Shown here: in pieces, positions 1-64,000 of the stretch
Layout of the letters: the number at the start of each line of letters is the position of its first letter
Position numbering within the stretch: the stretch's first letter is position 1
From: a virus
Lineage: Duplodnaviria > Heunggongvirae > Uroviricota > Caudoviricetes
DNA length: 64,000 nt
IMG/VR virus record: IMGVR_UViG_3300035703_000003
Strand: one strand, 5' to 3'
Notes under the pieces: generated by a model
Seen by the model: the letters and a program-made list of their open reading frames with translations, nothing else
Told to the model about the DNA's origin: nothing
The model's database searches: none
Translations under genes and position numbers: made by a program

Positions 1-2
1 AA

Positions 3-494
3 AATAATTATTCTATGGCAGGATTAGATTTAAAAAATCATAAGTCATTTGACGCCTTATTAAGCGACGATGATGAACTAATCTGCTTCAGTGGACTTTA
101 TCATAGACCTTATTGGCCTGCAGGTTTTTACAGAATAAGTAATAGAACATATGTGATGCCTAAATTCAGAACAACATCATACAATTTCTTAAATCCGGCT
201 AATATTGGGCCACATCAAATTTTTAAACATGTAGAAAATATGCCGATGACTGTATCTCCGACGGTAAAGATAGCGTTTATATCTCGAGAAAATGCTAAAG
301 CTAAATTTTATTTTAAAAAACTGCAAAGAGAAGTTGATTATTATAAAGATTGGCATATCAGCAGTAATATGTTACAGTTAGTTAATTCAGAAAAGCAGTC
401 TTCCTATCAATATGTCATTTATAAAAATTATGATAGAAGTAGCATCAATGAATTTAACTCTATTACAGAAGAAGAATGGAGAAACTTAAAATGA
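3..494 (+). CDS. Hypothetical protein, possibly GNAT-like; 5'-truncated; paralog of 9988..10464
   Basis: Frame is open to the window edge (N-N-Y-S before Met at 15). Shares NY, RIxxRT-like and (F/W)(I/V)SRE motifs with 9988..10464. Confidence 0.5.
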   Translation, partial: NNYSMAGLDLKNHKSFDALLSDDDELICFSGLYHRPYWPAGFYRISNRTYVMPKFRTTSYNFLNPANIGPHQIFKHVENMPMTVSPTVKIAFISRENAKAKFYFKKLQREVDYYKDWHISSNMLQLVNSEKQSSYQYVIYKNYDRSSINEFNSITEEEWRNLK

Positions 495-1252
495 ATTATC
501 ATATAAAGAATTTTATTGCACCTATCCATGCTTTATTTTTTTTATCAATCATTGGCTTATATTTTAACATAGTCGAGTTTAACTTATGGATATTTTTAAC
601 AGGGTGGACATTGATATACGGGCTAGGGCTTGTCGTTGGATTTCATAAACTGTTGTCTCACAAGTCGTTTGAAACTAACAAATATATATCTTATATATTA
701 GCCTATCTAGGTTGTCTGGGAATTAGCGGTTCGCCAATTTGGTGGGCTGCTATTCACCGAGGGTACCATCATGCTCACACAGAAACTGAAAAAGATTTAC
801 AAACACCACGCCGTGGGTGGATCAAATCTTACATCGGTTGGCAATTCGGGGAAGACACAAGTAAAATAAGTTTAAAATATGCAGCTGATTTAATAAAAGA
901 TCCGTTTATTCTTTTCTTACATAAGAATTATAGATCAGTTGTCTGGGGAACACTAATACTTGTTATACTGCTGTCTCCGTCGCTTGCTGTATCATTGCTA
1001 ATATTTCCGATGGTTGCAGCACATCACGGGGAAAATATTACTAACTTGTTAGGGCACAGTAGATTTGCCGGTTATCGAAACTTTAATACTAAAGACGATA
1101 CTGTAAATAATCCGTTATTAGCATTTATAACCTGGGGGCAACTACTTCATAACAACCATCATGCTAAACCAAATAAAGAGAGTTTTGCAATCAAATGGTT
1201 CGAGATTGACCCCACTTCTCCTTTTGTATGGGTTTTGAAAAAAATAAAATGA
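491..1252 (+). CDS. Membrane fatty acid desaturase (delta-9-like)
   Basis: His boxes HKLLSH, HRGYHH, HNNHH and hydrophobic segments. The ATGA overlap with the upstream stop favours a start at 491. Confidence 0.9.
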   Translation: MNYHIKNFIAPIHALFFLSIIGLYFNIVEFNLWIFLTGWTLIYGLGLVVGFHKLLSHKSFETNKYISYILAYLGCLGISGSPIWWAAIHRGYHHAHTETEKDLQTPRRGWIKSYIGWQFGEDTSKISLKYAADLIKDPFILFLHKNYRSVVWGTLILVILLSPSLAVSLLIFPMVAAHHGENITNLLGHSRFAGYRNFNTKDDTVNNPLLAFITWGQLLHNNHHAKPNKESFAIKWFEIDPTSPFVWVLKKIK

Positions 1253-2538
1253 TTACTTTTAAAGATTGTGAAAACCGTCTTGATAAAATTTTAAAAAAAC
1301 CTGCCGTAGTTGATCCAGCGTTTTATCAAACACCTGGTATAGATGCAGTTAGTGCCATTCCTTACCCAATTGTTGACTGGGGAGATTTGCCCCGAGTATA
1401 TGATAATATGTTTTATATTGACGAACAATCAACATATTACCAATGCACAGTCAAACTACCCGACGAGTCGCTGCATCCGTTCTGGGTGTTTAATTCAGAG
1501 TGGATCCCGACGGCTAACAAATCTCCGCATTCACTACATAATCATTTGGGGTTTGGATATGGCAAGTCACCGGTGTTTAATATGCCCAAATTGCCATTTT
1601 CTGAAACCATTGGGCAAGCAGATACTAACAGAATGTCGTGGTGGGAAGAATGTAAAATATCAGCTCGTTTAATAAAAGAGCGTTACGGAGAAATAATGTT
1701 ATGCCTGAGTGGTGGTATCGATTCTGAACTAATGGTATGTGCATTTTTAGATGCCGGTGTTAATTTTAAAGCAATGGTGTTAAAGTATGTTGACCGTTAC
1801 AAAAACTGTATAAATGTGCAAGATTATAACAATGCAATGAAATTTTGTAACACATATAACATCAAACCTTTAGAGATAACGTTAGATGTTGTTACTGATA
1901 TTATCGACGGTGCTTACAAACAATACTACATCGATAGTGTCCCTGAAACGCACTTTCTGCTTCCTACATTATATACACAATCGTTCATGATTGAGTTGTG
2001 TAATAAAATAGGTGTAATGCCTGTCATGGGATCTGATCAGATAGAATTGAAAACAAATAGTCGAGGTGATGTATGTATCGGGGAAACTTTATTTTCTCTA
2101 GGGTTAGCAGCGCCAACATGGGCACATCATAAAGGACTCGACTTAATTTATGATTTCTTTATGTATACTCCTAACCAAATTGTATCGTACTTAGATCATG
2201 TTGTAGCAGAAAACCCAACGAATATAGGATACGAATTCAAACAATACATGAGTTACAAATACGGATCGGAAAAACTTTTACGACACCGAGAAAAGTCCAC
2301 TGGTTACGAATATATTGGCGAAGCAATGCATGATTTAGGAAAGTGTTTGCATTGCATTACTATGGAAAATATCGAGAGTGTCAATTGGTCTCAAAGAGCA
2401 GCAACGCAATATATTCATAGCATAGATCAAGTTGTGCATGATGGATTTTATAATGACTGGCAAGTAATTCGTACTACGCCAAATGACTTTTTATGTAGAG
2501 GATTTAAACAAAATGATGCAAGATACTACGATATTTAA
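1249..2538 (+). CDS. PP-loop (adenine nucleotide alpha-hydrolase-like) ATP pyrophosphatase
   Basis: LCLSGGIDSE motif; ATGA overlap at 1249. Confidence 0.7.
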   Translation: MITFKDCENRLDKILKKPAVVDPAFYQTPGIDAVSAIPYPIVDWGDLPRVYDNMFYIDEQSTYYQCTVKLPDESLHPFWVFNSEWIPTANKSPHSLHNHLGFGYGKSPVFNMPKLPFSETIGQADTNRMSWWEECKISARLIKERYGEIMLCLSGGIDSELMVCAFLDAGVNFKAMVLKYVDRYKNCINVQDYNNAMKFCNTYNIKPLEITLDVVTDIIDGAYKQYYIDSVPETHFLLPTLYTQSFMIELCNKIGVMPVMGSDQIELKTNSRGDVCIGETLFSLGLAAPTWAHHKGLDLIYDFFMYTPNQIVSYLDHVVAENPTNIGYEFKQYMSYKYGSEKLLRHREKSTGYEYIGEAMHDLGKCLHCITMENIESVNWSQRAATQYIHSIDQVVHDGFYNDWQVIRTTPNDFLCRGFKQNDARYYDI

Positions 2539-3856
2539 CAATAAATTTATTGTGCTAGGATTCGGATCACTAGGGCCCAGTGTCGTATCATTATTACAAA
2601 GTAACTTTCCTAACAACAATGTTGTAATAATTACAGATATTAATACAACGCCACAATCATCTCGAGATAGTATACAGCACTTACCGAATATAGAACAAGT
2701 TGTTGATATTTCACTAACCCATGTTAATTATGTCGATGTACTTAATCGTGTTGCATCTCCAGGAGATTTTATGATCAACCTTACAGTCGATGTGTCGTGT
2801 TATGATTTGATTACATGGTGCCAACTATATAATGTGTTATACATAGACACTGCGTTATATCAGTGGGCTGACAACTATGACGCAGAACCTCCTACAAATT
2901 GGGCATTGCGACAAAAGGTATTGTCAATGACACAAGCGTCTAGTACAACTGCTATAATTGCTCACGGTGCAAATCCCGGTCTAGTTAATCACTTTGTAAA
3001 GAGTTGTATTGACAAGTTATATTATAATCAATTCGGAAACCTCGATGAACTAAGCTGGTCGTCGAAAGCACAGGCAATTGGGCTAAAAACTATACACATA
3101 TCAGAAGTTGATACTCAGTGGAGCAGCGAAATTCAGCCTGCTCCCGGAGATTTTGTTAACACATGGAGTGTTCAAGGCTTTATCAACGAAGCTCTTATGC
3201 CGTCAGAGTTAACGCTAGGATCGCATGAAAAAAACATTCCTGATATTTTTAGTGCAGCTCGGTCTGATCATTCGGCCCGTAGTATTAATGCAGGAATTTA
3301 TACTCGTGTAAAAGGTTGGAACCCATACAGCGGGCAATATTTAGGATTCATGATTACACACAACGAAGCTATTAGTTTAGGTCAATTTCTATCTGACAAT
3401 AATTCGGGCTACTGTCCATCGGTGTATTATGTGTATCGACCTACATCAGCTACTATAGCAGGTCTACATGATTGGGTCGGCAATGACTATACAATTACAG
3501 GAGATCGTGTACTACTCAACGAACATACAATTACAGCCGGCGAGGATTATCTGGGTGTATTATTAATGGGTAACTTCGGAGCTGTGTGGTGCGGAAACAT
3601 TCTGTCAGCTGAACATGCATCTCGTACTGCAAAGTTTGCAAACGCTACAACATTACAAGTAACAGCGCCATTATTAGCAGCTATCGAATGGGCTATACAT
3701 AACCCATCCGAAGGAATTGTTGAAGCCGAAGACATCGATCATAACTTCATTATCAGCCGGGTTGAATCTATAATAGGAACAACTGAATACATCGAAGTTG
3801 ACTGGGAATTATTGAAGTACAATGAGCCTACTTTGGAAAATTTTATCGTTTATTAA
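2513..3856 (+). CDS. hss: Homospermidine synthase
   Basis: GFGSLG Rossmann motif, HGANPGLVNHFVK, FVNTWSVQGF, NATTLQVTA. Confidence 0.9.
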   Translation: MMQDTTIFNNKFIVLGFGSLGPSVVSLLQSNFPNNNVVIITDINTTPQSSRDSIQHLPNIEQVVDISLTHVNYVDVLNRVASPGDFMINLTVDVSCYDLITWCQLYNVLYIDTALYQWADNYDAEPPTNWALRQKVLSMTQASSTTAIIAHGANPGLVNHFVKSCIDKLYYNQFGNLDELSWSSKAQAIGLKTIHISEVDTQWSSEIQPAPGDFVNTWSVQGFINEALMPSELTLGSHEKNIPDIFSAARSDHSARSINAGIYTRVKGWNPYSGQYLGFMITHNEAISLGQFLSDNNSGYCPSVYYVYRPTSATIAGLHDWVGNDYTITGDRVLLNEHTITAGEDYLGVLLMGNFGAVWCGNILSAEHASRTAKFANATTLQVTAPLLAAIEWAIHNPSEGIVEAEDIDHNFIISRVESIIGTTEYIEVDWELLKYNEPTLENFIVY

Positions 3857-3875
3857 TACTGTGAATTGAATCTAC

Positions 3876-3882
3876 ATAAATA
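3876..3882 (+). promoter_or_regulatory. Putative late promoter ATAAATA
   Basis: T4-late-like box in the intergenic gap upstream of 3984. The region is AT-rich, so a chance match is possible. Confidence 0.35.
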
Positions 3883-3983
3883 TCATAATATAATAATTAT
3901 ATTGTAATAGAATGTGCAGTACTTCAAATTTTGAACAAACATTCTAAATTACTTTACACAATTTTCAAAAGGTTTCATGAAAT

Positions 3984-4568
3984 ATGAGTTATTTTACTAG
4001 AATAGAGGCGTTGCCTATATTAGATTTACAACAACAGTTGAATCAATTGATTGCCGACGGAACAGTGTCGTGGCCCGATAAAATAAATCAGATATGTTTA
4101 AACACGATTGCTGGGCATGAAGATGATTACATTTTAGGAACAGGAAGTTTGACACATGACTGGGAAAACGGTGTTGTTTCAATTGACGAATACGGAAATC
4201 AAAAAACTATAATTAAAGAAAAAGAAAATCAATTACAGGAATACGATTTTAAAGTGTTATGTAAGCAATTTGAAGGCACAATGTTCGAAACAGTTTACAA
4301 TCAACTTGATCTACGTTATAATCTAGGAAGAGTTAGATTAATGAAATCTAATAGTAAAACATGTTTATCCTGGCATGTGGATTTTCAGCCCAGACTTCAT
4401 TACCCTTTAAAAACACAAGACGGTTGTTTTATGATAATAGAAGATGAGGTTAAGCATTTGCCTAAATATGAATGGTGGATGACTGACACATTGCGTGAGC
4501 ATACTGCATTTAATGCAAGTAAAGAAGACAGAATACACTTAGTAGCAACAATATTGGGTATAAAATGA
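3984..4568 (+). CDS. AspH-like 2OG-Fe(II) oxygenase
   Basis: GRVRLM...WHVD...RLHYPL...HTAFN...RIHLV. Confidence 0.8.
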   Translation: MSYFTRIEALPILDLQQQLNQLIADGTVSWPDKINQICLNTIAGHEDDYILGTGSLTHDWENGVVSIDEYGNQKTIIKEKENQLQEYDFKVLCKQFEGTMFETVYNQLDLRYNLGRVRLMKSNSKTCLSWHVDFQPRLHYPLKTQDGCFMIIEDEVKHLPKYEWWMTDTLREHTAFNASKEDRIHLVATILGIK

Positions 4569-5032
4569 TTTTTAAGGATGAGAATATTGTATTATTTGAT
4601 TACACGTTTGATATTGAAAAGTTAAGAACTGAATTTAATAATTTTAAAGATAAGTTAGAAACTTATGAAGATCCTAGATATTCAGTTCCGAATTTTAAAG
4701 TAGCAAGACATATAACTTTTGATTATGCACAAGAGTTGTGTGAATTGTTCAACATAACAGCTCGACCTAGATTTTATACTGTTGCTCCAAATAGTGAATT
4801 AGAACAACACCTGGATCACGGAACATTATGTAGTATTAACATACTACTGTCAGAAAACACTGCTCCTGTAAACTTTCAAGGTAAAGAGTACATGTATAAA
4901 CAATGTTTACTTAATACACAAAAGATGCACGGAGTTATTAACGGTCCGCACGAACGAATACTTTTTAAACTTAGTATTTTCAATGAAGATTTTGAAACAG
5001 TTGCAGAAAAAATTAAAAAAGTAGTTATATGA
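4565..5032 (+). CDS. Jelly-roll 2OG-Fe(II) oxygenase-like protein
   Basis: HLD...HGVIN...ER facial-triad pattern. Confidence 0.65.
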   Translation: MIFKDENIVLFDYTFDIEKLRTEFNNFKDKLETYEDPRYSVPNFKVARHITFDYAQELCELFNITARPRFYTVAPNSELEQHLDHGTLCSINILLSENTAPVNFQGKEYMYKQCLLNTQKMHGVINGPHERILFKLSIFNEDFETVAEKIKKVVI

Positions 5033-6792
5033 AAAATATTTTAATGACTAGCTTTATAAGCAAGCGACTGAGCGCAAGAGAACCAGATATACACTGGTTA
5101 CCACATAGTGTTGGTTGTTTAATAAGTTATGCTAAAAAAAATAATTTTATAAATTCTGCATATAATTTTTATACTCCGGTGTACATACCGGATGAATACG
5201 ACACATACATGTCTATAATGTTAACCACAGATATATTATGTATGACCAATTATGTTTGGAATCAAAAATATAATGATGGGTTTGCTAAATTGTTTAAGTC
5301 TGTAAACCCCAATGGCATTGTGGTATACGGAGGTGCTAATGTACCCGAACATAAAGATTATGCACAGCTTTATGCAGCAGAACGACCTTACGTTGACTTA
5401 TTTTTTGTAGGTCCTGGCGAAATGACATTAAGCAACTTTCTAAAAAACATTAACGCACCAATGAACTCGAATGACGGGACATTCGGAATTGGGTTTAATA
5501 ACGTAAACTTAGATAAAAGTTCATATCTTATACCAGAAAATGAAATACCAAATCCTTATTTAGACGGTATTTTTGATGAAGTGTTTAATAATATCGAAAA
5601 GAAAAAAATAGGAATTACGTTTGAAATGACACGTGGTTGCCCGTTTAGGTGTAGTTTTTGTGATTGGGGCGGACTAAGTCGCAGCAATGTTAGTAAGATA
5701 CAAACTGAAGAAGTTTTAAAAACAGTGGACTGGATATATCAACACGGAGATAAAATTGCTATCGTTGATATCATTGATGCAAACTTGGGAATGATTAAAC
5801 GGGATTTAGAAGTATTACAATACTTTGAAGAATGCCAAAATAAAACCGGTCATAAAATTAAAGTCACAGTTAACGGATTTGTTAAAAACGGCAGTCCTTA
5901 CCTTAAAGACACTATTCTAACATTAAACAGAATTACAGGATACAGTAAAAATGTTATGTTGAGTTTTCAAACACACAGTAAAGAAGCATTATCTGTTATC
6001 GACAGAGACAACATACGTAACGAAAAATTATATCCATTGATAAAAGAATTGCAAGCAGATGGGTTATCGATTAAAAGTGAAATGATATTAGGTCTTCCTG
6101 GCGAAACATTAAACAGTTATATTAATAATTTAGAAACAGATTATAATTTGGGTATAACAAGTATGCGGTCATATCCTTTAATCTTTATTGTCAATACTCC
6201 TATGTATGATACTAACTATAGATTAAAACATGGTTTAAAAACTAAAAAAATATTACTTCCATATGATTTATTTGTTACAAAAGAGCAGTATTTAACTGAT
6301 GTGAATAAGAAAACAACTTGTGATTTTGAAGATGAGTCAGAATATGAAGAAGTGGAAATTTTGTACGAGTGTAACAGTTTCACAAATGACGAGTTAATAC
6401 AGATTTTAAAAAGATGGTGGTGGTATCATAATTTTTATAATCTCGGAACAATCAAATCTGAGATTAAGCAGTTAAATGATAGCGGAGTTACTATATCTCA
6501 ACAAATAGCAATGTTTTTTGAATTGATAGACAGTGGTAAAATGCCAGCCATTTCTAAAATTCTAAACATATACGAAAATGCAGTTAGGGAAATATATTAC
6601 CCCGAATCAGTTAGTAAAATAAAAAATGTCAATTCGGTTCATTTTTTTCAAAAAGGTATGAGAACATATGAACCTGCGTATTTCATTGACAACATGTCAG
6701 CAGTGAAGTCTGAATTAGAACAAATCTATACTCGTGTTAATACAGTGGGTTGGAATGATAGATTTGCAGTAATGTTGGATAATACAATATGA
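5029..6792 (+). CDS. Cobalamin-binding radical SAM enzyme
   Basis: N-terminal B12-binding-like region (YVWN, VVYGG, GPGE), RGCPFRCSFC, ILGLPGET. Confidence 0.85.
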   Translation: MKNILMTSFISKRLSAREPDIHWLPHSVGCLISYAKKNNFINSAYNFYTPVYIPDEYDTYMSIMLTTDILCMTNYVWNQKYNDGFAKLFKSVNPNGIVVYGGANVPEHKDYAQLYAAERPYVDLFFVGPGEMTLSNFLKNINAPMNSNDGTFGIGFNNVNLDKSSYLIPENEIPNPYLDGIFDEVFNNIEKKKIGITFEMTRGCPFRCSFCDWGGLSRSNVSKIQTEEVLKTVDWIYQHGDKIAIVDIIDANLGMIKRDLEVLQYFEECQNKTGHKIKVTVNGFVKNGSPYLKDTILTLNRITGYSKNVMLSFQTHSKEALSVIDRDNIRNEKLYPLIKELQADGLSIKSEMILGLPGETLNSYINNLETDYNLGITSMRSYPLIFIVNTPMYDTNYRLKHGLKTKKILLPYDLFVTKEQYLTDVNKKTTCDFEDESEYEEVEILYECNSFTNDELIQILKRWWWYHNFYNLGTIKSEIKQLNDSGVTISQQIAMFFELIDSGKMPAISKILNIYENAVREIYYPESVSKIKNVNSVHFFQKGMRTYEPAYFIDNMSAVKSELEQIYTRVNTVGWNDRFAVMLDNTI

Positions 6793-7379
6793 GTAGTAAA
6801 CATCTATTTCCAAGAGTAGATTATAAGCCACTGGATTTAGAATATCAAAATAGTCCCCCCACATATCCATTATGGGAACGAATCATATACTATATAAAAA
6901 AACACAATTCAATAAACTTAGTTGATATGGGCTGCTCAACTGGCGCAGTAAATCAATTTTTAACAAACTACACATATAATTACTATGGCATAGATAAATC
7001 GCAATATTTAATCGACGACGCTATAAACCGATGGGGCAACGAACATATCAAATTTGAATGCAACGATTGGAATACAACTAACACTGTAGTTAATTGTGAT
7101 TGTTTGTTGTTGTTAGGTGTGTTACCATACGGGTTAGCCGAATATAGATATAGTGAAAACATAAGCCCATGGAATATCTATAACAAACTAATTGAACGAT
7201 ACAACCCGACACAAATTATTATCAGAGAGACTTGCAAAATACAAAATGATGCAGAGATAGATTTAGAAACTGTTGACTTAACACCATTTTTAGAAATCGC
7301 AACAGATGTGGAATACATTAATGTAGATACAATATTAGGAAACAAGGTATTAATAAATGTTACCCGTGAAAGAACTTAG
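6789..7379 (+). CDS. Class I SAM-dependent methyltransferase
   Basis: LVDMGCSTG motif I, YYGID. Confidence 0.75.
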   Translation: MSSKHLFPRVDYKPLDLEYQNSPPTYPLWERIIYYIKKHNSINLVDMGCSTGAVNQFLTNYTYNYYGIDKSQYLIDDAINRWGNEHIKFECNDWNTTNTVVNCDCLLLLGVLPYGLAEYRYSENISPWNIYNKLIERYNPTQIIIRETCKIQNDAEIDLETVDLTPFLEIATDVEYINVDTILGNKVLINVTRERT

Positions 7380-7956
7380 TATAAAATTTAGTAATAATGA
7401 AATATCTGCATTATTGGATTTTTATCCAATTCTAGCTAATTACGACAACAACCATCCTTCGATTAAAGTCAAAGGTCCTGCAGATAAAATACCCGGAATA
7501 ATATTTGACTTTACTAAACTAGATAATCCAATATCTTTGCTATTAACAGATATTAAAGGCAGATACCCGTTTTTATGTAATACATGCAGCTATATTATCA
7601 CTGATAATGTGATACCTAGGTTTAATTTGCATAGTCACACCGATAGTCATTGCCATTTGCTATGTGTATTAGAAAGTGACAATACAGCAACGACACATTG
7701 GTATAAGATATCTAAAGCACCGGGGCACTTTAAAAAGTCAGAGTTAATCGGAATAGTTCCACACCCCGACGGCGAAGTTATACATTGGCACACCGATACA
7801 TTGTTACAAGGCAATACGTATTTGTTCGATAGTCATACATTTCATAGTGTAGAGAATTTAAATAAAAACCGACGGATTGTGTTTACTTGGTGGCTAGAAC
7901 ACATTGCGTATCAACCGGCGTATGAATATTATGAGCAACACAACTTTTTCGTTTGA
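7357..7956 (+). CDS. Jelly-roll 2OG-Fe(II) oxygenase-like protein
   Basis: HTD...HSVEN...RR pattern. Confidence 0.6.
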   Translation: MLPVKELSIKFSNNEISALLDFYPILANYDNNHPSIKVKGPADKIPGIIFDFTKLDNPISLLLTDIKGRYPFLCNTCSYIITDNVIPRFNLHSHTDSHCHLLCVLESDNTATTHWYKISKAPGHFKKSELIGIVPHPDGEVIHWHTDTLLQGNTYLFDSHTFHSVENLNKNRRIVFTWWLEHIAYQPAYEYYEQHNFFV

Positions 7957-8914
7957 TAAGAAAAATCTCAGAAATAAAGCTGAACTTATTATAGGGCTTA
8001 GTAATTGGTGTAACTATGACTGCAGTTATTGTATGCCTCACAGCAAAAGTAGGACAAGTAAGTTAGATAACACTACTGCAATTATTAAAATCATACATGA
8101 TAGCTTCGAACATTTTAAAAAATATGCAGAAGTCGATAATTATGGAGTTTTATTCGTCGGTGGCGAACCTACAATTCATCCAGAATTTAATAAAATAATC
8201 GACAGCATACAAGACATACGGATTATTGAGCCAAATTATAAAATCATTATAGTCACTAACTTAAGTAGAACAGAACGCTGGCTTAAAGATATAAGCAGTA
8301 AAGTAACAGGCATTGTTGCAAGCTATCATGACGAGTTTGCACTAATAGATGAGTTTACAGGAAAAATCGAAACGTGTATGCGTAACAATCCTGATTTGCA
8401 TATCACCATTGGCATACAGCCATTACCTGGTAGATTAGAAAAATTAGAAAATGATTGCTATATTATGCGTAATAAATTAGTTGCAGCGTTAGGCAAAGCA
8501 CATACAGATGCTAAACTGGATTTTATAATACAGCATTTGTATAAAGGTATGGACGAATTGTATCCCTATAGCGATCATGATTTTCGTATGTTTAAACAGC
8601 TTATAGCAGAATTTAGCAATCCACATATTGACATGTCAGACAGACTAAGCGAACAAGAAGATTTCCTGGTCCATAGCTTTACAGATAAAAAAGATGAGTT
8701 CTTGGGATCGAAGTGCTATGCCGGTATAGAAGGACTGACAGTTGGATTCAACGGCACGCTGCAGCGCACAAGTAGGTGTGCCTTAAATAATGAACAAAAA
8801 TATCTAGGAAATATATACACAGAGTATACACTACCAAAAGACCCTGCAGTATGCGATGTTCCGACTGGCTGCGGTAATTGCTGGTTTGATTATAGTTTTA
8901 GGAAAATAAAATGA
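7931..8914 (+). CDS. Radical SAM enzyme with C-terminal SPASM/twitch-like cysteines
   Basis: CNYDCSYC, GGEPT, CYAG...C...CxxxxxCxxC. Start is uncertain (7904-7931). Confidence 0.85.
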   Translation: MSNTTFSFDKKNLRNKAELIIGLSNWCNYDCSYCMPHSKSRTSKLDNTTAIIKIIHDSFEHFKKYAEVDNYGVLFVGGEPTIHPEFNKIIDSIQDIRIIEPNYKIIIVTNLSRTERWLKDISSKVTGIVASYHDEFALIDEFTGKIETCMRNNPDLHITIGIQPLPGRLEKLENDCYIMRNKLVAALGKAHTDAKLDFIIQHLYKGMDELYPYSDHDFRMFKQLIAEFSNPHIDMSDRLSEQEDFLVHSFTDKKDEFLGSKCYAGIEGLTVGFNGTLQRTSRCALNNEQKYLGNIYTEYTLPKDPAVCDVPTGCGNCWFDYSFRKIK

Positions 8915-9438
8915 ATGATTTTTACACACTATTTGATCCTTCACACATAGATTATAACACACAAAGTATTATTGACTTGTGTGATTATTATACTGCAAAT
9001 GCATTATGGGATGATATATATCCAGGTGTACACTTAAACAGTAAACGTTATAGTGAGGATTTTTTAAATACTGATGCTAAAATAATAATTGATAGCTTTC
9101 ATCCTGATTTAAACATATCATATAAACAAGCACAATTATTTCAAATGAATCCAGGGCAACAGGGTATTCTTCACAAAGACACAGATAGATCTGCAGGTAT
9201 ACTCTTTCCTGTAACTCCAATTGGTGATAACTTTTCTCCTATTATGTTTTACAACGAACAAAAAGAACTAGTTGAATCTTTAAACTACAGCCGTAATGCA
9301 ATTATACTAAATGTGTTAAATTATCACAATGTGGAATATACTAATAGTGTTAGAGTTAATTTTCAGATCGATTTTCATATACCTTATAACGAAGTAGTGG
9401 ATCTTTATAATCGAGGAAAATTATTTAAAGAACAGTAA
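8911..9438 (+). CDS. Jelly-roll 2OG-Fe(II) oxygenase-like protein
   Basis: HKD...HNV...R pattern. Confidence 0.6.
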   Translation: MNDFYTLFDPSHIDYNTQSIIDLCDYYTANALWDDIYPGVHLNSKRYSEDFLNTDAKIIIDSFHPDLNISYKQAQLFQMNPGQQGILHKDTDRSAGILFPVTPIGDNFSPIMFYNEQKELVESLNYSRNAIILNVLNYHNVEYTNSVRVNFQIDFHIPYNEVVDLYNRGKLFKEQ

Positions 9439-9447
9439 ATAATAATA

Positions 9448-10005
9448 ATGCACAACAATTATTTTAATCACGTAGACATTTCGGCTCTGGGTATCAGTTT
9501 AACTGACTTGCGTAAAGAGCATGAACAATTTGAATTTAATGTGTTGAGATTCGAACAAGATGCTGATGTTGCTGATTGGTTTAATCTACAAACAACATGG
9601 TGGGTAGCTGCAGTACACGACCTATCTTCTGCGCCGTTAATCAAAAAGATAGTGACAACACTAGAGAGTGTGTTAGATACACCATTTCTAATAGATAACG
9701 CATTGAGAGACACTATAGGTGTCCGCTTTTACTTGCAAAAGCAAGGAGCAGGTCTAATAGAGCACCAAGATTACCCTGAGAGCAGTGTTGCGTTAAATTT
9801 TACATTCGACGATAATGTTGCTCCACTGAGCTTTAGTGAAATAGGTGATGTTTATTATCGTTGTTGCTTGTTTAATGTGTCACATTTTCATTATGTTAAA
9901 CCTAGTCCGTTAGATAGGCTTATGCTTAGGATAACACCAATGAATTCTAACTATCAGGATGTATGTGATAAATTTGCATCTGCTGGATTAATTCAACAAC
10001 CGTAA
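9448..10005 (+). CDS. Jelly-roll 2OG-Fe(II) oxygenase-like protein
   Basis: HQD...HYV...R pattern; similar to 4565..5032. Confidence 0.6.
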   Translation: MHNNYFNHVDISALGISLTDLRKEHEQFEFNVLRFEQDADVADWFNLQTTWWVAAVHDLSSAPLIKKIVTTLESVLDTPFLIDNALRDTIGVRFYLQKQGAGLIEHQDYPESSVALNFTFDDNVAPLSFSEIGDVYYRCCLFNVSHFHYVKPSPLDRLMLRITPMNSNYQDVCDKFASAGLIQQP

Positions 10006-10464
10006 TACCCACTGTTCTCCAGCGTCATTGGGTAATACTTCTTTTTTAATTATCCAGTTATACTTTGAGTACTTTACGAAATGTTGAAAAAGATTAGGAC
10101 TCTCTTCTCTACTAACCCATATGTTAGTATAGCCTAAGTTAAATGCGTATGCAGTGCTAGCATCTAATGTTCGGACACCCCTTTTCAGATCAGCTACCCA
10201 ACCACCAAAGTCATAATTTCGAGATCGGGTGTGTCTGCTCATAATGCGGATACTACCATTGTATTCCGGACGTTCGATTCCTGCGCTATAGTAAATCAGT
10301 TCAGACAATTCAGTATCCCACGCCATTCTAGAAAACTTGGTGTATTCAAATAGTGGGTTCTTTATATAATTGTCAGCATGTTTGTGGTCTGCGTTCTGTG
10401 CAAACAACGTTTTAATATCTGATATATGCGGTTCGATCGGTCCTAAGTACCACTTAAATCTCAT
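9988..10464 (-). CDS. Hypothetical protein, possibly GNAT-like; paralog of 3..494
   Basis: NY, RIMSRHT, WVSRE motifs. Confidence 0.5.
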   Translation of the reverse strand: MRFKWYLGPIEPHISDIKTLFAQNADHKHADNYIKNPLFEYTKFSRMAWDTELSELIYYSAGIERPEYNGSIRIMSRHTRSRNYDFGGWVADLKRGVRTLDASTAYAFNLGYTNIWVSREESPNLFQHFVKYSKYNWIIKKEVLPNDAGEQWVLRLLN

Positions 10465-10474
10465 TTATATTATC

Positions 10475-11080
10475 CTAGACACTTGACTTATAAAAATAAT
10501 CTTTCGCTAACATAGGATCCCAGCCATGGCCAGCACATACTAATGCCACAGACCATCTAACTGTGTTATTGGGATTTATAGCATTGTGTATTCTTTGATT
10601 GTTAATAATTGTAGGTCTAGATAACTCTATGCTGTCGGTTACAGTTAGATCGTCGCTATTGACATCCCATACAGTTCTTTGTTCACCTAAACTATTTGTG
10701 TAAGTTTTTAATACAGGTGGAGTTGACGAAACATAAAACTCCAGTCTGGTATTTTTTGTATTTTTTATCGGAAATAATATAGCCCACGGATTATCTGAAT
10801 TATCTATGTGTGGGCGGGTACTTTCGTTTTCAGTAATACAATTAACCATAAATTTTGTATCCAATGGCAACTGTAACTTTTCTCTGAATTTAGTTATGTT
10901 AGTTAGATTGTTGAATGGATTAGTTGAATCCAAACTCCCAAAAAAATGAACAGTGTTTTCTTCGATAAAAATATTTTCAAAAATTGTTGTTTCTAACTCT
11001 TTATGCAATTCGTCAAAATTATCAATTTCTAACTCATAATAGTTTTCATATTCATCGAAATTCTTATCTCTATAGTCCAT
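10475..11080 (-). CDS. Jelly-roll 2OG-Fe(II) oxygenase-like protein
   Basis: PHID...HNAIN...RW pattern. Confidence 0.6.
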   Translation of the reverse strand: MDYRDKNFDEYENYYELEIDNFDELHKELETTIFENIFIEENTVHFFGSLDSTNPFNNLTNITKFREKLQLPLDTKFMVNCITENESTRPHIDNSDNPWAILFPIKNTKNTRLEFYVSSTPPVLKTYTNSLGEQRTVWDVNSDDLTVTDSIELSRPTIINNQRIHNAINPNNTVRWSVALVCAGHGWDPMLAKDYFYKSSV

Positions 11081-11690
11081 AATTTTCTATGTCCTCGTGA
11101 CCGTCCAAACTAAACATCAATGCAATTCGAGGCTGATCGCTCATGTTAGCAACTGCGTGTGGATATGCAATATTGAGGAAGTATGCACGACCGTCTTGTA
11201 AATTGTATGCTTCCAGTTTATCATCTCTTTTAAATAAGTTTACAACATTGTCTCCTCCATATATAGGACATATGCAACGTACTGCATAACTTACATCATA
11301 ATCTACATGAAAAGGAATCATCTTACCTGGGGCAAGTTTAGTGATACGTACACGACTAGCAGTAGCCTTAAGCTGAGTAACAACCTGTTCAAAGTAACTG
11401 CCGGTATATTCAGGAGTAGGAACATTATACAAGTGTTCTTCTCGTCTACGCAGTCTTTCCTTGATACTTGCTTCGTAAGGTAAAATTTCACTAGGTGTTG
11501 TTAAATTGATTTGTTCAAAATTGTCGTAAACGTTTTTGACAAGTTCCATATGATTATCGCACAGCATAGGATTAGCAGTTCGAACATCTACAAACTTTTC
11601 CGCAATCTTATTAAATTCTTCTCGTAATCTAGCCAAGTCGATGTCTAAACCTAAGTCAGCAATAGATGGTAACTGATGTTTCTTTTTCAT
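11070..11690 (-). CDS. AspH-like 2OG-Fe(II) oxygenase
   Basis: RVRITKLAPG...FHVD...PHAVAN...RIALM. Confidence 0.8.
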   Translation of the reverse strand: MKKKHQLPSIADLGLDIDLARLREEFNKIAEKFVDVRTANPMLCDNHMELVKNVYDNFEQINLTTPSEILPYEASIKERLRRREEHLYNVPTPEYTGSYFEQVVTQLKATASRVRITKLAPGKMIPFHVDYDVSYAVRCICPIYGGDNVVNLFKRDDKLEAYNLQDGRAYFLNIAYPHAVANMSDQPRIALMFSLDGHEDIENYGL

Positions 11691-12463
11691 TTATAAACTC
11701 CTGCAAGACATATTCTTGCTACGTCTTTGTATCTTCTGAACTTCTTATACTCGTCTTGCGTAGTGCAAGCAAGCCATACACTATCGCTGGGTGTAAATCC
11801 TAGCGCATCGCATACTCTTTTTTGTTTGTCGGTCAATGTATTATATACATAGTCTATATCAAATTTACTTATAATAGTTTCTGCAATATTATGTGCAAAG
11901 TAGTTATAGTATTTTGCACTGTATATTAACGACTCGAGTTTTGAGTCGGGATTACGACTGAAATACCAACCAGTTCTGATATTACCGATCCCAAAACTTT
12001 TGCTTAAACTATAAAAAGCATATTCAACATTATTACTTATTTCAATTGGTTTGACTCTAGTACTGCCCACATATGCGAGGTCTAGTGCCACAGGAACATC
12101 AGTTCTAACATCTGCAAAGTTCCCGTCTATTGCACTAGGAACGCTTTGATAAAACATATAAGACGAACTACTTTTAGTTTCGATCCATTGGTAGTCACCT
12201 GTGTTCATTTGAACACCACGTGTTTCTCTGTTATACCACCAGTTCAGACCTTCTGTTATTCCGTTCATTGGATACACAGAAAACCCAGATAGATCGACTA
12301 CGGGTTTAAGCCAATCAATGATACTTGTTTTGTAGTGCTGTACTGAATCATATGTAGGTATCAGCCCCTCTATGCTATTTTTAACATCAGGCAGAGTAAA
12401 CGTTCTAACCGCTAGGCTTTGATTTAATAAAAACTCTTTCAATTGTCCATCCTGCAATATCAA
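11687..12463 (-). CDS. Minimal fold-type I PLP-dependent enzyme (aminotransferase-like)
   Basis: GITEG, DLAY, SLSKSFG..RTGW Schiff-base lysine motif. Confidence 0.75.
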   Translation of the reverse strand: MILQDGQLKEFLLNQSLAVRTFTLPDVKNSIEGLIPTYDSVQHYKTSIIDWLKPVVDLSGFSVYPMNGITEGLNWWYNRETRGVQMNTGDYQWIETKSSSSYMFYQSVPSAIDGNFADVRTDVPVALDLAYVGSTRVKPIEISNNVEYAFYSLSKSFGIGNIRTGWYFSRNPDSKLESLIYSAKYYNYFAHNIAETIISKFDIDYVYNTLTDKQKRVCDALGFTPSDSVWLACTTQDEYKKFRRYKDVARICLAGVYK

Positions 12464-13040
12464 ATTTATTTAACCTGTACGCCATTGGGTGATTATGATG
12501 ATATCTGTGCCAGCCTTCGCCTGGTGCAATAATATTCATAAATGGAACATCTAAAGGCTTGCCATCCTTATGCGCTAACCAATTAAGTAAACCGAATCCG
12601 ATCCACGAAAGCACAAATGGCATAACAACAAAAATTATGAAAAAATCAATACCTAACAACAGCATAGCAGCAGCATATGTGAAATGGATGTGTTTTCTAT
12701 ATCTATGAAAGAATACTACCCGTGGGTTCTTTAGTAAGTCCACAATATATTTTTTAGGAATATATTCTACATGCCATCTGCTAGTGATAACACGCCATAT
12801 GCCCACGTATACGGGGCTGTGTGGGTCGTCTACGGTATCTGACTTTGCATGATGCATACGATGTACTGCAGCCCATGTAAGGGCACTACGCCCGCCGCAT
12901 ATTGTTCCAAAGAATAGCATAACATACTCTAAGAATACACTTGTCTTAAAACTGCGATGAGTAAAGTATCGATGGTATCCTATGCTGATACCAATGAGTG
13001 CTGCAAAGTAATAAAATAGATAACCGTGAAGTAATATCAT
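12405..13040 (-). CDS. Membrane fatty acid desaturase
   Basis: HRYFTH, HRMHH, DPHSP, GEGWHRYHH. Confidence 0.9.
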   Translation of the reverse strand: MILLHGYLFYYFAALIGISIGYHRYFTHRSFKTSVFLEYVMLFFGTICGGRSALTWAAVHRMHHAKSDTVDDPHSPVYVGIWRVITSRWHVEYIPKKYIVDLLKNPRVVFFHRYRKHIHFTYAAAMLLLGIDFFIIFVVMPFVLSWIGFGLLNWLAHKDGKPLDVPFMNIIAPGEGWHRYHHNHPMAYRLNKFDIAGWTIERVFIKSKPSG

Positions 13041-13930
13041 ACTGCCATTACTGCCTTTATACTCTCCATTGGGGCATAGTTGATAAGTTTATAATCGCTT
13101 GTTTTCGTAGCAAGTAATTCGTTGATGTTATTAAATGCAGGCATTAACAAGTGTGGCAACGCCATTGGAGTTCTAGTAAGTTGTTCAGTTACTTGTTCAA
13201 AATGATTTAAGTAAACGTGACAATCTCCGCCAGACCATATAAAGTCACCCACTGTAAGTTCGCAAATTTGTGCAATCATGTGTGTGAGTAGGCTGTAACT
13301 TGCGATGTTAAACGGAACACCTAAGAACATGTCTGCACTACGTTGATATAGTTGACAGCTTAGTTTATTGTCAATGACCCTAAACTGTGCGAATGCATGA
13401 CACGGAGGCAGTGCCATTTCAGATAATTGGTTAGGGTTCCATGCTGATAAGATAAGTCGTCTTGAGTCTGGATTAGTTCTAATTTCGTGGATAAGCCATT
13501 TGAGTTGGTCTGTTCCTTCGACGTAGTTGAAATCGTCCTTAGCGAGGTTCGGTCCATCAAAGCTACGCCATTGTCTTCCGTAGACGGGACCAAGTTCTTT
13601 ATGGGTATCAGTATTGATGTATCCCAGAGCCCTGCCTTGTGCATCAGCATTGGCTGTCCAAATAGTAGATCTTCCTGCCAGCTCTGATCTCGGCTTTTCG
13701 AAAGTAATTTCTGCCAATCTTCTTTCATCTGTTGATCCTTCTAAGAACCATAGTAGTTCTCCTACTACAGCACGCCACGCTAGTTTTTTAGTTGTTACTG
13801 CAGGAAAACCTTCGTTAAGATCAAAACGCATTTGGTATCCGAAGACACTACGAGTTCCTACACCTGTTCTGTCAGAAACAGTTTTTCCGTAAGTCATAAC
13901 ATGTTCTAGTGCATCATGATACTGTTTCAT
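13037..13930 (-). CDS. thyA: Thymidylate synthase
   Basis: DRTGVGT, ELLWFL, PDSRR, LPPCH, YQRSAD, PFNIASY. Confidence 0.97.
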   Translation of the reverse strand: MKQYHDALEHVMTYGKTVSDRTGVGTRSVFGYQMRFDLNEGFPAVTTKKLAWRAVVGELLWFLEGSTDERRLAEITFEKPRSELAGRSTIWTANADAQGRALGYINTDTHKELGPVYGRQWRSFDGPNLAKDDFNYVEGTDQLKWLIHEIRTNPDSRRLILSAWNPNQLSEMALPPCHAFAQFRVIDNKLSCQLYQRSADMFLGVPFNIASYSLLTHMIAQICELTVGDFIWSGGDCHVYLNHFEQVTEQLTRTPMALPHLLMPAFNNINELLATKTSDYKLINYAPMESIKAVMAV

Positions 13931-14400
13931 TTTCTTGCCCACTTTTCAATATATAAATCGCTGTCGGTCTCTTCTGCGTCATATAAGTTAAACTTATCCA
14001 TAATCAAGTCTGCAGGAAGGAATGTATCGCAGTCGTAGATGCATTGGATTCGACTTAGATAAAATTCGTCGATAATATCCAAACAATGCTCGATAAGTTG
14101 TGCGCCGCCTATGATCCACACATCTTTATGAAACTTTATTTGTGGTAGTATTTTGTAAAAGCTACGCATGTCTACTACTACGTCTGGGCCTTTTATAAGA
14201 CCAGAAGTAACAACGATGTTTTCTCTATTAGGCAAAGGTTTAACGGGCAAACTTTCCCAAGTTTTTCTGCCCATTACTATAGTTGAGTTGTTAGTGTGTT
14301 GCTTGAACCATTTAAGGTCTGCTGAATTGTGTGGCCAAGGAAGGGCACCGTTTTTACCGATGCCCCATTCCTGGTCACAAGCTAGTATCGCTTTGATCAT
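13927..14400 (-). CDS. folA: Dihydrofolate reductase
   Basis: GIGKNGALPW, MGRKTWES, LPNRENIV, IIGGAQ. Confidence 0.96.
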   Translation of the reverse strand: MIKAILACDQEWGIGKNGALPWPHNSADLKWFKQHTNNSTIVMGRKTWESLPVKPLPNRENIVVTSGLIKGPDVVVDMRSFYKILPQIKFHKDVWIIGGAQLIEHCLDIIDEFYLSRIQCIYDCDTFLPADLIMDKFNLYDAEETDSDLYIEKWARK

Positions 14401-14704
14401 TTTTTTTATTGAGTAAGTTGTTTACTTTTTCGCTTACGTCTTGTTCGAGGTCTGCATAGTTAACAACAATTTCAATATTACTGATGTTGCTACCATAGTC
14501 CTCACCCATTTCGTCGGCTACTGCCATTATGAAGCTGACAATATTATCAGCTTCAATATCTTCAAGGTCTTCGCCTTCAAATAATACACGATCTCCGTTT
14601 TCTAAAACTACTGTTAGAGTATCAATGTATTCGACCGGAACTTGATCGATTTCAATTTCTCTAACAATGTTTTGAAAACTACGATCTTTTTTCTTAATCG
14701 GCAT
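14375..14704 (-). CDS. Acidic hypothetical protein
   Basis: Intact ORF packed in a minus-strand operon. Confidence 0.6.
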   Translation of the reverse strand: MPIKKKDRSFQNIVREIEIDQVPVEYIDTLTVVLENGDRVLFEGEDLEDIEADNIVSFIMAVADEMGEDYGSNISNIEIVVNYADLEQDVSEKVNNLLNKKNDQSDTSL

Positions 14705-15356
14705 TTTTTGGCTTACGACCTGCTTTTGGCTTCAACGTAGGAGCCATTGCGTATGCTTCTGCTTTTAAACGCTCTGCTTCTGCTAGGAATGTGTTTGCTT
14801 GTAATAGCATGTTTTTGGCAATAGCAGTGTCGTCTAATACTGTTTCGCCTGGAACTGAAACTGCTTGGTCAATAGTTTGTGAATGGTCAAGTCGAATGTT
14901 AGTTGACTTGCCATCCATACCACGTGGCGCTTTATCTGTATCATCGACCATACTGTTACGAATATCCGACTCACTCATTCCTGTTGCTTTTTTACGAATG
15001 ATAGTATTAACCTCACTCAATTTAATCGCAGTGCTAGGGTTAGGTGTTAGTTCAATTTGACTAGTTGGATATTTACGTAGGTAGTTACGACGATGTAAGC
15101 TATTCAACATGTTTGTGCCATCAGCAAAACGACTACGGTGTGCAATTTCAAAGAAATTTGCGACACTTTGTCCTTCGCTGCTTTCAACAACACGAATAAC
15201 ATCGTCATGTTCCATATCAGGGAGTCGTTCAGTTTCGACAACTAAACAGTTGTTAGGGTCAATGACGTTACCCTTTTCGTCATAAATTTCACGGAATACT
15301 ACAACACATTTTACGTTTGTGTTTGCGACTCTTCCTATATGTTTTAAATTTGCCAT
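14694..15356 (-). CDS. Hypothetical phage protein
   Basis: 220 aa ORF with GGAG RBS. Confidence 0.7.
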   Translation of the reverse strand: MANLKHIGRVANTNVKCVVVFREIYDEKGNVIDPNNCLVVETERLPDMEHDDVIRVVESSEGQSVANFFEIAHRSRFADGTNMLNSLHRRNYLRKYPTSQIELTPNPSTAIKLSEVNTIIRKKATGMSESDIRNSMVDDTDKAPRGMDGKSTNIRLDHSQTIDQAVSVPGETVLDDTAIAKNMLLQANTFLAEAERLKAEAYAMAPTLKPKAGRKPKNAD

Positions 15357-15371
15357 TGGATACTCCTCCTA

Positions 15372-15617
15372 TTAGGCAGTAGCTTGTGGCTGTGTTTCAG
15401 AAATTTGTGCAGCTTGTGCAGCCTGTGTGGCTTGGACAAATGCAGTCAACTTGTTATAAACAGCACCAACTTGTGCAGCTTCGCCTGCACGGAATGCACC
15501 ACGTGACACAGCCGCATCAATGATTTGTGCAGCATTCTGCAGATCATTTAGCGATAGAGCTGGTGCTTCTACTGCAGGTGCTGATTCTGTTGTGATGTTG
15601 TTATTTTCTTCTGACAT
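15372..15617 (-). CDS. Small hypothetical protein
   Basis: AGGAG RBS and upstream ATAAATA (15647-15653). Confidence 0.65.
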   Translation of the reverse strand: MSEENNNITTESAPAVEAPALSLNDLQNAAQIIDAAVSRGAFRAGEAAQVGAVYNKLTAFVQATQAAQAAQISETQPQATA

Positions 15618-15645
15618 TGTATACTCCTGTTAATTATATACGCAC

Positions 15646-15930
15646 TTATTTATCTTCATTTCCTGTCTGTGACAGCTTAAATGCGATTATATTGGCTCTA
15701 AAATTTTCGTAATCTTGTGGATTTTCGAACCAAAATTGAAATAGTTTGCTGCCCAGACTTTTAATATGATAAAAGCCCTTACAGCCTGAAAAATCTAATT
15801 TATCTATATTAGGTGAAACATCGAATTCAACAATGATACGATGCTTCAACATATTTGTGAGTACTGCAGTGCCTATTAGATACTGCAGATCCTCTTCACT
15901 TAGTGAGAATTTTTGTTCTACTATTCTCAT
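15646..15930 (-). CDS. Hypothetical protein
   Basis: ATG at 15930, just after the VWA gene stop. Confidence 0.55.
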   Translation of the reverse strand: MRIVEQKFSLSEEDLQYLIGTAVLTNMLKHRIIVEFDVSPNIDKLDFSGCKGFYHIKSLGSKLFQFWFENPQDYENFRANIIAFKLSQTGNEDK

Positions 15931-15934
15931 ATAC

Positions 15935-17125
15935 TTATGCTCGAGACTTGGCCTTCTCAGTGTAGTAAACACTCTGGCCGAACGGAGCAACGGGTTTGTG
16001 ATAACGGTTCTTGATTAGGAACAGTGTATCGCAGTAGTCCTCGATACCCCATTTACCAAACGGTTCTCCGTCAGTAAACATAAGGAACTGGTTGGGTTCG
16101 ATTTCGTTTGCAATCATATGCTCCCAGTTACACATAAAGTCAGTGCCACCACCGCCAGTCATTTTAAATTCGGTAATCGAACGACCGTCGTCACTAGTGA
16201 ATACATCATGCCCGCTAACACGAGTATCGAAGCACCACACGTCCATGCGATAGTTTTCGAACTGATCCATGATGCCCTGGATTTCGCTAAGGAAATCACG
16301 GATGTCGTCGTTGCCGATAGAACCGCTAACGTCGATACCGACAGCAATATTGATCTGCTGATCTTTTTTCATGCCTGGGAGAACAAAGTCGTGAAACTGA
16401 CTCTTACGGTTAGGACGCATGAAAGTAAAGTCGCTAATAAGATTGCTCTCAAGCGACACACGAATCATCTGACGCCAGTCCATTTGCGGAGAAGTAAGAG
16501 CACCAATCATACGACGGATATCGCCAGGAACGTTGCCTGCACCAACTGCCTGTGCAGCCTGCATAATAACGTTCTTCATTTCGTCGCTGATAGCCTTAGC
16601 ATCACTTTCGCCGATAGTAGGTTTACCATCCTTGTCAGGATTACCATCGCCCATCTCGATATGAACGTCTAACGTTTGCTGCGGTGCTGCACCTTGTTGA
16701 ATTAGGTCGTCGTAAACAGTTTCGGTCCACCAGTCGTCGCTTGCATATTTTTTATCATACAGCGGCTTTACAGTAGTGATAAGACGACCGATGTTTTCAC
16801 GCACTAGCATAGCGTTAATTTTATAGTCGCCTGCCATGTTCCAGATTTTGCCATCACGGTCGCCACGACGAATGAAATGTTCGTAAATGCAGTGACCAAC
16901 TTCGTGACCTACCAAGAACACAGTTTCATCCATGTCCAGCTTCATAACGAATTCTGGGTTGTAATAAAAACGACGACCGTCGGTAGCAGCGGTGGGAAGC
17001 CAACCGCCGGGTTCAACTTCTACAAGTTCAAGTCGGCAAGCGATGTTACCGAAAAACGGCTGTTTAAACAACATACGGACACGAGCGGCAACGAGCTTCT
17101 CGCCTGCAGTTTTAAAATCTTGCAT
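15935..17125 (-). CDS. Metallopeptidase-like (HExxH) plus VWA domain protein (DUF2201-type MoxR partner)
   Basis: TAATDG, HEVGH, MIDAS DVSGS, GGGGTDF, FTDG. Confidence 0.88.
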   Translation of the reverse strand: MQDFKTAGEKLVAARVRMLFKQPFFGNIACRLELVEVEPGGWLPTAATDGRRFYYNPEFVMKLDMDETVFLVGHEVGHCIYEHFIRRGDRDGKIWNMAGDYKINAMLVRENIGRLITTVKPLYDKKYASDDWWTETVYDDLIQQGAAPQQTLDVHIEMGDGNPDKDGKPTIGESDAKAISDEMKNVIMQAAQAVGAGNVPGDIRRMIGALTSPQMDWRQMIRVSLESNLISDFTFMRPNRKSQFHDFVLPGMKKDQQINIAVGIDVSGSIGNDDIRDFLSEIQGIMDQFENYRMDVWCFDTRVSGHDVFTSDDGRSITEFKMTGGGGTDFMCNWEHMIANEIEPNQFLMFTDGEPFGKWGIEDYCDTLFLIKNRYHKPVAPFGQSVYYTEKAKSRA

Positions 17126-17150
17126 AGTAGTCTCCTTTGTTTACAGTTTG

Positions 17151-17178
17151 ACTATAGCAGAACCAGCTATAATGTCAA
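17151..17178 (-). promoter_or_regulatory. Sigma70-type early promoter
   Basis: TTGACA-16-TATAGT upstream of the VWA gene. Confidence 0.65.
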
Positions 17179-17630
17179 CCAATAGTTTCATGAAGTTTTG
17201 ATTGGATCTCAAGGAAGAACCTATGATACTTAGCCATACGCTCAATGTCCTTTTCAGAGATGCCTTTAAGCCGACGAATGTCCGAATTGTGTGTCAGATC
17301 GGCTTTTTTAACACGCATTGCATCGATGTTCGAAAAAACTCCGACTTTGTATTCGTCGTAAGTCTGACCGGGCATCTTGGTAAGTAGCGCAACAGCATTA
17401 ACTACACGTTCAGAAAACCCTGCTTCTCTGAGTTCAGCAAAGGTAGTTTTAGTGTCTTCGATTACATCGTGCAGTAGCGCAACGCATTGTAGTTCTTCAT
17501 CTGGATTTTCCAGTAGATTCATTACTGAAAACACATGAAGGATATAAGGATTTCCGCCCTTGTCAAACTGCCCGTGATGAGCATTGGTAGCTAGGTGAAT
17601 AGCTTTGGATAGTAGTTCGCCTTTTTTCAT
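17175..17630 (-). CDS. HD-domain small alarmone hydrolase-like protein (SpoT-HD/Mesh1-like)
   Basis: AHHGQFDKGGNPYILH, ALLHDVIEDT, VKKADLTHN. Confidence 0.8.
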   Translation of the reverse strand: MKKGELLSKAIHLATNAHHGQFDKGGNPYILHVFSVMNLLENPDEELQCVALLHDVIEDTKTTFAELREAGFSERVVNAVALLTKMPGQTYDEYKVGVFSNIDAMRVKKADLTHNSDIRRLKGISEKDIERMAKYHRFFLEIQSKLHETIG

Positions 17631-17656
17631 AGTATTGTCTCCTTTGCTACAGTTAT

Positions 17657-17684
17657 ATAATAGCAAATCTAGAACCTATGTCAA
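17657..17684 (-). promoter_or_regulatory. Sigma70-type early promoter
   Basis: TTGACA-16-TATTAT. Confidence 0.6.
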
Positions 17685-17992
17685 CCACTCAAACAGCATA
17701 ATTTAAATTTTACTAGGTCATCGATTGATTCGAAGCTCATATATGCTTTGGTGTCCGACATGTCTATGTAAAAGTCATCGTCGCTAATATTACTAGACAT
17801 AATGCTACCGCCACCTAATTTTCGATTTGAACCAACCTCAAACCAATACCCCCACAAGTCAACACAGTTAGTATCACACCATTTGACAAAACGTTCATCG
17901 ACCCCGTGATTGTCAAGATAAACATGATAGTTGAATTTTTTTTCATATCCACAGAGCGGATTGGTGATTACTACATTAAGCATTGATCCCAT
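17681..17992 (-). CDS. Hypothetical phage protein
   Basis: Intact ORF; WC...C...W...F...D...FKL pattern recurs loosely in 22607 and 25489. Confidence 0.55.
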   Translation of the reverse strand: MGSMLNVVITNPLCGYEKKFNYHVYLDNHGVDERFVKWCDTNCVDLWGYWFEVGSNRKLGGGSIMSSNISDDDFYIDMSDTKAYMSFESIDDLVKFKLCCLSG

Positions 17993-18006
17993 ACATATAC
18001 TTATAT

Positions 18007-18034
18007 GAATACAGGGCCCGAAGGCCCTGTATTC
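18007..18034 (-). terminator. Stem-loop with C(UUCG)G tetraloop, probable terminator
   Basis: GAATACAGGGCC-TTCG-GGCCCTGTATTC, a perfect 12 bp stem just after the MoxR stop. Confidence 0.75.
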
Positions 18035-18052
18035 TTCCCCAGGAGTGGCGTG

Positions 18053-19153
18053 TTACGCCATTTCGATCAGCTTACCGTATTTCTGGATGAAAGGCTTCCA
18101 GTTGTTAAGCTGATTGAACTTAACACGGATCTGATACTTGCCAAGAGCGATAGTATTCGCCATGACGACCATTTCCGCTTCGAAGTTGTGCTGAACAAAC
18201 TCGAGGAAGTTGTCGAACATTTCGTGTGCCTTAGGATCGTTGTTAGCAAACACTTCCTTCAGCTCGTAGCACAGTGCAGTAGTCAGCGAATACTTGGCGC
18301 TGATATTCTTGGTGTGCAGTTCCTTTACCTTACCCTTGAGGATGTCAGTTGGATTAGGCAGCTGAGCAGCAACAGCACGGTGTGCCTTAAACTTGAGCGC
18401 AACACCTTCGCCAATGCCTGCAGCAACCATGTCAGTAACTTCTTCTTCAGTGAAGTCGTCGACATCCTTCAGCGTGTCGCTAACGAACGCCCACGAGCGA
18501 GGAGTAGCAAACGAACGCTCGCTCGAGCCTGCATCGAAGTTGTAGAGGTCTTCTTTGAAGGTCGTCAGGTAACCAACAACATCGGGGTGGATATTGTGGC
18601 GGACAGCCCAGTCGAACCAGTCTTCAAAGTCAACACGGACTTCGTAGTGCAGGAAGCGGTTAGCCAGCGGCTTAGGCATACGGTAAGTAACACCCTTGTC
18701 GCTCTCACGGTTACCTGCAGCGGCAATCACAACATTGTCGGGCAGTCGGTAAGTGCCGATCGCACGGTTGAGAATCAGCTGGTAGGCAGCAGCCTGTGTA
18801 GCAGGAGCGGCGCCGTTAAGTTCGTCGAGGAACAGGATGATAATATCATACTGCGATGCCATTTCTTCGTCGGGCAGTTCGTCCGGCGCAGAGAAGCGCA
18901 TCTTGTTAGCTTCTTTGTCGTAGTAAGGATAACCTTTAAGGTCAGTGGGTTCCCACAGTGACAGTCGGCAGTCGATCAACTTGACACGAAGGCCCATCGC
19001 TTCATACTGCTCTTTAATGGTCTTGAAGGTATCCGACTTACCAATACCGGGCGGACCCCACACCATCAGCGGACGCTTGGTCCGGAAGTGATGCTTGGCA
19101 TACTTAGTGAGTTCGGACAGTTTAACAGTGCGGGTGTTTAGTTCCATAGCCAT
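18053..19153 (-). CDS. MoxR-type AAA+ ATPase
   Basis: Walker A GPPGIGKS, Walker B LFLDE, AAGN, PLANRF, TPRSW. Confidence 0.9.
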   Translation of the reverse strand: MAMELNTRTVKLSELTKYAKHHFRTKRPLMVWGPPGIGKSDTFKTIKEQYEAMGLRVKLIDCRLSLWEPTDLKGYPYYDKEANKMRFSAPDELPDEEMASQYDIIILFLDELNGAAPATQAAAYQLILNRAIGTYRLPDNVVIAAAGNRESDKGVTYRMPKPLANRFLHYEVRVDFEDWFDWAVRHNIHPDVVGYLTTFKEDLYNFDAGSSERSFATPRSWAFVSDTLKDVDDFTEEEVTDMVAAGIGEGVALKFKAHRAVAAQLPNPTDILKGKVKELHTKNISAKYSLTTALCYELKEVFANNDPKAHEMFDNFLEFVQHNFEAEMVVMANTIALGKYQIRVKFNQLNNWKPFIQKYGKLIEMA

Positions 19154-19193
19154 TGTGTATCTCCTGGGTTGGCTGTTTTTAACTTACAAAGTA

Positions 19194-19222
19194 ACTTTAA
19201 CAAAAGGTGCTGTTAGTGTCAA
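19194..19222 (-). promoter_or_regulatory. Sigma70-type early promoter
   Basis: TTGACA-17-TAAAGT. Confidence 0.65.
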
Positions 19223-19239
19223 CACCTTTTTTATCTTTT

Positions 19240-19581
19240 TTAGTCAAGTCGGCTGCCGGCGTGCGCCTTGAAACCATACTTGCGAAGGACATCGGCGGCA
19301 GCACGAGCGCCAGCTTCTTTAACGTCAACGTTCTGACCGCCCCACTTGGAAGGGTTCCAGTATTCGAAAGTTTTACCATAAGCAGGGTCGAGTCGGAAGC
19401 CCATTGCTTTGAGTATCTCACGTTCGGCACGACCAGCTTTGGTATTACCTTTGTGAGCGGGATAAACTGTAACCCAAGCATAGCCGCAAGCATAACGGTC
19501 TCCGCCAATTTTACGCAGCATCTCGTCTGCAGCGGTTTTTGCTTCGGTGAGCATTTCGTTGACAATTACAGAAGTGTTCAT
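19240..19581 (-). CDS. Hypothetical phage early protein
   Basis: GGAG RBS, own promoter, CGYAWV and C-terminal SRLD. Confidence 0.7.
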   Translation of the reverse strand: MNTSVIVNEMLTEAKTAADEMLRKIGGDRYACGYAWVTVYPAHKGNTKAGRAEREILKAMGFRLDPAYGKTFEYWNPSKWGGQNVDVKEAGARAAADVLRKYGFKAHAGSRLD

Positions 19582-19612
19582 TTCGATCTCCGTTGCTTCA
19601 ACTTACATATAC

Positions 19613-19641
19613 ACGATACATTCAAGATGCATTGGTGTCAA
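19613..19641 (-). promoter_or_regulatory. Sigma70-type early promoter
   Basis: TTGACA-17-TATCGT; shares TCTTGAnTGTATnGTGTATATGTA with the 20451-20479 promoter. Confidence 0.65.
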
Positions 19642-19858
19642 CATCTTTTTTGTCGACAAGTGAAATAAATTTTTCTGTTAGCAATTCTTCATGAAACTTT
19701 TCCATCACTACTTCGTCGATGTCTGTAAATTTAGAATAACGATAATGATGAGTCAGATGACCTATTGCATAATGGACACCCTTAACATCAATCATCAAAC
19801 GAATAAACGCTTCACGCTCATCAGGTGTTGACTGTGTTGTTGTTAGTTTAAACATCAT
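19622..19858 (-). CDS. Hypothetical protein
   Basis: Start at the ATGA overlap (MMFKL). Confidence 0.5.
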   Translation of the reverse strand: MMFKLTTTQSTPDEREAFIRLMIDVKGVHYAIGHLTHHYRYSKFTDIDEVVMEKFHEELLTEKFISLVDKKDVDTNAS

Positions 19859-20124
19859 TTGCCTTTTGTTTTGAACGTAAGAGTAGAACCGTCTTTGAAC
19901 ACAATGCAAGCATCTTTGAAAGTCAGACGCTCAAGCCCATGTCCTTCATCGACTTCGAATCTCCATTCTTTGCGGACAGTAATGTCAGCATCGGCGACAG
20001 GAAACACACCGCCAGTGGGAACAAAAGTAAATTGTGCAAGCTCTGCAATACCAACGGAGTTGAGAGCGTTGAGCGGGCGAGTAGTAACAACTCGAAATTC
20101 GTCTGCGATCTTAGCAATAGTCAT
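19855..20124 (-). CDS. Hypothetical protein
   Basis: Probable start MTIAKI immediately after the upstream stop. Confidence 0.5.
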   Translation of the reverse strand: MTIAKIADEFRVVTTRPLNALNSVGIAELAQFTFVPTGGVFPVADADITVRKEWRFEVDEGHGLERLTFKDACIVFKDGSTLTFKTKGK

Positions 20125-20125
20125 C

Positions 20126-20425
20126 TTACATGCTCCAGTATGCTTCGCTGCCAACCGACATGTAGTTGGGCGTGTTAACGGGTTCCATAGTTTCGACACC
20201 GCTCATCATATTAACAACTTTGCGATGCTTTTCGACATGTTTACGGAAGTAAGTTTCTTCAGCAACACCCAACAAATACAAGGGATGATCTTCGTCGGTC
20301 AATAGTTTGCCGCTTGCTTTGCCCAACCGGGTAAGGGCTGCAAGTGCAGCGGCATGAGTCTTGTAAACTTTGCTAACAATAACAGTGGTCGCTTTGTTGT
20401 AGATTACATGGCCCATCTGCAGCAT
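20126..20425 (-). CDS. Hypothetical phage early protein
   Basis: Downstream of a promoter; C-terminal NTP..MSVGSEAYWSM. Confidence 0.65.
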   Translation of the reverse strand: MLQMGHVIYNKATTVIVSKVYKTHAAALAALTRLGKASGKLLTDEDHPLYLLGVAEETYFRKHVEKHRKVVNMMSGVETMEPVNTPNYMSVGSEAYWSM

Positions 20426-20450
20426 CCTTTTTTCTATCGCCTACATATAC

Positions 20451-20479
20451 ACAATACAATCAAGACATCTTGAAGTCAA
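20451..20479 (-). promoter_or_regulatory. Sigma70-type early promoter
   Basis: TTGACT-17-TATTGT with palindrome TCAAGA-CA-TCTTGA in the spacer. Confidence 0.65.
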
Positions 20480-20515
20480 GAAAAAAATGCATGAAAGTTC
20501 AAAATAAATACATAC

Positions 20516-21154
20516 ATGAGATTTGTTGCTTTTGGATGTAGTCATACTTGGGGAGATGGTATTTTACCGGGAGATTCTTGGTATACTCCGCCGAGCACTG
20601 CATCTTGGGTGCAAGTGTTATCAAATAAGTTTAACATACCTGTTTTAAATTTAGCAAAGAGTGGCGGTAGTAATTTACTCATATTACGTGAAATCCGCAA
20701 TCACAATTGGCAAGCAGGCGATATTGCACTAATACAGTGGACATATTTTGAAAGAGATACCATATTTGATAGTGAAACTATGTTTAGACACGTATCATCA
20801 TACCATATCAATAACAAAGATAGGGCGTATACAAAACAATATTATACACTGTTCCCTGACTATCATATAGAATACATGAATCTACAGCATGTAGAACATG
20901 CATATCTTTACCTAGTAGCACACAACATTCCAAAGGTTGCTAGATTTACATATAAGTTTACTGCTGTTCCGTTAACAGGGTTTGAAAAAAGTATGTTAGC
21001 TGATTTTCAAAAACCATCATTAGATTACATTGCTGAAACATTAGAGAAAAAGTCTGAGACAACACAATTGGGTGCCGATAATATGCATTACAACGAATTA
21101 ATACATCAAATGTTTGCAGAAGAATACGTGTCTGAGATAACTAACTTACTATAA
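20516..21154 (+). CDS. SGNH-hydrolase-like protein
   Basis: FGCSHTWG, NLAKSGGSN, DNMHY. Confidence 0.6.
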   Translation: MRFVAFGCSHTWGDGILPGDSWYTPPSTASWVQVLSNKFNIPVLNLAKSGGSNLLILREIRNHNWQAGDIALIQWTYFERDTIFDSETMFRHVSSYHINNKDRAYTKQYYTLFPDYHIEYMNLQHVEHAYLYLVAHNIPKVARFTYKFTAVPLTGFEKSMLADFQKPSLDYIAETLEKKSETTQLGADNMHYNELIHQMFAEEYVSEITNLL

Positions 21155-21499
21155 GTTAGCTTCCATATGTTCTACCCATGCAGCAAGATCCTTGCCGTAT
21201 AGTTTAAACATGATACGATCTTCGGTGCCAAACATTACAAGTTTGTTTCTGTCTAAGTAATATGGATATTTGTTGTAACGGTCTAGGAGTATTCGTAGTT
21301 TTGCAGTAAAGGTAAGATCACTTGTTACTTTAAATGCTTCGTGATCGAAACCCATTTCTATTAAAGCAGTAAGGCCCAACTTTGTTAAGTTGAGCCCTTT
21401 ACCGTTACGGTAATTTTTAAACAAATGTCTTAGTGTAGCCCACTCGTTTTCTTTTTTAGCGTGATCTAAGATTTCTTTATAAAAACTCGTTGTCGTCAT
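21149..21499 (-). CDS. Hypothetical protein
   Basis: Intact ORF coupled to the upstream gene. Confidence 0.6.
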   Translation of the reverse strand: MTTTSFYKEILDHAKKENEWATLRHLFKNYRNGKGLNLTKLGLTALIEMGFDHEAFKVTSDLTFTAKLRILLDRYNKYPYYLDRNKLVMFGTEDRIMFKLYGKDLAAWVEHMEANL

Positions 21500-21785
21500 C
21501 TTCTGTGATAACTTCGCCTGATGTTAATTTTACAACTACAAATTTGTCTGTTTTGAATAGCTTGTTTAGTCTGGTTGCTAAGTTAAATGCGTGACCACTA
21601 TTACTGAAAGATACCTTTTTATACTTAGGCCCTGGATAGTTTACAAGGCTGTTGAGGCTTCTTAGGTTAACAGGCTTACCTTCGTGAAATACTGCATAGA
21701 TGGCTGTTGCTGCTAGTATCTGCTCACTACGGTAACTCTTTGGATCTGTATACTCAAGTAATATTTTTGGTTTAGGTCTTGCCAT
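21477..21785 (-). CDS. Hypothetical phage protein (late-promoter controlled)
   Basis: MARPKP start; upstream ATAAATA lies within a hairpin. Confidence 0.7.
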   Translation of the reverse strand: MARPKPKILLEYTDPKSYRSEQILAATAIYAVFHEGKPVNLRSLNSLVNYPGPKYKKVSFSNSGHAFNLATRLNKLFKTDKFVVVKLTSGEVITEDDDNEFL

Positions 21786-21789
21786 TTTG

Positions 21790-21832
21790 ATTCTCTACTG
21801 CTTTAATAGTATTTATTAAAACAGTAGAGAAT
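21790..21832 (-). promoter_or_regulatory. Hairpin enclosing a late promoter and covering the translation initiation region
   Basis: ATTCTCTACTG/CAGTAGAGAAT outer arms, TTTAATA/TATTAAA inner arms, ATAAATA at 21810-21816. Confidence 0.65.
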
Positions 21833-21833
21833 T

Positions 21834-22169
21834 TTATTCTGAGTATGGTTGGAAGTTAACTCCACTAGCCATAATACATGTTCTTTCTATATCAAACACA
21901 TATACCATTGTCCATGTTCCTGTGTTTTGATTTACAAAATACTGCATTTCACCATCTAGTTCGCCATATGATTGCGTATCTTCGTATACTGCAGTTCCGA
22001 TCCCACGAAAAAGTATTTTTTCTTTAAATTCGCCTTCTACCCAAGCTGAAATATTTTGATATGTGTCGCATACATGCGATGTATACAACATTGAATAATT
22101 ATGTTTTGTTGCATCTTGTGCAGATACAGGAGATCCAAAAAGTCCTAAAACTAATAATAGTTTTTTCAA
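21834..22169 (-). CDS. Secreted hypothetical protein
   Basis: KK plus hydrophobic core plus VSA signal peptide; TTG start. Confidence 0.6.
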   Translation of the reverse strand: MKKLLLVLGLFGSPVSAQDATKHNYSMLYTSHVCDTYQNISAWVEGEFKEKILFRGIGTAVYEDTQSYGELDGEMQYFVNQNTGTWTMVYVFDIERTCIMASGVNFQPYSE

Positions 22170-22610
22170 TCAACTATTCCTTTTGATTGACAAATACATG
22201 TCGTCTTCATTCTTAAATGGGCCGATGTATTTGTAATTTTTTAGTGTTTCTAATTTAGGACAAAAACTTGGTCTCCATCCCATTGGAAATAATATTCCCC
22301 AATATCCAGCCGCAAAATATACGGTAGAATTGGCTGTTTTTTTAAAGATAGGCACATTATCTTGTAGGTCAATATCGTATACTATGTCTGTATTAGTAGG
22401 ATAACTGTAAACAGTTGCATTTGATACTGTTACTGTATTGTTCGATGCTAAGTTGAAATCGTCGATAGAAACTACGATGCTTTCTTTTGTTCGGTTATCA
22501 TAAAACACATACTGCTCATCAACATAGCGTAACGTGCCAACCTTAGCGCCACGTTCTTCTACAATCCAAAAATTGTTTTCGATAACTGATTTTGCAGTAT
22601 ACTTACTCAT
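22170..22610 (-). CDS. Hypothetical phage protein
   Basis: Intact ORF with AAGYW, SFCPK, GPFK. Confidence 0.65.
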   Translation of the reverse strand: MSKYTAKSVIENNFWIVEERGAKVGTLRYVDEQYVFYDNRTKESIVVSIDDFNLASNNTVTVSNATVYSYPTNTDIVYDIDLQDNVPIFKKTANSTVYFAAGYWGILFPMGWRPSFCPKLETLKNYKYIGPFKNEDDMYLSIKRNS

Positions 22611-22852
22611 ATAGAACCAAATACTAACTTATATGCAATAGCAGTCGATTCATCTACATCTGCTACCATATTTACTGTTCCGCCTAGCTCTTCATTGACT
22701 ATATACACTCCGGCAAATCGAACAGTTATGTTGTTTTCACTACACCATTTTCCTGGCGCAGTTTCTTTCCAATCATGCATTACTTGTTTGATTGTGTCGT
22801 TGATATTTCTGTCAAATCCGATAGGAATTTTTGCTACATTAATAGTGTGCAT
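22607..22852 (-). CDS. Hypothetical protein
   Basis: Coupled ORF. Confidence 0.5.
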   Translation of the reverse strand: MHTINVAKIPIGFDRNINDTIKQVMHDWKETAPGKWCSENNITVRFAGVYIVNEELGGTVNMVADVDESTAIAYKLVFGSI

Positions 22853-23819
22853 TTAGATACTCTGCATGAGCGTCGGCCTGTTCGCTTACACGCTGCAGAT
22901 CCCACTTGCCACAGAACTTCAAAAAGTAAATGCCAACCTGTCCTTTAGGAACAACATTGGTTTGCACTTTGATAGTTTCATCTAGTACTGTTTTAATTTC
23001 ATCTGGTTGTGCAGTAAGATCAATCAGCGTAATGTTACGATGGTAATCATCTAGAACACGATGTTCTGCGCCTTCGTGATCTGTCCAGCGTTGCAGCATA
23101 AAGTTATTCCAGTTAAAGCCTTTTGAATTTTTATCTTCAAACGCTTCTTTCATACCAACTTTATTCTTTGTGCCTTTAACACGAGCACCGGGATATGCGC
23201 TAAACACGTTATCGCTTGTGTCGCCACGGATGCACTTCTCGAACAGTAGCCAAGCGGGATCGCCTACTACCTTATGTTCTTTAGTTTTGTTATCAATAAC
23301 TGGCTTACCTTTGTCGTTGTATACACCATCAATACGAATATGCTGGTTAGTGATGCCATTATATTGGCTAACGTTAGGAGAAAGTAGTTGATAGAAATCG
23401 CTGTCGCTACTAACAATAACATGCTTATCGTTAGGATGATTTTGAATAAACCGTGCAATAAAATCATCTGCTTCACAATTAGGGTGCTGCAATACTGTGC
23501 AATTTGTGCGATCATTGAGGAACGTTTTTAGTTCGTCAAACGCTTCCCAGAACCGCTTATCTTCTTCTTGCTCTTTAGGAGTAAGAGCAGCTCGGGCGTC
23601 ACTGCGATTGCGTTTATAAGGCTCGTAATAGTCCTTGCGCCAGCTACGACCTTCGAGACAAAACACAACATGCTTACCTCCGAAATCCCGCCATGCTTTG
23701 TTAATGCTGGCAAACATAATATGATATGCCATACCAATTTTAGTATCCATATCGTCGCCACGCACTACATGCCTTGCACGGAAAAACATGTTAGCAGTGT
23801 CTACTAGAATATAAGTCAT
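22839..23819 (-). CDS. rnh: 5'-3' exonuclease / T4 RNase H-like flap nuclease
   Basis: LVD, SWRK..Y..YK.NR, EADD, SSDSDF, GDTSDNV. Confidence 0.92.
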   Translation of the reverse strand: MTYILVDTANMFFRARHVVRGDDMDTKIGMAYHIMFASINKAWRDFGGKHVVFCLEGRSWRKDYYEPYKRNRSDARAALTPKEQEEDKRFWEAFDELKTFLNDRTNCTVLQHPNCEADDFIARFIQNHPNDKHVIVSSDSDFYQLLSPNVSQYNGITNQHIRIDGVYNDKGKPVIDNKTKEHKVVGDPAWLLFEKCIRGDTSDNVFSAYPGARVKGTKNKVGMKEAFEDKNSKGFNWNNFMLQRWTDHEGAEHRVLDDYHRNITLIDLTAQPDEIKTVLDETIKVQTNVVPKGQVGIYFLKFCGKWDLQRVSEQADAHAEYLNAHY

Positions 23820-23842
23820 AGTGTTTCCTTAGATGTTACATA

Positions 23843-24181
23843 TTAACTTTTAAATGAATTTTGCAGTTTGTCAATGATTTGTTTTTCACGCCACTCTTCT
23901 TTTTGCTCATACGTCATATGTGCAATTAAGTGACCGTGATATTGATATGTCCTGGCATCTGCGAAAGTTTCAACACTAATCGCAATGCCTCTTTCAATGA
24001 ACCAATTGGTTCTGTTATCTTTTGTAAAATCCAGTAAACATTCACGAGCAAACCCGTGTGGTACACCGCTCAACCGATCAACTGCAATGTCACTTTTGGT
24101 ATGATACACAGAACTGTATCTTTGATAATCATCTATGTTACGGGTTACTGAACCAACACGATATTTGTATTCCAGAGGCAT
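23843..24181 (-). CDS. Hypothetical protein
   Basis: Probable start MPLEYK just after the upstream stop. Confidence 0.5.
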   Translation of the reverse strand: MPLEYKYRVGSVTRNIDDYQRYSSVYHTKSDIAVDRLSGVPHGFARECLLDFTKDNRTNWFIERGIAISVETFADARTYQYHGHLIAHMTYEQKEEWREKQIIDKLQNSFKS

Positions 24182-24188
24182 ATATCGG

Positions 24189-24923
24189 TTAATCCCAGAG
24201 GTTTTGATAGTATTTTCCGAATAGTCTAAATCCGTTTTGAATTCTTTTGCCATATTCTTTACGTGCATCCCAGTCTGTTTCAGCAGTATGTTTAGGACCA
24301 TGCACCATAAGATAGTTACCATCTTCTTGCTTTACGCTTCGGTAATCGTATTCACCGGTGGTAAACTGATCTTCCCAATCCGCATTGGCACCGCCGTCGA
24401 GGCTTTCGAACGCAAAGATCATTTCGTCCATGACCCAATCCCAACGCTTGAAATGATTGTCATCTGTATGACCTGTATCTTTTTCATCTTGCGAAAGTTC
24501 AGGGGCCGCAGTGCTACGCAGATGCTCAGGCACGTCTTCGTCGTCGACCCAGGGTGCACCGTGCTTATTTTCATTCAGTTGTTTAAGCATAGGACGAGCA
24601 ATGTAGCCTAAAGTTTCGCTCATACCCCAAGTATCCCATTTATCAATGTGGACGTATACCTTACGCTTTTTCTTTTTATCAATCCACTGTAGCAGTTTAT
24701 AGATCCAAGTTTCGGGACGGTCTTCGCCCCAAGTGCTTTCCTCACCTACAGTAGGTTCGGGCAGCACACTGCCATGAGCAAGCCATTCGCCGAAGTTGTG
24801 AACACGCTTTGCAGTATGCTTAAATCCGTATTCGTCCTCTTCCTTAGGAACCCAGAACATAATCGTTTCAGCAAGCTGATACGGTCCGAACCAATTCTTA
24901 TATTTGCCTATTTTCACCTTCAT
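24189..24923 (-). CDS. Hypothetical phage protein
   Basis: 244 aa Trp-rich ORF (WDTW, RWDWVMDEMIFAF, LFGKYYQNLWD). Confidence 0.7.
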   Translation of the reverse strand: MKVKIGKYKNWFGPYQLAETIMFWVPKEEDEYGFKHTAKRVHNFGEWLAHGSVLPEPTVGEESTWGEDRPETWIYKLLQWIDKKKKRKVYVHIDKWDTWGMSETLGYIARPMLKQLNENKHGAPWVDDEDVPEHLRSTAAPELSQDEKDTGHTDDNHFKRWDWVMDEMIFAFESLDGGANADWEDQFTTGEYDYRSVKQEDGNYLMVHGPKHTAETDWDARKEYGKRIQNGFRLFGKYYQNLWD

Positions 24924-25086
24924 TCGTCGTCATCCCAATCTGTTAATGTTTCCATTAGTTTATATAAGCCCATGTCACTGATGTGTTGTCTAAACGCTAT
25001 TTCTGGAGTATCGCCATAGTAAAGCGATGGAATGTTATGCGGGGCTTGATGTTTGATCCACCACTCTTTATAGTTTTTATAAGCCT

Positions 25087-25323
25087 TCATTGTTCAAAGC
25101 AACCTTTTCCTGCTTGGTGTTCAAATGTTAATAAGCCGGCACGTGGAGATTTCTTTTTAGTGCAAACGCCCCAATCAGAGCCTAGTAAACCTTCTAACGG
25201 TATAAACCATTTACATCCACAACTGCAATCTGGATAGTCGTCTCCGTCTGCCCATCTTTCGATTTTACCGCCATAATCGGTATAATCGGTGGGCAATACT
25301 TTAACAATATCCCAATCAGTCAT
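25087..25323 (-). CDS. Small Cys-containing protein
   Basis: DCSCGCKWF, DWGVC, LTFEHQ...GC. Confidence 0.6.
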   Translation of the reverse strand: MTDWDIVKVLPTDYTDYGGKIERWADGDDYPDCSCGCKWFIPLEGLLGSDWGVCTKKKSPRAGLLTFEHQAGKGCFEQ

Positions 25324-25492
25324 TGGTTTTATATTCTACAATTCTAGCAAATTTGCCCCAAATACTTGCGGCTTCCTTTGCAGCTTCGTATGTATTATGC
25401 AGCACAGGTTCCACTTCATACATTTTACCTGTGGGTTTTGTTACATAAACATACTCTTCATTATCAAACGGAACCATTACTGCATATTTCAT
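25316..25492 (-). CDS. Small hypothetical protein (58 aa, not in ORF track)
   Basis: Hand translation MKYAVMVPFD...EYKTND; fills the gap with overlapping start/stop. Confidence 0.5.
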   Translation of the reverse strand: MKYAVMVPFDNEEYVYVTKPTGKMYEVEPVLHNTYEAAKEAASIWGKFARIVEYKTND

Positions 25493-25725
25493 TTTTCTAC
25501 CCAGTCGTGAAACTCTTGTGAAAATTGTTGACTAATTAGCAAATCTTCGAAATAAAAGGTATGTTGATAGATAGCAGTATACGCTTCAAAACTCCACTGA
25601 TGACGTTCGATATTCTTACGACACCAGTCCTTACCTGCTACATCGAGATCGCTGTGAAGGCGAACACTATGTCCGCCTTCACGCATCCATCGCATTTTGT
25701 ATTCAGCGATTTCTAGCGGGGTCAC
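25489..25725 (-). CDS. Hypothetical protein
   Basis: Coupled ORF. Confidence 0.55.
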   Translation of the reverse strand: MTPLEIAEYKMRWMREGGHSVRLHSDLDVAGKDWCRKNIERHQWSFEAYTAIYQHTFYFEDLLISQQFSQEFHDWVEK

Positions 25726-26234
25726 AGCATCACTTCCCCGGGTTCCGGAGTAGCGTGACGATTGTCACCTTTACCGTGTGCGATGCCGTCGGCACCGAAA
25801 CTAGCTGCCCAGCTTTCTGGCTTGAGCTTAGGTTCGATACCAGTAACACCGAGAACATAACCAGCTGCTTGGTTCGCAGCACAACTTGAACCGTGCTTAG
25901 GATCAGTGTTGATGTCGAGATGGATTTCGACTTCATACTCATCAATAAACGGAATAAGTTGGTTATATAGTTCGCAAACTTTCATGACTTCGTTCATCAT
26001 TCTCATTTGCGGACGGTTCTTTTTTACATCGTAGTCTGGCTCGTAACTTTGATTACTGAAGATACGGCAACCGTTTGATCCATTCATGTGAACGATACAA
26101 ACAGTAGCATATCGACCGTATGCACGATTATTCTTAACAACTCTAACACTGTCGCAACCTAGATAGATCTTAGTGTTATCGTTCAAAGTAGCCAGAAGAT
26201 CTACGAGTTCTTCTACTTGCTTTTGTGTAAACAT
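25722..26234 (-). CDS. RNase H-like YkuK (DUF458) family protein
   Basis: IYLGCDS, EV, EIHLDIN, KPESWAASFGAD. Confidence 0.75.
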   Translation of the reverse strand: MFTQKQVEELVDLLATLNDNTKIYLGCDSVRVVKNNRAYGRYATVCIVHMNGSNGCRIFSNQSYEPDYDVKKNRPQMRMMNEVMKVCELYNQLIPFIDEYEVEIHLDINTDPKHGSSCAANQAAGYVLGVTGIEPKLKPESWAASFGADGIAHGKGDNRHATPEPGEVML

Positions 26235-26261
26235 TTTCTTCCTCAGATTTTGTAATAGTAT

Positions 26262-26495
26262 TTACATTGACAATAGTTTTTCACGCAGTCGACGATGTTC
26301 CCAATTACGGAAATCATTGTCTAGCAACGACAAAACTAGTTCTCTTTCTTCCGCTGTAAAGATATAGGCGGGTGTTTCGTCTACATCAATACATTTATAG
26401 CCACGATGCTCGAGCTCGTCAATTAGTTCGTTATCATCGAAATCGTTGAGATCTACATCTACATCTACATCGGTGCTAACTGTAACTGTGGGCAT
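26262..26495 (-). CDS. Hypothetical protein
   Basis: DL..FDD.ELIDELE.RG motif; downstream of a promoter. Confidence 0.6.
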   Translation of the reverse strand: MPTVTVSTDVDVDVDLNDFDDNELIDELEHRGYKCIDVDETPAYIFTAEERELVLSLLDNDFRNWEHRRLREKLLSM

Positions 26496-26530
26496 TTTAT
26501 TGTTCCTATTACTGAGTTTCTACTATAATC

Positions 26531-26559
26531 AATATAATGTAAGATAGCTTGGATGTCAA
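26531..26559 (-). promoter_or_regulatory. Sigma70-type promoter
   Basis: TTGACA-17-TATATT. Confidence 0.55.
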
Positions 26560-26834
26560 CCTTCTTCTTTACCGATCTCTGCATCAAGTGCAACACTACG
26601 GCAAAGGTCATTAAACCAAAGGTCTACAATCGATTCGTTGTTAGGACCTGCGTATCCAGCTTCTCCTAGCATATTTACAAACTCTTGATTCCAGTCTAGT
26701 TCGAAATAGCCTTTGGTAGGGTCTTTCGGATCAAAGTGAACATTAACAACTTTGACCCATGGGCCTTTTGCTGTTTCTTTTGTTTCTTCTGTAACTGCAG
26801 ATTTATTAAAAATTTGTTTTAGTTTTTCAAACAC
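26556..26834 (-). CDS. Hypothetical phage protein
   Basis: PWVKV, GYFELDWN, IVDLWF. Confidence 0.65.
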   Translation of the reverse strand: MFEKLKQIFNKSAVTEETKETAKGPWVKVVNVHFDPKDPTKGYFELDWNQEFVNMLGEAGYAGPNNESIVDLWFNDLCRSVALDAEIGKEEG

Positions 26835-26845
26835 ATTATGTTCCT

Positions 26846-27214
26846 TTATGATTGGTTGTGATATGCATCTACACGATAAATTTTATCATTACGGATACTT
26901 AAAACATCAATAACGCTAAAGTTTAGATTTGCACTTTCGCTTTTAATAATAATATGGCAGTATGCACGATTTGCATGACTTGTACCGATATCAATCACTG
27001 TTGCATTAATATCTGGCACATCTTTCCAAATATTTTCGTTTGCAATTAGAACAGCATCGACACCTGTTGCCTTTGTATTCCAGTCAACTAATTTTACGTC
27101 GGGATCAAATAGATCAAATAATTTTTTACTTGACTGTAAATTCCATGCTTCGAAGTATTGATGTGCAATAGTATGTATGTCAGAGTTAATCATTACCATC
27201 CAATCCTTTCCCAC
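26846..27214 (-). CDS. NTF2/SnoaL-like protein
   Basis: YFEAWN...LF..DV...DW...G...VIDV....KI. Confidence 0.7.
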   Translation of the reverse strand: MGKDWMVMINSDIHTIAHQYFEAWNLQSSKKLFDLFDPDVKLVDWNTKATGVDAVLIANENIWKDVPDINATVIDIGTSHANRAYCHIIIKSESANLNFSVIDVLSIRNDKIYRVDAYHNQS

Positions 27215-28290
27215 GGAACATTTTTATCACCAAAATGACCATAAACGCAATTTTTACTATAATCATAAAAATTAAATAAATCAAAACGATCAATGATACC
27301 TTTTGGACTTAGATCAATCTCGTTGCGAATAAAACGTTCGATTGAACGATTATGGCCGTTACTATCGATTAGAATACTGGTCGGTTGTTTAACACCAATA
27401 GCATATGATAGCTGAATGTTGCACCAATCTGCCATTTCATCTGCTACTACGTTTTTAGCAAGCCAACGTGCCATATATGCAGCACTACGATCTACTTTTG
27501 TTGGATCTTTGCCGCTAAATGCGCCGCCGCCGTGCGGAGCAAAACCGCCATACGTATCTACGATAATTTTACGCCCTGTAACACCAGCATCGCCATCGGG
27601 GCCGCCAATTACAAAGTTACCTGTAGGATTAAGATGCCATACTGTATTTTCGTCAATCAAATCTCCCAATACATTGTGTGCAGCTTTTTTTGCTAGTTCA
27701 CGTGCTTCGTCGATGCTGCCTTCGGTGTGTTGTGTGCTAATAACAATTTGGTCAATTCGTTTAATGATGCCTTCTCTTCTGGCGCCATTGTATTCAACAC
27801 TTACTTGCGATTTTGCATCGGGGCCCAATACAGTATTATTTTTTCTAAATTGCTCGAGTTCTTGTAAAATTTTATGAGAAAAATGAATTGGTGCTGGCAT
27901 ATAACTGCTGGTATGATTACACGCATAGCCAAACATAATGCCTTGGTCACCCGCACCGAAACTATCTGTGCCTAATGCAATATCTGCACTTTGCGAGTGT
28001 ATTTTATTGTAAATGTTTAATTTATTCCAGTGAAAGCCGTCTTGTTCGTAACCAATATCTTTAACAACATTACGAACTATATTGTCTATTTCTTCTGTAG
28101 ACACATTGAAATTTTTCACTTCGCCTGCAAGTGTAACATGATTTGTAGTTACAAGTGTTTCGATTGCAACACGAGTAGTCTGATCTCCTGCGGTAAGACC
28201 AGCATCAACAAGTGCATCAGAAATCTGATCTGCAACTTTATCAGGGTGTCCTTTACTTACACTTTCACTAGTGAAAATATAATTAGCCAT
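27193..28290 (-). CDS. metK: S-adenosylmethionine synthetase
   Basis: FTSESVSKGHPDK, GAGDQG, GRKIIVDTYGG, GGAFSGKDPTKVDRS. Confidence 0.97.
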   Translation of the reverse strand: MANYIFTSESVSKGHPDKVADQISDALVDAGLTAGDQTTRVAIETLVTTNHVTLAGEVKNFNVSTEEIDNIVRNVVKDIGYEQDGFHWNKLNIYNKIHSQSADIALGTDSFGAGDQGIMFGYACNHTSSYMPAPIHFSHKILQELEQFRKNNTVLGPDAKSQVSVEYNGARREGIIKRIDQIVISTQHTEGSIDEARELAKKAAHNVLGDLIDENTVWHLNPTGNFVIGGPDGDAGVTGRKIIVDTYGGFAPHGGGAFSGKDPTKVDRSAAYMARWLAKNVVADEMADWCNIQLSYAIGVKQPTSILIDSNGHNRSIERFIRNEIDLSPKGIIDRFDLFNFYDYSKNCVYGHFGDKNVPWERIGW

Positions 28291-28456
28291 ATTTTATCCT
28301 TTGCTCTATATCGTATATTATCCACGGACCATTTCTCGTATGTTGAACTAACTGAAACTGTGTGTTAGTTTTGTTGAGCAATTCGGTTATCCTGTTCAAT
28401 CGCTCAACCGTTTCGTTTAGTTCGTTTACTAAAATTTGTACACGTTTTTCTTTCAT
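28283..28456 (-). CDS. Small coiled-coil hypothetical protein (57 aa, not in track)
   Basis: Hand translation MKEKRVQILVNELNETVERL...; ATGA-coupled. Confidence 0.45.
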   Translation of the reverse strand: MKEKRVQILVNELNETVERLNRITELLNKTNTQFQLVQHTRNGPWIIYDIEQRIKYG

Positions 28457-28554
28457 AATATACCCATTCTATGAACTAGAAACAGTTTGTCTTCTACTAC
28501 AGTAGAAGTGCTTGCACAACCTGACAATAGCGCAATTAGAAGGATATACTTCAT
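28453..28554 (-). CDS. Small putative lipoprotein (33 aa, not in track)
   Basis: MKYILLIALLSGCASTS... lipobox LSGC. Confidence 0.5.
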   Translation of the reverse strand: MKYILLIALLSGCASTSTVVEDKLFLVHRMGIL

Positions 28555-28620
28555 AGTTGTTTCCGAACCTTTTCAAACTGTTCTTCTGTGTGAATGCCAC
28601 GCAAATAGACTACGTTTTTA

Positions 28621-29517
28621 TCAAGTTCCCCAGGCATTTCCGAATAAGGTAATGTGGAGTCTTGGGGTAAATCGGTATCCTTTCGCCATAGCAATTTTTG
28701 CAACTTGCTGAACGGTGAGGTTATACCCTTCAGTGCGACCGCCCACGGGCATAAGGTAAACAGGGCATTCAACGCCCGCTGTACGATATTCTGCAACAGC
28801 CTTATCAACTTCCTCCACATCCACGTTATCAGCCACAACAAACTTAAGATAAAGTTCAGTGCCAGCGATATCGTGGTACTGACGAGCAACGCTAGGCTTA
28901 ATAGCATCAGTCCAAGACTCTCCCGAAACGGATAGTTTTGGACTACAACTAAACGTTGTTTTAAATCTTGCACGAGTTCCGAGGTATTCTCTAAACTCAT
29001 CATGCAACCACTGTGTAGTATTTGTTTCAAATGTAACATTTTTTAAGTCTCGCATTTTTGGATGCTCAAACAACTCAATATACAGTCGTTGCCATGCTAG
29101 TAATGGTTCACCGCCCGTCATAATAAGATGAACATCTTGTCCGTTATCTTGTGTCCATTTACCGTTCGGAGTCAAACTAAGCAGATGATCTACTACTTCG
29201 TCGATGGTTTTATCCATGACCAAGTGTCTAAATTCTGGATAGATACTTGCATAAGTATCACAGCCAGAAAACACTAGCGGCAAGTCCTCGAACTTCTCTG
29301 TAGTTTCGTGAACTTTATTTTCGATTAGCTTTTCAACTTCTGGATTATAACGTGTTTTAGGACGACCACGTTCTAGTCCAAAGTTTTGACAACGAAAGTT
29401 ACAACCAAACGTGCGTAAAAACACACTTGGAACACCTACGTATTTACCTTCGCCTTGAATGCTATAAAACGCTTCACTATAGCGTAGTTTTAGTTTGTTT
29501 GTTTCTTCAATGTCCAA
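28621..29517 (-). CDS. queE: 7-carboxy-7-deazaguanine synthase (radical SAM)
   Basis: FYSIQGEG, FLRTFGCNFRC...GCDT, TGGEP, FETN, SPKL, PRLH. Confidence 0.92.
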   Translation of the reverse strand: MDIEETNKLKLRYSEAFYSIQGEGKYVGVPSVFLRTFGCNFRCQNFGLERGRPKTRYNPEVEKLIENKVHETTEKFEDLPLVFSGCDTYASIYPEFRHLVMDKTIDEVVDHLLSLTPNGKWTQDNGQDVHLIMTGGEPLLAWQRLYIELFEHPKMRDLKNVTFETNTTQWLHDEFREYLGTRARFKTTFSCSPKLSVSGESWTDAIKPSVARQYHDIAGTELYLKFVVADNVDVEEVDKAVAEYRTAGVECPVYLMPVGGRTEGYNLTVQQVAKIAMAKGYRFTPRLHITLFGNAWGT

Positions 29518-29678
29518 GACCCGTCTCCATTATCTAGCCACTCGATTACATCGCCTTCATACCATCCCATTTGATTCATAGCTTCGTCTGGAAACTGAAC
29601 AAATAGTTCTTTTGTTTTGCCATTTTCTTGGATTTCAATAATCCATTTAGAATCACTTACTTTTACTGCTTGACTCAT
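29490..29678 (-). CDS. AbrB/MazE-like DNA-binding protein
   Basis: FP......MGW.EGD.IEW. Confidence 0.65.
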   Translation of the reverse strand: MSQAVKVSDSKWIIEIQENGKTKELFVQFPDEAMNQMGWYEGDVIEWLDNGDGSWTLKKQTN

Positions 29679-29898
29679 TATTATTTCCTAGCTTTACGTT
29701 TAATACGAAATTTTCAACTAACATTTTAACAAGACTTGCCTTTAATGTCAAGACATCATCTGGCAGTTCAATAACATGAGCTGCCATCATTCGGTATGCA
29801 TTGCGTTCATCTATATTTAGGTAATCCCAATCTATCGGATCGGATATTTCAGTTTCTTGTGCTAATTCCGCTAACAAATTTATACTGATTGGTTTCAT
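29653..29898 (-). CDS. Hypothetical protein
   Basis: Coupled ORF; DPIDW, LVENFVLN. Confidence 0.6.
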   Translation of the reverse strand: MKPISINLLAELAQETEISDPIDWDYLNIDERNAYRMMAAHVIELPDDVLTLKASLVKMLVENFVLNVKLGNNNESSSKSK

Positions 29899-30458
29899 CT
29901 AGGCTCCCAGTGGTCAATACAGCGTGGCTCATACATACCCATACTACCTACCAAGACACGATCACCTTCTGCATTAATTCTGTATGTTTTAGTAGCGTCT
30001 CTGCCACATGTTGTGCAGCTTGCTACTAGCTTTTGAACACAATCAGCCAATCCCATAAGCTGACTTGTAGTTTCAAACGGAGTTCCTCTACTGTCTTGGT
30101 CTAGTCCTGTTGCAATAACATTTACTCCATTGCTTAACCATAGTTCTACTCTTTTAAGTGTAGGATAAGTTGGCATAAATTGTACCTCATCTAAACATAT
30201 AGTATCGAAGTTATACGGCATGATGTTATATTTAGAATCAACTTCACTGAACTCTGTAAAACTAATACACGGATAGCTTAGTTGATTATGTGTAACAATC
30301 TTTTCTTCAGCGTAACGATTATCTTTTGATGGCTTTAGCACCAATACTTTCTTTTGTTGATGATCTAGCCAAAGAACTCTTTTTAATAGTTGACTAGTTT
30401 TGCCTGCATACATCGGCCCCGCATATACATCTAACGTTCCTCTTTTTACCATTCCCAT
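29895..30458 (-). CDS. tdk: Thymidine kinase
   Basis: GPMYAGKT, DEVQF, GLD.D....PF, CxxC, YEPRC. Confidence 0.95.
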   Translation of the reverse strand: MGMVKRGTLDVYAGPMYAGKTSQLLKRVLWLDHQQKKVLVLKPSKDNRYAEEKIVTHNQLSYPCISFTEFSEVDSKYNIMPYNFDTICLDEVQFMPTYPTLKRVELWLSNGVNVIATGLDQDSRGTPFETTSQLMGLADCVQKLVASCTTCGRDATKTYRINAEGDRVLVGSMGMYEPRCIDHWEPR

Positions 30459-31081
30459 ACATCCATTTCTAGTGATTTGCTTACAGTGTCGCCGCCGTCG
30501 TTGCTTAGTAAGTTATTGTCGTATTCTACATCAAGTAGAATGTTGTCTCCGTTTGGCAAATCATGTGCATAAAATTTAAGTTTACTAATATCAAAATCGT
30601 TTTCTGTTTCAATAACTGAGTTAAAGAATGTTCCTTTTTCGACACTTATTGCATAGAACACAAACGGCGCTCGTTCTTCTAATACATCGTCTAAATCAAG
30701 TTCACGTTGCTCGATAGTTTCTTCGTATTGTTCTGCTAGTTTTTCTAAATGACCTTCATATACATCTTCTACTACAGGTGCATTCCATTCGGCACTTTCT
30801 ACTTCAGTAACTTCGATATATGCACTGTCTGTAGTTGCCCCGTTGTAATGACCATATTCGTCGATCTCAAACCATTCGTAATCGAATCTAGCCATTTTAG
30901 GAATGTTTTCTTCCCATTCCTCTTTGTCTGTCATGTAATATGTTAGTGCATCATCATCTTCGTCGAACCCTGCATCCATCAGATGTTCGGGATCGTTCCA
31001 AAAGTTATATTGCTGCAATGTTGCTTTGCCAAAAACAATTTCGCCGCCAATGCCGCTAATATTAATACGATAAAATTTCAT
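30446..31081 (-). CDS. Acidic hypothetical protein
   Basis: G.GGE.V.G and EKGTF motifs. Confidence 0.65.
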   Translation of the reverse strand: MKFYRINISGIGGEIVFGKATLQQYNFWNDPEHLMDAGFDEDDDALTYYMTDKEEWEENIPKMARFDYEWFEIDEYGHYNGATTDSAYIEVTEVESAEWNAPVVEDVYEGHLEKLAEQYEETIEQRELDLDDVLEERAPFVFYAISVEKGTFFNSVIETENDFDISKLKFYAHDLPNGDNILLDVEYDNNLLSNDGGDTVSKSLEMDVWEW

Positions 31082-31092
31082 TTAAAACTCCG

Positions 31093-31383
31093 TTAGCAAG
31101 TTACTTTTAAAAAGGTCGGGCATTTTGTATCTCCACATACATATCCCATTACGCCGTCTAAATTAATGCCACACTTTGGGCAACTCTGGCGTGTTACTGG
31201 TTGCCAAGGCACTGTGGGTAGTGCAGGATCGAATGGATTTGGGAATGTAGGCACGTATGGCGGAGGTTGGATAGGCTGATTTTGTTTAAGTAAGTATTGA
31301 ATGATCCAGGCAATATCACGCTTAAGATCCTCTACATCAGATTGAATCTGTTCAATTGCTCTATTACGTTCTTCTTTATTCAT
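31093..31383 (-). CDS. Hypothetical protein with C-terminal zinc-ribbon
   Basis: CPKCG...MGYVC....CP. Confidence 0.6.
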   Translation of the reverse strand: MNKEERNRAIEQIQSDVEDLKRDIAWIIQYLLKQNQPIQPPPYVPTFPNPFDPALPTVPWQPVTRQSCPKCGINLDGVMGYVCGDTKCPTFLKVTC

Positions 31384-31609
31384 GTTGATGTTTATGTTGT
31401 GGATTCTCTATAAATCTCCAACAACCCTCTCTTTTAATAATATCGAGATCGTTTCTTAATAATGTGATCTCCATGTCGATGCGTTCGACTGCTTGGTCAA
31501 CACGTTCGGCTGTTTGTGTAAGACGTTCAACTGTCTCTTGCAATGACCATACTTGTTGTTGTAAGTAATCAAAATCCCAACGATCTACTTTATCTTCTGT
31601 ATCACTCAT
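31376..31609 (-). CDS. Coiled-coil hypothetical protein
   Basis: Heptad pattern; coupled ORF. Confidence 0.5.
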   Translation of the reverse strand: MSDTEDKVDRWDFDYLQQQVWSLQETVERLTQTAERVDQAVERIDMEITLLRNDLDIIKREGCWRFIENPQHKHQHE

Positions 31610-31791
31610 TACTGCAATCTACACTTTCGTTATTTTTAAATGTAGATTGCATATCTTGCAGTGCATCTAAACAGGCTTGTTTAGTTGTGAACTCTTTATA
31701 TCTAGTATATTTAACTTCGTTGAATTCCGGAATGAAACTAATAACAAAAAGTGTCCAAATCATTTTTTATATTCCATTTTAATTAAGATTG

Positions 31792-32334
31792 TTAATTTGA
31801 TTCGTAAGGATAAACTAGCCAGATGTTTTCTTCTGCTTTATTGCATTCGTCCCAATAGTAATCGATTTGATCAAAGTCACTTGACCAGTTTTGTGTCATT
31901 ACAGCAAAACGAACGTTTTTGCCCCAGACTGTATTCCAAGATTCTTCATTCGGGAGGCAACTTGAATTCCAGTCTTTTTTAATCCAATTGAACGTAGCAC
32001 CAGTGTCGTTAATGTCGTCTACAATTAGGATCTTTTTTCTAATGTTAGGATCCCATCTACTTTTAAATGTTTCTTGGTCATCGACTAAACCAAATGCATC
32101 ATCTGCCATCCAGCAGTTAGTTTCGCATTCTTCACCTGCAACACCATCTCGTAGTTTTACTTTTAGTGTTTCCATTCTGCAGTTAAGTTTGTGACTCAAC
32201 AATATTGCCAATGGCAAACCGCCACGGGTAATACCTACAATGTAATCTGGCCGCCAGTTGTCTCTATACATTTGAAAAATAATAGAATTTGCTGCACGGT
32301 CAACATCATCCCATGTGTAATATTTCTTTTTCAT
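31792..32334 (-). CDS. Purine phosphoribosyltransferase (Gpt-like, type I PRTase)
   Basis: GITRGGL, LIVDDINDTGAT, WLVYPYE. Confidence 0.88.
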   Translation of the reverse strand: MKKKYYTWDDVDRAANSIIFQMYRDNWRPDYIVGITRGGLPLAILLSHKLNCRMETLKVKLRDGVAGEECETNCWMADDAFGLVDDQETFKSRWDPNIRKKILIVDDINDTGATFNWIKKDWNSSCLPNEESWNTVWGKNVRFAVMTQNWSSDFDQIDYYWDECNKAEENIWLVYPYESN

Positions 32335-32708
32335 TATTTGCCTTTATATGTTTCTTTCATTTTAGCAACAAGTTTAGCACTGTCAATTAAGTTTTTATAT
32401 TCTGTGTATGCATCGAGAACTTCAGGATGCTCTTTCATAAACTTGTCTTCTTCTGCTTCTGCTAGCATCTTTTCATGTGCCCACTGTATAATTTCTGTCA
32501 AACGATAGCTTGTGTCGATGTTAGTAGTTTGAATGTTGTCTACCTTTATCCAACAATTCCCATTCCATACAGCTATGTGGTCATTATTATACCATAGCTG
32601 CCCGACTTGTGCAGTAGAGGGCATTTCTACTCCGCCGTTAATATGAATTTGGTTATCAAATTGCTGTATGAGAATATGTGGACTAAGACTAACTATTTTA
32701 GAGTTCAT
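32334..32708 (-). CDS. Hypothetical protein (C-terminal EHPEVLDAY module)
   Basis: GQLWYN...WNG.W repeat; C-terminus similar to the two upstream genes. Confidence 0.6.
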   Translation of the reverse strand: MNSKIVSLSPHILIQQFDNQIHINGGVEMPSTAQVGQLWYNNDHIAVWNGNCWIKVDNIQTTNIDTSYRLTEIIQWAHEKMLAEAEEDKFMKEHPEVLDAYTEYKNLIDSAKLVAKMKETYKGK

Positions 32709-33184
32709 TGTTTATCGGATCCGTATAGTTTTTCTGCAATCATACGTTCACGATACAGTTCCATGTGTTTAAGATAAGATTCTTTTAGCTCTGGGTACTT
32801 TTCTTCAAGCTCAATGTTACGTGTAACAAGAAGCAGTGTTGCTTGGATGTCTTCTAACGTTTGCTGGTATTTTGTTAGTGGATCGAGTGCCTTACGTTCT
32901 TCGTCAGACGGCTTAACATAACCCTTAGAATTATCAGGGTAATAACTGTTTGCCGGAACAACACCGGCATCAATCCAATTGGCTCGGGCTTTGTCCATAC
33001 CTTCATGATTTATGTGTATATGAGGTCTGTTGTCACTGAACTTGCGTTCGCCACAGTCGCATTTGTAAAAACGCATCTGCCAATAAACTGTTTTTTTAGT
33101 ATCGGTATAGGTTGTGTGATACTCGTCGTTACAAGCAACAAGTTCCCAATCGTGTTCGTGTCGAGGTTTAAAAAGATTAAACAT
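32705..33184 (-). CDS. Hypothetical protein (C-terminal LEEKYPELKE module)
   Basis: Probable start MFNLFK; C-terminus paralogous to 33177..33656. Confidence 0.65.
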   Translation of the reverse strand: MFNLFKPRHEHDWELVACNDEYHTTYTDTKKTVYWQMRFYKCDCGERKFSDNRPHIHINHEGMDKARANWIDAGVVPANSYYPDNSKGYVKPSDEERKALDPLTKYQQTLEDIQATLLLVTRNIELEEKYPELKESYLKHMELYRERMIAEKLYGSDKQ

Positions 33185-33656
33185 TGTCTTTGCCTGTGCT
33201 ATAGAGTTTTTCAGCGATACCAAGCCCACGCTTGATTTCCATGTAGTTGTCGTATGCTTCTTTAAGTTCTGGATACTTTTCTTCTAATTTTTTATCACGG
33301 GTAACAATTAGCAATGTTGCTTTGATTTCATCAAGTTCGTTAATAATATCACGACCATTAACTTCTAGTGCTGTCTTTACTTCGACTTTATTAGTATTAC
33401 CGTTGATATTTAAAATACTGCTACTAGCAGGATTAACGATAGCAGAACTAGAAACTACAGATGACCACTGTTTTTGATAAGTTTTTTGACTTAATTTTTT
33501 ATTCGATGCTGTGAGTGCTTTTTTGTAAATGTCATCAATTTTAGATTGACTTAAATTTGGAATTTTATATTCATACGTATATTCTGGATTAATGTATTTG
33601 TCTGTGTAATCTTCGGGTTCCACTGCAGTATCCTTTTTCTTAAACCATCCAAACAT
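33177..33656 (-). CDS. Hypothetical protein (C-terminal LEEKYPELKE module)
   Basis: ATLLIVTRDKKLEEKYPELKEAY...IAEKLY. Confidence 0.65.
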   Translation of the reverse strand: MFGWFKKKDTAVEPEDYTDKYINPEYTYEYKIPNLSQSKIDDIYKKALTASNKKLSQKTYQKQWSSVVSSSAIVNPASSSILNINGNTNKVEVKTALEVNGRDIINELDEIKATLLIVTRDKKLEEKYPELKEAYDNYMEIKRGLGIAEKLYSTGKDNV

Positions 33657-33682
33657 GTCTGATCCTATAGTTTGATATACTT

Positions 33683-33710
33683 ACTATAACAAAAACGTGT
33701 AACAAGTCAA
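33683..33710 (-). promoter_or_regulatory. Sigma70-type promoter
   Basis: TTGACT-16-TATAGT. Confidence 0.6.
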
Positions 33711-33711
33711 T

Positions 33712-33736
33712 AAAAAAGCGCCAGTTAAGGCGCTTT
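33712..33736 (-). terminator. Rho-independent terminator
   Basis: AAAGCGCC-ttaact-GGCGCTTT followed by a T run on the minus strand, after the folE operon. Confidence 0.75.
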
Positions 33737-33754
33737 GTTATTATGTGTATTAAC

Positions 33755-34051
33755 TTAGTTACCTTGCAACGCTTGCTCAACAACAATGTTTTTAACAGCA
33801 TCTCCGAGGTCTTCGCTATCACTTATTACATATAGCGATGTTCTTGAATTATCAGTTTTGCGATCATATTTGTGATACTGAACAACTCGTCCGCCACGTG
33901 CAGGAAAGACACGTAAAGTGTAACAATCTGCGTCGATATCTTCCATCGAAGAACCCTTACGACCACCTACCGATTGAACAAGAACACCTCCTCGCTCTTC
34001 GTCTCTGGCGTCGTTGACCCATTTAACTATAAGTTTCTTTAAAAATTTCAT
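33755..34051 (-). CDS. Hypothetical phage protein
   Basis: A.GG.VV...YD.KTD....LYVI motif; coupled to folE. Confidence 0.65.
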   Translation of the reverse strand: MKFLKKLIVKWVNDARDEERGGVLVQSVGGRKGSSMEDIDADCYTLRVFPARGGRVVQYHKYDRKTDNSRTSLYVISDSEDLGDAVKNIVVEQALQGN

Positions 34052-34731
34052 TTTGTAAATTCCTGTTGTAGCTTGATATTATCCATAAATTCTTTTTTGG
34101 TGCCCATATCGTCTTTGAATGCCCCTTTAAGCACTGTAGTTTGTGTCAATGAGCTATGTGCCATAATGCCCCTATTCTCACAACATCCATGCGTCGCCTG
34201 TATATAAACACCTACATCTTTACTGCCGGTTGCTTTGCTAATCTCACGAGCAATATCCATTGCAAGTTCTTCTTGTAGTGTGCCACGTCGAGCGCACCAC
34301 TGTGCAATACGTGTATACTTGCTTAGACCAATTAGTGTATCTGCAGCAATAATACCAATATATGCAACACCTTTAACTGGCTGGTGATGATGCGAACACA
34401 TGCTAATGATTTCACTACGAACTACTAACATGCCAGTATATGGTTCGTCTGTGTGATTAGGAAATGCTGTAGCATTTGGCATTGGATAGTAGCGACCAGA
34501 CATAAGTTCTTTAACATACATCTTAGCTAGTCTGCGTCCTGTTTCCATACTGTTAGGATCGTTTTTACGATCAATAACAAGACTGTCGAGGACATCTTCG
34601 AACTTATCAGTTAGTTCGTCAATTAGTTCATCTAGTTCACCCTCTTTGACGAACTTGCTGATATTGTCACCTGCCCAATATCTGCTGCCAGCTTCTTCAA
34701 TACGCTGTTTAATTTTTTTACTTGTTTTCAT
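34048..34731 (-). CDS. folE: GTP cyclohydrolase I
   Basis: SMCSHHHQP, GLSKY.RI, LQEEL, HGCCENRG. Confidence 0.95.
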   Translation of the reverse strand: MKTSKKIKQRIEEAGSRYWAGDNISKFVKEGELDELIDELTDKFEDVLDSLVIDRKNDPNSMETGRRLAKMYVKELMSGRYYPMPNATAFPNHTDEPYTGMLVVRSEIISMCSHHHQPVKGVAYIGIIAADTLIGLSKYTRIAQWCARRGTLQEELAMDIAREISKATGSKDVGVYIQATHGCCENRGIMAHSSLTQTTVLKGAFKDDMGTKKEFMDNIKLQQEFTK

Positions 34732-34765
34732 TTTCTGCTCCTAGTTATAGACGGCGAGACGTCTT

Positions 34766-35860
34766 TTACATATTATCTTTAATAGTATCGTATAATTTAG
34801 CACCACTAAAGAAATTTGTCGATAGTTTTTCGACATTTGTATTTAGGTAATTGTGGTAGTTTTTATGCTTTTCCACATACTTCTTTAGTTGGTCTGCTAC
34901 CTTGTGCTTGTTTGCTTGATAGCTATCCCAATTTTCAGTCCACTCACTAGGATACTTAAACACATCGTCATACATTTCACTGTATGACAAACGATCGGGC
35001 ACCATTGGAATTGCATCGACTAGCATACCTTCATATGCACTAATGCCAAGTGTTTCTTGCAAGTTAGCACTAAACACAACCTTTGCTTCGCCTAGTAGAT
35101 TATGATATTCAATTTTTGTTAGATCACGTTCCTGACAAACAATGAATTCATACTCGGGCAGTAGTGTTGCAAGATCCTTAAAGATGTCTAGTTGCTTTTC
35201 AGGAGCAAGCCTGTGAGGAAATAGAACGATATCCTTCTTTTCCATGTTCTTATACGGAGTAAGTGTTGCTTCCATATATTCCATTGGCCAGCCTACGACT
35301 TTGACATTGTCTTGCTGTAGGAACCATTCAACTGGGGTCATACCAAACATGCTTTTAAATTGCAGCAAGTTTTCTGCAAAGATTTTAGCATGGAATTCTG
35401 TAGCAAAGAAGTTGTCATCATATGTAAAGAACATACTTTTCTCTGCATGACGAACCCAAGGTTTATCGCCAACAAGACGTCCTAGGAAATCTGCGGGATC
35501 ATAAGAGCCGGCATGCCATAGACCGCCAATCTTAATCTTTACTCCTAGCAGTTCTGCCATGTAACGTAGTTGAATAACGGTAGGGTTCCAAGCATCTGTG
35601 TAAAGGAAGTAGTCTCCGTCCTTTACTGTGCCTTTGCAAAACATTTCACCGATCTGCATAAGCTGATTTGATTTGTAAACGTTAGTGCCACCAAAGTTAA
35701 GGAAAGCCCCAGGCGTTGTAGCCTGAGGCGTTTCCCCACCGGAGATTACCACAACATCAGTGTCGGGTAAATGGTTCTTTAGTTGCACCGGTAGATGCGA
35801 CTTCCACTGTTTAGTGTAACGTGTATCTACTGCTTCGATGTCAACGATAAAGATTGTCAT
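34766..35860 (-). CDS. GT-B glycosyltransferase
   Basis: WHAGSYD, FPHRLAPEK, QETLGIS.YEG (ExFG-like), PDRLSYSE. Confidence 0.8.
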   Translation of the reverse strand: MTIFIVDIEAVDTRYTKQWKSHLPVQLKNHLPDTDVVVISGGETPQATTPGAFLNFGGTNVYKSNQLMQIGEMFCKGTVKDGDYFLYTDAWNPTVIQLRYMAELLGVKIKIGGLWHAGSYDPADFLGRLVGDKPWVRHAEKSMFFTYDDNFFATEFHAKIFAENLLQFKSMFGMTPVEWFLQQDNVKVVGWPMEYMEATLTPYKNMEKKDIVLFPHRLAPEKQLDIFKDLATLLPEYEFIVCQERDLTKIEYHNLLGEAKVVFSANLQETLGISAYEGMLVDAIPMVPDRLSYSEMYDDVFKYPSEWTENWDSYQANKHKVADQLKKYVEKHKNYHNYLNTNVEKLSTNFFSGAKLYDTIKDNM

Positions 35861-36192
35861 ACTGCTTTATTCACCCATGGTGCTTGAAACACACCGACGT
35901 GAATTTTTAGCTTTTTAGCACTGCGGTCTGCAGCCATTTTAACTGCGACATCATATGTAATTGCAGTGTCACGGATAGTGCTAAGAATAGTGTAGTCTTG
36001 AATTTTATCTTCGATTTGCAAATCCTTTAGATAAGCACTAAACAGATTGCGAATTTTGCTTTCGCTAGTAGGCTTCTGATCAAGAATACCATCATATGGT
36101 TCGATGATCTTAATAAGATCATACTTGATGTCGTTAATGCTTACACGGGTTTGGTCGAATTTATTCATAGCTGCACGATGCTCCATTTTCAT
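35857..36192 (-). CDS. Hypothetical protein
   Basis: Coupled ORF between the DpdL-like and glycosyltransferase genes; start uncertain. Confidence 0.55.
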   Translation of the reverse strand: MKMEHRAAMNKFDQTRVSINDIKYDLIKIIEPYDGILDQKPTSESKIRNLFSAYLKDLQIEDKIQDYTILSTIRDTAITYDVAVKMAADRSAKKLKIHVGVFQAPWVNKAV

Positions 36193-36538
36193 TGTCTTCA
36201 CTTACTTTGATGTTGAGTTTACGGTTAGGATATTTAGAGTTGATAATTTCTGCGAGTTCATCACAAATCATTTCGCAGGACTTGTAATCGAGTTGCAAAG
36301 TTCCGTTTGCATAGAGACTTTCCAGCCATCTCTTGAATTGGATAAATTCAATGTCTCGATCGTTGTGGAACACTTCAATTTCAATTTTGAAGTGGAAAAT
36401 ATGACGATGTGGATAGCCTAAAAAGCTAACGTCATATTCGTCACCAGTAGCCAGACCAGGATCTGTTAGTGCTGCTGGATATTTGTGGATACCTTCTTTC
36501 TGAAAGGTAACCCAAATGCTGTTTGCAGTTTTGTTCAT
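36161..36538 (-). CDS. dpdL: QueD-like T-fold protein with DpdL-type motif (putative 7-carboxy-7-deazaguanine decarboxylase)
   Basis: LGYPHRHIF (LxxxHRHxF) replaces the QueD CxxxHGH motif; SCE and VSED T-fold motifs. Confidence 0.7.
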   Translation of the reverse strand: MNKTANSIWVTFQKEGIHKYPAALTDPGLATGDEYDVSFLGYPHRHIFHFKIEIEVFHNDRDIEFIQFKRWLESLYANGTLQLDYKSCEMICDELAEIINSKYPNRKLNIKVSEDNENGASCSYE

Positions 36539-36539
36539 A

Positions 36540-36716
36540 TTACTCGTCGTCGTCGGATTCTGTAACTACAGAAAGTTTCTTTTCTAGGCGCTGCATAGTT
36601 TGTAGCAGTTCCCACATTTTCCAGTCCATTGCTTTTGCAAGTTCTAGAATTGTTTTGTTGAAGTCTTCTGGCACGTGCTCTTCGACTTCATCAATTACTC
36701 GAATCTTTTTAACCAT
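36540..36716 (-). CDS. Small hypothetical protein (58 aa, not in track)
   Basis: Hand translation MVKKIRVIDE...MDWKMWE...; GGAG RBS. Confidence 0.55.
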   Translation of the reverse strand: MVKKIRVIDEVEEHVPEDFNKTILELAKAMDWKMWELLQTMQRLEKKLSVVTESDDDE

Positions 36717-36891
36717 TGTGTTCTCCGGTGATGTTTTGTTCGATTTTCGTTAGTTCTTGTTTAACTTGTAGTTTCTGTTTTTTCAACACAGTAATTTCAT
36801 TGTCTGTATTGTTATGTTTATACAACTCGTTAATACGATTGTCAAGTTCTTTATGTTTAGTTTGTAGGCTTTTTATTCGATCTTGGAGCAT
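36709..36891 (-). CDS. YdcH/DUF465-like protein
   Basis: L..KH.ELD..I...LKKQKL..K.EL. Confidence 0.7.
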   Translation of the reverse strand: MLQDRIKSLQTKHKELDNRINELYKHNNTDNEITVLKKQKLQVKQELTKIEQNITGEHNG

Positions 36892-37312
36892 TTTCTACCC
36901 TTTCTCTCAAATCAGATGTGCTAAATCTGTGGTCACGCTTGTTAAAATACAAGTCGATGCCACGCTTGTTACAAATGTCCTTGCCAGTAAAATCTTTGTC
37001 TTTGTATTCTTCTCCTAGAATTCGGATATCGATTTCATACATATTTAGAATGTCTTTGAGATCTTGTTCTGTTTGATACGGAATAATTTCGTCAACATAC
37101 TTTACAGCCGCAAGTTGTGCATAACGTTCAACTAGTGTTTGTACAGGCTTATTTTTAGTATCTGCCCTGTCTAGAGTAGGGTCTGTTTGAATGCCAGCGA
37201 TAAGATAATCGCAGTGGTTTTTAGCTTCACGCAACATTGCCACATGACCTGCATGAAGCAAATCAAATGTGCTAAATGTAATACCAACTATTCTTTGACT
37301 TCTTTTTTTCAT
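36857..37312 (-). CDS. Cytidylyltransferase (TagD/glycerol-3-phosphate CTase-like)
   Basis: TFDLLHAGH, YVDEII, R.H.FSTS. Confidence 0.88.
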   Translation of the reverse strand: MKKRSQRIVGITFSTFDLLHAGHVAMLREAKNHCDYLIAGIQTDPTLDRADTKNKPVQTLVERYAQLAAVKYVDEIIPYQTEQDLKDILNMYEIDIRILGEEYKDKDFTGKDICNKRGIDLYFNKRDHRFSTSDLRERVENAPRSNKKPTN

Positions 37313-38436
37313 ATAGTTACAACCTCTAACGGAGGAAACCCATTAAATGCAACCGAACTGTATGTTGTTGTATATGCTCCGCAGTTCAACACAATAAATC
37401 TGTCACCTGATGCCAAGTCAGTTGGCAGCTCTACTTTGTTTTTCTCGTAAAGCACATCGGCACTATCACATGTAGGGCCAGCTAAAATACATGGTGCAGT
37501 ATCGTTAGCATCAGTATCTGGAGTTAAAAACTGATACTTAATAGCTTCTTGTTCTGTTTCTGCAAGTCCGTGAAACTTACCAATATTCAGATATACCCAA
37601 CGAACTGGATCATCATCATGCTTACGACTTACAAGCAATACTTCTGCAGCAATTGCACCGGCATTTCCTACTAGTCCACGCCCTGGTTCTGCCATAATGT
37701 ATTCTACATCACCGAATCGTTCTTTAACTGCATCGATGATGCTAGATCCATACTCTTCTGGCTCGGTAATGTCAACACCGTAGTATGCAGGAAAGCCACC
37801 ACCAATGTTTAACAGTGTAAGGTTAAATCCTTCTTCCTTTGCATTATTCCAAATGCCACTTACAAAATCCAAGATGTCATACCACATATGGGGATGTCTA
37901 GTTTGACTACCTACGTGAAAGCTAACACCGACTGGCTCTAGTCCTGCTTCTTTTGCAGTATGCATTAGTGGAATAACCATACTGCTACTACAACCGAATT
38001 TGCGACTTAGTGGCCATTCTGCTTCTGTGCTGCGAATAAGAATACGAATGAATACTTTACTGCCAGGTGCATATTTTGCAACTTTTTGTATTTCTTCTTC
38101 AGCATCGACTGAGAATAGTGTAATGCCTTTTTCGTGTGCAGAAACAACATCTTGCCAGCGTTTTACAGTATTGCCAAAACTAATGTGTTCAGGTTTTGCA
38201 CCTGCTTTCAAACACATATCAATTTCACCAATACTAGCTGCATCGAATCTACAGCCTAGTTTGACTAGTTTTTTTAAAATTTTAGGATGCGGGTTTGCTT
38301 TAACTGCATAATGAATATGAGCTTCTGGCATACCTGCTTTAAGCCGAACATAGTTTTCTTCTACTTGATCTACATCTAATACAAGTGTAGGACGTTCGAA
38401 TTCTTTTTTGTTAATGTGTTTAATGATCTTATTCAA
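37309..38436 (-). CDS. Type III PLP ornithine/lysine decarboxylase
   Basis: YAVKAN, FDAAS, KFG, SFHVGSQ, NIGGGF, EPGR, GPTCDS, GAY. Confidence 0.92.
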   Translation of the reverse strand: MNKIIKHINKKEFERPTLVLDVDQVEENYVRLKAGMPEAHIHYAVKANPHPKILKKLVKLGCRFDAASIGEIDMCLKAGAKPEHISFGNTVKRWQDVVSAHEKGITLFSVDAEEEIQKVAKYAPGSKVFIRILIRSTEAEWPLSRKFGCSSSMVIPLMHTAKEAGLEPVGVSFHVGSQTRHPHMWYDILDFVSGIWNNAKEEGFNLTLLNIGGGFPAYYGVDITEPEEYGSSIIDAVKERFGDVEYIMAEPGRGLVGNAGAIAAEVLLVSRKHDDDPVRWVYLNIGKFHGLAETEQEAIKYQFLTPDTDANDTAPCILAGPTCDSADVLYEKNKVELPTDLASGDRFIVLNCGAYTTTYSSVAFNGFPPLEVVTI

Positions 38437-38941
38437 TTACAGTGTCTCCTACGTAATCATCCCAATCAGTATAAACTTTGCGTTGTTGTAGTTGATGCAA
38501 GCTATGACACCACACACCTTGGTTACTGTGACCCCATGTAGTATCGTCTAGTTTAAGTGTAGCATTATAATTGAAATGCCTAATGTATGGCAACTTAACA
38601 CTAATCATACTGATAAAGGTGTTATACTCGTCGTATCCGGATTCTAGCACACCTTCTGCATATTTAACATCAAAGTCTAAGGTGCACCAATAACCTTCTT
38701 TTAGTAGAGGTTTAATCATATCTTCCCATGCCAAATATGCGCCAGGATGTTCGGGATTAAAACTTTGGCTTGTGCCAAAATATAGATGTTTAATATTATG
38801 TGCATCAGCCCGTTGCTTGATTTCTTCCCACGGTTCGATGCCAACTACGAACAATGTTTTTTGATTATACATTGCAGTGTGTTCAACTTCTGTGCCGATA
38901 AAATACACTACGTCTTGACGTTCTTCTGTGTTTAATCCCAT
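38429..38941 (-). CDS. Hypothetical protein in the modification operon
   Basis: Intact and coupled; G.EVEHT, TLFVVG, N.GVWCH. Confidence 0.7.
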   Translation of the reverse strand: MGLNTEERQDVVYFIGTEVEHTAMYNQKTLFVVGIEPWEEIKQRADAHNIKHLYFGTSQSFNPEHPGAYLAWEDMIKPLLKEGYWCTLDFDVKYAEGVLESGYDEYNTFISMISVKLPYIRHFNYNATLKLDDTTWGHSNQGVWCHSLHQLQQRKVYTDWDDYVGDTVIE

Positions 38942-39846
38942 TTGATATAACCTCTATTATAGCCTGCCAGACGATTCACTGCATCAGCAAAGGCTTGTTT
39001 CCATTCTGTGTTTCTATTATAGCCACAAGTCCACGTATTGTCTACATTTAATTTACCAGACTCGATGTGTGTTACTGCTAGTTTCATCGACGGTAAGAAC
39101 TTCTCGCTTCTCGGACTAGGGAAACACATAGTAACATTTTTCCAAAGCCAATTACCAAACGTAGTTGTATAAGCAGATAGTTTTTCTGCAGCCATAATAA
39201 TCAATGCGTTTTCGGCAACATTTGCTTGTTGTAGTGTGTTATGTTCACTTAGGTCAATGATAACATCATATTCACAATCTGCAGGCTTGTGTAGCAACAA
39301 ATGCCAATACTTGATGTTACTGCTACCTACAACATCTATATCAAAGTGTAAATCTAAGTTTGATAGTGTTTGATGAACTACTTTAGCTAGAAAGCCTGTG
39401 CCAATAATGCATAGCCGTCCGCCATCACGTTTTTTAAATTCGTCTAAACTGTTTAAAATAATATTAACACCACATGCAACTGGTTCGATAATGTATTTAG
39501 GATCTAATTCTGGAACAGTTACATATGTTCCTTTCCTTGCAACATAATAGTCTGCATACGCAGGTTCACCACGTGTAGCTACATACTCGCCTGTTGCAAC
39601 ATTAATACCCAGACCTTCGTGACCATGCATACTTGCAGGTAACAGTTGAAAGTCACCTTGCATCATTGCAATGTCACTACGACACACACCTGTCATTGCT
39701 GCTTTGACAAGTATATCGCCGTCGTTTATTTCTGGTATAACATATGTGCTTTCGTAAAAAGCACCATTACCATCCGTTACTAATGCTCGGACAGTGCTTC
39801 CAACTGTTGGTGAATCCATAAATCCATATCCTTTTGTTGTTGCCAA
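38932..39846 (-). CDS. Zn-dependent (MDR) alcohol/polyol dehydrogenase-like protein
   Basis: GVCRSD, GHEG.G, EPVAC, IIGTG. True start may be near 39819. Confidence 0.8.
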   Translation of the reverse strand: MATTKGYGFMDSPTVGSTVRALVTDGNGAFYESTYVIPEINDGDILVKAAMTGVCRSDIAMMQGDFQLLPASMHGHEGLGINVATGEYVATRGEPAYADYYVARKGTYVTVPELDPKYIIEPVACGVNIILNSLDEFKKRDGGRLCIIGTGFLAKVVHQTLSNLDLHFDIDVVGSSNIKYWHLLLHKPADCEYDVIIDLSEHNTLQQANVAENALIIMAAEKLSAYTTTFGNWLWKNVTMCFPSPRSEKFLPSMKLAVTHIESGKLNVDNTWTCGYNRNTEWKQAFADAVNRLAGYNRGYIKWD

Positions 39847-40643
39847 AACTCTTCGTTATTTTCGTTATCAAGTGCAGTTTGAATCATAGATTGATATGCT
39901 TCTTCTGGACATAGACCTAGTTCAAATGTTTTGTCATCTACGTGTATTGCGATATCATCGCCATTCATACTGCGCCAGTCTGCAACACAATTGTATTTTT
40001 CATTATATTGCAACATGCAGTAGTCGTCAACGTTATAAATTCCTTTTGGATCTACTTCGCCATAACCGCTATCGGCAACACTATCTAGGGTCCATCTTTG
40101 CTCTAGTTTACGATCAGTAACAGTGCTATCTTTCCAATCAGGATTTAGCATTTGATATAAACTTAGCATGTGTGGCATCAAGTCTCTGCTTACTCCACCA
40201 AATGCAGAATGTTTTGCAGTAAACCAACTACCTGGCTTTGGTATTCTATTATTGTTAATCCAATGAAAATTAATAACAGATGCATCGGTAGCTGCATCTT
40301 GCATTTCTTTGATGTTGCTACGATATTGATTGTTTTTAGTCATCATAATCCTAGTTTTAGAATTATCCTTTAGCAAATCTTCCCAATGGGACGATGTTGC
40401 TACACCAGGTTTTTCTACAAACACAAACTTAGATACTTTTGCTGCCTTGTCTGACAATACGTAATGTGAATAGTTTGGGGTGCAAATATGAACAGTATCG
40501 TATCTATCTTTGACGTCGTCAAAAGTTTTATAGTTTGCTTCTTTGTTGAATGGGTCAAGATATTCAATACCCCAACCCATATTTTTGTATATATTTCCGT
40601 ATAGAACTTTACCAAAGCCCATACCTACAATAAGTGTTTTCAT
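39780..40643 (-). CDS. Gfo/Idh/MocA NAD(P)-dependent oxidoreductase
   Basis: VGMGFG, ICTPN..H, VEKP, GGVSRDLMPH. Confidence 0.85.
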   Translation of the reverse strand: MKTLIVGMGFGKVLYGNIYKNMGWGIEYLDPFNKEANYKTFDDVKDRYDTVHICTPNYSHYVLSDKAAKVSKFVFVEKPGVATSSHWEDLLKDNSKTRIMMTKNNQYRSNIKEMQDAATDASVINFHWINNNRIPKPGSWFTAKHSAFGGVSRDLMPHMLSLYQMLNPDWKDSTVTDRKLEQRWTLDSVADSGYGEVDPKGIYNVDDYCMLQYNEKYNCVADWRSMNGDDIAIHVDDKTFELGLCPEEAYQSMIQTALDNENNEEFWQQQKDMDLWIHQQLEALSEH

Positions 40644-40646
40644 TTC

Positions 40647-42116
40647 TTACTCAAATAATGCGTTAAATTGTGCGCTACTGTTGACAGTTTTCTTACCAAC
40701 AGCACCTCTAGTTCCAACAACTTTCATCCATAGACGTTCGTGACTATCTACAAATGCTAGTGCTTCGTCACGATTCTCGAACTCAAAAGCTCGTGCAATA
40801 ACATCTTTAACTTCAGTTCTATCAAACTGTTCATCTACTAGCATGTTAGGATAAGTGCCGCCATCGTATGCACGATTTGCTGCTTGAACACTGTTAATAT
40901 GCGTATACACATTGTGATTCATCATAAGTGAATATGCAAAGCTATCCCAACTTGTTTTAGTTGACACACCCATACGATTTAAGTCTGTTGGATTATAGTG
41001 ACATATATCGTTAACTTTCAAACCATTAGTTATAGGTGTAGGCATCCAATCCGGATAAATTTTAGTTAGCAAGTCGTTATAAGGACTAGTATCAGTTGCT
41101 AAACCTTTGTCGTCTGGAGCATCGTTCATCATATAACTCCACTTGCCACCTTGCTCTAGACGATGACCTGTGTATACTTGACCATTAGCTGTGCATAAGA
41201 ATGGACTTGCACAATCGAATGTAATAGTAAAGTTTTCGTTATAGTTTTTACGAACTGCTCGCTGTATTGCAGTAAGCACCAATGCCCATTCTAGTTTACT
41301 TGTTCCGAGGAAGTGCATAAAGTCATGCACACCTTTTTCTAGCAAACCATCATGTATAAGTGTTATTACACGCTTAAGTGCAAGATGGATATCACACATA
41401 TTTTGTCCACCCATTGCCCAACCATTAAAGTGAGCATCTGGATATTTTTTAGGATCGCAATATTCCTTAACTTGACTATACCAGTCGTCTGCTTGTGCGA
41501 AGTTTTCGCCTTGCAATACGTTTAGGAATTTACAATTACCGTTACGATTTCTGATAAAGTAATCGTTATTAATACGTGTTCCATCAACAGCTTCTTGATA
41601 GCTGCTAATCTTACTTGCCTTAGCACCTTCCGGGCTACGGCTTACCCACGCAGGAATATCTAAGATCATACCATAGTCCATAAAGGCGTCCATCCATTCT
41701 AGAACGCCTTTACGCTTTTTCATTGCATTTGGGCAAGCAGGATCTTTCCAATCTCCTTCCCATACACCTTTACCAATTTGGAACCCTCCACTGTCTCCTA
41801 AGATCCAGCTAGTGTTTTTGTTTCGATCACGATACATGTCCTCACGAAACATATCTTTAGTAAGGTCTAGACTAGCATGACCTGCACTATGTAGACTCCA
41901 CTTGTATTGCCATAGGCCTTGAGGATCTAGCCAGTTTAGGCTTTCCACTCCGTTAGGCATACTTGCAGGGATTCGTGCAGGATCAATATATGGATTGCCT
42001 TCAATTAATCCACGACGCTGTCTCCCTACAAACAGCGCATAGAATGTGCTAAGTGCAGGGAGAAATATAGCGTAATCGTTTTGTGTTGAAGTTAAGTCAG
42101 TGTTTAGTTCATTCAT
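40647..42116 (-). CDS. dpdA: TGT-superfamily transglycosylase, DpdA-like
   Basis: GDSGGFQ, MILDIP, NVLQG, GWAMGG, HFLG, TFDCAS; same operon as folE and the DpdL-like gene. Confidence 0.75.
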   Translation of the reverse strand: MNELNTDLTSTQNDYAIFLPALSTFYALFVGRQRRGLIEGNPYIDPARIPASMPNGVESLNWLDPQGLWQYKWSLHSAGHASLDLTKDMFREDMYRDRNKNTSWILGDSGGFQIGKGVWEGDWKDPACPNAMKKRKGVLEWMDAFMDYGMILDIPAWVSRSPEGAKASKISSYQEAVDGTRINNDYFIRNRNGNCKFLNVLQGENFAQADDWYSQVKEYCDPKKYPDAHFNGWAMGGQNMCDIHLALKRVITLIHDGLLEKGVHDFMHFLGTSKLEWALVLTAIQRAVRKNYNENFTITFDCASPFLCTANGQVYTGHRLEQGGKWSYMMNDAPDDKGLATDTSPYNDLLTKIYPDWMPTPITNGLKVNDICHYNPTDLNRMGVSTKTSWDSFAYSLMMNHNVYTHINSVQAANRAYDGGTYPNMLVDEQFDRTEVKDVIARAFEFENRDEALAFVDSHERLWMKVVGTRGAVGKKTVNSSAQFNALFE

Positions 42117-42118
42117 TA

Positions 42119-42850
42119 TTATTTGCTTTGAGCAGGTAGGATATATTCGTATACCGCAAGACCGTTATCTACGGTAATCATAGCTGCACCCATATCGCTA
42201 AACTGCATAGTGATATTTCCACTTAGTGATAGAATGCTCAATACTTCAACAATCGGATATTTCCATCCTTGCTTTAGTTCACCTGTAACGCTAGCTTGGA
42301 ATACAAAGTTACCAGTGTGACCGCTGTCGTCGCCGAAGTAAAACTTAAGATCACTACCTTCAGTCTTAGCAACGAATACAACTTCTTCACCGTTAGCTTG
42401 TGACTGGAATTTGAAGCGTTGTGTGCTAGCACTGCTTGGCTCTAGTGTAACATTCCAGTTTGCACCTTTAAAGCGAACACTTGCTAGTTTTTCTTCCATT
42501 AGTTCTTTTTGCATAAAGCGGAAGTCGTTCTTAAAGTCGCCTGTTGCATTTTCAAAGTGCATACCGAATGGTTCTTTTTCACCATTACGATCACGAGTAG
42601 TGACAGAGATCTTAGCATTTTCTTTGTATTCCGGAATGTTAAGAATAACGTTTAGTTTACTAAGATTAGGAAGACCAAATGTTCCTTCTAGACCTGGAAT
42701 TGGCTTTTTGTATCTTGCACGGACAACAACCTTATTGTCGTCATCCTTTGCTTCGACTGTAGTTGTTTCATCATTTGTGATTACTTTAACTGCTTCAATA
42801 TTGCTAACACCTTTTGTGTGTTTAACGATATCAAGTAGATAGTCTCTCAT
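42119..42850 (-). CDS. DNA sliding clamp-like protein (gp45-like)
   Basis: 243 aa, near the polymerase, beta/alpha repeat character, C-terminal YILPA. Confidence 0.6.
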   Translation of the reverse strand: MRDYLLDIVKHTKGVSNIEAVKVITNDETTTVEAKDDDNKVVVRARYKKPIPGLEGTFGLPNLSKLNVILNIPEYKENAKISVTTRDRNGEKEPFGMHFENATGDFKNDFRFMQKELMEEKLASVRFKGANWNVTLEPSSASTQRFKFQSQANGEEVVFVAKTEGSDLKFYFGDDSGHTGNFVFQASVTGELKQGWKYPIVEVLSILSLSGNITMQFSDMGAAMITVDNGLAVYEYILPAQSK

Positions 42851-43083
42851 GTGTTTGTCCTCTTTATAAGTTTAACTTTGTAGCTGCCTAGTGTGCGTTC
42901 TAATGTAAATTCACGCACCTTTGTATTTAGACGAAGCCATTCTTCGATTTCGTCTTTTATAGCGCCTTGTCCGCAAATAACTCTACAATATGTATAATTT
43001 CCATAATAACATTCATTTATGAAATTAGCAATCTTTTTCCATGCTTCATGTATATGAAAACCATGTAAATCTATAGTAGGCAT
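42847..43083 (-). CDS. Stand-alone Smr-domain protein
   Basis: IDLHG...A.....FI...VICGQG.IK....WL...GS. Confidence 0.8.
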   Translation of the reverse strand: MPTIDLHGFHIHEAWKKIANFINECYYGNYTYCRVICGQGAIKDEIEEWLRLNTKVREFTLERTLGSYKVKLIKRTNT

Positions 43084-43084
43084 C

Positions 43085-43633
43085 TTAGAAACGAATGTTG
43101 AACTGCGCTCTGCGGTTAATTCTCCAGCAACCTTCATTAGAATCAATGCATATCGGTCTTTCTTTGCCGTATGACAACACACCGATGCGATCAGCGACAA
43201 CACCGTTGTTTACTAAAATTTGCTTAACTGATTCTGCTCTGTCTTTGCCCAGACCTAAGTTATATTCTCTTGTTCCACGCTCGTCTGCATAACCTTCGAT
43301 AATTACTGTTGCACTTGCGTTCTTCTGCAAGAATTCAATGACTGGGGTTAAGTTAGCAACTTCTTCTGCTGATAGTGTATTGCTATTAGAGTCAAAGTAA
43401 ACTGCAAAATTGTTTAGATTTGCTGCTTCGACCATAGCACTAAGTTCGGCTACTTGCTGCTCTAACGTTTTGATTTGGGTTTGCAGATCGCCGTCGGTCT
43501 TAGACAATTGCGTAACAGCATCGGTAATCTGATCGTTTACATATGCTTTGATATCTTCTTGTGTTGTAGTTGTTTGTGCAGATGCTACTGATGCTCCTAG
43601 TAGTAGTGCTGCAATTATACTAAGTTTTTTCAT
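43085..43633 (-). CDS. Secreted coiled-coil plus Pal/OmpA-C peptidoglycan-binding protein
   Basis: Signal peptide; VYFD, IEGYADERGTREYNLGLG..RA, SYGKERP, NRRA. Confidence 0.88.
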   Translation of the reverse strand: MKKLSIIAALLLGASVASAQTTTTQEDIKAYVNDQITDAVTQLSKTDGDLQTQIKTLEQQVAELSAMVEAANLNNFAVYFDSNSNTLSAEEVANLTPVIEFLQKNASATVIIEGYADERGTREYNLGLGKDRAESVKQILVNNGVVADRIGVLSYGKERPICIDSNEGCWRINRRAQFNIRF

Positions 43634-43648
43634 ATTTCAATCCTTTTA

Positions 43649-46348
43649 TTATCCGAAGTCAAACAAACTTTCGAAAGTAGTTTTATCTTCAGCCTTACTT
43701 AAATCCCAGCCCATAACACCTAGCAAGTTTTCAATCTTTTGTGTAATGATGCCTTCTTCCATTTCGTCTATATCAAATGGTAGTTCTTTAAACCATTCAG
43801 CTAAACGACCTTCGTCGGTCGGATAACCTATGCTTGTAAATCCCATTGGATTTGCTTTTAGTTTACAAACAATAGTTTTCATACCGTCCATAATTTCAAT
43901 GCTATACTTGTCGCCGTTTAATCTACGCAAACGGTTATAGTTGATTGCTGCACGGACATGACCTGGCATGTTAAATTTGCCTTTGTAAATTTCATTGCCT
44001 GTATGCGGATCTGTCATAAACTCTTGGCTGTAGTAATAAGTTAACTTGTTAACACGCTTAGGAGTTCCTTTAAGCCACGGAGGCATTGCTCTGAACTCTT
44101 GACGGAAATCAATGATACGATCAATGATATCGCTTTCCTTTGTGCCAGTTAGTGTTTTGAGCAGTAACTCACTTAAGAAGTCTTGCATAAACGCAGGCGT
44201 GTCACTTCGCTTAAGATCGAGACCCATAGCTTTAATTTTACCAGGCTTATCGTTTTGATCTTCTCTGTGACCTTCCGAATCATATACAAGAATAGCGTAG
44301 CGTTTTTTAGTAATGAAAATGCCTGCACTAGCACATACTTCACGACCTGCAGCAATAATTTTGCCTTGGTCTGGATTTATTACATTGTGTGCAGTTCTCA
44401 TGTAATCAGGGAATGTTGTATTTGCTTCGTTTGATACTGTGTCATACAACTCAGTTACTTTTTCTTTATTCCATTCAAACTCGCCCGATTCAATTTGCTT
44501 TTTGAATACCGGATAAGCACTAAAGTATACAGAGTCAGTATCCCCGTATATAATAGAATCGCCCTTATGGTCATATGCTCCGGTAAACAATTCGTTTACT
44601 TTTGCTGCCATGTGTCGTGCAATACAACGTCCTGTAAGTGTTGTAGATTGACCTAATCGTCCGTCGTTAAATCTTGATCCAGGATTGAGAACAGCGCCGT
44701 ATAGTGAGTTAAGGTTAATCTTCTTAACTAGCTGTCGTTTGTCCCAAAATGCAAATTGTTCGTCGTCTACACCTTTGAACTCTTTTGCTTTTTTCTGCAA
44801 CTGTTTACGTTCGCTATACCAGCGTTCTAGCAGTCCAGGAATAATACCTTTACGATCTTGTGTAACAATTGTCCCGTTAGCTGTTAACACCCAATTTTGA
44901 TCTCCATTGAAGATAATGTCGTATATTTCTGCTCCGGTTGCAGGTAGTTCTTCGCCATTTTCAAAATCAATATACAATAAGACTTCGTTGTCTTTCTCCA
45001 TCACAAGTTCGTATTCAGGACAAGCAAATCTGCCTTCCCATGCTTTTGCAACTTCCCAGTCGTGTTCTTGTAACAGCTTAACAGTAAGTGTGTGCCGCAA
45101 TTGACCAACAATAGTTTCTGTTGACATGTTAGTGCTACGCAAGATACTAGGATACAGCGAGTTTAAGTCCATTGAACCAATCCACTCGTGATAACCTTTA
45201 ACAGGAGTAGCAACATACGCACCTGCTGCAGTTACCGCCTGTGGATAACCTTTTTGAACTTTGTTATGTTCCTTGTCGGGAACAATGTAGCCACGCTGGT
45301 GTGCTTCGTTTACAATTGCTTGGTCGGTAACCGCAACTGCACCCATCGTAGTTTGAATAAGAACCGTATTATCGTGTGCAATAACGTTAGCTAAGTCAAT
45401 GAACTGTAGCTTTTTGTCTAGCTTAACTAATAGTTCAACGTCTTGCCTGTTATAGTCAATAAACGTAAAGAAGTCGTTGTTGTATAGTTGATCTAGTGTG
45501 CCTTCGTATGCAATTTTACGTTCGTTAAGTTCGTATTCACCGATTGCATCTAATGAATAGCTGTGCATTTCATGATACGTATACTTGCGATACAGTTGCA
45601 TATAGTCCAAATGTATTCTGCCAAGTGTATCAAACGTTTCCTGCATTTTACCAAAACGCTCAAACTCTCTGCGCTTAGGATATTGATGCCATAAACAAAA
45701 ACGACGAGTATGCTCTTTACCAAGAACTCTTGCTACACGATTAACGATATATGGAATGTCGAAGCCTTCCGAGTTCCAGCCTGTTAAAACGTCTGCATCT
45801 TCGACTAAGTTAAGAAATGTATCTAGCAGTTCTTCTTCATTTTCCATTAGTAGAGTGTCGTCAAACTTTTCTACAATTGTTTGTGCGTCTGCTCTACTAA
45901 GTGTTTTTGGTTTGCATACAAGACATATAGTCTTTTTAATCCAGTTTAAATGAACAGCAATAGCAGTGATCGGATTAAATGGATCACTAGGATCAGCAAA
46001 GCCTTTATCTTTATCAAAGTCAACTTCAATGTCGAAAAACGCAATGTTTAGCTTTGGCGGTTCTTTGCCTAGATAGTTTTCTTCAAAACAACGAAAAACA
46101 GGATTAATGTCACTTTCGTATAGTTTCTGGCCGCTATATAGTTTCTTTTCTTTTTGAAATGCTTTGTTACTAGATGTGATAACACGATCTAGTTTTTCGC
46201 CAAAGATACTTTCAAATTTACCACGACTATCCTTGTAATAGAAAATATAACGGGCAGGGTATTCTCTATAATCCCTGCGACCGTTATTTCTTTCAACAAC
46301 ATGGATTATGTCACGATCCCTATCGAATAGGGCGTCCACATATGACAT
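43649..46348 (-). CDS. Family B DNA polymerase (gp43-like)
   Basis: Exo FDIE, GWN..GFD, YN..DV; Pol DLNSLYPS, K..LNSLYG, YGDTDS, KKRY. Confidence 0.97.
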   Translation of the reverse strand: MSYVDALFDRDRDIIHVVERNNGRRDYREYPARYIFYYKDSRGKFESIFGEKLDRVITSSNKAFQKEKKLYSGQKLYESDINPVFRCFEENYLGKEPPKLNIAFFDIEVDFDKDKGFADPSDPFNPITAIAVHLNWIKKTICLVCKPKTLSRADAQTIVEKFDDTLLMENEEELLDTFLNLVEDADVLTGWNSEGFDIPYIVNRVARVLGKEHTRRFCLWHQYPKRREFERFGKMQETFDTLGRIHLDYMQLYRKYTYHEMHSYSLDAIGEYELNERKIAYEGTLDQLYNNDFFTFIDYNRQDVELLVKLDKKLQFIDLANVIAHDNTVLIQTTMGAVAVTDQAIVNEAHQRGYIVPDKEHNKVQKGYPQAVTAAGAYVATPVKGYHEWIGSMDLNSLYPSILRSTNMSTETIVGQLRHTLTVKLLQEHDWEVAKAWEGRFACPEYELVMEKDNEVLLYIDFENGEELPATGAEIYDIIFNGDQNWVLTANGTIVTQDRKGIIPGLLERWYSERKQLQKKAKEFKGVDDEQFAFWDKRQLVKKINLNSLYGAVLNPGSRFNDGRLGQSTTLTGRCIARHMAAKVNELFTGAYDHKGDSIIYGDTDSVYFSAYPVFKKQIESGEFEWNKEKVTELYDTVSNEANTTFPDYMRTAHNVINPDQGKIIAAGREVCASAGIFITKKRYAILVYDSEGHREDQNDKPGKIKAMGLDLKRSDTPAFMQDFLSELLLKTLTGTKESDIIDRIIDFRQEFRAMPPWLKGTPKRVNKLTYYYSQEFMTDPHTGNEIYKGKFNMPGHVRAAINYNRLRRLNGDKYSIEIMDGMKTIVCKLKANPMGFTSIGYPTDEGRLAEWFKELPFDIDEMEEGIITQKIENLLGVMGWDLSKAEDKTTFESLFDFG

Positions 46349-46369
46349 TATTATTCCTTAAAGTGTGAA

Positions 46370-46633
46370 TTATTCAGTTGCACGACCAACTGCATGAAGC
46401 ACTTCTTCTACTTCATTAAAACCGTCTTTGACTTTTGCAAATTCGTTTTTGTAAGCAATTTTGATTGCTTTATTGATAACTGCAGGCTTAAGGTCTAGTT
46501 CTTCTGAAATAGCCTTAACAGTATCCGACAACCCGCCACGTAGTGTTTCGAGCTCTGCCGTTACTTGGATACCTTCTTGGATGATTTGTTTAAGTTTTGT
46601 AATTTCGCTTTCGCTAAATGATCTGGTAGGCAT
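46370..46633 (-). CDS. T4 DsbA-like dsDNA-binding protein
   Basis: 87 aa helical protein with D.VK.I.EE....P..I.K.IKI.YK pattern. Confidence 0.55.
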   Translation of the reverse strand: MPTRSFSESEITKLKQIIQEGIQVTAELETLRGGLSDTVKAISEELDLKPAVINKAIKIAYKNEFAKVKDGFNEVEEVLHAVGRATE

Positions 46634-46662
46634 GATGACTCCTTTAACCTTGTATATCCTAC

Positions 46663-46691
46663 AATATATGTTATATTTGCACGGTTGTCAA
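46663..46691 (-). promoter_or_regulatory. Sigma70-type promoter for the dsbA-pol operon
   Basis: TTGACA-17-TATATT. Confidence 0.6.
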
Positions 46692-47512
46692 CTGTTTTTG
46701 ATTTTTTCATAAAACATATCTGCCAATGTTTTATTCACTTCTTTTCCTGGGTGAAGCAAGTCTCTGCCTAACGAAGGTCTGGCGTCTGGCCATATAACGT
46801 TGTTTTCGTTAAAAATAGTGTCTATTACAGTTAGATAATATAATTTTACATTGTTTTGCATACAAATAAGTTCTATAGCATATCTATTTTTTAAAGTTGC
46901 ATAATAAGTATTTTCTTCGTTTAACACCCAATCATCATAAAATTTTTTGTATCCTTCAAGTTCTACTTTTAATTCCGGATAAGTTGACAATGCTTCTTTT
47001 GTAAATTTATGCATTAATAAATTAATAGGTTCCTTAGAGTTATTATATATATTAAGAGGTTTTATTATTTCTTTTCTGGCAGGATCTGGTTCTAATATTA
47101 TTACAATTTTAGGTTTAATATAAGGTATCCAATGACTAGCTAATCTAAAAACAGTATCAAACGATGCTCCGCATACACCCATATTTAAACAAGTTAAGTT
47201 TAGTTGTTCAGCAAGTATATTACTAAAACGATTGCTCTCATGAATACCTTCGCCAAATGTGTGACTGCAGCCAAACGCCATTAATACATCGCTGTTTTTA
47301 AGATCATGCGTTATATCCCGAGTTCTAAAACCATAATTATTAAACTTGTAAGATATCTTGGTATCTAACCAATCTAAATTTTTTAGAAGTTTGTGTTTTT
47401 CCGGATTTTTTAAATTTCGGTTGTAGTGCTCTTCGCTATCGCCAAACAGCCATTCGAATTCAATGTTTCTGTGATAATAGGACCCTATTATCATTTTGTT
47501 TTCATCTAACAT
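46688..47512 (-). CDS. SGNH-hydrolase-like protein
   Basis: YKFNNYGFR, FGCSHTFG, NMGVCGAS, RDLLHPG. Confidence 0.65.
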   Translation of the reverse strand: MLDENKMIIGSYYHRNIEFEWLFGDSEEHYNRNLKNPEKHKLLKNLDWLDTKISYKFNNYGFRTRDITHDLKNSDVLMAFGCSHTFGEGIHESNRFSNILAEQLNLTCLNMGVCGASFDTVFRLASHWIPYIKPKIVIILEPDPARKEIIKPLNIYNNSKEPINLLMHKFTKEALSTYPELKVELEGYKKFYDDWVLNEENTYYATLKNRYAIELICMQNNVKLYYLTVIDTIFNENNVIWPDARPSLGRDLLHPGKEVNKTLADMFYEKIKNS

Positions 47513-47516
47513 GCGC

Positions 47517-47801
47517 TTATTTTTTATTTTCTAGGTCTTTAATGCGAGCTTCTAAATCATCTATTTTTGCAACAATCTTAGGATACTTTTTCTTCCATGC
47601 ATCCTCTGGTTGTTCAAGCCAAGTCAAGCCCCAACGTGCAACTAGGTAATCTACTATGCGATCAAATTGTGCATATGCCCATAAACCTATTCTTGTTGTC
47701 CCTAGATATGCTACAACCATTGCACTAATAATACCACCGATGATTGCAGTGTAGATCCACAACCTGTCGCTAGCCATACGTTCCATCATATCCCAAAGCA
47801 T
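47517..47801 (-). CDS. Membrane protein with C-terminal coiled coil (lysis region)
   Basis: One transmembrane helix; KIDDLEARIKDLE. Confidence 0.6.
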   Translation of the reverse strand: MLWDMMERMASDRLWIYTAIIGGIISAMVVAYLGTTRIGLWAYAQFDRIVDYLVARWGLTWLEQPEDAWKKKYPKIVAKIDDLEARIKDLENKK

Positions 47802-47804
47802 AAT

Positions 47805-48095
47805 TTATCTCACTTTATTAAAACGTTCGACTGTTTGTCTAACAGTTTGTTGTTCATTTGCAATTTTTCTAAGATCACGGCCTTGCTCTATTACTAGAGC
47901 ATTTAGTCGACGTAGTTGCTCTTCCAATCCACGAACATATGCTTGTGTTGGTATAAGTTTTTCTTGCCCATGTTCGTCTAACATCTTAAACGAGTCTGCA
48001 CCTTGGCTTTTTAGACCACCAACAACTCTGTTTGGATTTTTTTCTTCGTCTATGGGTTTTTTCTTTTTAGCCCCATACATGTTATATATACTCAT
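47805..48095 (-). CDS. Coiled-coil hypothetical protein
   Basis: Intact ORF. Confidence 0.6.
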   Translation of the reverse strand: MSIYNMYGAKKKKPIDEEKNPNRVVGGLKSQGADSFKMLDEHGQEKLIPTQAYVRGLEEQLRRLNALVIEQGRDLRKIANEQQTVRQTVERFNKVR

Positions 48096-48276
48096 CCGTG
48101 TTCAAACCTTGATAATGATTTTGGTATTGGTATTACATTTTTCGACTTTTCTAAGTTTTCCATGTATTGTTTCCAATACGCTGTTCTTTCATTGGTAGAA
48201 GCACGAGTTTCCTCGTGCTTCTTTAATATTTCAACATAATGTTTCATATCAATATTCAATTATTTAATTCCCAGTT

Positions 48277-48543
48277 TCATTTGTCACTCGCTCCAAAGAA
48301 GAAGTTAATAATTGTTGACACTGCGGTACCTAATAAAAATCCTAAAATAATATTAGCAAAATTTACACCGTCTGGTGGTAGTGGAAAGAAAGTAACGCAA
48401 AAGAAATATATTACACTTACTATTCCCCAAAACCAAGCGAACCAATATGTAAAATGTGATGCTAATTTATCACCACGTCTTACTAGTTCTTCGTGTGCAT
48501 CTCGCAAACTGTTGTCTGTTGTGTCCATATTATCGTCTGACAT
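48277..48543 (-). CDS. Two-TM membrane protein, candidate holin
   Basis: Two hydrophobic helices; ATG overlaps the endolysin stop. Confidence 0.55.
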   Translation of the reverse strand: MSDDNMDTTDNSLRDAHEELVRRGDKLASHFTYWFAWFWGIVSVIYFFCVTFFPLPPDGVNFANIILGFLLGTAVSTIINFFFGASDK

Positions 48544-49415
48544 TATTTGATACCCATTGCTGCTAGTGTTTTTGGTCCTGCTACGCCGTCTGCTGTAAGA
48601 CCTTTGCTTGCTTGCCATTTTTTAAGTGCTGCTTCTGTGCCTGGACCAAAGTCACCATCGGCACCTACACCTAATACTGCCTGCATTTTCTTAACTAAGT
48701 CGCCTTTGCTGCCTTTCTTAAGTGTTGCTGTTGCTGCACTTTCACTTGCAGATTCTGCTACTGGCTTAAGTGTTACTTTACCACCGAACACTTCCATTGC
48801 TTTTTTATAACGTGATTGACGATCTGCTAACCCGATGTCACCGCCGTTGATGATTTTAGTCATCTTAACAACATCGCCTGTATCAGCAACATCATTCAGT
48901 TTCTTTGCGTTCCAGAACCAGCAAGCTGATTCAATTGCGCCTTTTTCTGTTGCAACATATTCTGCAGCTTGTTCTGCGGTCATATTAACACTCTTACCAA
49001 AGTTAGTGTAGTTCTCACGACCAGTAAGTTGTTTTAGACCACGACCACGGAATCTCCATCCGTCACCCTCTTTTACGTTACCCATCTTTGATGTGCGGAA
49101 TTCGTCCATGTAAACATAGTTTGCAATCTTTTCTGGATTCTTTGCATACTCGGCAGCATTACGCTTTCCTGCGCCAAAGTAACGTGGAAAAATCTTTAGT
49201 AGAGTTTCTTCTCTATAGTTCAAGTTTTCTTCTAGCGTCATAAAGTTTCCGCTTTCATGAGCGCATTGTGCGATAAAGCCAGCAACTCTTGCTTCTGTTA
49301 CGATATCATATTTCGGAAGAATGTCTGCAAGTGCATCGTACCACTCTTCGACTTTTTTATTTCCTGGTATTAATGCTGCTAAATGCTCTTTAGTAAAATT
49401 AAATTTAAATGCCAT
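48543..49415 (-). CDS. Endolysin: GH19 domain plus PG_binding_1 domain
   Basis: FIAQCAHES, EENLNY, FRGRG.KQLTG..NY, INGG..G..DR; LKKGSKG...DG.FGP.T..A...WQ...L..DG.AGP.T. Confidence 0.93.
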   Translation of the reverse strand: MAFKFNFTKEHLAALIPGNKKVEEWYDALADILPKYDIVTEARVAGFIAQCAHESGNFMTLEENLNYREETLLKIFPRYFGAGKRNAAEYAKNPEKIANYVYMDEFRTSKMGNVKEGDGWRFRGRGLKQLTGRENYTNFGKSVNMTAEQAAEYVATEKGAIESACWFWNAKKLNDVADTGDVVKMTKIINGGDIGLADRQSRYKKAMEVFGGKVTLKPVAESASESAATATLKKGSKGDLVKKMQAVLGVGADGDFGPGTEAALKKWQASKGLTADGVAGPKTLAAMGIK

Positions 49416-49450
49416 TATACTATTCCTTCTATAGCTTTAGTTCTTAGTAT

Positions 49451-50044
49451 TTATTTTACCCAGGCGCCGATCCGGCCGTGAATGTCTGGATAAACCCTAT
49501 ATTTGTAACCTTCTGGTGGATCAATCGATTGACCTTCCCATACAGGAATAAAATGTGTTGTGTTGCCTTCAAAGTCTTCGTTATGTCTAAAATGCACTTC
49601 AATGAGTTTACCGCCTATATATTCGCAGTTTATCCATTCGTATTTTTTTGAAAATTCTTTTAGTATAGTAGGCATCTTTAAACGGTCTGATACCCTAATC
49701 CAATGATCCCATTTTGTAAAAGTATTATTGCTTTTGTGTCCTTCTACTGCAAGAGTTTGTTTGCCCCAATGATAGTCTATGCTTAAATGTCTACCTTCGA
49801 ACCACTCACACCAAAAGTGTCCAACTGGCAAATGTGTAGTAGCTTTTTCTAACCATATTCTTTGTGCGCCTAAACCTAAACCCATCATATTAACACATGG
49901 TCTAACAATATAATAGCCTGGATGTGGAACCTCTAACCCCATCGGCCCGCAGTTATAATACATTTTTCTAGATAAGATAAGTTTGTCCATAACCCAAATA
50001 TCGTCGGGGTCTATATTTTTCCAAACTTCATCTTCTGCTGACAT
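49451..50044 (-). CDS. Hypothetical protein, ATP-grasp-like
   Basis: IVRP..N..G.G.GA, E.FEG...S.D, IEVHFR. Confidence 0.5.
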   Translation of the reverse strand: MSAEDEVWKNIDPDDIWVMDKLILSRKMYYNCGPMGLEVPHPGYYIVRPCVNMMGLGLGAQRIWLEKATTHLPVGHFWCEWFEGRHLSIDYHWGKQTLAVEGHKSNNTFTKWDHWIRVSDRLKMPTILKEFSKKYEWINCEYIGGKLIEVHFRHNEDFEGNTTHFIPVWEGQSIDPPEGYKYRVYPDIHGRIGAWVK

Positions 50045-50224
50045 TTAAAATCCGAGTTCTATGCCGCTATCTTGCCAACCCCAATGTTGATCGTTGGTTT
50101 TTTTGCAATGATCGCAATCACAATTATGGCAAACATCGTTACGACAATCTTTGCATTCACCACCACAATGGTGGCTGCACCCACAATTTTTGCAGGTGCA
50201 GCTTGAATGTTCTGTTATTTTCAT
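50045..50224 (-). CDS. Metallothionein-like Cys/His-rich protein (59 aa, not in track)
   Basis: MKITEHSSCTCKNCGCSHHCGGECKDCRNDVCHNCDCDHCKKTNDQHWGWQDSGIELGF: 11 Cys, 6 His; exactly fills the gap; GGAG upstream. Confidence 0.75.
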   Translation of the reverse strand: MKITEHSSCTCKNCGCSHHCGGECKDCRNDVCHNCDCDHCKKTNDQHWGWQDSGIELGF

Positions 50225-50227
50225 GTA

Positions 50228-52768
50228 TCACTCCATTACATAAACACGATAAGCGTCTTGTGACTTAGCCCATTTTGCGGCAGCTTTTTTCGCATCTGCA
50301 AAGCTACCTTGGAATTTAAATATCTCATCATCATCTGGCATGCCGTATTCACGTGTTGTAAACATCCACAGTGCAGAGTATCCAGGATCACGTGGTTTAC
50401 GACCATGCGATCTCATATGACGTGAGTAGTCTAATGTAACTGCTTCTTTTACTCTATCTTTTTTATCGTCTTTTTTATCAGCATTTTTTTGACTTTGCTC
50501 AATGCTTTTACGAATAATGTCTTGCGCTCGTGCCATTGCTCTTGCGTTGTGTCCTGACTTGGCTTTTGCTTCGGTTGAATTCCATTTGAGTCCACTGCTA
50601 GTAAAGACCCCTTCGTTACCGTCTTCACCGTCAATGACTTTTAATCCAATTGGATCTACTCCGTTTTTCTTAGCCATATCGATAAACTTTTGTTGCAACG
50701 GGTTGCCTGTTACATTTGCGCCGAAGTAATCATTCCATTGGTCTACTAATTTACCATCAACATATAGTTCTAGCATTGCAAAGTCTTCGCTGTAGTCGTA
50801 CCATTGCTTCATATAGGTACCTTCTTCAGCTTCGTCAAGTTCGACTTCTTCGTTTGCAAACACATATTCTTTACTAGCAATTCTTCTTTTTATTTCTTTT
50901 TCTGCTGATCTGTCGTGCTTGGCTACCTTCATTAACTTGTTGTGCGACCAGTTTTTAGCAGTAGCCGATTTATCAGATCTCCAATCAGCTTTTGTATCTG
51001 TCAGATTCTTACCGTAATATTCATCGTCGGCTGCTTTGCGACGCTTTGCATGGTCGCTGCTTTCTGCTACACCTTGATTTGAAGTTTTGCACTTAGGGCA
51101 AAAGCCGTTGTTCTTTTCCCATGCTTTAGCAGTTGATACTTCGTCGCACTTGACACAAGCAATTTTTTCTACGGCTTCGTTAAATGTTGATTCTTCTAAT
51201 TTAGAAATGTCGCCTTTTAGTAAGTCAAACTCTCTAGCAGCATCTGCAGCACCTTTGCCTGTGCGTTTCATCCATGCTTTTGCTTTTCTAATTGCGACTT
51301 GGCGCTTTTGTTCTGCACGGTTAACGGCTGCACCTAGTGTAGCTTTGTCTTCTTTCATATCACGAGTATTCTTCATACCGCTGTAGTCATTGTCCAGCTC
51401 TTTGAATTCTTCGTATGAAAGATACATATCAGTGTCACGGTCATAATATGAGCCTTCCTTTGGATCGTAGTAAACAACTTTACCACTTAGTGTCATGAAC
51501 GGACCTTCTAGGCCAGGAATTTCGTCATAACGTTCTTTATCAATGCTCTTTATTGTTTTATAACCTTCTTTTTGGACACTTTCGAATCCACGGGTGCTGC
51601 CATCCATTACACCAGGAGTTGGTGACATTTCACGACGGCCAACATTTGACGCTGGTCGTCTTTGTGGTCTTATACTAGTTGTTGGTGCAAGGTTTGAGCC
51701 TGCAGCGGGTGTGTTTGATTTTGTAAGGTTGTCAGGTCTTGCTTTCGGACCTGGTATATCTGTCATAAACTTGGCCCCTGCGCCCGGCTCTACTGCACCG
51801 CTTGGCCATTCATAGCCGCCGCCCGGTAAACTTCTGCCAGGTCTTGCAACCGGGCGTATACTAGTTTTTGGTGCTTCTTCTGTTGCTGCCATTGGTCTAG
51901 GCATTGGTCTCGCACTTGCTGCAGGTGCATTTGATTTTCTGTTAGCCATATTAGTTCCTACTCTTGTTCCTATTTGTGATCCAATTGATCCGCCGATCAT
52001 TCCGCCTACTGGACCTGCAATTGCGCTGCCTGCCATACGTCCAATTTGACCGCCTACCATAGATCCTACCATTCCTGGTCTTTGATTAGGCATTCCAGTT
52101 GACGATGCTGCTGTGGATTTTCTGATAACTGATGGATTCATTGTAGGAGTAGGAGCTTCTGACATCACAGTAGTAATCATTTGTGTAGTGTCTAGTGTAG
52201 GACCTTCGTTTAACTGTGACCACCCTGTAACATTAAATGTATCGTTTTCAAAGATAGTTAGCATACGAAGTCTATCTTTGTCGTTTGCAGTTAGATTGGG
52301 ATATGATTCAACAACTTGCTTCCAATCAGCAATGTGTGCTATTTCTTTAACAGCACTTTCTGATAAGTTACGCTTATTGTAGTATAAATTACTTTGTTCT
52401 TTAGCAACGCTTTCGCTTATTTGATTTTTTACAACAATATTGCTTACCATTTTAGCTTCAGAAACTTTTTTGTATTCGTCGAGAGCGGGCTTGAATCTTT
52501 TTAGAGTATTTTCATACTCTGCTAGCATACGATTGCTTTCTATAACATAAAGTTTGTTATTATCTTTGTATAAGTTAAGATATTCTAAAATACTGTTGTG
52601 CCAGTATGTTCTTGCAGTGTTCCATTTAATAAGACCATGTGCATAACATTCAAAAATGCTATACATATGTGCAGCTACTTTATGATAATCTCTGCCACTT
52701 TCTAAGTATAAAGCTCTGGACTTTTTACTTTCTTTTATAATTTCGTATGCTAATTCTAACTTTTTCAT
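50228..52768 (-). CDS. Large mosaic protein, putative protease-processed head/internal polyprotein
   Basis: 846 aa; Gly-zipper, Pro-rich and CxxC..CxxC segments separated by LNE, FNE, VAE, LDE, VKE; upstream ATAAATA. Confidence 0.65.
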   Translation of the reverse strand: MKKLELAYEIIKESKKSRALYLESGRDYHKVAAHMYSIFECYAHGLIKWNTARTYWHNSILEYLNLYKDNNKLYVIESNRMLAEYENTLKRFKPALDEYKKVSEAKMVSNIVVKNQISESVAKEQSNLYYNKRNLSESAVKEIAHIADWKQVVESYPNLTANDKDRLRMLTIFENDTFNVTGWSQLNEGPTLDTTQMITTVMSEAPTPTMNPSVIRKSTAASSTGMPNQRPGMVGSMVGGQIGRMAGSAIAGPVGGMIGGSIGSQIGTRVGTNMANRKSNAPAASARPMPRPMAATEEAPKTSIRPVARPGRSLPGGGYEWPSGAVEPGAGAKFMTDIPGPKARPDNLTKSNTPAAGSNLAPTTSIRPQRRPASNVGRREMSPTPGVMDGSTRGFESVQKEGYKTIKSIDKERYDEIPGLEGPFMTLSGKVVYYDPKEGSYYDRDTDMYLSYEEFKELDNDYSGMKNTRDMKEDKATLGAAVNRAEQKRQVAIRKAKAWMKRTGKGAADAAREFDLLKGDISKLEESTFNEAVEKIACVKCDEVSTAKAWEKNNGFCPKCKTSNQGVAESSDHAKRRKAADDEYYGKNLTDTKADWRSDKSATAKNWSHNKLMKVAKHDRSAEKEIKRRIASKEYVFANEEVELDEAEEGTYMKQWYDYSEDFAMLELYVDGKLVDQWNDYFGANVTGNPLQQKFIDMAKKNGVDPIGLKVIDGEDGNEGVFTSSGLKWNSTEAKAKSGHNARAMARAQDIIRKSIEQSQKNADKKDDKKDRVKEAVTLDYSRHMRSHGRKPRDPGYSALWMFTTREYGMPDDDEIFKFQGSFADAKKAAAKWAKSQDAYRVYVME

Positions 52769-52814
52769 TTTTGTTTCCTGTGAACTTGTTATTATTTATT
52801 AAAATAGTCGATTA

Positions 52815-53990
52815 CTATTTGCCCGAAACAGTTCTCGATAATTCTAATGGATCGGCAATCGGTAATAATGGGGATTTCAAAGTAGGTATATTCAATCCGC
52901 CGCCGCCAGCTGGTCTTTTCCTTGTATTACCTGGAGGTGTATTTTGCGTTTGTGTTCTAGGCGCAGTTTGTGTTCCGGGTGTAGTTTGTGTTCCGGGTGT
53001 AGTTTGTGTTCCGGGTGTAGTTTGCGTTCTGGGTGCAGGTACTGGTGTGATAGGTGCTGTCCCTGGCGCAGGTACTGGTGTAATAGGTGCTGGTTCTGGT
53101 GTAATAGGTTCGGGTCCTGGTGCAGGCTCAGGTTCTCTTACTGGAGGTGTCTCTATTTCTGGTTCAGGTTCTCTTACTGGAGGTGTCTCTATTTCTGGTT
53201 CAGGATCTCTTACTGGAGGTGTCTCTATTTCTGGCGCCGGTGAATCAGGAATAATTACAGGCGGCTCGTTTGTATTTGGAGATTCTGGCGGTGCTGTCTG
53301 CGGTATAATTACAGGCGGCTCATCTTCTCTGGGTAGAACCGGCGGTTCGTCTCGGGTTGGTCCTTCTGGTGCCTCAGGTTCAAATGGCATGTCTTCGGGC
53401 CACCAGTCTGGTTGAGTTACAGGAATGTCAACAGGTTCTGCGTCGGGAGCAAATGCAGTAGTATCTCTAGACAATATTCTACTAGCTTCTTCTGCTGCGT
53501 TATACTCATCGGACTGTCTAGGGTCAGGCCAATTACCGTCTTCAATTTGTTGTTTTTCTACTTCTGACATTGCAGCAACACTTGCATTAACCATATCCAC
53601 GTATGCTTGTGGATTATTTTTTAGAAGATCTCGCTGAAATTCATATGCAATTTGTGCCGATGAACCCAGATATTCACTGCCCTCACCTGCGGGATCCGGA
53701 GTAAGTATTAATCCGATTGCGCCTAATGCCCTACCCAATACACCTTTAAATAATGATCCTGAATTAACTCTTACATTGGCTCCTGGTGCTGCGTTCATAT
53801 TTGCGGCTGCTTGACGAGCTAAATCTGGATTGTTATTTAAAAATTGAGTTAATGCGTTTTGAACGGAAGGTGGCTTCAAACTAGGATTTTGAGTTCCCAA
53901 AAAGTTAACAATCTGTGCAACATTTGGTGCAGCTTGCTCTGCTAACTTTTTTTTATCTTTATTGTTTTCAAACAACTCGTTTATACGCAT
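52815..53990 (-). CDS. Pro/Glu-rich tagged protein (MRINELFE)
   Basis: N-terminal tag, Pro repeats, C-terminus shared with 54034..55413. Confidence 0.75.
   Translation of the reverse strand: MRINELFENNKDKKKLAEQAAPNVAQIVNFLGTQNPSLKPPSVQNALTQFLNNNPDLARQAAANMNAAPGANVRVNSGSLFKGVLGRALGAIGLILTPDPAGEGSEYLGSSAQIAYEFQRDLLKNNPQAYVDMVNASVAAMSEVEKQQIEDGNWPDPRQSDEYNAAEEASRILSRDTTAFAPDAEPVDIPVTQPDWWPEDMPFEPEAPEGPTRDEPPVLPREDEPPVIIPQTAPPESPNTNEPPVIIPDSPAPEIETPPVRDPEPEIETPPVREPEPEIETPPVREPEPAPGPEPITPEPAPITPVPAPGTAPITPVPAPRTQTTPGTQTTPGTQTTPGTQTAPRTQTQNTPPGNTRKRPAGGGGLNIPTLKSPLLPIADPLELSRTVSGK
52966..53025. repeat. 18 bp tandem repeat (TQTTPG), about 3 copies
   Basis: gtttgtgttccgggtgta repeated. Confidence 0.85.
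53131..53233. repeat. 36 bp tandem repeat (PEIETPPVREPE), about 3 copies
   Basis: tctcttactggaggtgtctctatttctgg recurs at period 36. Confidence 0.85.
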
Positions 53991-54033
53991 TTTTAGATTT
54001 CCTCGTTCGGTATATTATTAACTATTCTTTAGA

Positions 54034-55413
54034 TTATGGTCTATTAGGAACAACTCTCGATAATTCCAATGGATCGGCGATCGGTAATAACGGAGATTTC
54101 ATATAAAGAGTCGGCATGCCAAACCCTCGAGTAGTGCGAGGTTGTGAACGAGGTCGTGTGCGTTGTGTTGTGCGATTTCTTCCGTTGGGGTTATTTTTCG
54201 GATCACTCTTCGTTCTCAGATCGGGCTGTTCTAGCGGGTCAGTCTTACGTGATGGATCATTAAATCTTACTGGGGGATTAAACTCAGTTGATGGCAGTGG
54301 CTGAGTAATAGTTCCCGGCTCTGCTGCGGGGTCCGGAGTTTTTTCGTCTGGATCGCCTTGGTCATCGTCATCAGTTTGTGGGTTAAATGGCACTGGCCTT
54401 AGCGGCAACGGAAAAGTCGGTATATTTGTATCTGGCTTTGTCTCATCTGGCTTTGGCTTTATTTCTGCCGGCTTTGGATCTGTCTCTGCCGGCTTTGTTT
54501 CGTCCGGCTTTGGATCCGTCTCATCTGGCTTTGGTTCATCTGGCTTTGGATCCGTCTCATCTGGCTTTGTCTCATCTGGCTTTGGATCTGTCTCTGCTGG
54601 CTCTTCGTCTTCTTTATCAGGTTTTCGTGGAATCCAACGCACCGGTGGCGGAATACCATCATCTGGCTTCGGTTCGATTCGGTTCGGGCCGGGGGTATTG
54701 TCTGGCTCCGGGTCTGGTTTTTGTGGCTCTGGATCTTTTCGTGTCGGACTGTCAGGTGCATCTGGATTGTAAGGTATACCTTCAGGCCACCAATCTGGTT
54801 TGACATCTGGTTTAGGAATTGTTATAGGGTCGTCTGGATAAGGTGTTGCAGGAGCATCAGGTGCATCCGGTTCTATTACTGGTGCATCGGGCTCTATTAC
54901 TGGTGCATCCGGTTCTTTTACAGGTGCTTCAAATCTTGATATTGTATTCCAGGCAGAAATAGCATTTCTCTGTGCAGGAGTTAGTTTAGTTGTCTCTGTA
55001 TTTTTTATGCTATCTAAATAGTCTTGTATGTTATCTATATCAATCTCTTTAGAATTTTGTAGTGCAGAAAATGTATTAACTGCCGTTTGAGATAACTTAT
55101 CAATAAATTCTTTATTAGCTTTTTTAGTTTCAGCATCATAATCAACATCTGGACCGGATATGTAATTATAGAGATTCACAAAGGCCTTTAATACACCGCC
55201 ATGCTTCCCTACATTACGTATTAGTGCCCGACGGCCTGCATACCCGAGTCCAAATGCTATTAATTCTAGTGTGCCTGCGATAATAGGTGGTACCGCTGCT
55301 ACCGCATACTCGTTAAGTTGACGACCTTCAGTTAATGAGGATTTTTTAGCGATCTTATTGCTCTTAATCGATTCATTTATGTTTTTTGTTTTGTTAAGAT
55401 CGCTTATACGCAT
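54034..55413 (-). CDS. Pro/Asp-rich tagged protein (MRISDLNK)
   Basis: GAGG RBS before the ATG at 55413; KPDETDP repeats. Confidence 0.75.
   Translation of the reverse strand: MRISDLNKTKNINESIKSNKIAKKSSLTEGRQLNEYAVAAVPPIIAGTLELIAFGLGYAGRRALIRNVGKHGGVLKAFVNLYNYISGPDVDYDAETKKANKEFIDKLSQTAVNTFSALQNSKEIDIDNIQDYLDSIKNTETTKLTPAQRNAISAWNTISRFEAPVKEPDAPVIEPDAPVIEPDAPDAPATPYPDDPITIPKPDVKPDWWPEGIPYNPDAPDSPTRKDPEPQKPDPEPDNTPGPNRIEPKPDDGIPPPVRWIPRKPDKEDEEPAETDPKPDETKPDETDPKPDEPKPDETDPKPDETKPAETDPKPAEIKPKPDETKPDTNIPTFPLPLRPVPFNPQTDDDDQGDPDEKTPDPAAEPGTITQPLPSTEFNPPVRFNDPSRKTDPLEQPDLRTKSDPKNNPNGRNRTTQRTRPRSQPRTTRGFGMPTLYMKSPLLPIADPLELSRVVPNRP
54432..54600. repeat. Degenerate 15/21 bp repeats encoding KPDET(DP)
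   Basis: tcatctggctttg recurs repeatedly. Confidence 0.8.
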
Positions 55414-55414
55414 T

Positions 55415-55867
55415 TTAGATTTCCTCGGCTGGCAAGTCGTTAACAATTTGAGCAGGATATTCGTTCATTGCAAGATATTCCATATAATTTCTTACACTGT
55501 TGATATAATCTGATGCTTTAGTGATTTTTGATTGCACCCAAGGTTCTAAATTGTCAGTGTCTTGTATCATACCGTGTAACTGAATTGCATCTTTTGCAAG
55601 TTTGTATAACTCGCTCTTTGCCATCCAACCATCTTCGTCACCGTCATCTAATACGCCTTCCATGATTTCACTCATGTAAACTACTGGCTCACGACCTTCT
55701 TTTAGTTCTGCGCTGTGACGCTTCATCCAGGCTTTTGCAACATCGATGTCTTCGAACACTTTACGTTCGACGCCATTGATGTCTAATACTTTATATGTGT
55801 TAGCACTTTCTTTAATTAACATTGGTGTAGCAATGACTTTTGCTGTTTGAATTTTATCTAGTCTCAT
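55415..55867 (-). CDS. Tagged hypothetical protein
   Basis: MRLDKI start; C-terminal module MAKSELY...LEPWVQSKITKA.DY follows IME. Confidence 0.7.
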   Translation of the reverse strand: MRLDKIQTAKVIATPMLIKESANTYKVLDINGVERKVFEDIDVAKAWMKRHSAELKEGREPVVYMSEIMEGVLDDGDEDGWMAKSELYKLAKDAIQLHGMIQDTDNLEPWVQSKITKASDYINSVRNYMEYLAMNEYPAQIVNDLPAEEI

Positions 55868-56067
55868 GGGACTCTCCGAATCATATTTGTGTATACTGGG
55901 GATTGAACTGTAGCATCCTTGCTTTCAAGTCCGACAGCTTTGCGGGCAGCTTTGTGATGTGCTTTGCCTTTTTTACCTGTGAATAGAGGCATTGCAACGG
56001 CAGCAATACTACCTGCTCCTGTTGCACCTGCGCTTGCTTCTTCTTTTACAATTTCCCAGACTTTCAT
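55864..56067 (-). CDS. Small tagged protein (MKVWEIVKE)
   Basis: Tag followed by EASAGATGAGSIA; ATAAATA 5 nt upstream. Confidence 0.7.
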   Translation of the reverse strand: MKVWEIVKEEASAGATGAGSIAAVAMPLFTGKKGKAHHKAARKAVGLESKDATVQSPVYTNMIRRVP

Positions 56068-56124
56068 ATACTTATTTATTCAGGTATAAGTATTTGATAT
56101 ATTACAAATCTTTAAGGACAACGC

Positions 56125-57201
56125 ATGAAAATAGCTATAATGTTAACCGGGCTTTTAATAGATAAGGTTGACACCCTGCCACATATTAAAAAAATGTTTG
56201 ATTACATAGCGGCAAAGAATAATTTAGCAATTGATTATTATTGCCACTTTTGGGCTCCGGAAAACATGTATCCATACCATATCGACTATCATGCAACAAA
56301 AATTGCTGTTCCGTGGGAAAATCAAGGTAGTATAAATCACGCAATAGATATTTTTAAACCAATAAGTTATAAGGTAAGCAAATATTCAGAGATATTGCCG
56401 TATTTTGAAAATTATACAATTAGCTTATCAAAACATGACAAATGGCTAAACGAGGCGTTTAGTGATGCAGAGATGTTTGTCAATCACAACATACACAAAA
56501 GATTCTTTGTAGATAATTTTGAAGACCCCATTACTATATTCAACAAATGGTGGACTTATCATATTAACTGGTGTCAGTTTATTCATTATACTGCTCAGGT
56601 ATACAGTGTAAGTGAATTGATGAAAATAGTATCATCTAGCAACACAGATTATGATGCTGTTATAAAATGGAGATTTGATGTACTGTTCGATTATAAAAGT
56701 TTCGAATCGATGATAGTTGATCTCATTCGTAATATTAAGGATGATAATGCATTATATACAGAACTCGCTTGGGAGGGAATACAATGGACAGCCGATCTGA
56801 GATCGGATATTAATAATGTCGATAATAAACTAATAAGCCTACACGATGGCTGGTGGATAACAAACAAAGAAGTTAATAAAATCATGGCTAATAATTATCT
56901 CAACTGTTATATGTCGGACATGTGTAACACAGTAGGAAAAGAAGCTGGAACACACACATGGCATTATAACGGCGTAGTTAAGTGTGGTCTATATATTAAA
57001 TTAATTGGTAGAATAAATCATACAATCATAAGATTTCCTGCTAAAATACCACACGACTGGCACGAAAATACATCTAGTTATTATCCTCACTTATGGAATT
57101 CGCAATTTATCGCCAAAAAAGATAGTGATTTTAAAATGTCTTTACAATATTGGGACAAACGATCTCAATATTATACTATAAAACATTTTGATTTTTATTA
57201 A
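56125..57201 (+). CDS. Putative glycosyltransferase-like protein
   Basis: MKIAI.LTG, DYYCHFW, YDAVIKWRFD; paralog of 57176..58054. Confidence 0.55.
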   Translation: MKIAIMLTGLLIDKVDTLPHIKKMFDYIAAKNNLAIDYYCHFWAPENMYPYHIDYHATKIAVPWENQGSINHAIDIFKPISYKVSKYSEILPYFENYTISLSKHDKWLNEAFSDAEMFVNHNIHKRFFVDNFEDPITIFNKWWTYHINWCQFIHYTAQVYSVSELMKIVSSSNTDYDAVIKWRFDVLFDYKSFESMIVDLIRNIKDDNALYTELAWEGIQWTADLRSDINNVDNKLISLHDGWWITNKEVNKIMANNYLNCYMSDMCNTVGKEAGTHTWHYNGVVKCGLYIKLIGRINHTIIRFPAKIPHDWHENTSSYYPHLWNSQFIAKKDSDFKMSLQYWDKRSQYYTIKHFDFY

Positions 57202-58054
57202 AATTTTCATAATCTTCTTTTAGTAACTTAAAAGTCATTTGACTCATATCGTGGTTATTCCTTAACACTGTTGAATCAAACGCAGTAGGCCATGTTACCG
57301 AAAAACTTAACCAGTTAGTTTTACTATACGCACTTGTTTTCATCCATACCCAGTGTTGTAATATTGATTTGTAGTCTCCGACTTTTAAATCATAAAACAA
57401 TGGTTTGTGCTCTGTTACCAACTTAAAACAATGTTCTTTAAGATTTTTGCTATAGTTATACCAAGGCGTCGGTAAAGAAATAAAGCAAAAATCTCCGATG
57501 TGTGGAGTTCCGCTTTCAATGTATAACCATGGTGCCATTACTTTATCTCTAAACACTGGATTTCTGTGCATATTACTAAATGCTGCTAGCCATTCAGATT
57601 CTGAAATGTTATTTAATATAGTATCACTCCGGGTTCGCAAGACAACATCGTACATACCTTCTAAATTACCGGTCATTGAGGTCATGCCGTTGATAGCTAA
57701 GTATTGTCCGAAAAAATTAAAGCTATAGTCTGATATATGAGCTTCGTTAGTTTCAAATAAAATACTATGCCTTACGTTGTCAGGAATAAGATCTAAGTAA
57801 CGATTATCCTTAACATTATACGCTTTTACATTTCTGATAAACTCAGTCATAACGCTTTTGTAATCAGCGACATGATAACGAACAGGAGCGTATGTGTTTT
57901 CGATACGTTGTTTTAGATTCGGAGAACCGTCGTCCCAAAAATAGCAATAATAATCAACCTTTATATTATTATTTGCAAATACTTTATTTTTATACCACCA
58001 AGAGCCTTCTTCTAAGAATCTCGGTTGACCAGTGACTAGTATTGCTACCCGCAT
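57176..58054 (-). CDS. Putative glycosyltransferase-like protein
   Basis: MRVAILVTGQPR, DYYCYFW, YDVVLRTRSD. Confidence 0.6.
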   Translation of the reverse strand: MRVAILVTGQPRFLEEGSWWYKNKVFANNNIKVDYYCYFWDDGSPNLKQRIENTYAPVRYHVADYKSVMTEFIRNVKAYNVKDNRYLDLIPDNVRHSILFETNEAHISDYSFNFFGQYLAINGMTSMTGNLEGMYDVVLRTRSDTILNNISESEWLAAFSNMHRNPVFRDKVMAPWLYIESGTPHIGDFCFISLPTPWYNYSKNLKEHCFKLVTEHKPLFYDLKVGDYKSILQHWVWMKTSAYSKTNWLSFSVTWPTAFDSTVLRNNHDMSQMTFKLLKEDYENFNKNQNVL

Positions 58055-58062
58055 ATAACCTC

Positions 58063-59253
58063 TTAATTTAACGGCAATTCGGGATTCGGTGTTGTGAAGT
58101 TCTTTTTACGCATTACTGTTTTAGCAACTAAGTCTAGCACTTGACTGTGTGAATCCCAATTTAACACAAAAGGAACGTTAATATCAGAACGCATGTCCTT
58201 GATAACAGCTTGTGCATCAGGACCCATTTGTGCAATCTTTTTACCATAATTAATATACGTGTCTTTGAATAAAATTGCAAGTTCTTTTATTGTGATTTGT
58301 TTCATGTTTCTTTCATCGTTAACACGGTCAAGGAAGTGACGTGTAAATTCTACGTCAATGCCTAACTTTCTAAACAGTTGGTCTAGATACTTTTCTAGTG
58401 TGTCTAACTGAACTTGTGTAATTTGCGGATTGTCTTCTTCATTTATGCCGTATTTGCTTACATATAGTTTTTCTAATTCACGTGGACTTAATCCAGCTGC
58501 GAAACTGTTTGCGATACGGAATGCATAATCACCTAACGAATGTCTTTCGCCCTTGCTTTTTACAAGTCTATGCATTGCTTCTAGTGCTGCATTGATTAGT
58601 TTTTCTTTTGCTTTTACGTTATATTCTTCTCTGTTCATTTCGCTTACATCTCTCACTGTTCTGATGCTACCATCATGGTTTACGAAATATGCTGAAAATT
58701 TCACATTAGGATATTCTTGTTGTAGTTTGTTAAACACTTTCAAGTTAGTCATACTATCGTCATACATTCTAACACGACCGTATTTTCCCGTATCCAAATA
58801 ACGTCTTACAAAAACAGCTTTTTTCTCTGCAGGTATTGCATTACTTCTAATATTACCCGCTCTATGCACATGTATTAAGTCTATATTAATACCATGTTGT
58901 CTAAATGTATCTAGGAAAAGATCTTTGTCATCGAAATCTTCTCTTGCAGTTAACATAATAACTTTACTATCGCCTGCGTTCTGCAATATAGCATTTAGTT
59001 TTGCTATCATTGGTTTCATAGGCTCGCTTTCTTTATTAAACTTCTCTGCATTTCTGAATTCGCCAAAGTCAAACTCTTCGCCGGGCTGCAATTCATAATT
59101 GTTGAATTGTTGATTGTCTAATGTTTTTACTACATTACCATCCTTTACTACTTTTATCTTAGCAGTAGTATGGAATAATGTATCATCAATATCAAATATG
59201 GTTAATCCTAAGTTAGAATCACCATAAGCCTCGAAAAGTTCTTTTAATCTCAT
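58063..59253 (-). CDS. Tagged mosaic protein: HAD phosphatase plus C-terminal putative nuclease-like module
   Basis: MRLKELFE; FDIDDTL, LTAR, K, YDDS; FTRHFLDRVNDERN after INE. Confidence 0.75.
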   Translation of the reverse strand: MRLKELFEAYGDSNLGLTIFDIDDTLFHTTAKIKVVKDGNVVKTLDNQQFNNYELQPGEEFDFGEFRNAEKFNKESEPMKPMIAKLNAILQNAGDSKVIMLTAREDFDDKDLFLDTFRQHGINIDLIHVHRAGNIRSNAIPAEKKAVFVRRYLDTGKYGRVRMYDDSMTNLKVFNKLQQEYPNVKFSAYFVNHDGSIRTVRDVSEMNREEYNVKAKEKLINAALEAMHRLVKSKGERHSLGDYAFRIANSFAAGLSPRELEKLYVSKYGINEEDNPQITQVQLDTLEKYLDQLFRKLGIDVEFTRHFLDRVNDERNMKQITIKELAILFKDTYINYGKKIAQMGPDAQAVIKDMRSDINVPFVLNWDSHSQVLDLVAKTVMRKKNFTTPNPELPLN

Positions 59254-59266
59254 TTATCTAAATCCT

Positions 59267-60166
59267 TTAACGGCGTGTTGTGTTTGATGGCGGTGTCAAC
59301 GGTCTAGATGTGCCGCCAGGTCTTGCGGCTTGACCTGGACCTGCTACTGTTCCGCTTGGATTGAATCTCGGAGTTCCGGGTAATGGATTTGGATTTATTG
59401 TTCCCCCAGGTCTTGCGGCTTGACCTGGACCTGCTACTGTTCCGCTTGGATTGAATCTCGGAGTTCCGGGTAATGGATTTGGATTTATTGTTCCCCCAGG
59501 TCTTGCGGCTTGACCTGGACCTGCTACTGTTCCGCTTGGATTGAATCGTGTAGGTGGTACATTACTGCTAGCTGGTGGTCTTGCTGCGTCTAAGCCATCT
59601 TGATAACCACGTCTACGTTGTAATTCTGTGTTGCCGTCTCCTCGCCCGCCTGTTGCTGGACTAGCTGCTGGCATACTACCCTGGGCGCCAACTGTTGGTC
59701 TTGCTCCGCCTTGCGCTCTGTTTAACGCAGACATAGTTTGATCACCGGCAATTCCGTCTACTTGTAAACCAAAATCTGTTTGAAATTGTTTAACCGCGGC
59801 GGCAGTTCTTGGACCAAATTTTCCATCTGCTCCGGTGTCTCCAAGATCATAACCTTTGTCTATCAACATTTGTTGAAGGCCGCTTACATCAGAACCAGAC
59901 GAGCCACGTCTTAGATTTGAAGTAGTTGTCCCAGGAGCTCGTACACCTGTGGGTGCTCCACTAGTCGATTGATCAGGTCTAGTTGGTTGTCCCCGAGTTA
60001 TAGGCCCGCTAACTTCTTGGCCTGGTCTAGCTGGTAATCCTCTGAATACAGGCCCGCCAGGTCTTGCACTTTGTCCTGGTCCAGCCACTGTTCCGTCGGG
60101 ATTAAAATTCGGAGTTCCCCTGCCGGCAGGTAATGCTGGTCTTTCAAATAAATCTTTCAATCTCAT
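59267..60166 (-). CDS. Tagged Pro/Gly-rich protein with PG_binding_1 domain
   Basis: MRLKDLFE; LRRGSSG.DV..LQ..L...GY.....DG.FGP.T..AVK.FQ...GL.VDGIAG..T. Confidence 0.82.
   Translation of the reverse strand: MRLKDLFERPALPAGRGTPNFNPDGTVAGPGQSARPGGPVFRGLPARPGQEVSGPITRGQPTRPDQSTSGAPTGVRAPGTTTSNLRRGSSGSDVSGLQQMLIDKGYDLGDTGADGKFGPRTAAAVKQFQTDFGLQVDGIAGDQTMSALNRAQGGARPTVGAQGSMPAASPATGGRGDGNTELQRRRGYQDGLDAARPPASSNVPPTRFNPSGTVAGPGQAARPGGTINPNPLPGTPRFNPSGTVAGPGQAARPGGTINPNPLPGTPRFNPSGTVAGPGQAARPGGTSRPLTPPSNTTRR
59316..59547. repeat. 90 bp tandem repeat, about 2.6 copies (30 aa unit)
   Basis: ccaggtcttgcggcttgacc at 59316, 59406 and 59496. Confidence 0.92.
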
Positions 60167-60402
60167 TTTGTTTTTTTCTCCCGGACCAGATCGTCCTTGT
60201 ATTCTTCTATGTAGTATTCTAGTGATTTATCACCACTACATATTTCAAAGTTTTCATTATTTATTGTTTTGCCTCTTATAAGATTTTTAGTTTTTTTGTC
60301 AATACTCTTAACATGTATTACCATGTCCTTATCCTGATGCTTATAATAAATTATATGCTGCGGATTAAAGTATCTCCAAATCTTTTTAAAAAACAATTTC
60401 AT
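60163..60402 (-). CDS. Small hypothetical protein
   Basis: ATGA-coupled on both sides. Confidence 0.6.
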   Translation of the reverse strand: MKLFFKKIWRYFNPQHIIYYKHQDKDMVIHVKSIDKKTKNLIRGKTINNENFEICSGDKSLEYYIEEYKDDLVREKKTK

Positions 60403-61811
60403 TTCTCACGACCTGCTTTCATATTAGCAAGCCAGTGTGCCATACGCTGCTTTTCGCCTGAACTATTTTTAGCTGTTTTTCGCAAATCACTAACACTGGC
60501 TTTGGTATTTACACCCATACGCTTTGCCAGACCTTTGCGCCCTGGATTTTTACCATCTGCAAAGTTTTCATTTGTTTTTTCTACAGGGAAATATGCTTTA
60601 ATAGTTTTACCCATACGTTGCGCTGCGGCTGCACGATGGTTGCCATCAATTACACTGTACTTACCGTCACTAAACTGTGGTCCTACAATAATTGGTGCGC
60701 TTAGGTCAACACGATGACTGTAGTCGATATCTACAATACGATCAAATGGATCATCATAGTCGAAGAATTCTTCCTCACTTGGGAACATGTCTGGGGTAAA
60801 GTTTCCAAGTTGCCAATCATGAGCTAAGATGAACCGATCCATGTCTTTGTTCATACCAGCATCGTGATGCATACCTCTGAAGATTTTCAGCATTTCTTTG
60901 CCAGATTCTTCAGCTAATCCTTCTCTAGCCGCCGCTGCTTTTTCATCACTAGTATCGCCGGTAACCTTGTATGTTTTACCGTTTACACTAAATTCTTTTT
61001 TACCTGCTTTGATAGCATTCATACGTGCATCAGTAAATGGGTTTGATTCGTTAATATTGTCTGATAATAGATTAACAATTTTAGGCAATAGAGACTGATT
61101 CCTTGTAGCTTCTGGCAAGTCGCTATCTTTCATTGGTCTAATGCCTTTTATTTTTACATGCTCATTCTTTTCAAAACGTTTAATAAACTTCTCAACGGGC
61201 AATGGGCCGTCATAGTCAATTAATGTGTTTCCAAGTTTAACTGCAGCGTGATCTGCGTTGCCACGATCATTAATAAGAACCACTATATCTCCACCGTGTA
61301 TTTTTTGTAATGCTTGTGCTACTAATACACATCCACCATCAAACGGACCACAATCTTCGGGTTCTAAAATGTCATAAATGTTTTCTTTTGCTTCATTAGT
61401 AAGATCATGTGCAACCTTAAGTGCTGCTGGACCTTGTGGATGTCTTGGATTGATACTAACAACATCGCCGTTCATAAGATCACTGACGCTGGCACTCTTG
61501 CCTATTTTGTCTAACAGTTGATGTAACTTATCCTCAGGATCATAACCGTTTGTCTCGTATCCTAGTTTACCACGCACTTCAGTTCGCTTGCCTGTTTGTT
61601 TGTTTAAAATATGTAGGACTAGCATACCTGCACGGTTGTCACGCTCCAGTTGTAACATGTAACTATTGCCACTGCTTTCTTTAAGATAAGGTAAACTGAA
61701 CCACAGCTTAAACCAATCGTCTGTTCCTGGCTTTACTTTCTTTTCACGCTCGATGTCACGCAAACGCTTGCTTGTATGACTAATATTTTCTGATATTTCG
61801 TTTATTTTCAT
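60399..61811 (-). CDS. Tagged mosaic protein with Cys-His-Asp and ParB/Srx-like modules
   Basis: MKINEISE; GGC..HA..ID; PIIV...VIDGNHR. Confidence 0.72.
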   Translation of the reverse strand: MKINEISENISHTSKRLRDIEREKKVKPGTDDWFKLWFSLPYLKESSGNSYMLQLERDNRAGMLVLHILNKQTGKRTEVRGKLGYETNGYDPEDKLHQLLDKIGKSASVSDLMNGDVVSINPRHPQGPAALKVAHDLTNEAKENIYDILEPEDCGPFDGGCVLVAQALQKIHGGDIVVLINDRGNADHAAVKLGNTLIDYDGPLPVEKFIKRFEKNEHVKIKGIRPMKDSDLPEATRNQSLLPKIVNLLSDNINESNPFTDARMNAIKAGKKEFSVNGKTYKVTGDTSDEKAAAAREGLAEESGKEMLKIFRGMHHDAGMNKDMDRFILAHDWQLGNFTPDMFPSEEEFFDYDDPFDRIVDIDYSHRVDLSAPIIVGPQFSDGKYSVIDGNHRAAAAQRMGKTIKAYFPVEKTNENFADGKNPGRKGLAKRMGVNTKASVSDLRKTAKNSSGEKQRMAHWLANMKAGREK

Positions 61812-62173
61812 TTCGCCAGACCTAAGTTAAACAATGTATTTGTTGTGCTAGTATTTAACAGTTTTGGCTTGCCGTCGCCTCCGAAAAACTTTTTAGCTTG
61901 ACGCTCAGTTTCACCGGGCTTAACATCGACTGTAGTATTAACACCAGGAACAATTTTACCATCTTCATCTACACGCTTGCCACGCTTACCGTAAGCACCG
62001 CCTGCATACCACTCACACCATCCGTTTGGGTCTATGTTACCTGCAACTGCACTACATTTGTTAGGATCTCTCCACATTGTGCAGTTAATACATTTTTGTC
62101 CGTTCTTAGGATCAGGCTGATAACCTGCTTCAGCCTTAGACCCTTTCCCTTCAAATAGCTCATGTATTCTCAT
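61808..62173 (-). CDS. Tagged protein with HiPIP (high-potential iron-sulfur) domain
   Basis: MRIHELFE; YQ..PK.GQKCINC......C..V.G.I.P.GWC..Y. Confidence 0.82.
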   Translation of the reverse strand: MRIHELFEGKGSKAEAGYQPDPKNGQKCINCTMWRDPNKCSAVAGNIDPNGWCEWYAGGAYGKRGKRVDEDGKIVPGVNTTVDVKPGETERQAKKFFGGDGKPKLLNTSTTNTLFNLGLAK

Positions 62174-63366
62174 CTTGGTCCTACTCCCATTGCCGTTGGC
62201 GGTGTTCCAGTTGATGGTTTAGGTTTAGGAGGAGTGATAGGCTTTGGTGCAGACTTGGGGGGAGTTAATCCGGTCCCTGTTCTATCTTGTGCGCCCATCG
62301 GTGTTGGACTTCCTGACCCTGTAGTTAGTTTAGGTATATTAGTCGGAGTAGTTGGGGCCACTCTCGGTGTTGGACTAACAGGTCTAGTAGGTAAACTTAC
62401 GTTGTTAAAGATTTCTCGCATAGCACTTAATGTTTGCACGCCTGCTATACCATCAACTTGTAGACCGTAATCTTGTTGAAACTTTCTTACCGCTGCAGTT
62501 GTATTCCCGCCATAACGACCGTCGACTCCCTGATCGCCTACAGTATATCCTAATGTTGTAAGACCTTTTTGTAAAGTTTTAACACTGTCTAATGGAACAC
62601 CTTCTGCTCTGTAATCTCTTTTAAGATTTATTGCTCCACTAGGACCTGGCAACTTACTAACATCAATTTTAGGGATAACTTTAGGTGGTATAACGTTTAC
62701 TCTAGCAGGAATACTTGTAAATGGATTTGGAACGGCATTCGGGGGAGTTAACTTGGGACGTTCTAAGTTCGGTGCGGACATAGTAGACACTGTTGTTCTA
62801 AACGCAGATGGTGATGTATAATTTGGCCCAGCTGTAGTTAATGCTCTATCTAATGTATTATATCCTGCTGATAAGTTTGCATATCCATCTGCACTGTAAT
62901 TAGGATCAGTGCGACGCCATCTAATATAGTTGTCTCCTAATACTTCTGCTGCAGTGTTAGGGTCAATATCAGGATTTCCTAAAAATTCGGTTGCAGTTCT
63001 ACGATATGACGGCTCGTTTTCCATTTCATATCTAACAAACTTTGCTTGTGCATCTAATGTTTCTTGTCCGGGTATAAGATTTCCGCTATTATCTATCCGG
63101 CCTTGGTCGTTCATAAATCTCATAAATGAATCATGACGTGGTCCTTGCCAGCTAATCATACCTGCATTGCTAGCACGATTGTATGGATCTGTATGCGTTC
63201 CATACAAATATCTGTCTTGAAAACTATTTTCTCTATTAACCTCTGCAGTAAGAGCTCTTGCTTGAGCATCACTAAATCCTGCATTAGTAAATGCATTATA
63301 AACGCCCAATGCGTTTGCTTCACGACTAGTTAATTCTCCTGCTTCGAACAGTTCTTTTAATCTCAT
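62170..63366 (-). CDS. Tagged protein: phage-tail-lysozyme-like domain plus PG_binding_1
   Basis: MRLKELFE; GFS..QA.AL.....RENS...G...W.G.R...Q..F...E; VDG.YG..T..AVR.FQ...GL.VDGIAG..T. Confidence 0.78.
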   Translation of the reverse strand: MRLKELFEAGELTSREANALGVYNAFTNAGFSDAQARALTAEVNRENSFQDRYLYGTHTDPYNRASNAGMISWQGPRHDSFMRFMNDQGRIDNSGNLIPGQETLDAQAKFVRYEMENEPSYRRTATEFLGNPDIDPNTAAEVLGDNYIRWRRTDPNYSADGYANLSAGYNTLDRALTTAGPNYTSPSAFRTTVSTMSAPNLERPKLTPPNAVPNPFTSIPARVNVIPPKVIPKIDVSKLPGPSGAINLKRDYRAEGVPLDSVKTLQKGLTTLGYTVGDQGVDGRYGGNTTAAVRKFQQDYGLQVDGIAGVQTLSAMREIFNNVSLPTRPVSPTPRVAPTTPTNIPKLTTGSGSPTPMGAQDRTGTGLTPPKSAPKPITPPKPKPSTGTPPTAMGVGPR

Positions 63367-63370
63367 TTTA

Positions 63371-64000
63371 TTATCCTGCTAGTATAGTTAATAGTTGTAG
63401 TATTGCTTCTGGATGCATCGATTGTCTTGGTGTAGCTAACAGTTGAATTTCTGTTCGCATTTTGTCTGCGTCTTCTGGACTTACTCCACGGCTTTCTAGT
63501 TTGTCGATAAGATTGTTAATTTTATTTAAATCAATCGGGAGTGGTGGTTGCTCTTGTTCTCCTGCTTCTGTTGCAAAGGATCTTAATTTTCTTGCTATTT
63601 TAGGGTCTCTTAGTAATCTTAACGCTTTTACTCCTAGTTGGCCGACACGGCCATCGCTTATTCCCAATACATTTGCTATTTGTGTATTTGTCATAGGATT
63701 ATTAAATGGTTCAATTCCAAACTGTGCTTTAAGTATTAGTGCGTATCGGCGTGGTAATTGATCTATTGCTGCATGTATTTCTTTTGTTAGTTCTTCACGA
63801 TTTACTGTATCGAATTGGTCAGCATCATAGCTACCGGTGGGGAAATCAACTTGTGTGCCTTTAACAGTAATGTCTCTTTTACTAATACTTTTACTGTTAG
63901 GCACTCTGCCCCCGATAGTAGTGTTGCGGTATGTTTCGCTGTCTGGATTGTATAACGCCATTACCTGCTTATCACTAAATGTTTCTGATAAATCTCTTAG
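63371..64000 (-). CDS. Tagged protein with sigma70 region 4 HTH domain; 5'-truncated
   Basis: Frame is open to the window end (LRDLSETFSDKQV before the listed Met); LP.R...IL...FGI.....T..QIA..LGIS..RV.QL..KALR.LR. Confidence 0.78.
   Translation of the reverse strand, partial: LRDLSETFSDKQVMALYNPDSETYRNTTIGGRVPNSKSISKRDITVKGTQVDFPTGSYDADQFDTVNREELTKEIHAAIDQLPRRYALILKAQFGIEPFNNPMTNTQIANVLGISDGRVGQLGVKALRLLRDPKIARKLRSFATEAGEQEQPPLPIDLNKINNLIDKLESRGVSPEDADKMRTEIQLLATPRQSMHPEAILQLLTILAG

Follow-up and report, generated by a model that had tools for sequence, protein, structure and literature searches.

What modification would a phage make with an operon that sets sugar-type enzymes among deazaguanine genes? 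An earlier note on the window (the whole 64,000-nt stretch of DNA analyzed here) read the operon as a kit for an unusual activated sugar or polyol, placed behind the polymerase and clamp, that would end as a glycosylated or polyol/amine-conjugated deazaguanine. The gene order that it described, with mostly overlapping genes, is real: all genes at 34048-42116 are minus-strand genes that overlap or stand no more than 34 bases apart. The site is likewise as described, with a clamp-like gene and PolB upstream and OmpA-like and Smr genes between these two. The features are as follows.

43649-46348: PolB, upstream of the module
42119-42850: clamp-like gene, 243 aa, upstream of the module
40647..42116, minus: DpdA-type DNA guanine transglycosylase (TGT-like), 489 aa, probable from motifs and context
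39780..40643, minus: Gfo/Idh/MocA oxidoreductase, glycoside-3-dehydrogenase-like, accessory (PF01408, 29.5 bits vs cut-off 24)
38932..39846, minus: short MDR zinc dehydrogenase, accessory, start codon uncertain (ADH_N, 27.6 bits vs cut-off 23.5)
38429..38941, minus: core protein of 170 aa outside known families, with a weak QueE-like half-barrel (AlphaFold2 model and conservation)
37309..38436, minus: lysine/ornithine decarboxylase (fold-III PLP), proposed lineage-specific insertion (Pfam, E 2e-51)
36857..37312, minus: HxGH nucleotidyltransferase (cytidylyltransferase-like), CTP_transf_like, accessory (PF01467, E 3e-15)
36709..36891, minus: 60-aa DUF465-like small ORF, kept in close relatives only
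36540..36716, minus: 58-aa acidic small ORF, kept in the nearest subclade
36161..36538, minus: DpdL, QueD paralog, proposed CDG decarboxylase (motif LGYPHRHIF; phrog_17812, E 1e-34)
35857..36201, minus: 114-aa unknown ORF, nearest subclade only
34766..35860, minus: GT4-type GT-B glycosyltransferase, core (fold and EX7E; Pfam match of 16 bits only)
34048..34731, minus: GTP cyclohydrolase I, FolE (PF01227, E 2e-38; phrog_2197)
33755-34051: 98-aa ORF, 3' of FolE, before the terminator-like hairpin
33715..33736, minus: terminator-like hairpin (consensus scan only), which probably ends the transcription unit
28621..29517, minus: QueE (CDG synthase), whose cluster-binding loop carries a long insert (NCBIfam QueE models, E 2e-11)

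QueE lies outside the flagged span, 4.5 kb downstream, and neither QueD nor QueC was found anywhere in the window. With a probability of roughly 0.55, we read the locus as a co-transcribed DNA-hypermodification module of an uncultured ~300 kb jumbo phage, in which a core transferase would add a sugar to deazaguanine with the help of swappable donor genes.

Predicted proteins for base synthesis and insertion

The 489-aa product is a putative DpdA, identified by motifs and context rather than by family match or fold (no Pfam, PHROG or NCBIfam match), and we counted this against our reading. It carries the TGT motif LGDSGGFQ, and D108, G110, Q/G202-203, H268-L-G271 and D301 are invariant in a comparison with ACP17 gp123, the X1 'queuine tRNA-ribosyltransferase', PA5oct, Vibrio phage 2.275.O and phiST DpdA3. 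Homologs 31-35% identical include, among cultured phages, the PA5oct copy, which lies by QueE, and the Vibrio phage 2.275.O copy, which lies by QueF/QueC/FolE; PF01702 was detected in 17% of the members of a DpdA-related ESM-Atlas cluster. The DpdL motif is an exact instance of the published LxxxHRHxF signature (PMC10516641), and the protein is 37% identical to the prototype, phiST CGPG_00067, and 58% identical to ACP17 DpdL. The window QueE has the Cx3C...GCDT arrangement common to the phiST, PA5oct and X1 enzymes.

The 170-aa protein, for which AlphaFold2 gave a model of pLDDT 90, had no PDB match in Foldseek at E<=0.001. VIA Z scores of 6.0-6.5 to three QueE structures and a TM of 0.59 to QueE clusters (ESM-Atlas) point to a weakly QueE-like fold; the Fe-S cysteines are absent. 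Homologs are present in ACP17 (gp122, 30%) and PA5oct (46%).

The glycosyltransferase is a core gene linked to DpdA and DpdL

The earlier note proposed co-occurrence of the glycosyltransferase and oxidoreductases with dpdA/dpdL as a check. Among 56 related loci, namely those that span the block from PolB to the glycosyltransferase, all four of DpdA, the 170-aa protein, DpdL and the GT4 glycosyltransferase were present in every one (56/56), whereas the redox pair was present in 29. The linkage of the core genes outlives rearrangement across phages whose PolB proteins are only 25-28% identical. The order is DpdA-GT-DpdL in PA5oct, FolE-170aa-DpdA-GT-DpdL-QueE in ACP17 and GT-DpdA-DpdL-QueE in Xanthomonas phage X1; in Phosso, DpdL and GT are adjacent while DpdA is 170 kb off. 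Counting BUCT-ZZ01, the transferase adjoins DpdL and/or DpdA in all five of these phages. It also adjoins a DpdA-type gene in 17/17 alphaproteobacterial chromosomal loci, one of which (L129) reads QueD-GT-x-DpdA-DpdL-QueE in surroundings without phage replication genes. Counting against our reading, DpdL was not found within 10 kb in 8 of these 17 loci; one DpdL-less locus has a YhhQ-like precursor transporter.

The transferase itself looks active. Its AlphaFold2 model (pLDDT 88) best matched the retaining GT4 enzymes BshA, MshA and PimA in Foldseek (E 1e-9, TM 0.62-0.68), and E269-x7-E277 (EX7E), R217 and K222 are invariant. T4 DNA glycosyltransferases were not among its top 50 fold matches.

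Sugar genes are swapped among lineages

The Gfo/MDR cassette was gained or lost at least 5 times, yet in all 29 spanning loci that have it the site is the same, between DpdA and the 170-aa gene. MDR accompanies Gfo in 29/29 loci and also in PA5oct, and sampled members of the Gfo/MDR family lie in the context of the module in 3/3 cases. The Gfo motifs EKP and DxxxH do not vary across 20 sequences. Among solved structures the protein is closest to DgpA, a C-glycoside 3-oxidoreductase (7xr9, E 3e-12), with glucuronide 3-dehydrogenase and levoglucosan dehydrogenase next. In the MDR protein, zinc ligands C55, H76 and E77 are invariant, and resemblance to solved ADH and threonine dehydrogenases is confined to the N-terminal part.

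The nucleotidyltransferase is present in 19/56 loci at varying positions. Its matches to the RfaE domain II and TagD models fall short of the cut-offs, ethanolamine-phosphate cytidylyltransferase and TagD are its closest solved relatives, and it is probably a sugar-1-phosphate or phospho-alcohol activator. The former looks to be the case given that eight of the 19 loci share the order PolB-CTase-PMM-SDR-clamp (PMM, phosphomannomutase; SDR, an NDP-sugar epimerase/dehydratase), which makes a polyol less likely than a hexose-type sugar. In other relatives a UDP-sugar dehydrogenase replaces the nucleotidyltransferase. Since donor-pathway genes (phosphomannomutase, SDR epimerase/dehydratase, UDP-sugar dehydrogenase) are swapped among relatives, the sugar probably varies by lineage. 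At least one sugar accessory gene lies inside the block in 46/56 loci; the other 10, which count against our reading, would need host donors.

These findings support the view that the redox pair and the nucleotidyltransferase are sugar-supply or sugar-tailoring accessories swapped among lineages. They likewise support the sugar-kit proposal as regards a core transferase with sugar-accessory genes, but not as one fixed kit, as the redox pair and the nucleotidyltransferase are optional and the latter changes position. The earlier interpretation as a whole is partly supported; its polyol and amine options are not.

Proposed pathway and alternatives

In the pathway that we favor, FolE from the operon, QueD from beyond the window and QueE would yield 7-carboxy-7-deazaguanine. 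DpdL would convert this compound, by a proposed decarboxylation to 7-deazaguanine, probably with help from the QueE-fold 170-aa protein, and DpdA would exchange guanine in DNA for the deazaguanine base. The nucleotidyltransferase would produce an activated sugar donor, and the glycosyltransferase would use a nucleotide-sugar to glycosylate the base, acting either ahead of its insertion or once it is part of the DNA. The Gfo/MDR pair may tailor the sugar by C3 oxidation then reduction, giving an epimer or keto sugar. Gene identities, motifs, folds and co-occurrence are observed; from these we infer each chemical step, the placement of the sugar on deazaguanine and the acceptor atom. A pyrimidine route is not indicated, since ThyA in the window is canonical and relatives hold at most one ThyA-family gene. 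A weak QueC-like gene elsewhere in large relatives argues against our reading, in that a base other than DG may be inserted. 7-Deazaguanine has no C7 hydroxyl or amine for ordinary O- or N-glycosylation, which also speaks against it.

An unlikely alternative is that the transferase aids synthesis or delivery of the base and leaves no sugar in DNA, so that the virion base is dDG or another known deazaguanine; the enzyme might act through a short-lived glycosyl intermediate, or be a non-catalytic partner. The lack of an obvious acceptor group in dDG favors this explanation, as does the tie between transferase and DpdA even in DpdL-less bacterial loci, including that with the YhhQ-like transporter. 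Moreover, co-expression of dpdL and dpdA alone in E. coli formed no dDG (PMC10516641), which fits missing partners on our own reading too and, on this one, makes absent biosynthetic helpers plausible. However, phiST makes dDG without a transferase homolog, a fact that counts against our own reading as well; the variable PMM, SDR, UGDH and Gfo/MDR genes in 46/56 loci are poorly explained by a transient sugar, and the intact EX7E indicates real glycosyl transfer.

It is improbable that the target of the transferase and sugar genes is something other than DNA (host envelope, phage proteins or a small metabolite) and that these genes owe their location to a conserved early/replication block. Unrelated genes do share the block (OmpA-like, Smr, Rv2179c-like exonuclease, decarboxylase), and the closest solved transferases use small molecules or lipids. 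The linkage to DpdA/DpdL is nonetheless kept across the rearranged, PolB-divergent phages and repeated in bacterial chromosomes such as that of L129, and the Phosso transferase still adjoins DpdL despite the distant DpdA.

The decarboxylase, which among solved proteins most resembles Lys/Orn decarboxylases (2plj, 5gjm) and PBCV-1 arginine decarboxylase, had been counted as a member of the block. It is in the operon only in the lineage of the window, at the matching position in the near-identical L088 and L089 contigs; a 374-kb relative and Phosso have it at another site, and it was found within 10 kb of DpdA in 0/80 IMG/VR loci. We propose that it is a polyamine gene inserted in the operon in this lineage only, and an amine-conjugated base consequently has little backing. 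Joining of decarboxylase-made putrescine or cadaverine to the CDG carboxyl, giving a polyamine-amide deazaguanine as in the amine option of the earlier note, is very improbable: although the gene overlaps its operon neighbors here and has a QueC-like PP-loop gene and QueD at a distance of 4-9 kb in the 374-kb relative, it is not near DpdA in the 80 relatives, it is 120 kb from DpdL and without Que neighbors in Phosso, the operon has no amide-forming ligase, and a role in supplying polyamines for DNA packaging is simpler.

Comparison with known systems

If our reading of a sugar on deazaguanine is true, phage DNA would contain a sugar-bearing purine analog, and the earlier note's statement that it fits no known base holds in that no described base matching the prediction was found in the literature. 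The glucosyl- and arabinosyl-hydroxymethylcytosine of T-even phages and base J likewise combine a GT-B transferase, a nucleotide-sugar donor and a modified DNA base, with a lineage-dependent sugar. There, however, a thymidylate-synthase homolog, of which there is none here, makes the hydroxymethyl pyrimidine that accepts the sugar, and the T4 enzymes fall outside the GT4 type. Mannosyl- and galactosyl-queuosine in eukaryotic tRNA carry a sugar on a 7-deazaguanine derivative in nucleic acid; the acceptor is the queuosine cyclopentenediol, and the queuosine mannosyltransferase is reportedly GT4-like. In contrast, the window has no queuosine-completing genes and the phage target is DNA. The bacterial dpd cluster (DpdA/DpdB/DpdC, yielding dPreQ0 and dADG) also uses a TGT-like DpdA to put 7-deazaguanine into DNA and, as a further likeness, lies on genomic islands, but no DpdB or DpdC homolog was seen in the system of the window, and the alphaproteobacterial loci pair the GT4 transferase with another DpdA type.

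The DpdL/DpdA3 system of Cellulophaga phage phiST (Cui, Hutinet et al., NAR 2023, PMC10516641) shares FolE, QueE, DpdL and a divergent TGT-like transglycosylase by polymerase genes, in a locus without QueC. It differs in that it has no homolog of the transferase, 170-aa protein, Gfo/MDR pair or nucleotidyltransferase; its DpdA3 is 259 aa with no profile match to the 489-aa family; and its product, dDG (2'-deoxy-7-deazaguanosine), was measured, whereas that of the module in the window is predicted.

In PA5oct (Pseudomonas jumbo phage, Wroclawvirus), DpdA (35%), transferase (EST35_0317, 49%) and DpdL (61%) follow one another after PolB and a clamp-like gene, and QueE is close by. Its Gfo(31%)-MDR(32%)-170aa(46%) triad is also shared but lies 26 kb from that row; its MDR is without the Cys and His zinc ligands, and the block has no nucleotidyltransferase or decarboxylase. 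The prediction is testable in phages already cultured. We found no base chemistry for PA5oct in the literature searched, but experiments show that its G is modified: the DNA resists cleavage at G-containing restriction sites and is targeted by END nucleases, which sense hypermodified DNA (PMC12191111).

Organization of the block and its flanks

The gene order proposed in the earlier note for 34048-42116 was borne out, with every gene on the minus strand and either overlapping its neighbour or separated from it by no more than 34 bases. In the direction of transcription, the block and its flanks read as follows.

43649-46348, minus strand: PolB, upstream of the block
42847-43633, minus strand: two genes separating PolB from the clamp-like gene, one for an OmpA-family protein whose N-terminus resembles a signal peptide and one for an Smr-domain protein
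42119-42850, minus strand: clamp-like gene (243 aa), upstream neighbour of DpdA
40647-42116, minus strand: 489-aa protein with the motif LGDSGGFQ (DpdA)
39780-40643, minus strand: Gfo/Idh/MocA-family protein (Gfo)
38932-39846, minus strand: short MDR-family protein (MDR)
38429-38941, minus strand: 170-aa protein
37309-38436, minus strand: fold-III PLP decarboxylase
36857-37312, minus strand: HxGH nucleotidyltransferase, followed by two small ORFs
36161-36538, minus strand: 125-aa protein with the motif LGYPHRHIF (DpdL), followed by an uncharacterized 114-aa protein
34766-35860, minus strand: 364-aa protein with a sub-threshold match to glycosyltransferase group 1 (the transferase)
34048-34731, minus strand: FolE
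33715-33736, minus strand: terminator-like hairpin past one further small ORF, from a consensus scan only
31792-32334, minus strand: purine-type phosphoribosyltransferase (PRTase) downstream of the block, closest to xanthine PRTase (E 2e-8)
downstream of the block: thymidine kinase
28621-29517, minus strand: QueE with a long insert in the cluster loop
27193-28290, minus strand: MetK (SAM synthetase), directly downstream of QueE

A megablast search of the region against cultured phages returned no match. Since nearly all of the proteins encoded here are acidic, even PolB, their isoelectric points say nothing about DNA binding.

DpdA, DpdL and the deazaguanine precursor genes

The 489-aa protein matched no family in Pfam, NCBIfam or PHROG, the TGT family PF01702 included, and a profile of 26 sequences found no match among solved structures and no meaningful match to the DpdA3 of Cellulophaga phage phiST using hhalign. 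PF01702 was assigned to only 17% of the members of a related ESM-Atlas cluster. D108 (in LGDSGGFQ), H268-F-L-G271 and D301 were invariant in 26 relatives, and D108, the HxLG strand and D301 were likewise invariant in a comparison of six DpdA-type proteins that added those of ACP17, X1, PA5oct, Vibrio phage 2.275.O and phiST, of which the X1 member is annotated as a queuine tRNA-ribosyltransferase. We take the conserved aspartates to be the TGT catalytic residues. The protein is encoded together with deazaguanine precursor genes, FolE being in the operon and QueE 4.5 kb away. Homologues of 31-35% identity, directly behind PolB and the clamp, lie near QueE in PA5oct, and that of Vibrio phage 2.275.O lies near QueF, QueC and FolE; bacterial homologues adjoin QueD, QueE or a YhhQ-like transporter. 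Taken together, motifs and context suggest that the 489-aa protein is of the DpdA type.

DpdL is defined as a QueD paralogue and proposed decarboxylase of 7-carboxy-7-deazaguanine (CDG), with the signature LxxxHRHxF in place of the CxxxHGH of QueD; it was described together with DpdM, DpdN and four newer deazaguanine bases (PMC10516641). The window protein carries this signature exactly, H44, R45, H46 and F48 were invariant in 27 sequences, and identity was 37% to phiST CGPG_00067, the DpdL prototype (E 2e-8), and 58% to the DpdL of ACP17 (E 1e-39). Expression of dpdL and dpdA of phiST and ACP17 in E. coli gave no 2'-deoxy-7-deazaguanosine (dDG), and the authors allowed for further enzymes (PMC10516641).

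FolE and QueE are present within the 64-kb window, while neither QueD nor QueC was found there. QueD was present in all 4 large relatives, and 3 of the 4 also carried a weak QueC-like PP-loop gene. This divergent protein scored ~31-32 bits against PF06508 and lies far from the module (L090:15456-16136; G001:C1:110990-111187). If the gene is active then the pathway may go beyond CDG, and because of its presence in relatives the inserted base could differ from 7-deazaguanine. The window QueE has Cx3C and, after an insert of ~42 residues, its third cysteine within GCDT. This layout recurs in the QueE of PA5oct, X1, Vibrio phage 2.275.O and phiST, and ACP17 and Phosso have the usual Cx3Cx2C. The adjacent MetK was ~92% identical across the portion that the loci of the closest relatives contain. 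In 43 of 80 related loci, the purine-type PRTase is conserved at a position with the transferase on one side and FolE/QueE on the other. As happens in tubercidin biosynthesis, the PRTase could convert a deazaguanine base to its nucleotide, which would provide a pre-replicative route.

The transferase

A predicted model of the transferase (364 aa; pLDDT 88) displayed the two-Rossmann GT-B fold, and Foldseek matched it to BshA, MshA, PimA and GlgM (E 1e-9 to 1e-7, TM 0.6-0.68), the best matches being the retaining GT4 enzymes BshA, MshA and PimA. E269-x7-E277, R217 and K222 were invariant in 27 relatives and were kept in the homologues of PA5oct, ACP17, Phosso and X1. The window protein failed to reach the Pfam cut-off for Glycos_transf_1 (16 bits vs 26.4) and its profile found no match among solved structures; the transferase of one relative scored 29.9 bits against Glycos_transf_1. 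Complex prediction for the transferase with DpdL gave a score of 0.00, which has no bearing either way. A hydroxymethyl-pyrimidine acceptor for the transferase was considered and rejected as unlikely, because the window ThyA is canonical, scoring above the thymidylate synthase equivalog cut-off, and each of four large relatives has at most a single ThyA-family gene, with no extra copy.

We identified at least 598 relatives of DpdA in IMG/VR at 60-77% identity, mapped the window proteins onto 80 of their loci, and added three further loci found by starting from Gfo. All co-occurrence counts given here rest on metagenomic fragments from a single phage clade, together with a small number of cultured phages and bacterial loci. 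DpdA, the 170-aa gene, DpdL and the transferase occurred in fixed order in all 56 loci extending from PolB through the transferase. The co-occurrence of the glycosyltransferase with dpdA and dpdL, put forward in the earlier note as a check, was thus found at every spanning locus. Arrangements in cultured phages were as follows.

Gene arrangements in cultured phages
PA5oct: DpdA-transferase-DpdL, then QueE; a separate tight triad Gfo-MDR-170-aa gene 26 kb off
ACP17: QueD-FolE-170-aa gene-DpdA-transferase-DpdL-QueE
Xanthomonas phage X1: transferase-DpdA-DpdL-QueE
Phosso: clamp-x-DpdL-transferase-x-FolE; DpdA 170 kb away
phiST (dDG measured): DpdL present, transferase absent

PA5oct DNA is resistant to enzymes whose sites contain G, and nucleases that recognize hypermodification restrict the phage (PMC12191111).

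A scan of prokaryotes, using one genome per species, found the transferase in 25 loci, 8 of which look like phage contigs binned into MAGs. The other 17 were on alphaproteobacterial contigs, mostly large chromosomal ones; in all 17 of these the transferase adjoined a DpdA-type gene, and 9 had DpdL within 10 kb. Examples are QueD-transferase-x-DpdA-DpdL-QueE (L129) and an integrase followed by YhhQ-like transporter-transferase-DpdA (L119). These GT4-DpdA pairs (L113-L129) come from Pelagibacterium, Devosia, Sulfitobacter, Shimia, Roseobacter and others, and each is accompanied by uncharacterized 520-590-aa proteins. The alphaproteobacterial loci could represent a variant of a bacterial dpd-like self-marking or defence island.

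The Gfo/MDR cassette

Gfo exceeded the PF01408 cut-off (29.5 bits vs 24) and has an N-terminal Rossmann domain with the EKP motif and catalytic DxxxH, of which E77-K78-P79, D154 and H158 were invariant. MDR exceeded that of ADH_N (27.6 bits vs 23.5) and has a GroES-like domain with invariant zinc ligands C55, H76 and E77; the protein is short (304 aa), and solved enzymes were matched by its N-terminal part only. The Gfo profile was closest to DgpA (E 3e-12), which oxidizes C3 of the sugar in C-glycosides, followed by glucuronide 3-dehydrogenase and levoglucosan dehydrogenase. Because the closest enzymes are glycoside 3-dehydrogenases, a reasonable guess is that Gfo would catalyze C3 oxidation and that its MDR partner would then carry out a reduction.

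Among the spanning loci, the two genes were always paired and in every case separated DpdA from the 170-aa gene, with at least 5 gains or losses on a quick DpdA tree. The pair is a recurrent, position-fixed cassette, and in PA5oct it joins the 170-aa gene to make up a triad. The association of the oxidoreductases with dpdA proposed earlier held in this paired form at 29 of the 56 spanning loci. In the PA5oct homologue of MDR, EST35_0363 (L100:5870-8147, corresponding to PA5oct 250869-253146), Ser and Cys replace the Cys and His zinc ligands of the window protein, and its chemistry may differ for this reason. Gfo and MDR are separated in a 308-kb relative by an inserted gene of the SulP family (Sulfate_transp; L102:7876-9048).

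The nucleotidyltransferase and sugar-donor genes

The nucleotidyltransferase contains LHAGH (HxGH) and scored 57 bits against PF01467 (cut-off 21). Its scores against the RfaE domain II and TagD models were under their equivalog cut-offs, so its family does not decide its substrate. It was present in 19 of the 56 spanning loci, between the 170-aa gene and DpdL in the window's subclade and between PolB and the clamp in others. The PolB-clamp slot also held the following.

Sugar-nucleotide genes in the PolB-clamp slot of spanning loci
SDR NDP-sugar epimerase/dehydratase: 14 of 56 loci
UDP-glucose/GDP-mannose dehydrogenase family protein (UGDH): 9 of 56 loci
Phosphomannomutase (PMM): 8 of 56 loci

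Eight loci had the order PolB-nucleotidyltransferase-PMM-SDR-clamp. These three enzymes constitute a textbook three-step route to a modified nucleotide-sugar, and the presence of PMM and SDR beside the nucleotidyltransferase in relatives therefore argues that it activates a sugar-1-phosphate as part of such a donor pathway. The earlier note had envisaged an unusual activated sugar or polyol. The sugar agrees with at least one sugar accessory gene in 46 of the 56 loci; a CDP-polyol product, suggested by matches to TagD and ECT, is now a minor option, because the nucleotidyltransferase of relatives adjoins PMM and SDR. The PolB-clamp slot holds OmpA-family and Smr genes in the window vs sugar-nucleotide genes in relatives. 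A 132-aa HhH-GPD gene (DNA glycosylase superfamily) lies within the PolB-to-FolE block of 10 of 56 relatives (e.g. L025:7870-8268) and is absent from the window.

Proposed function

At slightly less than even odds (probability about 0.45), we propose that these phages and a set of alphaproteobacterial genomic islands place a sugar on a 7-deazaguanine in DNA, with lineages swapping donor-pathway genes and Gfo/MDR. Exchange of the donor-pathway genes (PMM, nucleotidyltransferase, SDR, UGDH) and of Gfo/MDR, which would act by C3 oxidation/reduction at the glycoside level, would change the sugar, much as O-antigen loci diversify. Plain 7-deazaguanine is without an ordinary handle for glycosylation; a route that would tie the transferase to DpdL is that decarboxylation frees an electron-rich pyrrole C7 for a C-glycosidic bond. 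To our knowledge, the 7-deazaguanine bases of DNA all carry small C7 groups, and no purine analogue with an attached sugar is known to have been described in DNA; our literature searches turned up no glycosylated deazaguanine there.

If correct, this would be the first case of a purine-type DNA base bearing a sugar and would add a class of hypermodified base. Omission of the transferase and the 170-aa protein is a possible reason why dpdA plus dpdL yielded no dDG in E. coli. Gene content could serve as a readout of sugar variation, which is relevant to how phages escape restriction enzymes, nucleases that sense modification and antiviral glycosylases. PA5oct, ACP17, Phosso and X1 are cultured carriers, making the proposal testable now. 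Such bases have consequences for how environmental phage DNA is sequenced and cloned, and the enzymes might serve as tools for site-specific DNA glycosylation.

Other genes of the block and window

The model of the 170-aa protein (pLDDT 90) gave nothing at E<=0.001 when compared by Foldseek with solved structures. An exhaustive structural search placed three QueE structures in the top eight (Z 6.0-6.5), and the first named matches in the ESM Atlas were QueE clusters (TM 0.59); the protein lacks the Fe-S cysteines. We regard this predicted likeness to QueE as a lead, below the level that would prove kinship, and assign no family.

The decarboxylase is intact, having both domains, the PLP lysine (YAVKAN) and the GGGFP, EPGR and CDS motifs. 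It fell below the LysA equivalog cut-off (177 vs 298 bits) and was closest to bacterial lysine/ornithine decarboxylases and the chlorovirus arginine decarboxylase. Many relatives of 70-99% identity occur on jumbo-phage-sized contigs. At the 80 IMG/VR loci, the gene was always absent from the 10 kb around DpdA; the window's arrangement recurred only in two near-identical contigs (L088, L089), and the gene is far from the module in a 374-kb relative and in Phosso. Ancestral synteny with QueC and QueD was also considered and dropped, being true for one 374-kb contig and false for Phosso. We read the decarboxylase as a polyamine gene relocated to the operon within the window's lineage, and hence as a passenger.

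Further metabolic or auxiliary genes of the window lie at 11070-13942 and 15935-19153, both on the minus strand. They encode 2OG-oxygenase-like (Asp/Asn hydroxylase family) and fatty-acid-desaturase-like proteins, the canonical ThyA, a DUF2201 metallopeptidase/VWA protein and a MoxR-like AAA ATPase.

Follow-up and report, generated by a model that had tools for sequence, protein, structure and literature searches.

At least 13 adjacent, otherwise unrelated proteins of an uncultured aquatic jumbo phage share an 8-residue N-terminal start. This start probably represents a T4-type capsid-targeting propeptide that is removed by the prohead protease, and the genes carrying it would then make up a late-transcribed, highly variable array in a phage of ~360 kb with a T4-type head. 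The proteins of the array are most likely packaged as head cargo, because the tag has the form of a shortened T4 head-loading peptide. The propeptide reading is based on the statistics of the tag, its match to the T4 motif, the dependence of the tag type on the phage lineage, the head and late-gene machinery of the relatives, and the conserved junctions in front of the mature domains. It is also based on the two kinds of lysin found here: the catalytic domain of the tagged one occurs in virion proteins of cultured phages, whereas the GH19 endolysin carries no tag.

The two strands of the window, the whole stretch of 64,000 nucleotides that was analysed, together contain 597 open stretches that begin with ATG and have 45 codons or more. 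Seven of them match the strict pattern M-[RK]-[ILVF]-x-[ED]-[ILV]-x(1-2)-E, where 0.05 would be expected from composition, and all seven are minus-strand gene starts of the array, at 52.8-63.4 kb. The 6-residue core of the pattern is matched ten times (0.84 expected), by nine array starts and one internal ATG elsewhere in the window. The initial annotation had quoted nine such starts and had noted that no metabolic gene of the window begins this way; all nine are present at minus-strand genes between 52815 and 63366, and the motif is absent from the remaining genes of the window. The tenth, which it had read at the window edge as ..LRDLSE, is also a tagged gene. Its full start, MKLRDLSE, lies 6 nt past the window in an overlapping Logan contig (L001:1947-2582), which continues the array with two further tagged genes upstream, giving at least 13 in total.

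Positions 3, 6 and 7 of the tag are hydrophobic, position 5 is acidic and position 8 is Glu. Among 58 tags of the lineage, which are 8-13 residues long, 31 have Glu at position 8 and 17 have Ala at position 9, and the P3 residue is one of L, I, V, F and M. Glu is missing from position 8 in three genes of the array (MRISDLNK, MRLDKIQT and MKVWEIVKE), which would need a cleavage site further in. When the first 12 residues are removed, the 13 array proteins have nothing in common, with the exception of the paralogues at 52815 and 54034 and of the PG_binding_1 domain shared by 59267 and 62170. The codons of the tag vary (Arg CGT/AGA, Leu TTG/CTT/TTA/CTA/CTG, Glu GAG/GAA, Phe TTT/TTC), and the DNA upstream of the tagged genes is unrelated from one gene to another. 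The tag is therefore conserved at the protein level.

According to Mullaney and Black (1996), as cited in PMC9026906 and PMC5694885, the capsid-targeting sequence (CTS) of the T4 proteins IPI, IPII and IPIII and the N-terminal propeptides of Alt and gp24 are removed by the prohead protease gp21. Residues 4 and 7 of the CTS are assigned to targeting and residues 8 and 10 to processing (PMC9026906). The T4 propeptides (ipI-III, alt and gene 24) were translated from NC_000866 for comparison. A core of hydrophobic-x-E-hydrophobic-hydrophobic, which is followed by the processing Glu, is common to those of gp24, Alt, IPII/III and IPI, and the core of the window tag is the same: I-N-E-L-F can be set beside I-N-E-L-L of gp24 and I-T-E-L-F of Alt. 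Both tags are short, N-terminal, attached to unrelated proteins and end in a Glu with a hydrophobic P3. The window tag differs in having 8 residues instead of 10: the stretch before the first hydrophobic position is one residue shorter, and the Glu follows directly on the hydrophobic pair. T4 has a few scattered tagged genes, whereas at least 13 stand in one array here, and their products, known from sequence alone, are large modular proteins that contain candidate cut sites. As with T4 Alt, one class of cargo consists of predicted enzymes acting on the host.

Variable CTS-tagged proteins are already known in T-even phages, whose polymorphic ip loci code for basic proteins that are variable and start in a CTS-like manner (PMC9026906, PMC3012670). 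There, as in the present array, even close relatives keep the tag but differ in their set of cargoes. The cargoes described here are, in contrast, mostly multi-domain enzymes instead of small basic inhibitors, and the array is one contiguous, putatively late block beside the endolysin and replication genes.

The window record is a fragment, and the head genes of the lineage can be seen in its relatives. DNA polymerase is 95% identical to that of the window in G001, 77% in G006 and 75% in G008; the scaffold protein of a more distant relative, G011, is about 52% identical. A syntenic tag array is present in G008 and G007, and the G006 contig stops before that region. Peptidase_S77 is encoded by G006, G008, G011, G012 and G013, and the Gp23 capsid protein by G006 and G008. 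G008 has, in addition, a T4 portal, a scaffold-like protein with coiled coils and a late sigma factor resembling gp55. The protease, the portal, the capsid protein and the late sigma factor of the relatives are of the T4 type. Even G001 departs from the window in the sigma region 4 protein, in one of the Pro-rich paralogues and in module content. The HAD-type cargo carries the 8-residue tag in contigs of the jumbo lineage and a 10-residue tag, M-x-x-F-x-x-F-[IL]-x-E, in marine T4-like contigs, two of which are complete records that encode Peptidase_S77. In these comparisons, the tag type follows the phage lineage and not the cargo. The portable, CTS-like tag on diverse proteins that the initial annotation had proposed is supported by the T4 motif identity, the lineage-bound tag, the machinery of the relatives and the conserved junctions.

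The array may be transcribed late, from putative T4-type late promoters. The octamer [TA]ATAAATA occurs 6 times in the window, where 17 copies would be expected, and five of the six have a start codon at most 40 nt downstream. One copy, AATAAATA at 56073-56080 on the minus strand, is 13 nt upstream of the 55864-56067 gene; others are found at 52793-52800 (32 nt upstream of the 50228-52768 gene), 49448-49455 and 60258-60265. A motif of this kind precedes head-module genes in G008 and G006 as well.

The proposed mechanism is that already known from T4, here on a large and varied set of proteins. We infer core binding, cleavage, presence in the virion and injection of the tagged proteins as follows. 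During prohead assembly, the tag would bind each protein to the scaffolding core. A gp21-type protease would then cut after the tag Glu with its hydrophobic P3, and the longer modular proteins are probably cut at internal hydrophobic-x-Glu sites as well. The mature proteins would remain in the head with the DNA and probably exit with it at infection.

The predicted cleavage sites coincide with domain junctions. In the most conserved cargo (L001:1009-1365), hydrophobic-[FWLY]-E directly precedes the conserved domain in 119 of 120 homologues, a count that, like the module-boundary statistics, rests on related, non-independent sequences. The leaders of these homologues vary from 32 to 123 residues, and in T4-like contigs the conserved domain begins, at the same point, directly after the 10-residue tag. 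The modules of the 470-residue cargo are bounded by hydrophobic/Thr-x-Glu sites at residues 45, 140, 255, 301 and 415, and 48% of its 418 alignment-block boundaries, likewise drawn from related sequences, fall within 3 residues of such a site (10% expected). In G001, the orthologue of this cargo has 1148 residues and a shuffled module order. The hydrophobic-x-Glu junctions could also be part of the conserved domains instead of cut sites.

All genes of the array lie on the minus strand. The protein encoded at 63371-64000 (MKLRDLSE, 211 residues) contains a sigma-70 region 4 domain (Pfam Sigma70_r4, 30.7 bits), and its residues 65-145 match region 4 of RpoD/SigA chains with E about 1e-5. It is followed at 62170-63366 by a protein (MRLKELFE) combining a phage tail lysozyme domain (Pfam Phage_lysozyme2, 1e-11) with PG_binding_1 (2e-18). 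In cultured phages, Phage_lysozyme2 is part of tape-measure or tail-tip lysozyme proteins, and this product is likely a virion-borne cell-wall lysin for entry. The internal control is the GH19 + PG_binding_1 endolysin at 48543-49415, also on the minus strand, a lysin without the tag. The gene at 61808-62173 (MRIHELFE, 121 residues) encodes a HiPIP-like four-Cys domain (Pfam HIPIP, 24.5 bits; cutoff 22) and a short C-terminal module that recurs in G008, G011, L003 and L011. Cellular HiPIPs carry a Tat leader in the place where this protein carries the tag. The 470-residue modular cargo (MKINEISE, 60399-61811) has more than 2100 homologues, and the tag starts 99 of the best 120. Its C-terminal module is ParB/Srx-like by weak matches, and its fold model has a pLDDT of 55.6.

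A small conserved ORF of 79 residues without the tag (60163-60402) contains one of the late-promoter-like AATAAATA motifs. Next to it, at 59267-60166, is a tagged protein (MRLKDLFE, pI 11.7) with PG_binding_1 (Pfam, 3e-19) and Pro/Gly-rich 30-residue repeats, encoded by a 90-bp tandem repeat at 59309-59547. The product of 58063-59253 (MRLKELFE) is a HAD/PNK-type phosphatase (phrog_415, 2e-7) with a DxDxT motif and a conserved C-terminal domain (phrog_23027, 2e-26); its orthologues carry the lineage-specific tag type. The initial annotation's HiPIP, sigma-70 region 4, phosphatase, lysozyme and PG-binding labels are thus matched in Pfam, PHROG or PDB sequences, its ParB-like label weakly so (ParB/Srx), and its Cys-His-Asp enzyme was not confirmed.

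The gene at 57176-58054 is untagged and belongs to a virus-only family, phrog_13607, that is kept inside the arrays of relatives. The small basic protein of 55864-56067 (MKVWEIVKE, 67 residues, pI 10.7), a candidate abundant internal protein similar in character to the T4 IPs, is found together with its AATAAATA motif in G001. The acidic protein of 55415-55867 (MRLDKIQT, 150 residues) has its next hydrophobic-x-Glu at residue 20; the gene occurs in 8 of 10 relatives searched, being absent from G006 and G003, and its Atlas clusters are virus-only. The ATG-started gene at 54034-55413 (MRISDLNK, with I-N-E at residue 14) encodes a hydrophobic segment, TonB-like Pro/Glu/Lys repeats and a conserved C-terminal peptide, which is shared by its paralogue, the Pro-rich repeat protein of 52815-53990 (MRINELFE). 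The 846-residue protein of 50228-52768 is a probable further member. Its first 13 residues end in E-I-I-K-E, which has the T4-like form E-hydrophobic-hydrophobic-x-E, and the starts in relatives, which differ in sequence, likewise end in I-I-x-E or L-I-L-A-E.

Two known kinds of N-terminal sequence were compared with the tag and rejected. In phiKZ, 201phi2-1 and SPN3US, which have processed ejection and inner-body proteins, a protease related to gp21 cuts a large number of head proteins after Glu (PMC5694885, PMC7411985). The present phage would resemble these phages in that feature, in multi-site propeptides and in packaged enzymes delivered to the host. Their P3, in contrast, is small (A/S/G-x-E, as defined in PMC5694885), their propeptides mostly exceed 100 residues, and no short tag is common to many of their proteins; here the P3 is hydrophobic, the tags have 8-13 and the leaders 32-123 residues, and the head module is classically T4-like. 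A Sec/Tat signal peptide has a basic n-region followed by an uninterrupted hydrophobic h-region, whereas the tag is an 8-residue, amphipathic sequence with two acidic residues.

There is a small chance that the tag directs proteins to the virion or to an assembly intermediate in a way other than T4-style head loading, for example into the tail or baseplate, or as an uncleaved assembly handle. Two of the cargoes are cell-wall enzymes with domains found in tail proteins of cultured phages, and the array lies downstream of a gene weakly similar to the head-closure/connector family phrog_460 (7.5e-6). Against this, the motif matches that of the T4 head propeptides, including the processing Glu, the junction before the mature domains is conserved, and T4 itself loads unrelated enzymes such as Alt into its head by this route (PMC5694885). 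It is improbable that the tag serves another phage enzyme, such as a radical-SAM enzyme or the phage-encoded ClpAP protease, as a recognition leader or as a degron. Each genome of the lineage has 15-20 radical-SAM genes, but no array contains one or has one nearby (the distance is ~54 kb in G008 and at least 40 kb in the window), and G003, a complete T4-like genome in which the same cargo families are tagged, has no radical-SAM gene at all. A RiPP-like maturase leader was accordingly rejected, and the tag resembles T4 propeptides, not known degrons. That the shared start reflects a translation-initiation or mRNA requirement, or a recombination cassette, is very improbable: the tag codons are A/T-rich and the T-even CTS region is also a recombination site for swapping ip genes, but the residues are kept despite free variation among their synonymous codons, the tagged genes have unrelated DNA upstream, other window genes lack the motif, and the tag of the same cargo changes with the phage lineage.

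Should the propeptide tag have the function that it has in T4, the capsid-borne proteins of abundant uncultured aquatic jumbo phages could be recognised by a simple sequence rule. Candidate injected effectors would then include the sigma-70 region 4 protein, the HAD/PNK-type phosphatase, a cytidylyltransferase-like enzyme, the HiPIP-like iron-sulfur protein, the cell-wall lysins and the periplasm-spanning Pro-rich proteins. T4 loading would tolerate a shorter tag and large modular cargoes, which would be useful for phage heads as protein carriers. A more speculative and rather doubtful picture is that tagged polyproteins of shufflable modules, with prohead-protease sites between them, are loaded once and cut in the head into several effectors, that the sigma-70 region 4 mimic acts on host RNA polymerase at time zero, that the phosphatase, nucleotidyltransferase and others counter host defences before phage gene expression, and that the injected set is predictable from sequence alone. 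The thousands of metagenomic homologues would in that case form a readable catalogue of injected ocean phage effectors. More than 5600 database relatives were found for the scaffold-like protein, and at least 8000 for one of the cargoes.

Near-identical octapeptides open the products of a minus-strand gene run in the last 14 kb of the window. When all 597 ATG codons that open a stretch of 45 or more sense codons, on either strand, were scanned, the strict tag pattern M-[RK]-[ILVF]-x-[ED]-[ILV]-x(1-2)-E was matched seven times against 0.05 expected, and all seven matches are starts of array genes. The six-residue core pattern gave ten matches against 0.84 expected, nine of them at array starts. 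The initial annotation had claimed a tag shared by otherwise unrelated co-oriented genes, and this is borne out both by the scan and by what follows the tag: without the first 12 residues, the similarity left is that of one pair of paralogues and one peptidoglycan-binding domain. The edge gene starts 6 nt past the window and is completed by L001, a Logan contig overlapping the edge, which carries two further tagged genes upstream of it. Membership in the window and L001 together is at least 13 genes. The tag residues are the same but their codons differ from gene to gene, and the DNA upstream is unrelated. The tag array is real, far above chance, and under protein-level selection. A distant relative, G011 (85% complete), has 21 loose tag matches among 455 genes, mostly clustered, and a near-identity search with the array DNA found no match in cultured phages.

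For a comparison with T4, the genes of IPI, IPII, IPIII, gp24 and Alt were translated from NC_000866. Each product starts with a 10-residue peptide that is hydrophobic at positions 4, 7 and 8 and has Glu at 6; a Glu occupies position 10 in IPII, IPIII, gp24 and Alt, and the leader of IPI extends to residue 19. In the window tags the core is shifted by one, with hydrophobic residues at 3, 6 and 7 and an acidic one at 5, and Glu comes directly at 8. The core matches that of gp24 and Alt almost letter for letter. Residues 4 and 7 of the T4 capsid targeting sequence (CTS) matter for targeting and residues 8 and 10 for processing, the IP propeptides have lengths of 10-19 residues, and phages related to T4 carry further proteins that begin in a CTS-like way (PMC9026906).

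Orthologues of the HAD-type phosphatase cargo (58063-59253) fall into contigs of two kinds. Those of the jumbo lineage start with the 8-residue tag. Those of marine T4-like phages start with the canonical T4 form, M-x-x-F-x-x-F-[IL]-x-E, as do the products of their neighboring genes, and two of these T4-like records are complete genomes, each with a gp21-type protease. The type of tag goes with the phage and not with the cargo. A targeting signal adapted to the assembly machinery of each phage would be expected to depend on lineage in this way.

The window encodes a family-B DNA polymerase that shares 43-48% identity with the polymerases of jumbo phages including Phosso and CBB. There are many relatives in IMG/VR, and the polymerases of four of them are 95% (G001), 80% (G007), 77% (G006) and 75% (G008) identical to that of the window. 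G001, G007 and G008 have tag arrays in the matching position, which lies upstream of both the endolysin and polymerase genes. G006 is of the same lineage, but its contig stops short of this region, some 5.7 kb upstream of the polymerase, and shows only scattered tagged genes. The completeness estimates for G006 (55% at 198 kb) and G008 (41% at 151 kb) point to a genome size near 360 kb, and public assemblies contain contigs of 300-370 kb from the lineage. A prohead protease of the Peptidase_S77 family and a Gp23 capsid protein are encoded by both G006 and G008, and G008 also encodes a T4 portal, a gp55-like late sigma factor and, in the gp22 position, a Glu/Lys-rich coiled-coil protein. By these head and late genes, the lineage is a T4-superfamily jumbo phage.

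The T4 late-promoter consensus is [TA]ATAAATA. The window has only six copies, where 17 would be expected; five of them stand before a start codon at a distance of 40 nt or less, and four are within or adjoining the array. Head-module genes and tagged genes alike are preceded by the motif in G008 and G006.

The scaffold-like coiled-coil protein of the lineage is encoded at 5096-6193 in L144, a contig from G008 with the Peptidase_S77 gene at 6195-6836. Its database relatives number more than 5600, with identities of 70-99%, which is unusual conservation for a scaffold. Its invariant start includes I-D-E-L-L, the tag core.

From the sequences compared here, the mechanism of the tag would be the T4 one. 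Less probably, the tag targets proteins to another part of the virion, and a ClpAP degron would be a further reading of low probability. That it is a recognition leader for a radical-SAM enzyme is unlikely, because no gene for such an enzyme lies near any array and G003, a complete T4-like genome with the same cargo families, has none. A signal at the mRNA level is contradicted by the free synonymous variation of the tag codons. A DNA repeat or cassette as the origin of the shared start was rejected in view of the varied codons and the unrelated upstream DNA, and a signal peptide was rejected on sequence. As to a T4-type tag, variable CTS-tagged proteins are already known in T-even phages. What sets the window phage apart is a tag of 8 residues, an array of this size and enzyme content, and cargoes built of modules whose junctions are marked by sites; no description of tag arrays in aquatic jumbo phages was found in the literature searched. 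Whatever goes beyond the sequence pattern and the comparative genomics, we infer.

Verified among the tagged cargo are a sigma-70 region 4 domain, a HiPIP-like domain, a HAD/PNK-type phosphatase, a cytidylyltransferase-like enzyme, a tail-lysozyme domain with peptidoglycan binding, and a second peptidoglycan-binding protein. Domain matches uphold the HiPIP, sigma region 4, phosphatase, lysozyme and peptidoglycan-binding labels of the initial annotation. Its ParB-like label is weak, and its Cys-His-Asp enzyme found no support: the AlphaFold model of the 470-aa cargo (60399-61811) is poor (pLDDT 55.6), its ParB/Srx rows in Foldseek have E values of 0.2-0.7, and its sequence has no match in the PDB or in cultured phages. 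One basic protein of 67 aa, which has a late-promoter motif to itself, is similar to the T4 IPs in both size and charge. The GH19 endolysin of the phage has no tag, and the cargo set differs between relatives. The C-terminal domain of the phosphatase has homologues in phiM12 and Melnitz, but these carry no annotation and so give no sign of a place in the virion. The Atlas clusters for the 150-aa cargo are virus-only and unnamed.

Two Pro-rich paralogues (52815-53990 and 54034-55413) each contain a hydrophobic segment and TonB-like Pro-rich repeats, and might be periplasm-spanning ejection proteins. Their Pro-rich tracts are encoded by tandem repeats with periods of 18, 21 and 36 bp (52815-55413, minus strand), and a conserved C-terminal peptide is common to both. 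The peptidoglycan-binding cargo (59267-60166) has a repeat of its own at 59309-59547, a 90-bp unit in 2.7 copies that are 98% identical.

The most widespread cargo is a 118-aa protein (L001:1009-1365) with at least 8000 relatives. The leaders of its homologues vary from 32 to 123 residues, and in 119 of 120 a hydrophobic-[FWLY]-Glu sequence directly precedes the start of the conserved domain; in T4-like contigs this domain start comes immediately after the 10-residue tag. Its structure model (pLDDT 44) is unusable. When the 470-aa cargo is aligned with 120 homologues, block boundaries cluster at residues 45-51, 140, 251-256, 296-303 and 414-415, which is where its few [LIVMFT]-x-Glu sites are found. 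A distance of 3 residues or less from such a site holds for 48% of the 418 boundaries, compared with 10% when sites are random; this contrast is not a true probability, as the sequences are related. In the G001 orthologue, these modules stand in another order behind the same tag. The boundaries and the reordering fit processing at the [LIVMFT]-x-Glu sites, which they do not prove.

A short module with N-T-T-V-D-V-K-P, at residues ~66-104 of the product of 61808-62173 (minus strand), is also found in G008, G007 and L011 (a contig with a related locus), and different tags precede it: it is part of the HiPIP-like protein and of a 66-aa protein, and it begins a 490-aa protein. A 646-aa tagged protein of G008 (146525-144588, minus strand) has an internal tag-like sequence 502 codons in, with its ATG at 145025, which may be a relic of the fusion of two tagged genes.

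Several untagged genes lie in or near the array. A 358-aa gene inside it (56125-57201, plus strand), with no family match, is absent at the matching place in G001, despite the 95% identity of the polymerases, and so looks like a recent insertion. It converges, with a 26-nt overlap, on an untagged 292-aa gene (57176-58054, minus strand; phrog_13607) that is kept inside the arrays of G001, G007 and L011. In the Atlas the latter falls into virus-only unnamed clusters, a few with DUF7796, and its product may act on the cargo or together with it. An untagged 79-aa ORF with a basic and aromatic N-terminus (60163-60402, minus strand), which in the window contains the late-promoter-like AATAAATA, is kept a short way upstream of cargo genes, both in G001 and in three further contigs (L003, L004 and L008). 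Between array and endolysin, a 59-aa Cys/His-rich protein with several CxxC-type pairs (50045-50224, minus strand) is encoded beside a 197-aa gene (49451-50044), a pairing kept in G001, G007, G008 and L011. Beyond the window edge, immediately upstream of the array's first tagged gene, L001 has a perfect 7-bp inverted repeat, CCCTCGG ... CCGAGGG, around an A/T-rich loop (950-1008, or ~64945-65003 in window numbering), which may serve as a terminator or as a hairpin with a regulatory role.

Follow-up and report, generated by a model that had tools for sequence, protein, structure and literature searches.

The prohead protease gp21 of bacteriophage T4 cleaves after L/I-X-E, and an Asp at P1 prevents processing of the T4 capsid-targeting sequence (PMC9026906); the T4 capsid-targeting sequence (CTS) brings unrelated proteins into phage heads (PMC3012670, PMC9026906). 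In the giant phages that have been characterised, the prohead protease, with few exceptions, trims off N-terminal propeptides and does not separate mature domains (PMC10052503).

We analysed a 64,000-nucleotide stretch of DNA from a Caudoviricetes virus (IMG/VR record IMGVR_UViG_3300035703_000003; the window). Positions 60399–61811 of the minus strand form a single uninterrupted ORF of 470 amino acids, and its product, P0001, is the subject of this study. P0001 is probably (we put the probability at roughly 0.6) a capsid-loaded, protease-processed multi-effector polyprotein carried as cargo by a T4-superfamily jumbo myophage.

Module layout and relatives of P0001

P0001 opens with a leader and a 37-aa N-terminal module, continues with four cargo modules and closes with a basic C-terminal module; the six modules cover all 470 residues. 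The leader (residues 1–8, MKINEISE; 61788–61811, minus strand, as are all features below) ends I-S-E and is a candidate capsid-targeting propeptide. It is followed by the N-terminal module (residues 9–45; 61677–61787), two helices with the sequence DDWFKLWFSLPYLKE that end Y-L-K-E/S, and by module 2 (residues 46–140; 61392–61676), an alpha+beta domain that ends L-T-N-E/A. Module 3 (residues 141–255; 61047–61391) is a small, putatively papain/transglutaminase-like Cys-His-Asp domain ending N-I-N-E/S, and module 4 (residues 256–301; 60909–61046) is a 46-aa helix-hairpin-helix mini-module ending G-L-A-E/E. Module 5 (residues 302–415; 60567–60908), a predicted ParB/Srx-like domain, ends K-T-N-E/N and leads into the basic module 6 (residues 416–470; 60402–60566), NFADGK...HWLANMKAGREK. 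Glutamates are found at the module edges (E8, E45, E140, E255, E301 and E415), and the motifs present are ISE8, PGTDDWFKLWF...LKE45, TNE140, GGC..H..D with INE255, LAE301, DGNHR with TNE415, and NFADGKNPGRKG.

The edges were set without regard to Glu, as the points where similarity to 244 relatives stops, and fall at residues 44–51, 140–141, 252–256, 296–301 and 414–415. They coincide with the Glu residues at which the original prediction had placed the boundaries of its six modules. P0001 contains 12 [LIVTAFYM]xE sites, and none of the five internal edges is more than one residue away from one of them (chance ~1e-6). The comparison of predicted boundaries with Glu sites that had been proposed as a check agrees with the layout. 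Motif matches off the module edges are INE5 in the leader and ILE150 and LPE234, both within the papain-like module.

Pieces of P0001 are shared by 2,501 metagenomic cluster representatives (E ≤ 1e-3), and a tblastn search with P0001 found no match among 50,697 records of cultured and deposited phages. The 244 relatives examined show ~100 module orders, in which the leader or tag is nearly always N-terminal, the basic module nearly always the last, C-terminal one, and the order of the cargo free. Whole-protein alignment A7 is composed of collinear multi-module rows, rows from single-module fragments having been left out. Foreign domains are inserted in relatives, namely GNAT, Zeta-toxin/AAA_33 (a Zeta-toxin-like kinase), DUF6934 and DUF5661. 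Three further claims of the original prediction are borne out here: the modules have no fixed order of co-occurrence, per-module searches find different neighbours in different phages, and the foreign domains sit in frame, as expected if new effectors are gained by in-frame insertion.

No Pfam family was detected in P0001 at E ≤ 0.1. Sequence-profile searches of the PDB with modules 2, 3 and 5 had no hit with E below 0.3, and Foldseek on both models gave nothing at E ≤ 1e-3. The N-terminal module has matches in 79 of the 244 relatives and is N-terminal in 64 of these 79. Module 2 is the commonest module (180 matches among the 244 relatives) and has 21 invariant residues; we found no Pfam or PDB relative of it, and the ESM Atlas also contains it as a stand-alone, unnamed viral cluster of 97 aa (TM 0.73). 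Module 4 (46 matches) moves independently in relatives. Module 6, with 171 matches, has a pI of 11.1 and 14 K/R against 4 D/E, and two large relatives carry one copy per genome. A Pfam search with this module returned spurious OAR-motif matches only and no meaningful family.

In module 3, C161, H188 and D199 are invariant. The model of this module (pLDDT 91.8) places the Cys at the start of helix 21–32 and the His in strand 46–53, and its top structure matches, all weak (Z ≤ 4.7), are nearly all papain-fold Cys enzymes, with SseI at Z 4.7, AvrPphB at 3.9 and protein glutaminase at 3.8. In module 5, DGNHR is invariant in 61 sequences, and the top 11 structure matches all belong to the ParB superfamily at low Z (3.7–5.4), among them Noc, ParB and KorB. 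The best is PadC (Z 5.4, rmsd 3.3, 78 aligned). Module 5 also matches the PHROG ParB family weakly (E 0.006), and PF02195 is a precomputed assignment on relatives P0053, P0072 and P0092; module 5 alone, from P0001 and 60 relatives, has no Pfam match at E ≤ 0.01. The papain-like call made originally for module 3 fits its invariant Cys-His-Asp set and weak papain-fold matches, and the ParB/Srx-like call for module 5 is consistent with the invariant DGNHR and the eleven top structure matches.

These properties of module 3 bear on an explanation in which P0001 is processed by its own papain-like module, in cis or in trans, comparable to the proposal for the zincin (MPTase) domain of polyvalent proteins. 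The invariant Cys-His-Asp and the papain-like fold agree with it, and peptidases that carry out autoprocessing are known (PMC5512222). However, module 3 matches only 44 times in the 244 relatives and the junction motif is general, and for this reason we rejected module 3 self-cleavage as the general mechanism. Also, an 846-aa neighbour of P0001 lacks module 3 yet shows junctions of the same kind. We consider self-processing extremely improbable. As to other anchor or peptidase domains, HExxH is absent from the P0001 sequence, and Pfam at E ≤ 0.1 found no zincin MPTase, MuF or N4 vRNAP anchor domain.

Residues at the module junctions

The junction motif is (T/L/V/F/Y/I)-x-E followed by (A/S/N/G). 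For the N-terminal module or tag, 43 of 44 distinct junction contexts (98%) have a Glu within ±2 of its end; the figures are 61 of 61 for module 2 (100%) and 66 of 67 for module 5 (99%), against an expectation of 30%. At the ends of modules 3 and 4, a nearby Glu was found in only 58% and 53% of cases, respectively, which may be partly due to misplaced boundaries. Among 195 junctions, 173 have T/L/V/F/Y/I/M at P3 and 141 have A/S/N/G at P1'. The P3 residue is often Thr or Val, as compared with Leu/Ile in T4.

In an unbiased all-against-all test, the motif occurs at 45.5% of 734 similarity breakpoints versus 11.0% of random positions, and Asp, Lys and Gln controls at the same breakpoints show no enrichment. 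The motif is kept while the surrounding residues diverge; module 2, for instance, ends in LTNE, AYNE, ITTE, LMKE or LTTE. In the model of P0001 (pTM 0.38; ESM Atlas model, pTM 0.31), all six Glu sites lie within the nine segments with pLDDT < 50, which points to exposed sites; this low pLDDT at the junctions is partly circular because alignment rows ended at module edges.

P0001 might instead be an uncut multi-domain polyvalent protein, which loses at most its leader and acts after ejection as one polypeptide. The x-x-E junctions would then be the ends of flexible acidic linkers, either inherited with the modules or favoured by recombination. Polyvalent proteins with 2–15 domains are indeed common in phages, and N4 virion RNA polymerase is packaged unprocessed (PMC5512222); the identified cuts in SPN3US, bar protease self-cleavage, all give N-terminal propeptides (PMC10052503). 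However, flexible linkers do not readily account for a motif that persists next to diverging tail residues at module 2 ends, or for a breakpoint enrichment that is specific for Glu, with flat Asp, Lys and Gln controls. The P3 and P1' preferences match those of Glu-specific prohead proteases, and a junction of 3–4 residues is too short to drive homologous recombination. We regard the uncut protein as unlikely, and from the junction sequences we infer cleavage at the internal Glu sites of P0001.

Leader, operon and prohead protease

P0001 begins MKINEISE, with Asn as the next residue. Family members start with M-[KR]-[ILFV]-x-[ED]-[ILFV], and neighbouring genes start with MRLKELFE (then Ala), MRIHELFE and MRINELFE. 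In T4 (NC_000866), the gp24 propeptide starts MAKINELLRE and Alt starts MELITELFDE; judged by sequence, the leader MKINEISE resembles the start of the gp24 propeptide.

The gene upstream of P0001 (61808–62173) encodes the leader MRIHELFE and a HiPIP-like domain (Pfam HIPIP, E 3.4e-5), and its stop overlaps the polyprotein start. In the relative G001, a 484-aa multi-module protein has the HiPIP-like domain as its first module. The P0001 operon also includes a lysozyme and peptidoglycan-binding protein with the tag MRLKELFE (62170–63366; Pfam Phage_lysozyme2 and PG_binding_1). For a myovirus head, the peptidoglycan hydrolase in this tagged set is an unusual cargo, which counts against a capsid destination. 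Two more tagged genes occupy 58063–60166, one with MRLKDLFE (PG-binding, Pro-rich repeats) and one with MRLKELFE (HAD/PNK-phosphatase-like). The 846-aa neighbour (50228–52768; MKKLELAYEIIKE...) is a second modular polyprotein, with breakpoints against 110 relatives at about residues 204, 297, 473, 526–531, 569, 646–649 and 775, every one of them at a hydrophobic-x-E site. The same modular design in this neighbour and in the HiPIP fusion protein of G001 counts in favour of polyproteins.

The tagged genes overlap at stop and start (ATGA), without clear Shine-Dalgarno sites. The T4 late promoter TATAAATA is absent from the window, which counts against capsid cargo. This gene arrangement allows an explanation in which P0001 is no virion cargo and acts inside the infected cell, the octapeptide serving translational coupling, mRNA signals or other sorting: with ATGA overlaps and no clear Shine-Dalgarno sites, the first codons are possibly constrained as nucleotides. 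However, the leader is conserved as amino acids across very divergent relatives in which codons and neighbours differ, and it resembles T4 head-protein propeptides. We consider a purely intracellular role very improbable.

The phage, as typed from the window, is a Rak2/CBB-like jumbo myovirus. The window DNA polymerase is 43–48% identical to those of Rak2/CBB/Phosso-type jumbo myophages and, by sequence comparison, groups with T4-superfamily jumbo myophages. The relatives G001 (381,886 bp, 100% complete) and G002 both carry module 6, and both encode a Peptidase_S77 of the T4 gp21 family (E ~1e-26) and a gp23-family capsid protein (E 7e-100). The N-terminal propeptide region of the G001 capsid protein reads ...YLAE and then SATAG..., and in G001 the protease and capsid genes flank a separate gp22-like scaffold gene. 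One example of an S77 protease of this lineage is the 208-aa ORF at L082:1372–1998. By extension from these relatives, the window phage is predicted to have a gp21-type protease as well. The original prediction named neither the likely protease nor the parallel with T4 capsid targeting.

Cleavage by such a protease would also be expected if P0001 were chiefly an assembly protein, core- or scaffold-like, and not an effector carrier. The cuts would then clear it from the head, as for T4 gp22, gp67 and gp68, except for certain fragments such as the basic tail. T4 core proteins are cut into several fragments at L/I-X-E and mostly exit the head (PMC9026906), and nearly the whole family has modules 2 and 6, neither of which shows an enzyme signature. 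However, modules 3 (C-H-D) and 5 (DGNHR) have invariant residues of catalytic type, GNAT and Zeta-toxin-like kinase domains are inserted in relatives, and conflict effectors, not scaffolds, typically show such fast reshuffling of enzyme domains. G001, moreover, already has its own gp22-like scaffold gene. We regard a chiefly structural role as quite improbable.

Proposed processing and comparison with known systems

For P0001 as a processed multi-effector polyprotein, we infer packaging into the capsid, cleavage, ejection and a function for each module as follows. P0001 would be expressed from an operon of late virion-destined proteins that share a short T4-like capsid-targeting leader, M-(K/R)-(I/L)-x-(E/D)-(I/L/F)-x-E. 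The leader, perhaps together with residues 9–45, would carry the precursor into the assembling prohead core, where a gp21-type serine prohead protease (S77) would cut after Glu in exposed (T/L/V/I/F/Y)-x-E/(A/S/N/G) linkers, taking off the leader and freeing the modules. The products would be the alpha+beta domain (module 2), a papain-like Cys-His-Asp enzyme (3), the 46-aa mini-domain (4), a ParB/Srx-like probable nuclease/NTPase (5) and the very basic 55-aa tail (6), possibly retained on DNA. These pieces would leave with the genome at ejection and act early in infection. We propose that, with a standard protease site at every junction, modules can be inserted, deleted and permuted in frame with function kept. 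Such free exchange would explain the extreme mosaicism.

More tentatively, and at slightly less than even odds, P0001 represents a widespread, uncultured jumbo-phage clade with a standardised cargo-cassette grammar, in which the maturation protease doubles as a polyprotein processor. The grammar would comprise a CTS-like leader, an N-terminal adaptor, n effector domains each ending (T/L/V)-x-E, and a basic C-terminal peptide. If this is true, effectors are swapped in frame like parts, in a natural and evolvable system of multi-protein delivery by a DNA phage, which would account for the fast diversification of the injected arsenals of giant phages. Leader, junction motif and tail would make a simple grammar that could be reused for loading multiple proteins into phage heads, and the several hundred uncharacterised small domains, with their natural boundaries, are candidates for early host takeover or anti-defence functions.

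The internal proteins and Alt of T4 (Mullaney and Black; PMC9026906, PMC3012670), which carry a CTS, share with P0001 a short leader ending hydrophobic-x-Glu. In both the T4 CTS cargo and the P0001 operon, unrelated cargo stands behind a shared leader and the cargo genes are hypervariable. Both phages belong to the T4 superfamily, the gp21-type protease and gp23-type capsid here being known from relatives. In contrast, each T4 cargo protein is a single unit that is cut once (Alt is processed at both ends), whereas P0001 has four cargo modules, and relatives up to many. P0001 also differs in having a site at each module, an extra, conserved 37-aa N-terminal module and a basic C-terminal one. 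If its junctions are cut, the T4 paradigm of one leader and one cargo is extended to several independent proteins per gene.

Polyvalent proteins (Iyer, Burroughs, Anand, de Souza, Aravind 2017, PMC5512222) are, like P0001, mosaics of unrelated effector-type domains, including ParB/Srx-like, peptidase-like and peptidoglycan-related ones. In both cases packaging and delivery with the DNA are predicted, and processing into units has been proposed (PMC5512222). P0001 differs in the proposed agent of processing, the capsid maturation protease acting in trans on a standard junction motif, and in its small modules (46–115 aa), mostly from families without assigned function. If true, this would provide a concrete processing mechanism for polyvalent proteins that have no internal peptidase.

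The phiKZ-like giant phages (201phi2-1, phiKZ and SPN3US) cut ejection and inner-body proteins at (S/A/G)-x-E (PMC5694885, PMC10052503). As proposed for P0001, a gp21-related, Glu-specific prohead protease acts on many head-internal proteins there, some of them multi-site substrates. These cuts remove and fragment long N-terminal propeptides, however, and release of multiple mature domains from one precursor has not been described in these phages, which also differ from the P0001 phage in lineage and P3 preference.

The polyproteins of positive-strand RNA viruses (picorna-like viruses and potyvirids; PMC9249622) follow a shared logic, with one translation product, protease sites at domain junctions and modules that can be gained in frame. 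The proteases and viruses are unrelated, and RNA virus polyproteins encode the replication machinery, whereas P0001 would encode accessory cargo. Unlike these polyproteins, the P0001 precursor would be cut within the prohead of a DNA phage.

P0001 and its leader-bearing neighbours

P0001 (60399-61811 (-)), our candidate polyprotein, is encoded by one uninterrupted open frame 470 residues long, and its record places it on a contig of 313,079 bp. The surrounding genes are co-oriented, with overlapping stop and start codons, and most of the run shares an octapeptide start: MRLKELFE (twice), MRLKDLFE, MRIHELFE and MRINELFE, the N-terminus of P0001 being MKINEISE. Apart from this start, the neighbours are mutually unrelated. 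They comprise a lysozyme and peptidoglycan-binding protein with the cargo leader (62170-63366 (-); Phage_lysozyme2, PG_binding_1), a tagged peptidoglycan-binding protein with Pro-rich repeats (ORF 59267-60166 (-)), a HAD/PNK-phosphatase-like protein, a 121-residue HiPIP-like protein (61808-62173 (-); Pfam PF01355, E = 3.4e-5) and a sigma-70 region-4-like protein (63371-64000 (-), running past the window end; Pfam Sigma70_r4, E = 2.2e-7). In the HiPIP-like protein, MRIHELFE immediately precedes the HiPIP-like [4Fe-4S] domain, and an export signal is absent. The sigma-70-like protein contains little besides region 4, and a role as an injected sigma mimic is possible; because the reading frame stays open upstream as far as ...LRDLSE, the cargo leader is probably present there too. 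Within ORF 59267-60166, a 90-bp tandem repeat (2.7 copies, 98% matches; 59309-59547 (-)) codes for the RFNPSGTVAGPGQAARPGGTINPNPLPGTP repeats at the C-terminus.

A candidate 79-residue ORF without leader or family match (60163-60402 (-)) lies between P0001 and the next tagged gene, its start overlapping the P0001 stop. Two untagged convergent genes of 358 and 292 residues (56125-58054, both strands) interrupt the tagged cluster in a low-GC patch (0.33 versus ∼0.40). Their N-termini are weakly alike (MKIAIMLTG... and MRVAILVTG..., both with ...DYYC.FW), neither has a Pfam match, and the pair is possibly an inserted cassette. The window encodes two distinct peptidoglycan hydrolase-type proteins with PG_binding_1, the lysozyme at 62170-63366 (-) and a chitinase/GH19-like protein at 48543-49415 (-); the latter has no cargo leader and is more likely the endolysin.

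Module edges and Glu sites

The original prediction placed the domain edges of P0001 at Glu sites, and all the motifs that it quoted are found in the protein. The candidate sites are E8 (ISE), E45 (LKE), E140 (TNE), E255 (INE), E301 (LAE) and E415 (TNE). We set module limits blind to Glu, by the points at which similarity to other proteins begins and ends. More than 2,100 relatives came from a word-indexed search, and 2,501 cluster representatives at E ≤ 1e-3 from an exhaustive HMMER search; many relatives match just 20-50% of P0001, with 80-95% identity there. In local BLASTP, similarity to the best 120 relatives breaks at residues 44-51, 140-141, 252-256, 296-301 and 414-415, which coincide with the predicted sites. 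P0001 has 12 [LIVTAFYM]-x-E sites, and the probability that all five internal edges would by chance fall no more than one residue from one of them is ∼1e-6. In the AlphaFold model (pTM 0.38), nine segments with pLDDT below 50 contain all six Glu sites, a weak point because the input was an alignment of collinear multi-module rows already trimmed to the module edges. The ESM Atlas model (pTM 0.31) also resembles beads on a string.

When each module was searched separately, the 244 retrieved relatives displayed ∼100 distinct architectures. The leader and residues 9-45 are nearly always N-terminal, and module 6 (416-470) is nearly always final, at times followed by one more module of ∼134 residues. 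Modules 2-5 occur in any combination and order (e.g., tag-m3-X-m2-m4-m5-m6, tag-m3-X-m4-m5-X-m2-m6 and m5-m2-m6), with unrelated inserts between them; those named by Pfam are GNAT acetyltransferase, Zeta-toxin/AAA_33 kinase, DUF6934 and DUF5661. A fixed module order, which would have spoken against a polyprotein, is thus not what the relatives show, and the polyprotein hypothesis survives this test.

At the C-terminal edges of the modules, a Glu is no more than two residues away in 98% (N-terminal tag), 100% (module 2), 99% (module 5), 58% (module 3) and 53% (module 4) of distinct junction contexts, against a composition expectation of 30%; the lower values at modules 3 and 4 are partly due to replaced tails and to slippage of the assigned boundaries. 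A Glu-anchored logo of 195 junctions has T/L/V/F/Y/I/M at P3 (89%), N/K/T/S at P2, E at P1 and A/S/N/G at P1' (72%). The motif is retained while flanking residues vary, as in module 2 ends LTNE, AYNE, ITSE, ITTE, LMKE and LTTE. As an unbiased test, we compared the family by all-against-all BLAST without the P0001 module definitions. A hydrophobic/Thr-x-Glu ending lies within two residues of 45.5% of the 734 distinct breakpoints, versus 11.0% of random positions, and the P1 controls Asp, Lys and Gln show no enrichment at these breakpoints.

The pattern recurs in an 846-residue modular neighbour (50228-52768 (-); start MKKLELAYEIIKE), where 110 relatives give breakpoints near residues 204, 297, 473, 526-531, 569, 646-649 and 775, all of them at x-x-E sites; LysM and transglycosylase domains are added in some relatives. 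The HiPIP domain, which the window encodes as a separate 121-residue gene, opens a 484-residue multi-module protein in the IMG/VR relative G001; a further module of that protein, starting DGRIVRGVNTTVDV, is preceded by ...MNE/.

Module folds

In module 3 (141-255), GPFDGGC, H188 and D199 are invariant. Modelled alone, it folds confidently (pLDDT 91.8), and its best structural neighbours are nearly all papain-fold Cys-His-Asp enzymes at low scores (Z ≤ 4.7): SseI, AvrPphB, protein glutaminase, Pasteurella toxin C3, vasohibin, deubiquitinases and NlpC/P60. Self-cleavage of P0001 by this module is extremely improbable, since the 244 relatives contain just 44 matches to module 3, whereas the motif is general. 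DGNHR is invariant in module 5 (302-415), whose top eleven structure matches all belong to the ParB superfamily (PadC, Z = 5.4, then Noc, ParB, SerK, SbnI and KorB), an assignment with weak sequence-level support. Module 2 is the most frequent; its 21 invariant residues include many charged ones, and it has no known relative, PDB sequence-profile searches giving no match and the ESM Atlas only an unnamed viral cluster of 97 residues. Module 4 is a helix-hairpin-helix of 46 residues, and module 6 is a 55-residue peptide of pI 11.1 without a meaningful family in Pfam.

Prohead protease in relatives, proposed capsid targeting and known systems

In its DNA polymerase, the window shares 43-48% identity with Rak2/CBB/Phosso-type jumbo myophages, members of the T4 superfamily. 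Judged by their N-terminal sequences, three genes appear to encode S-adenosylmethionine synthetase (MetK; 27193-28290 (-)), thymidylate synthase plus DHFR (13037-14400 (-)) and thymidine kinase (29895-30458 (-)), typical jumbo-phage auxiliary metabolism. Module 6 occurs once each in G001 (381,886 bp, CheckV 100%) and a second IMG/VR relative, G002 (299,582 bp). In both, the gene for a T4 gp21-family prohead protease (Peptidase_S77, E ∼1e-26, over the curated cut-off) adjoins those for a gp22-like coiled-coil scaffold and for a major capsid protein of the gp23 family (E = 7e-100), and G001 has a syntenic leader-bearing cluster adjoining its DNA polymerase. Directly upstream of the G001 protease gene, a 344-residue protein (L082:2016-3050 (-)), in which long D/E runs make the first two thirds extremely acidic and the C-terminus is rich in Lys, is a possible component of the prohead core.

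T4 gp21 cleaves C-terminal to Glu in a short L/I-X-E motif (PMC9026906), and its giant-phage homologues cleave after (S/A/G)-X-E (PMC5694885, PMC10052503). The G001 capsid protein has ...RKYLAE/SATAG... in its N-terminal region, upstream of a conserved GVQPM block; T4 gp23 is cut after FLTE65 in the corresponding region, its propeptide being 65 residues (PMC5694885). That P0001 is scaffold-like and cut for disposal seems quite doubtful.

T4 internal proteins are loaded into the prohead by a 10-residue capsid-targeting sequence, which is later removed by gp21 and is also effective on foreign proteins (PMC3012670, PMC9026906). The T4 gp24 and Alt N-termini, taken from the T4 sequence record (MAKINELLRE and MELITELFDE), closely resemble MKINEISE, MKINEIITE, MRLKELFE and MRINELFE of the window and family; a leader having nothing to do with virions is very unlikely. 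The most economical reading, to which we give a probability of roughly 60%, makes P0001 a capsid-targeted precursor, a processed polyprotein. After targeting to the capsid, it would be divided by the prohead protease at every junction into small individual proteins, and these would be ejected together with the DNA; cleavage, packaging and ejection are all steps that we infer. A polyvalent protein that stays uncut is an unlikely alternative.

Literature searches gave no description of junction-site polyproteins of this type in DNA phages, and tblastn of P0001 found none of its modules among 50,697 cultured and deposited phage records. A processed P0001 would unite the capsid-targeted internal proteins of T4 with the polyvalent proteins of Iyer et al. 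(PMC5512222), while differing from both. Each T4 cargo is a single unit, whereas P0001 is a proposed multi-unit precursor. For polyvalent proteins, the proposed processing enzyme is an embedded zincin peptidase (PMC5512222), which is absent from P0001, a protein with no Pfam match and no HExxH. Mass spectrometry of giant phages shows prohead-protease cuts that take off N-terminal propeptides rather than parting mature domains from one another (PMC10052503), whereas those proposed for P0001 would separate mature domains.
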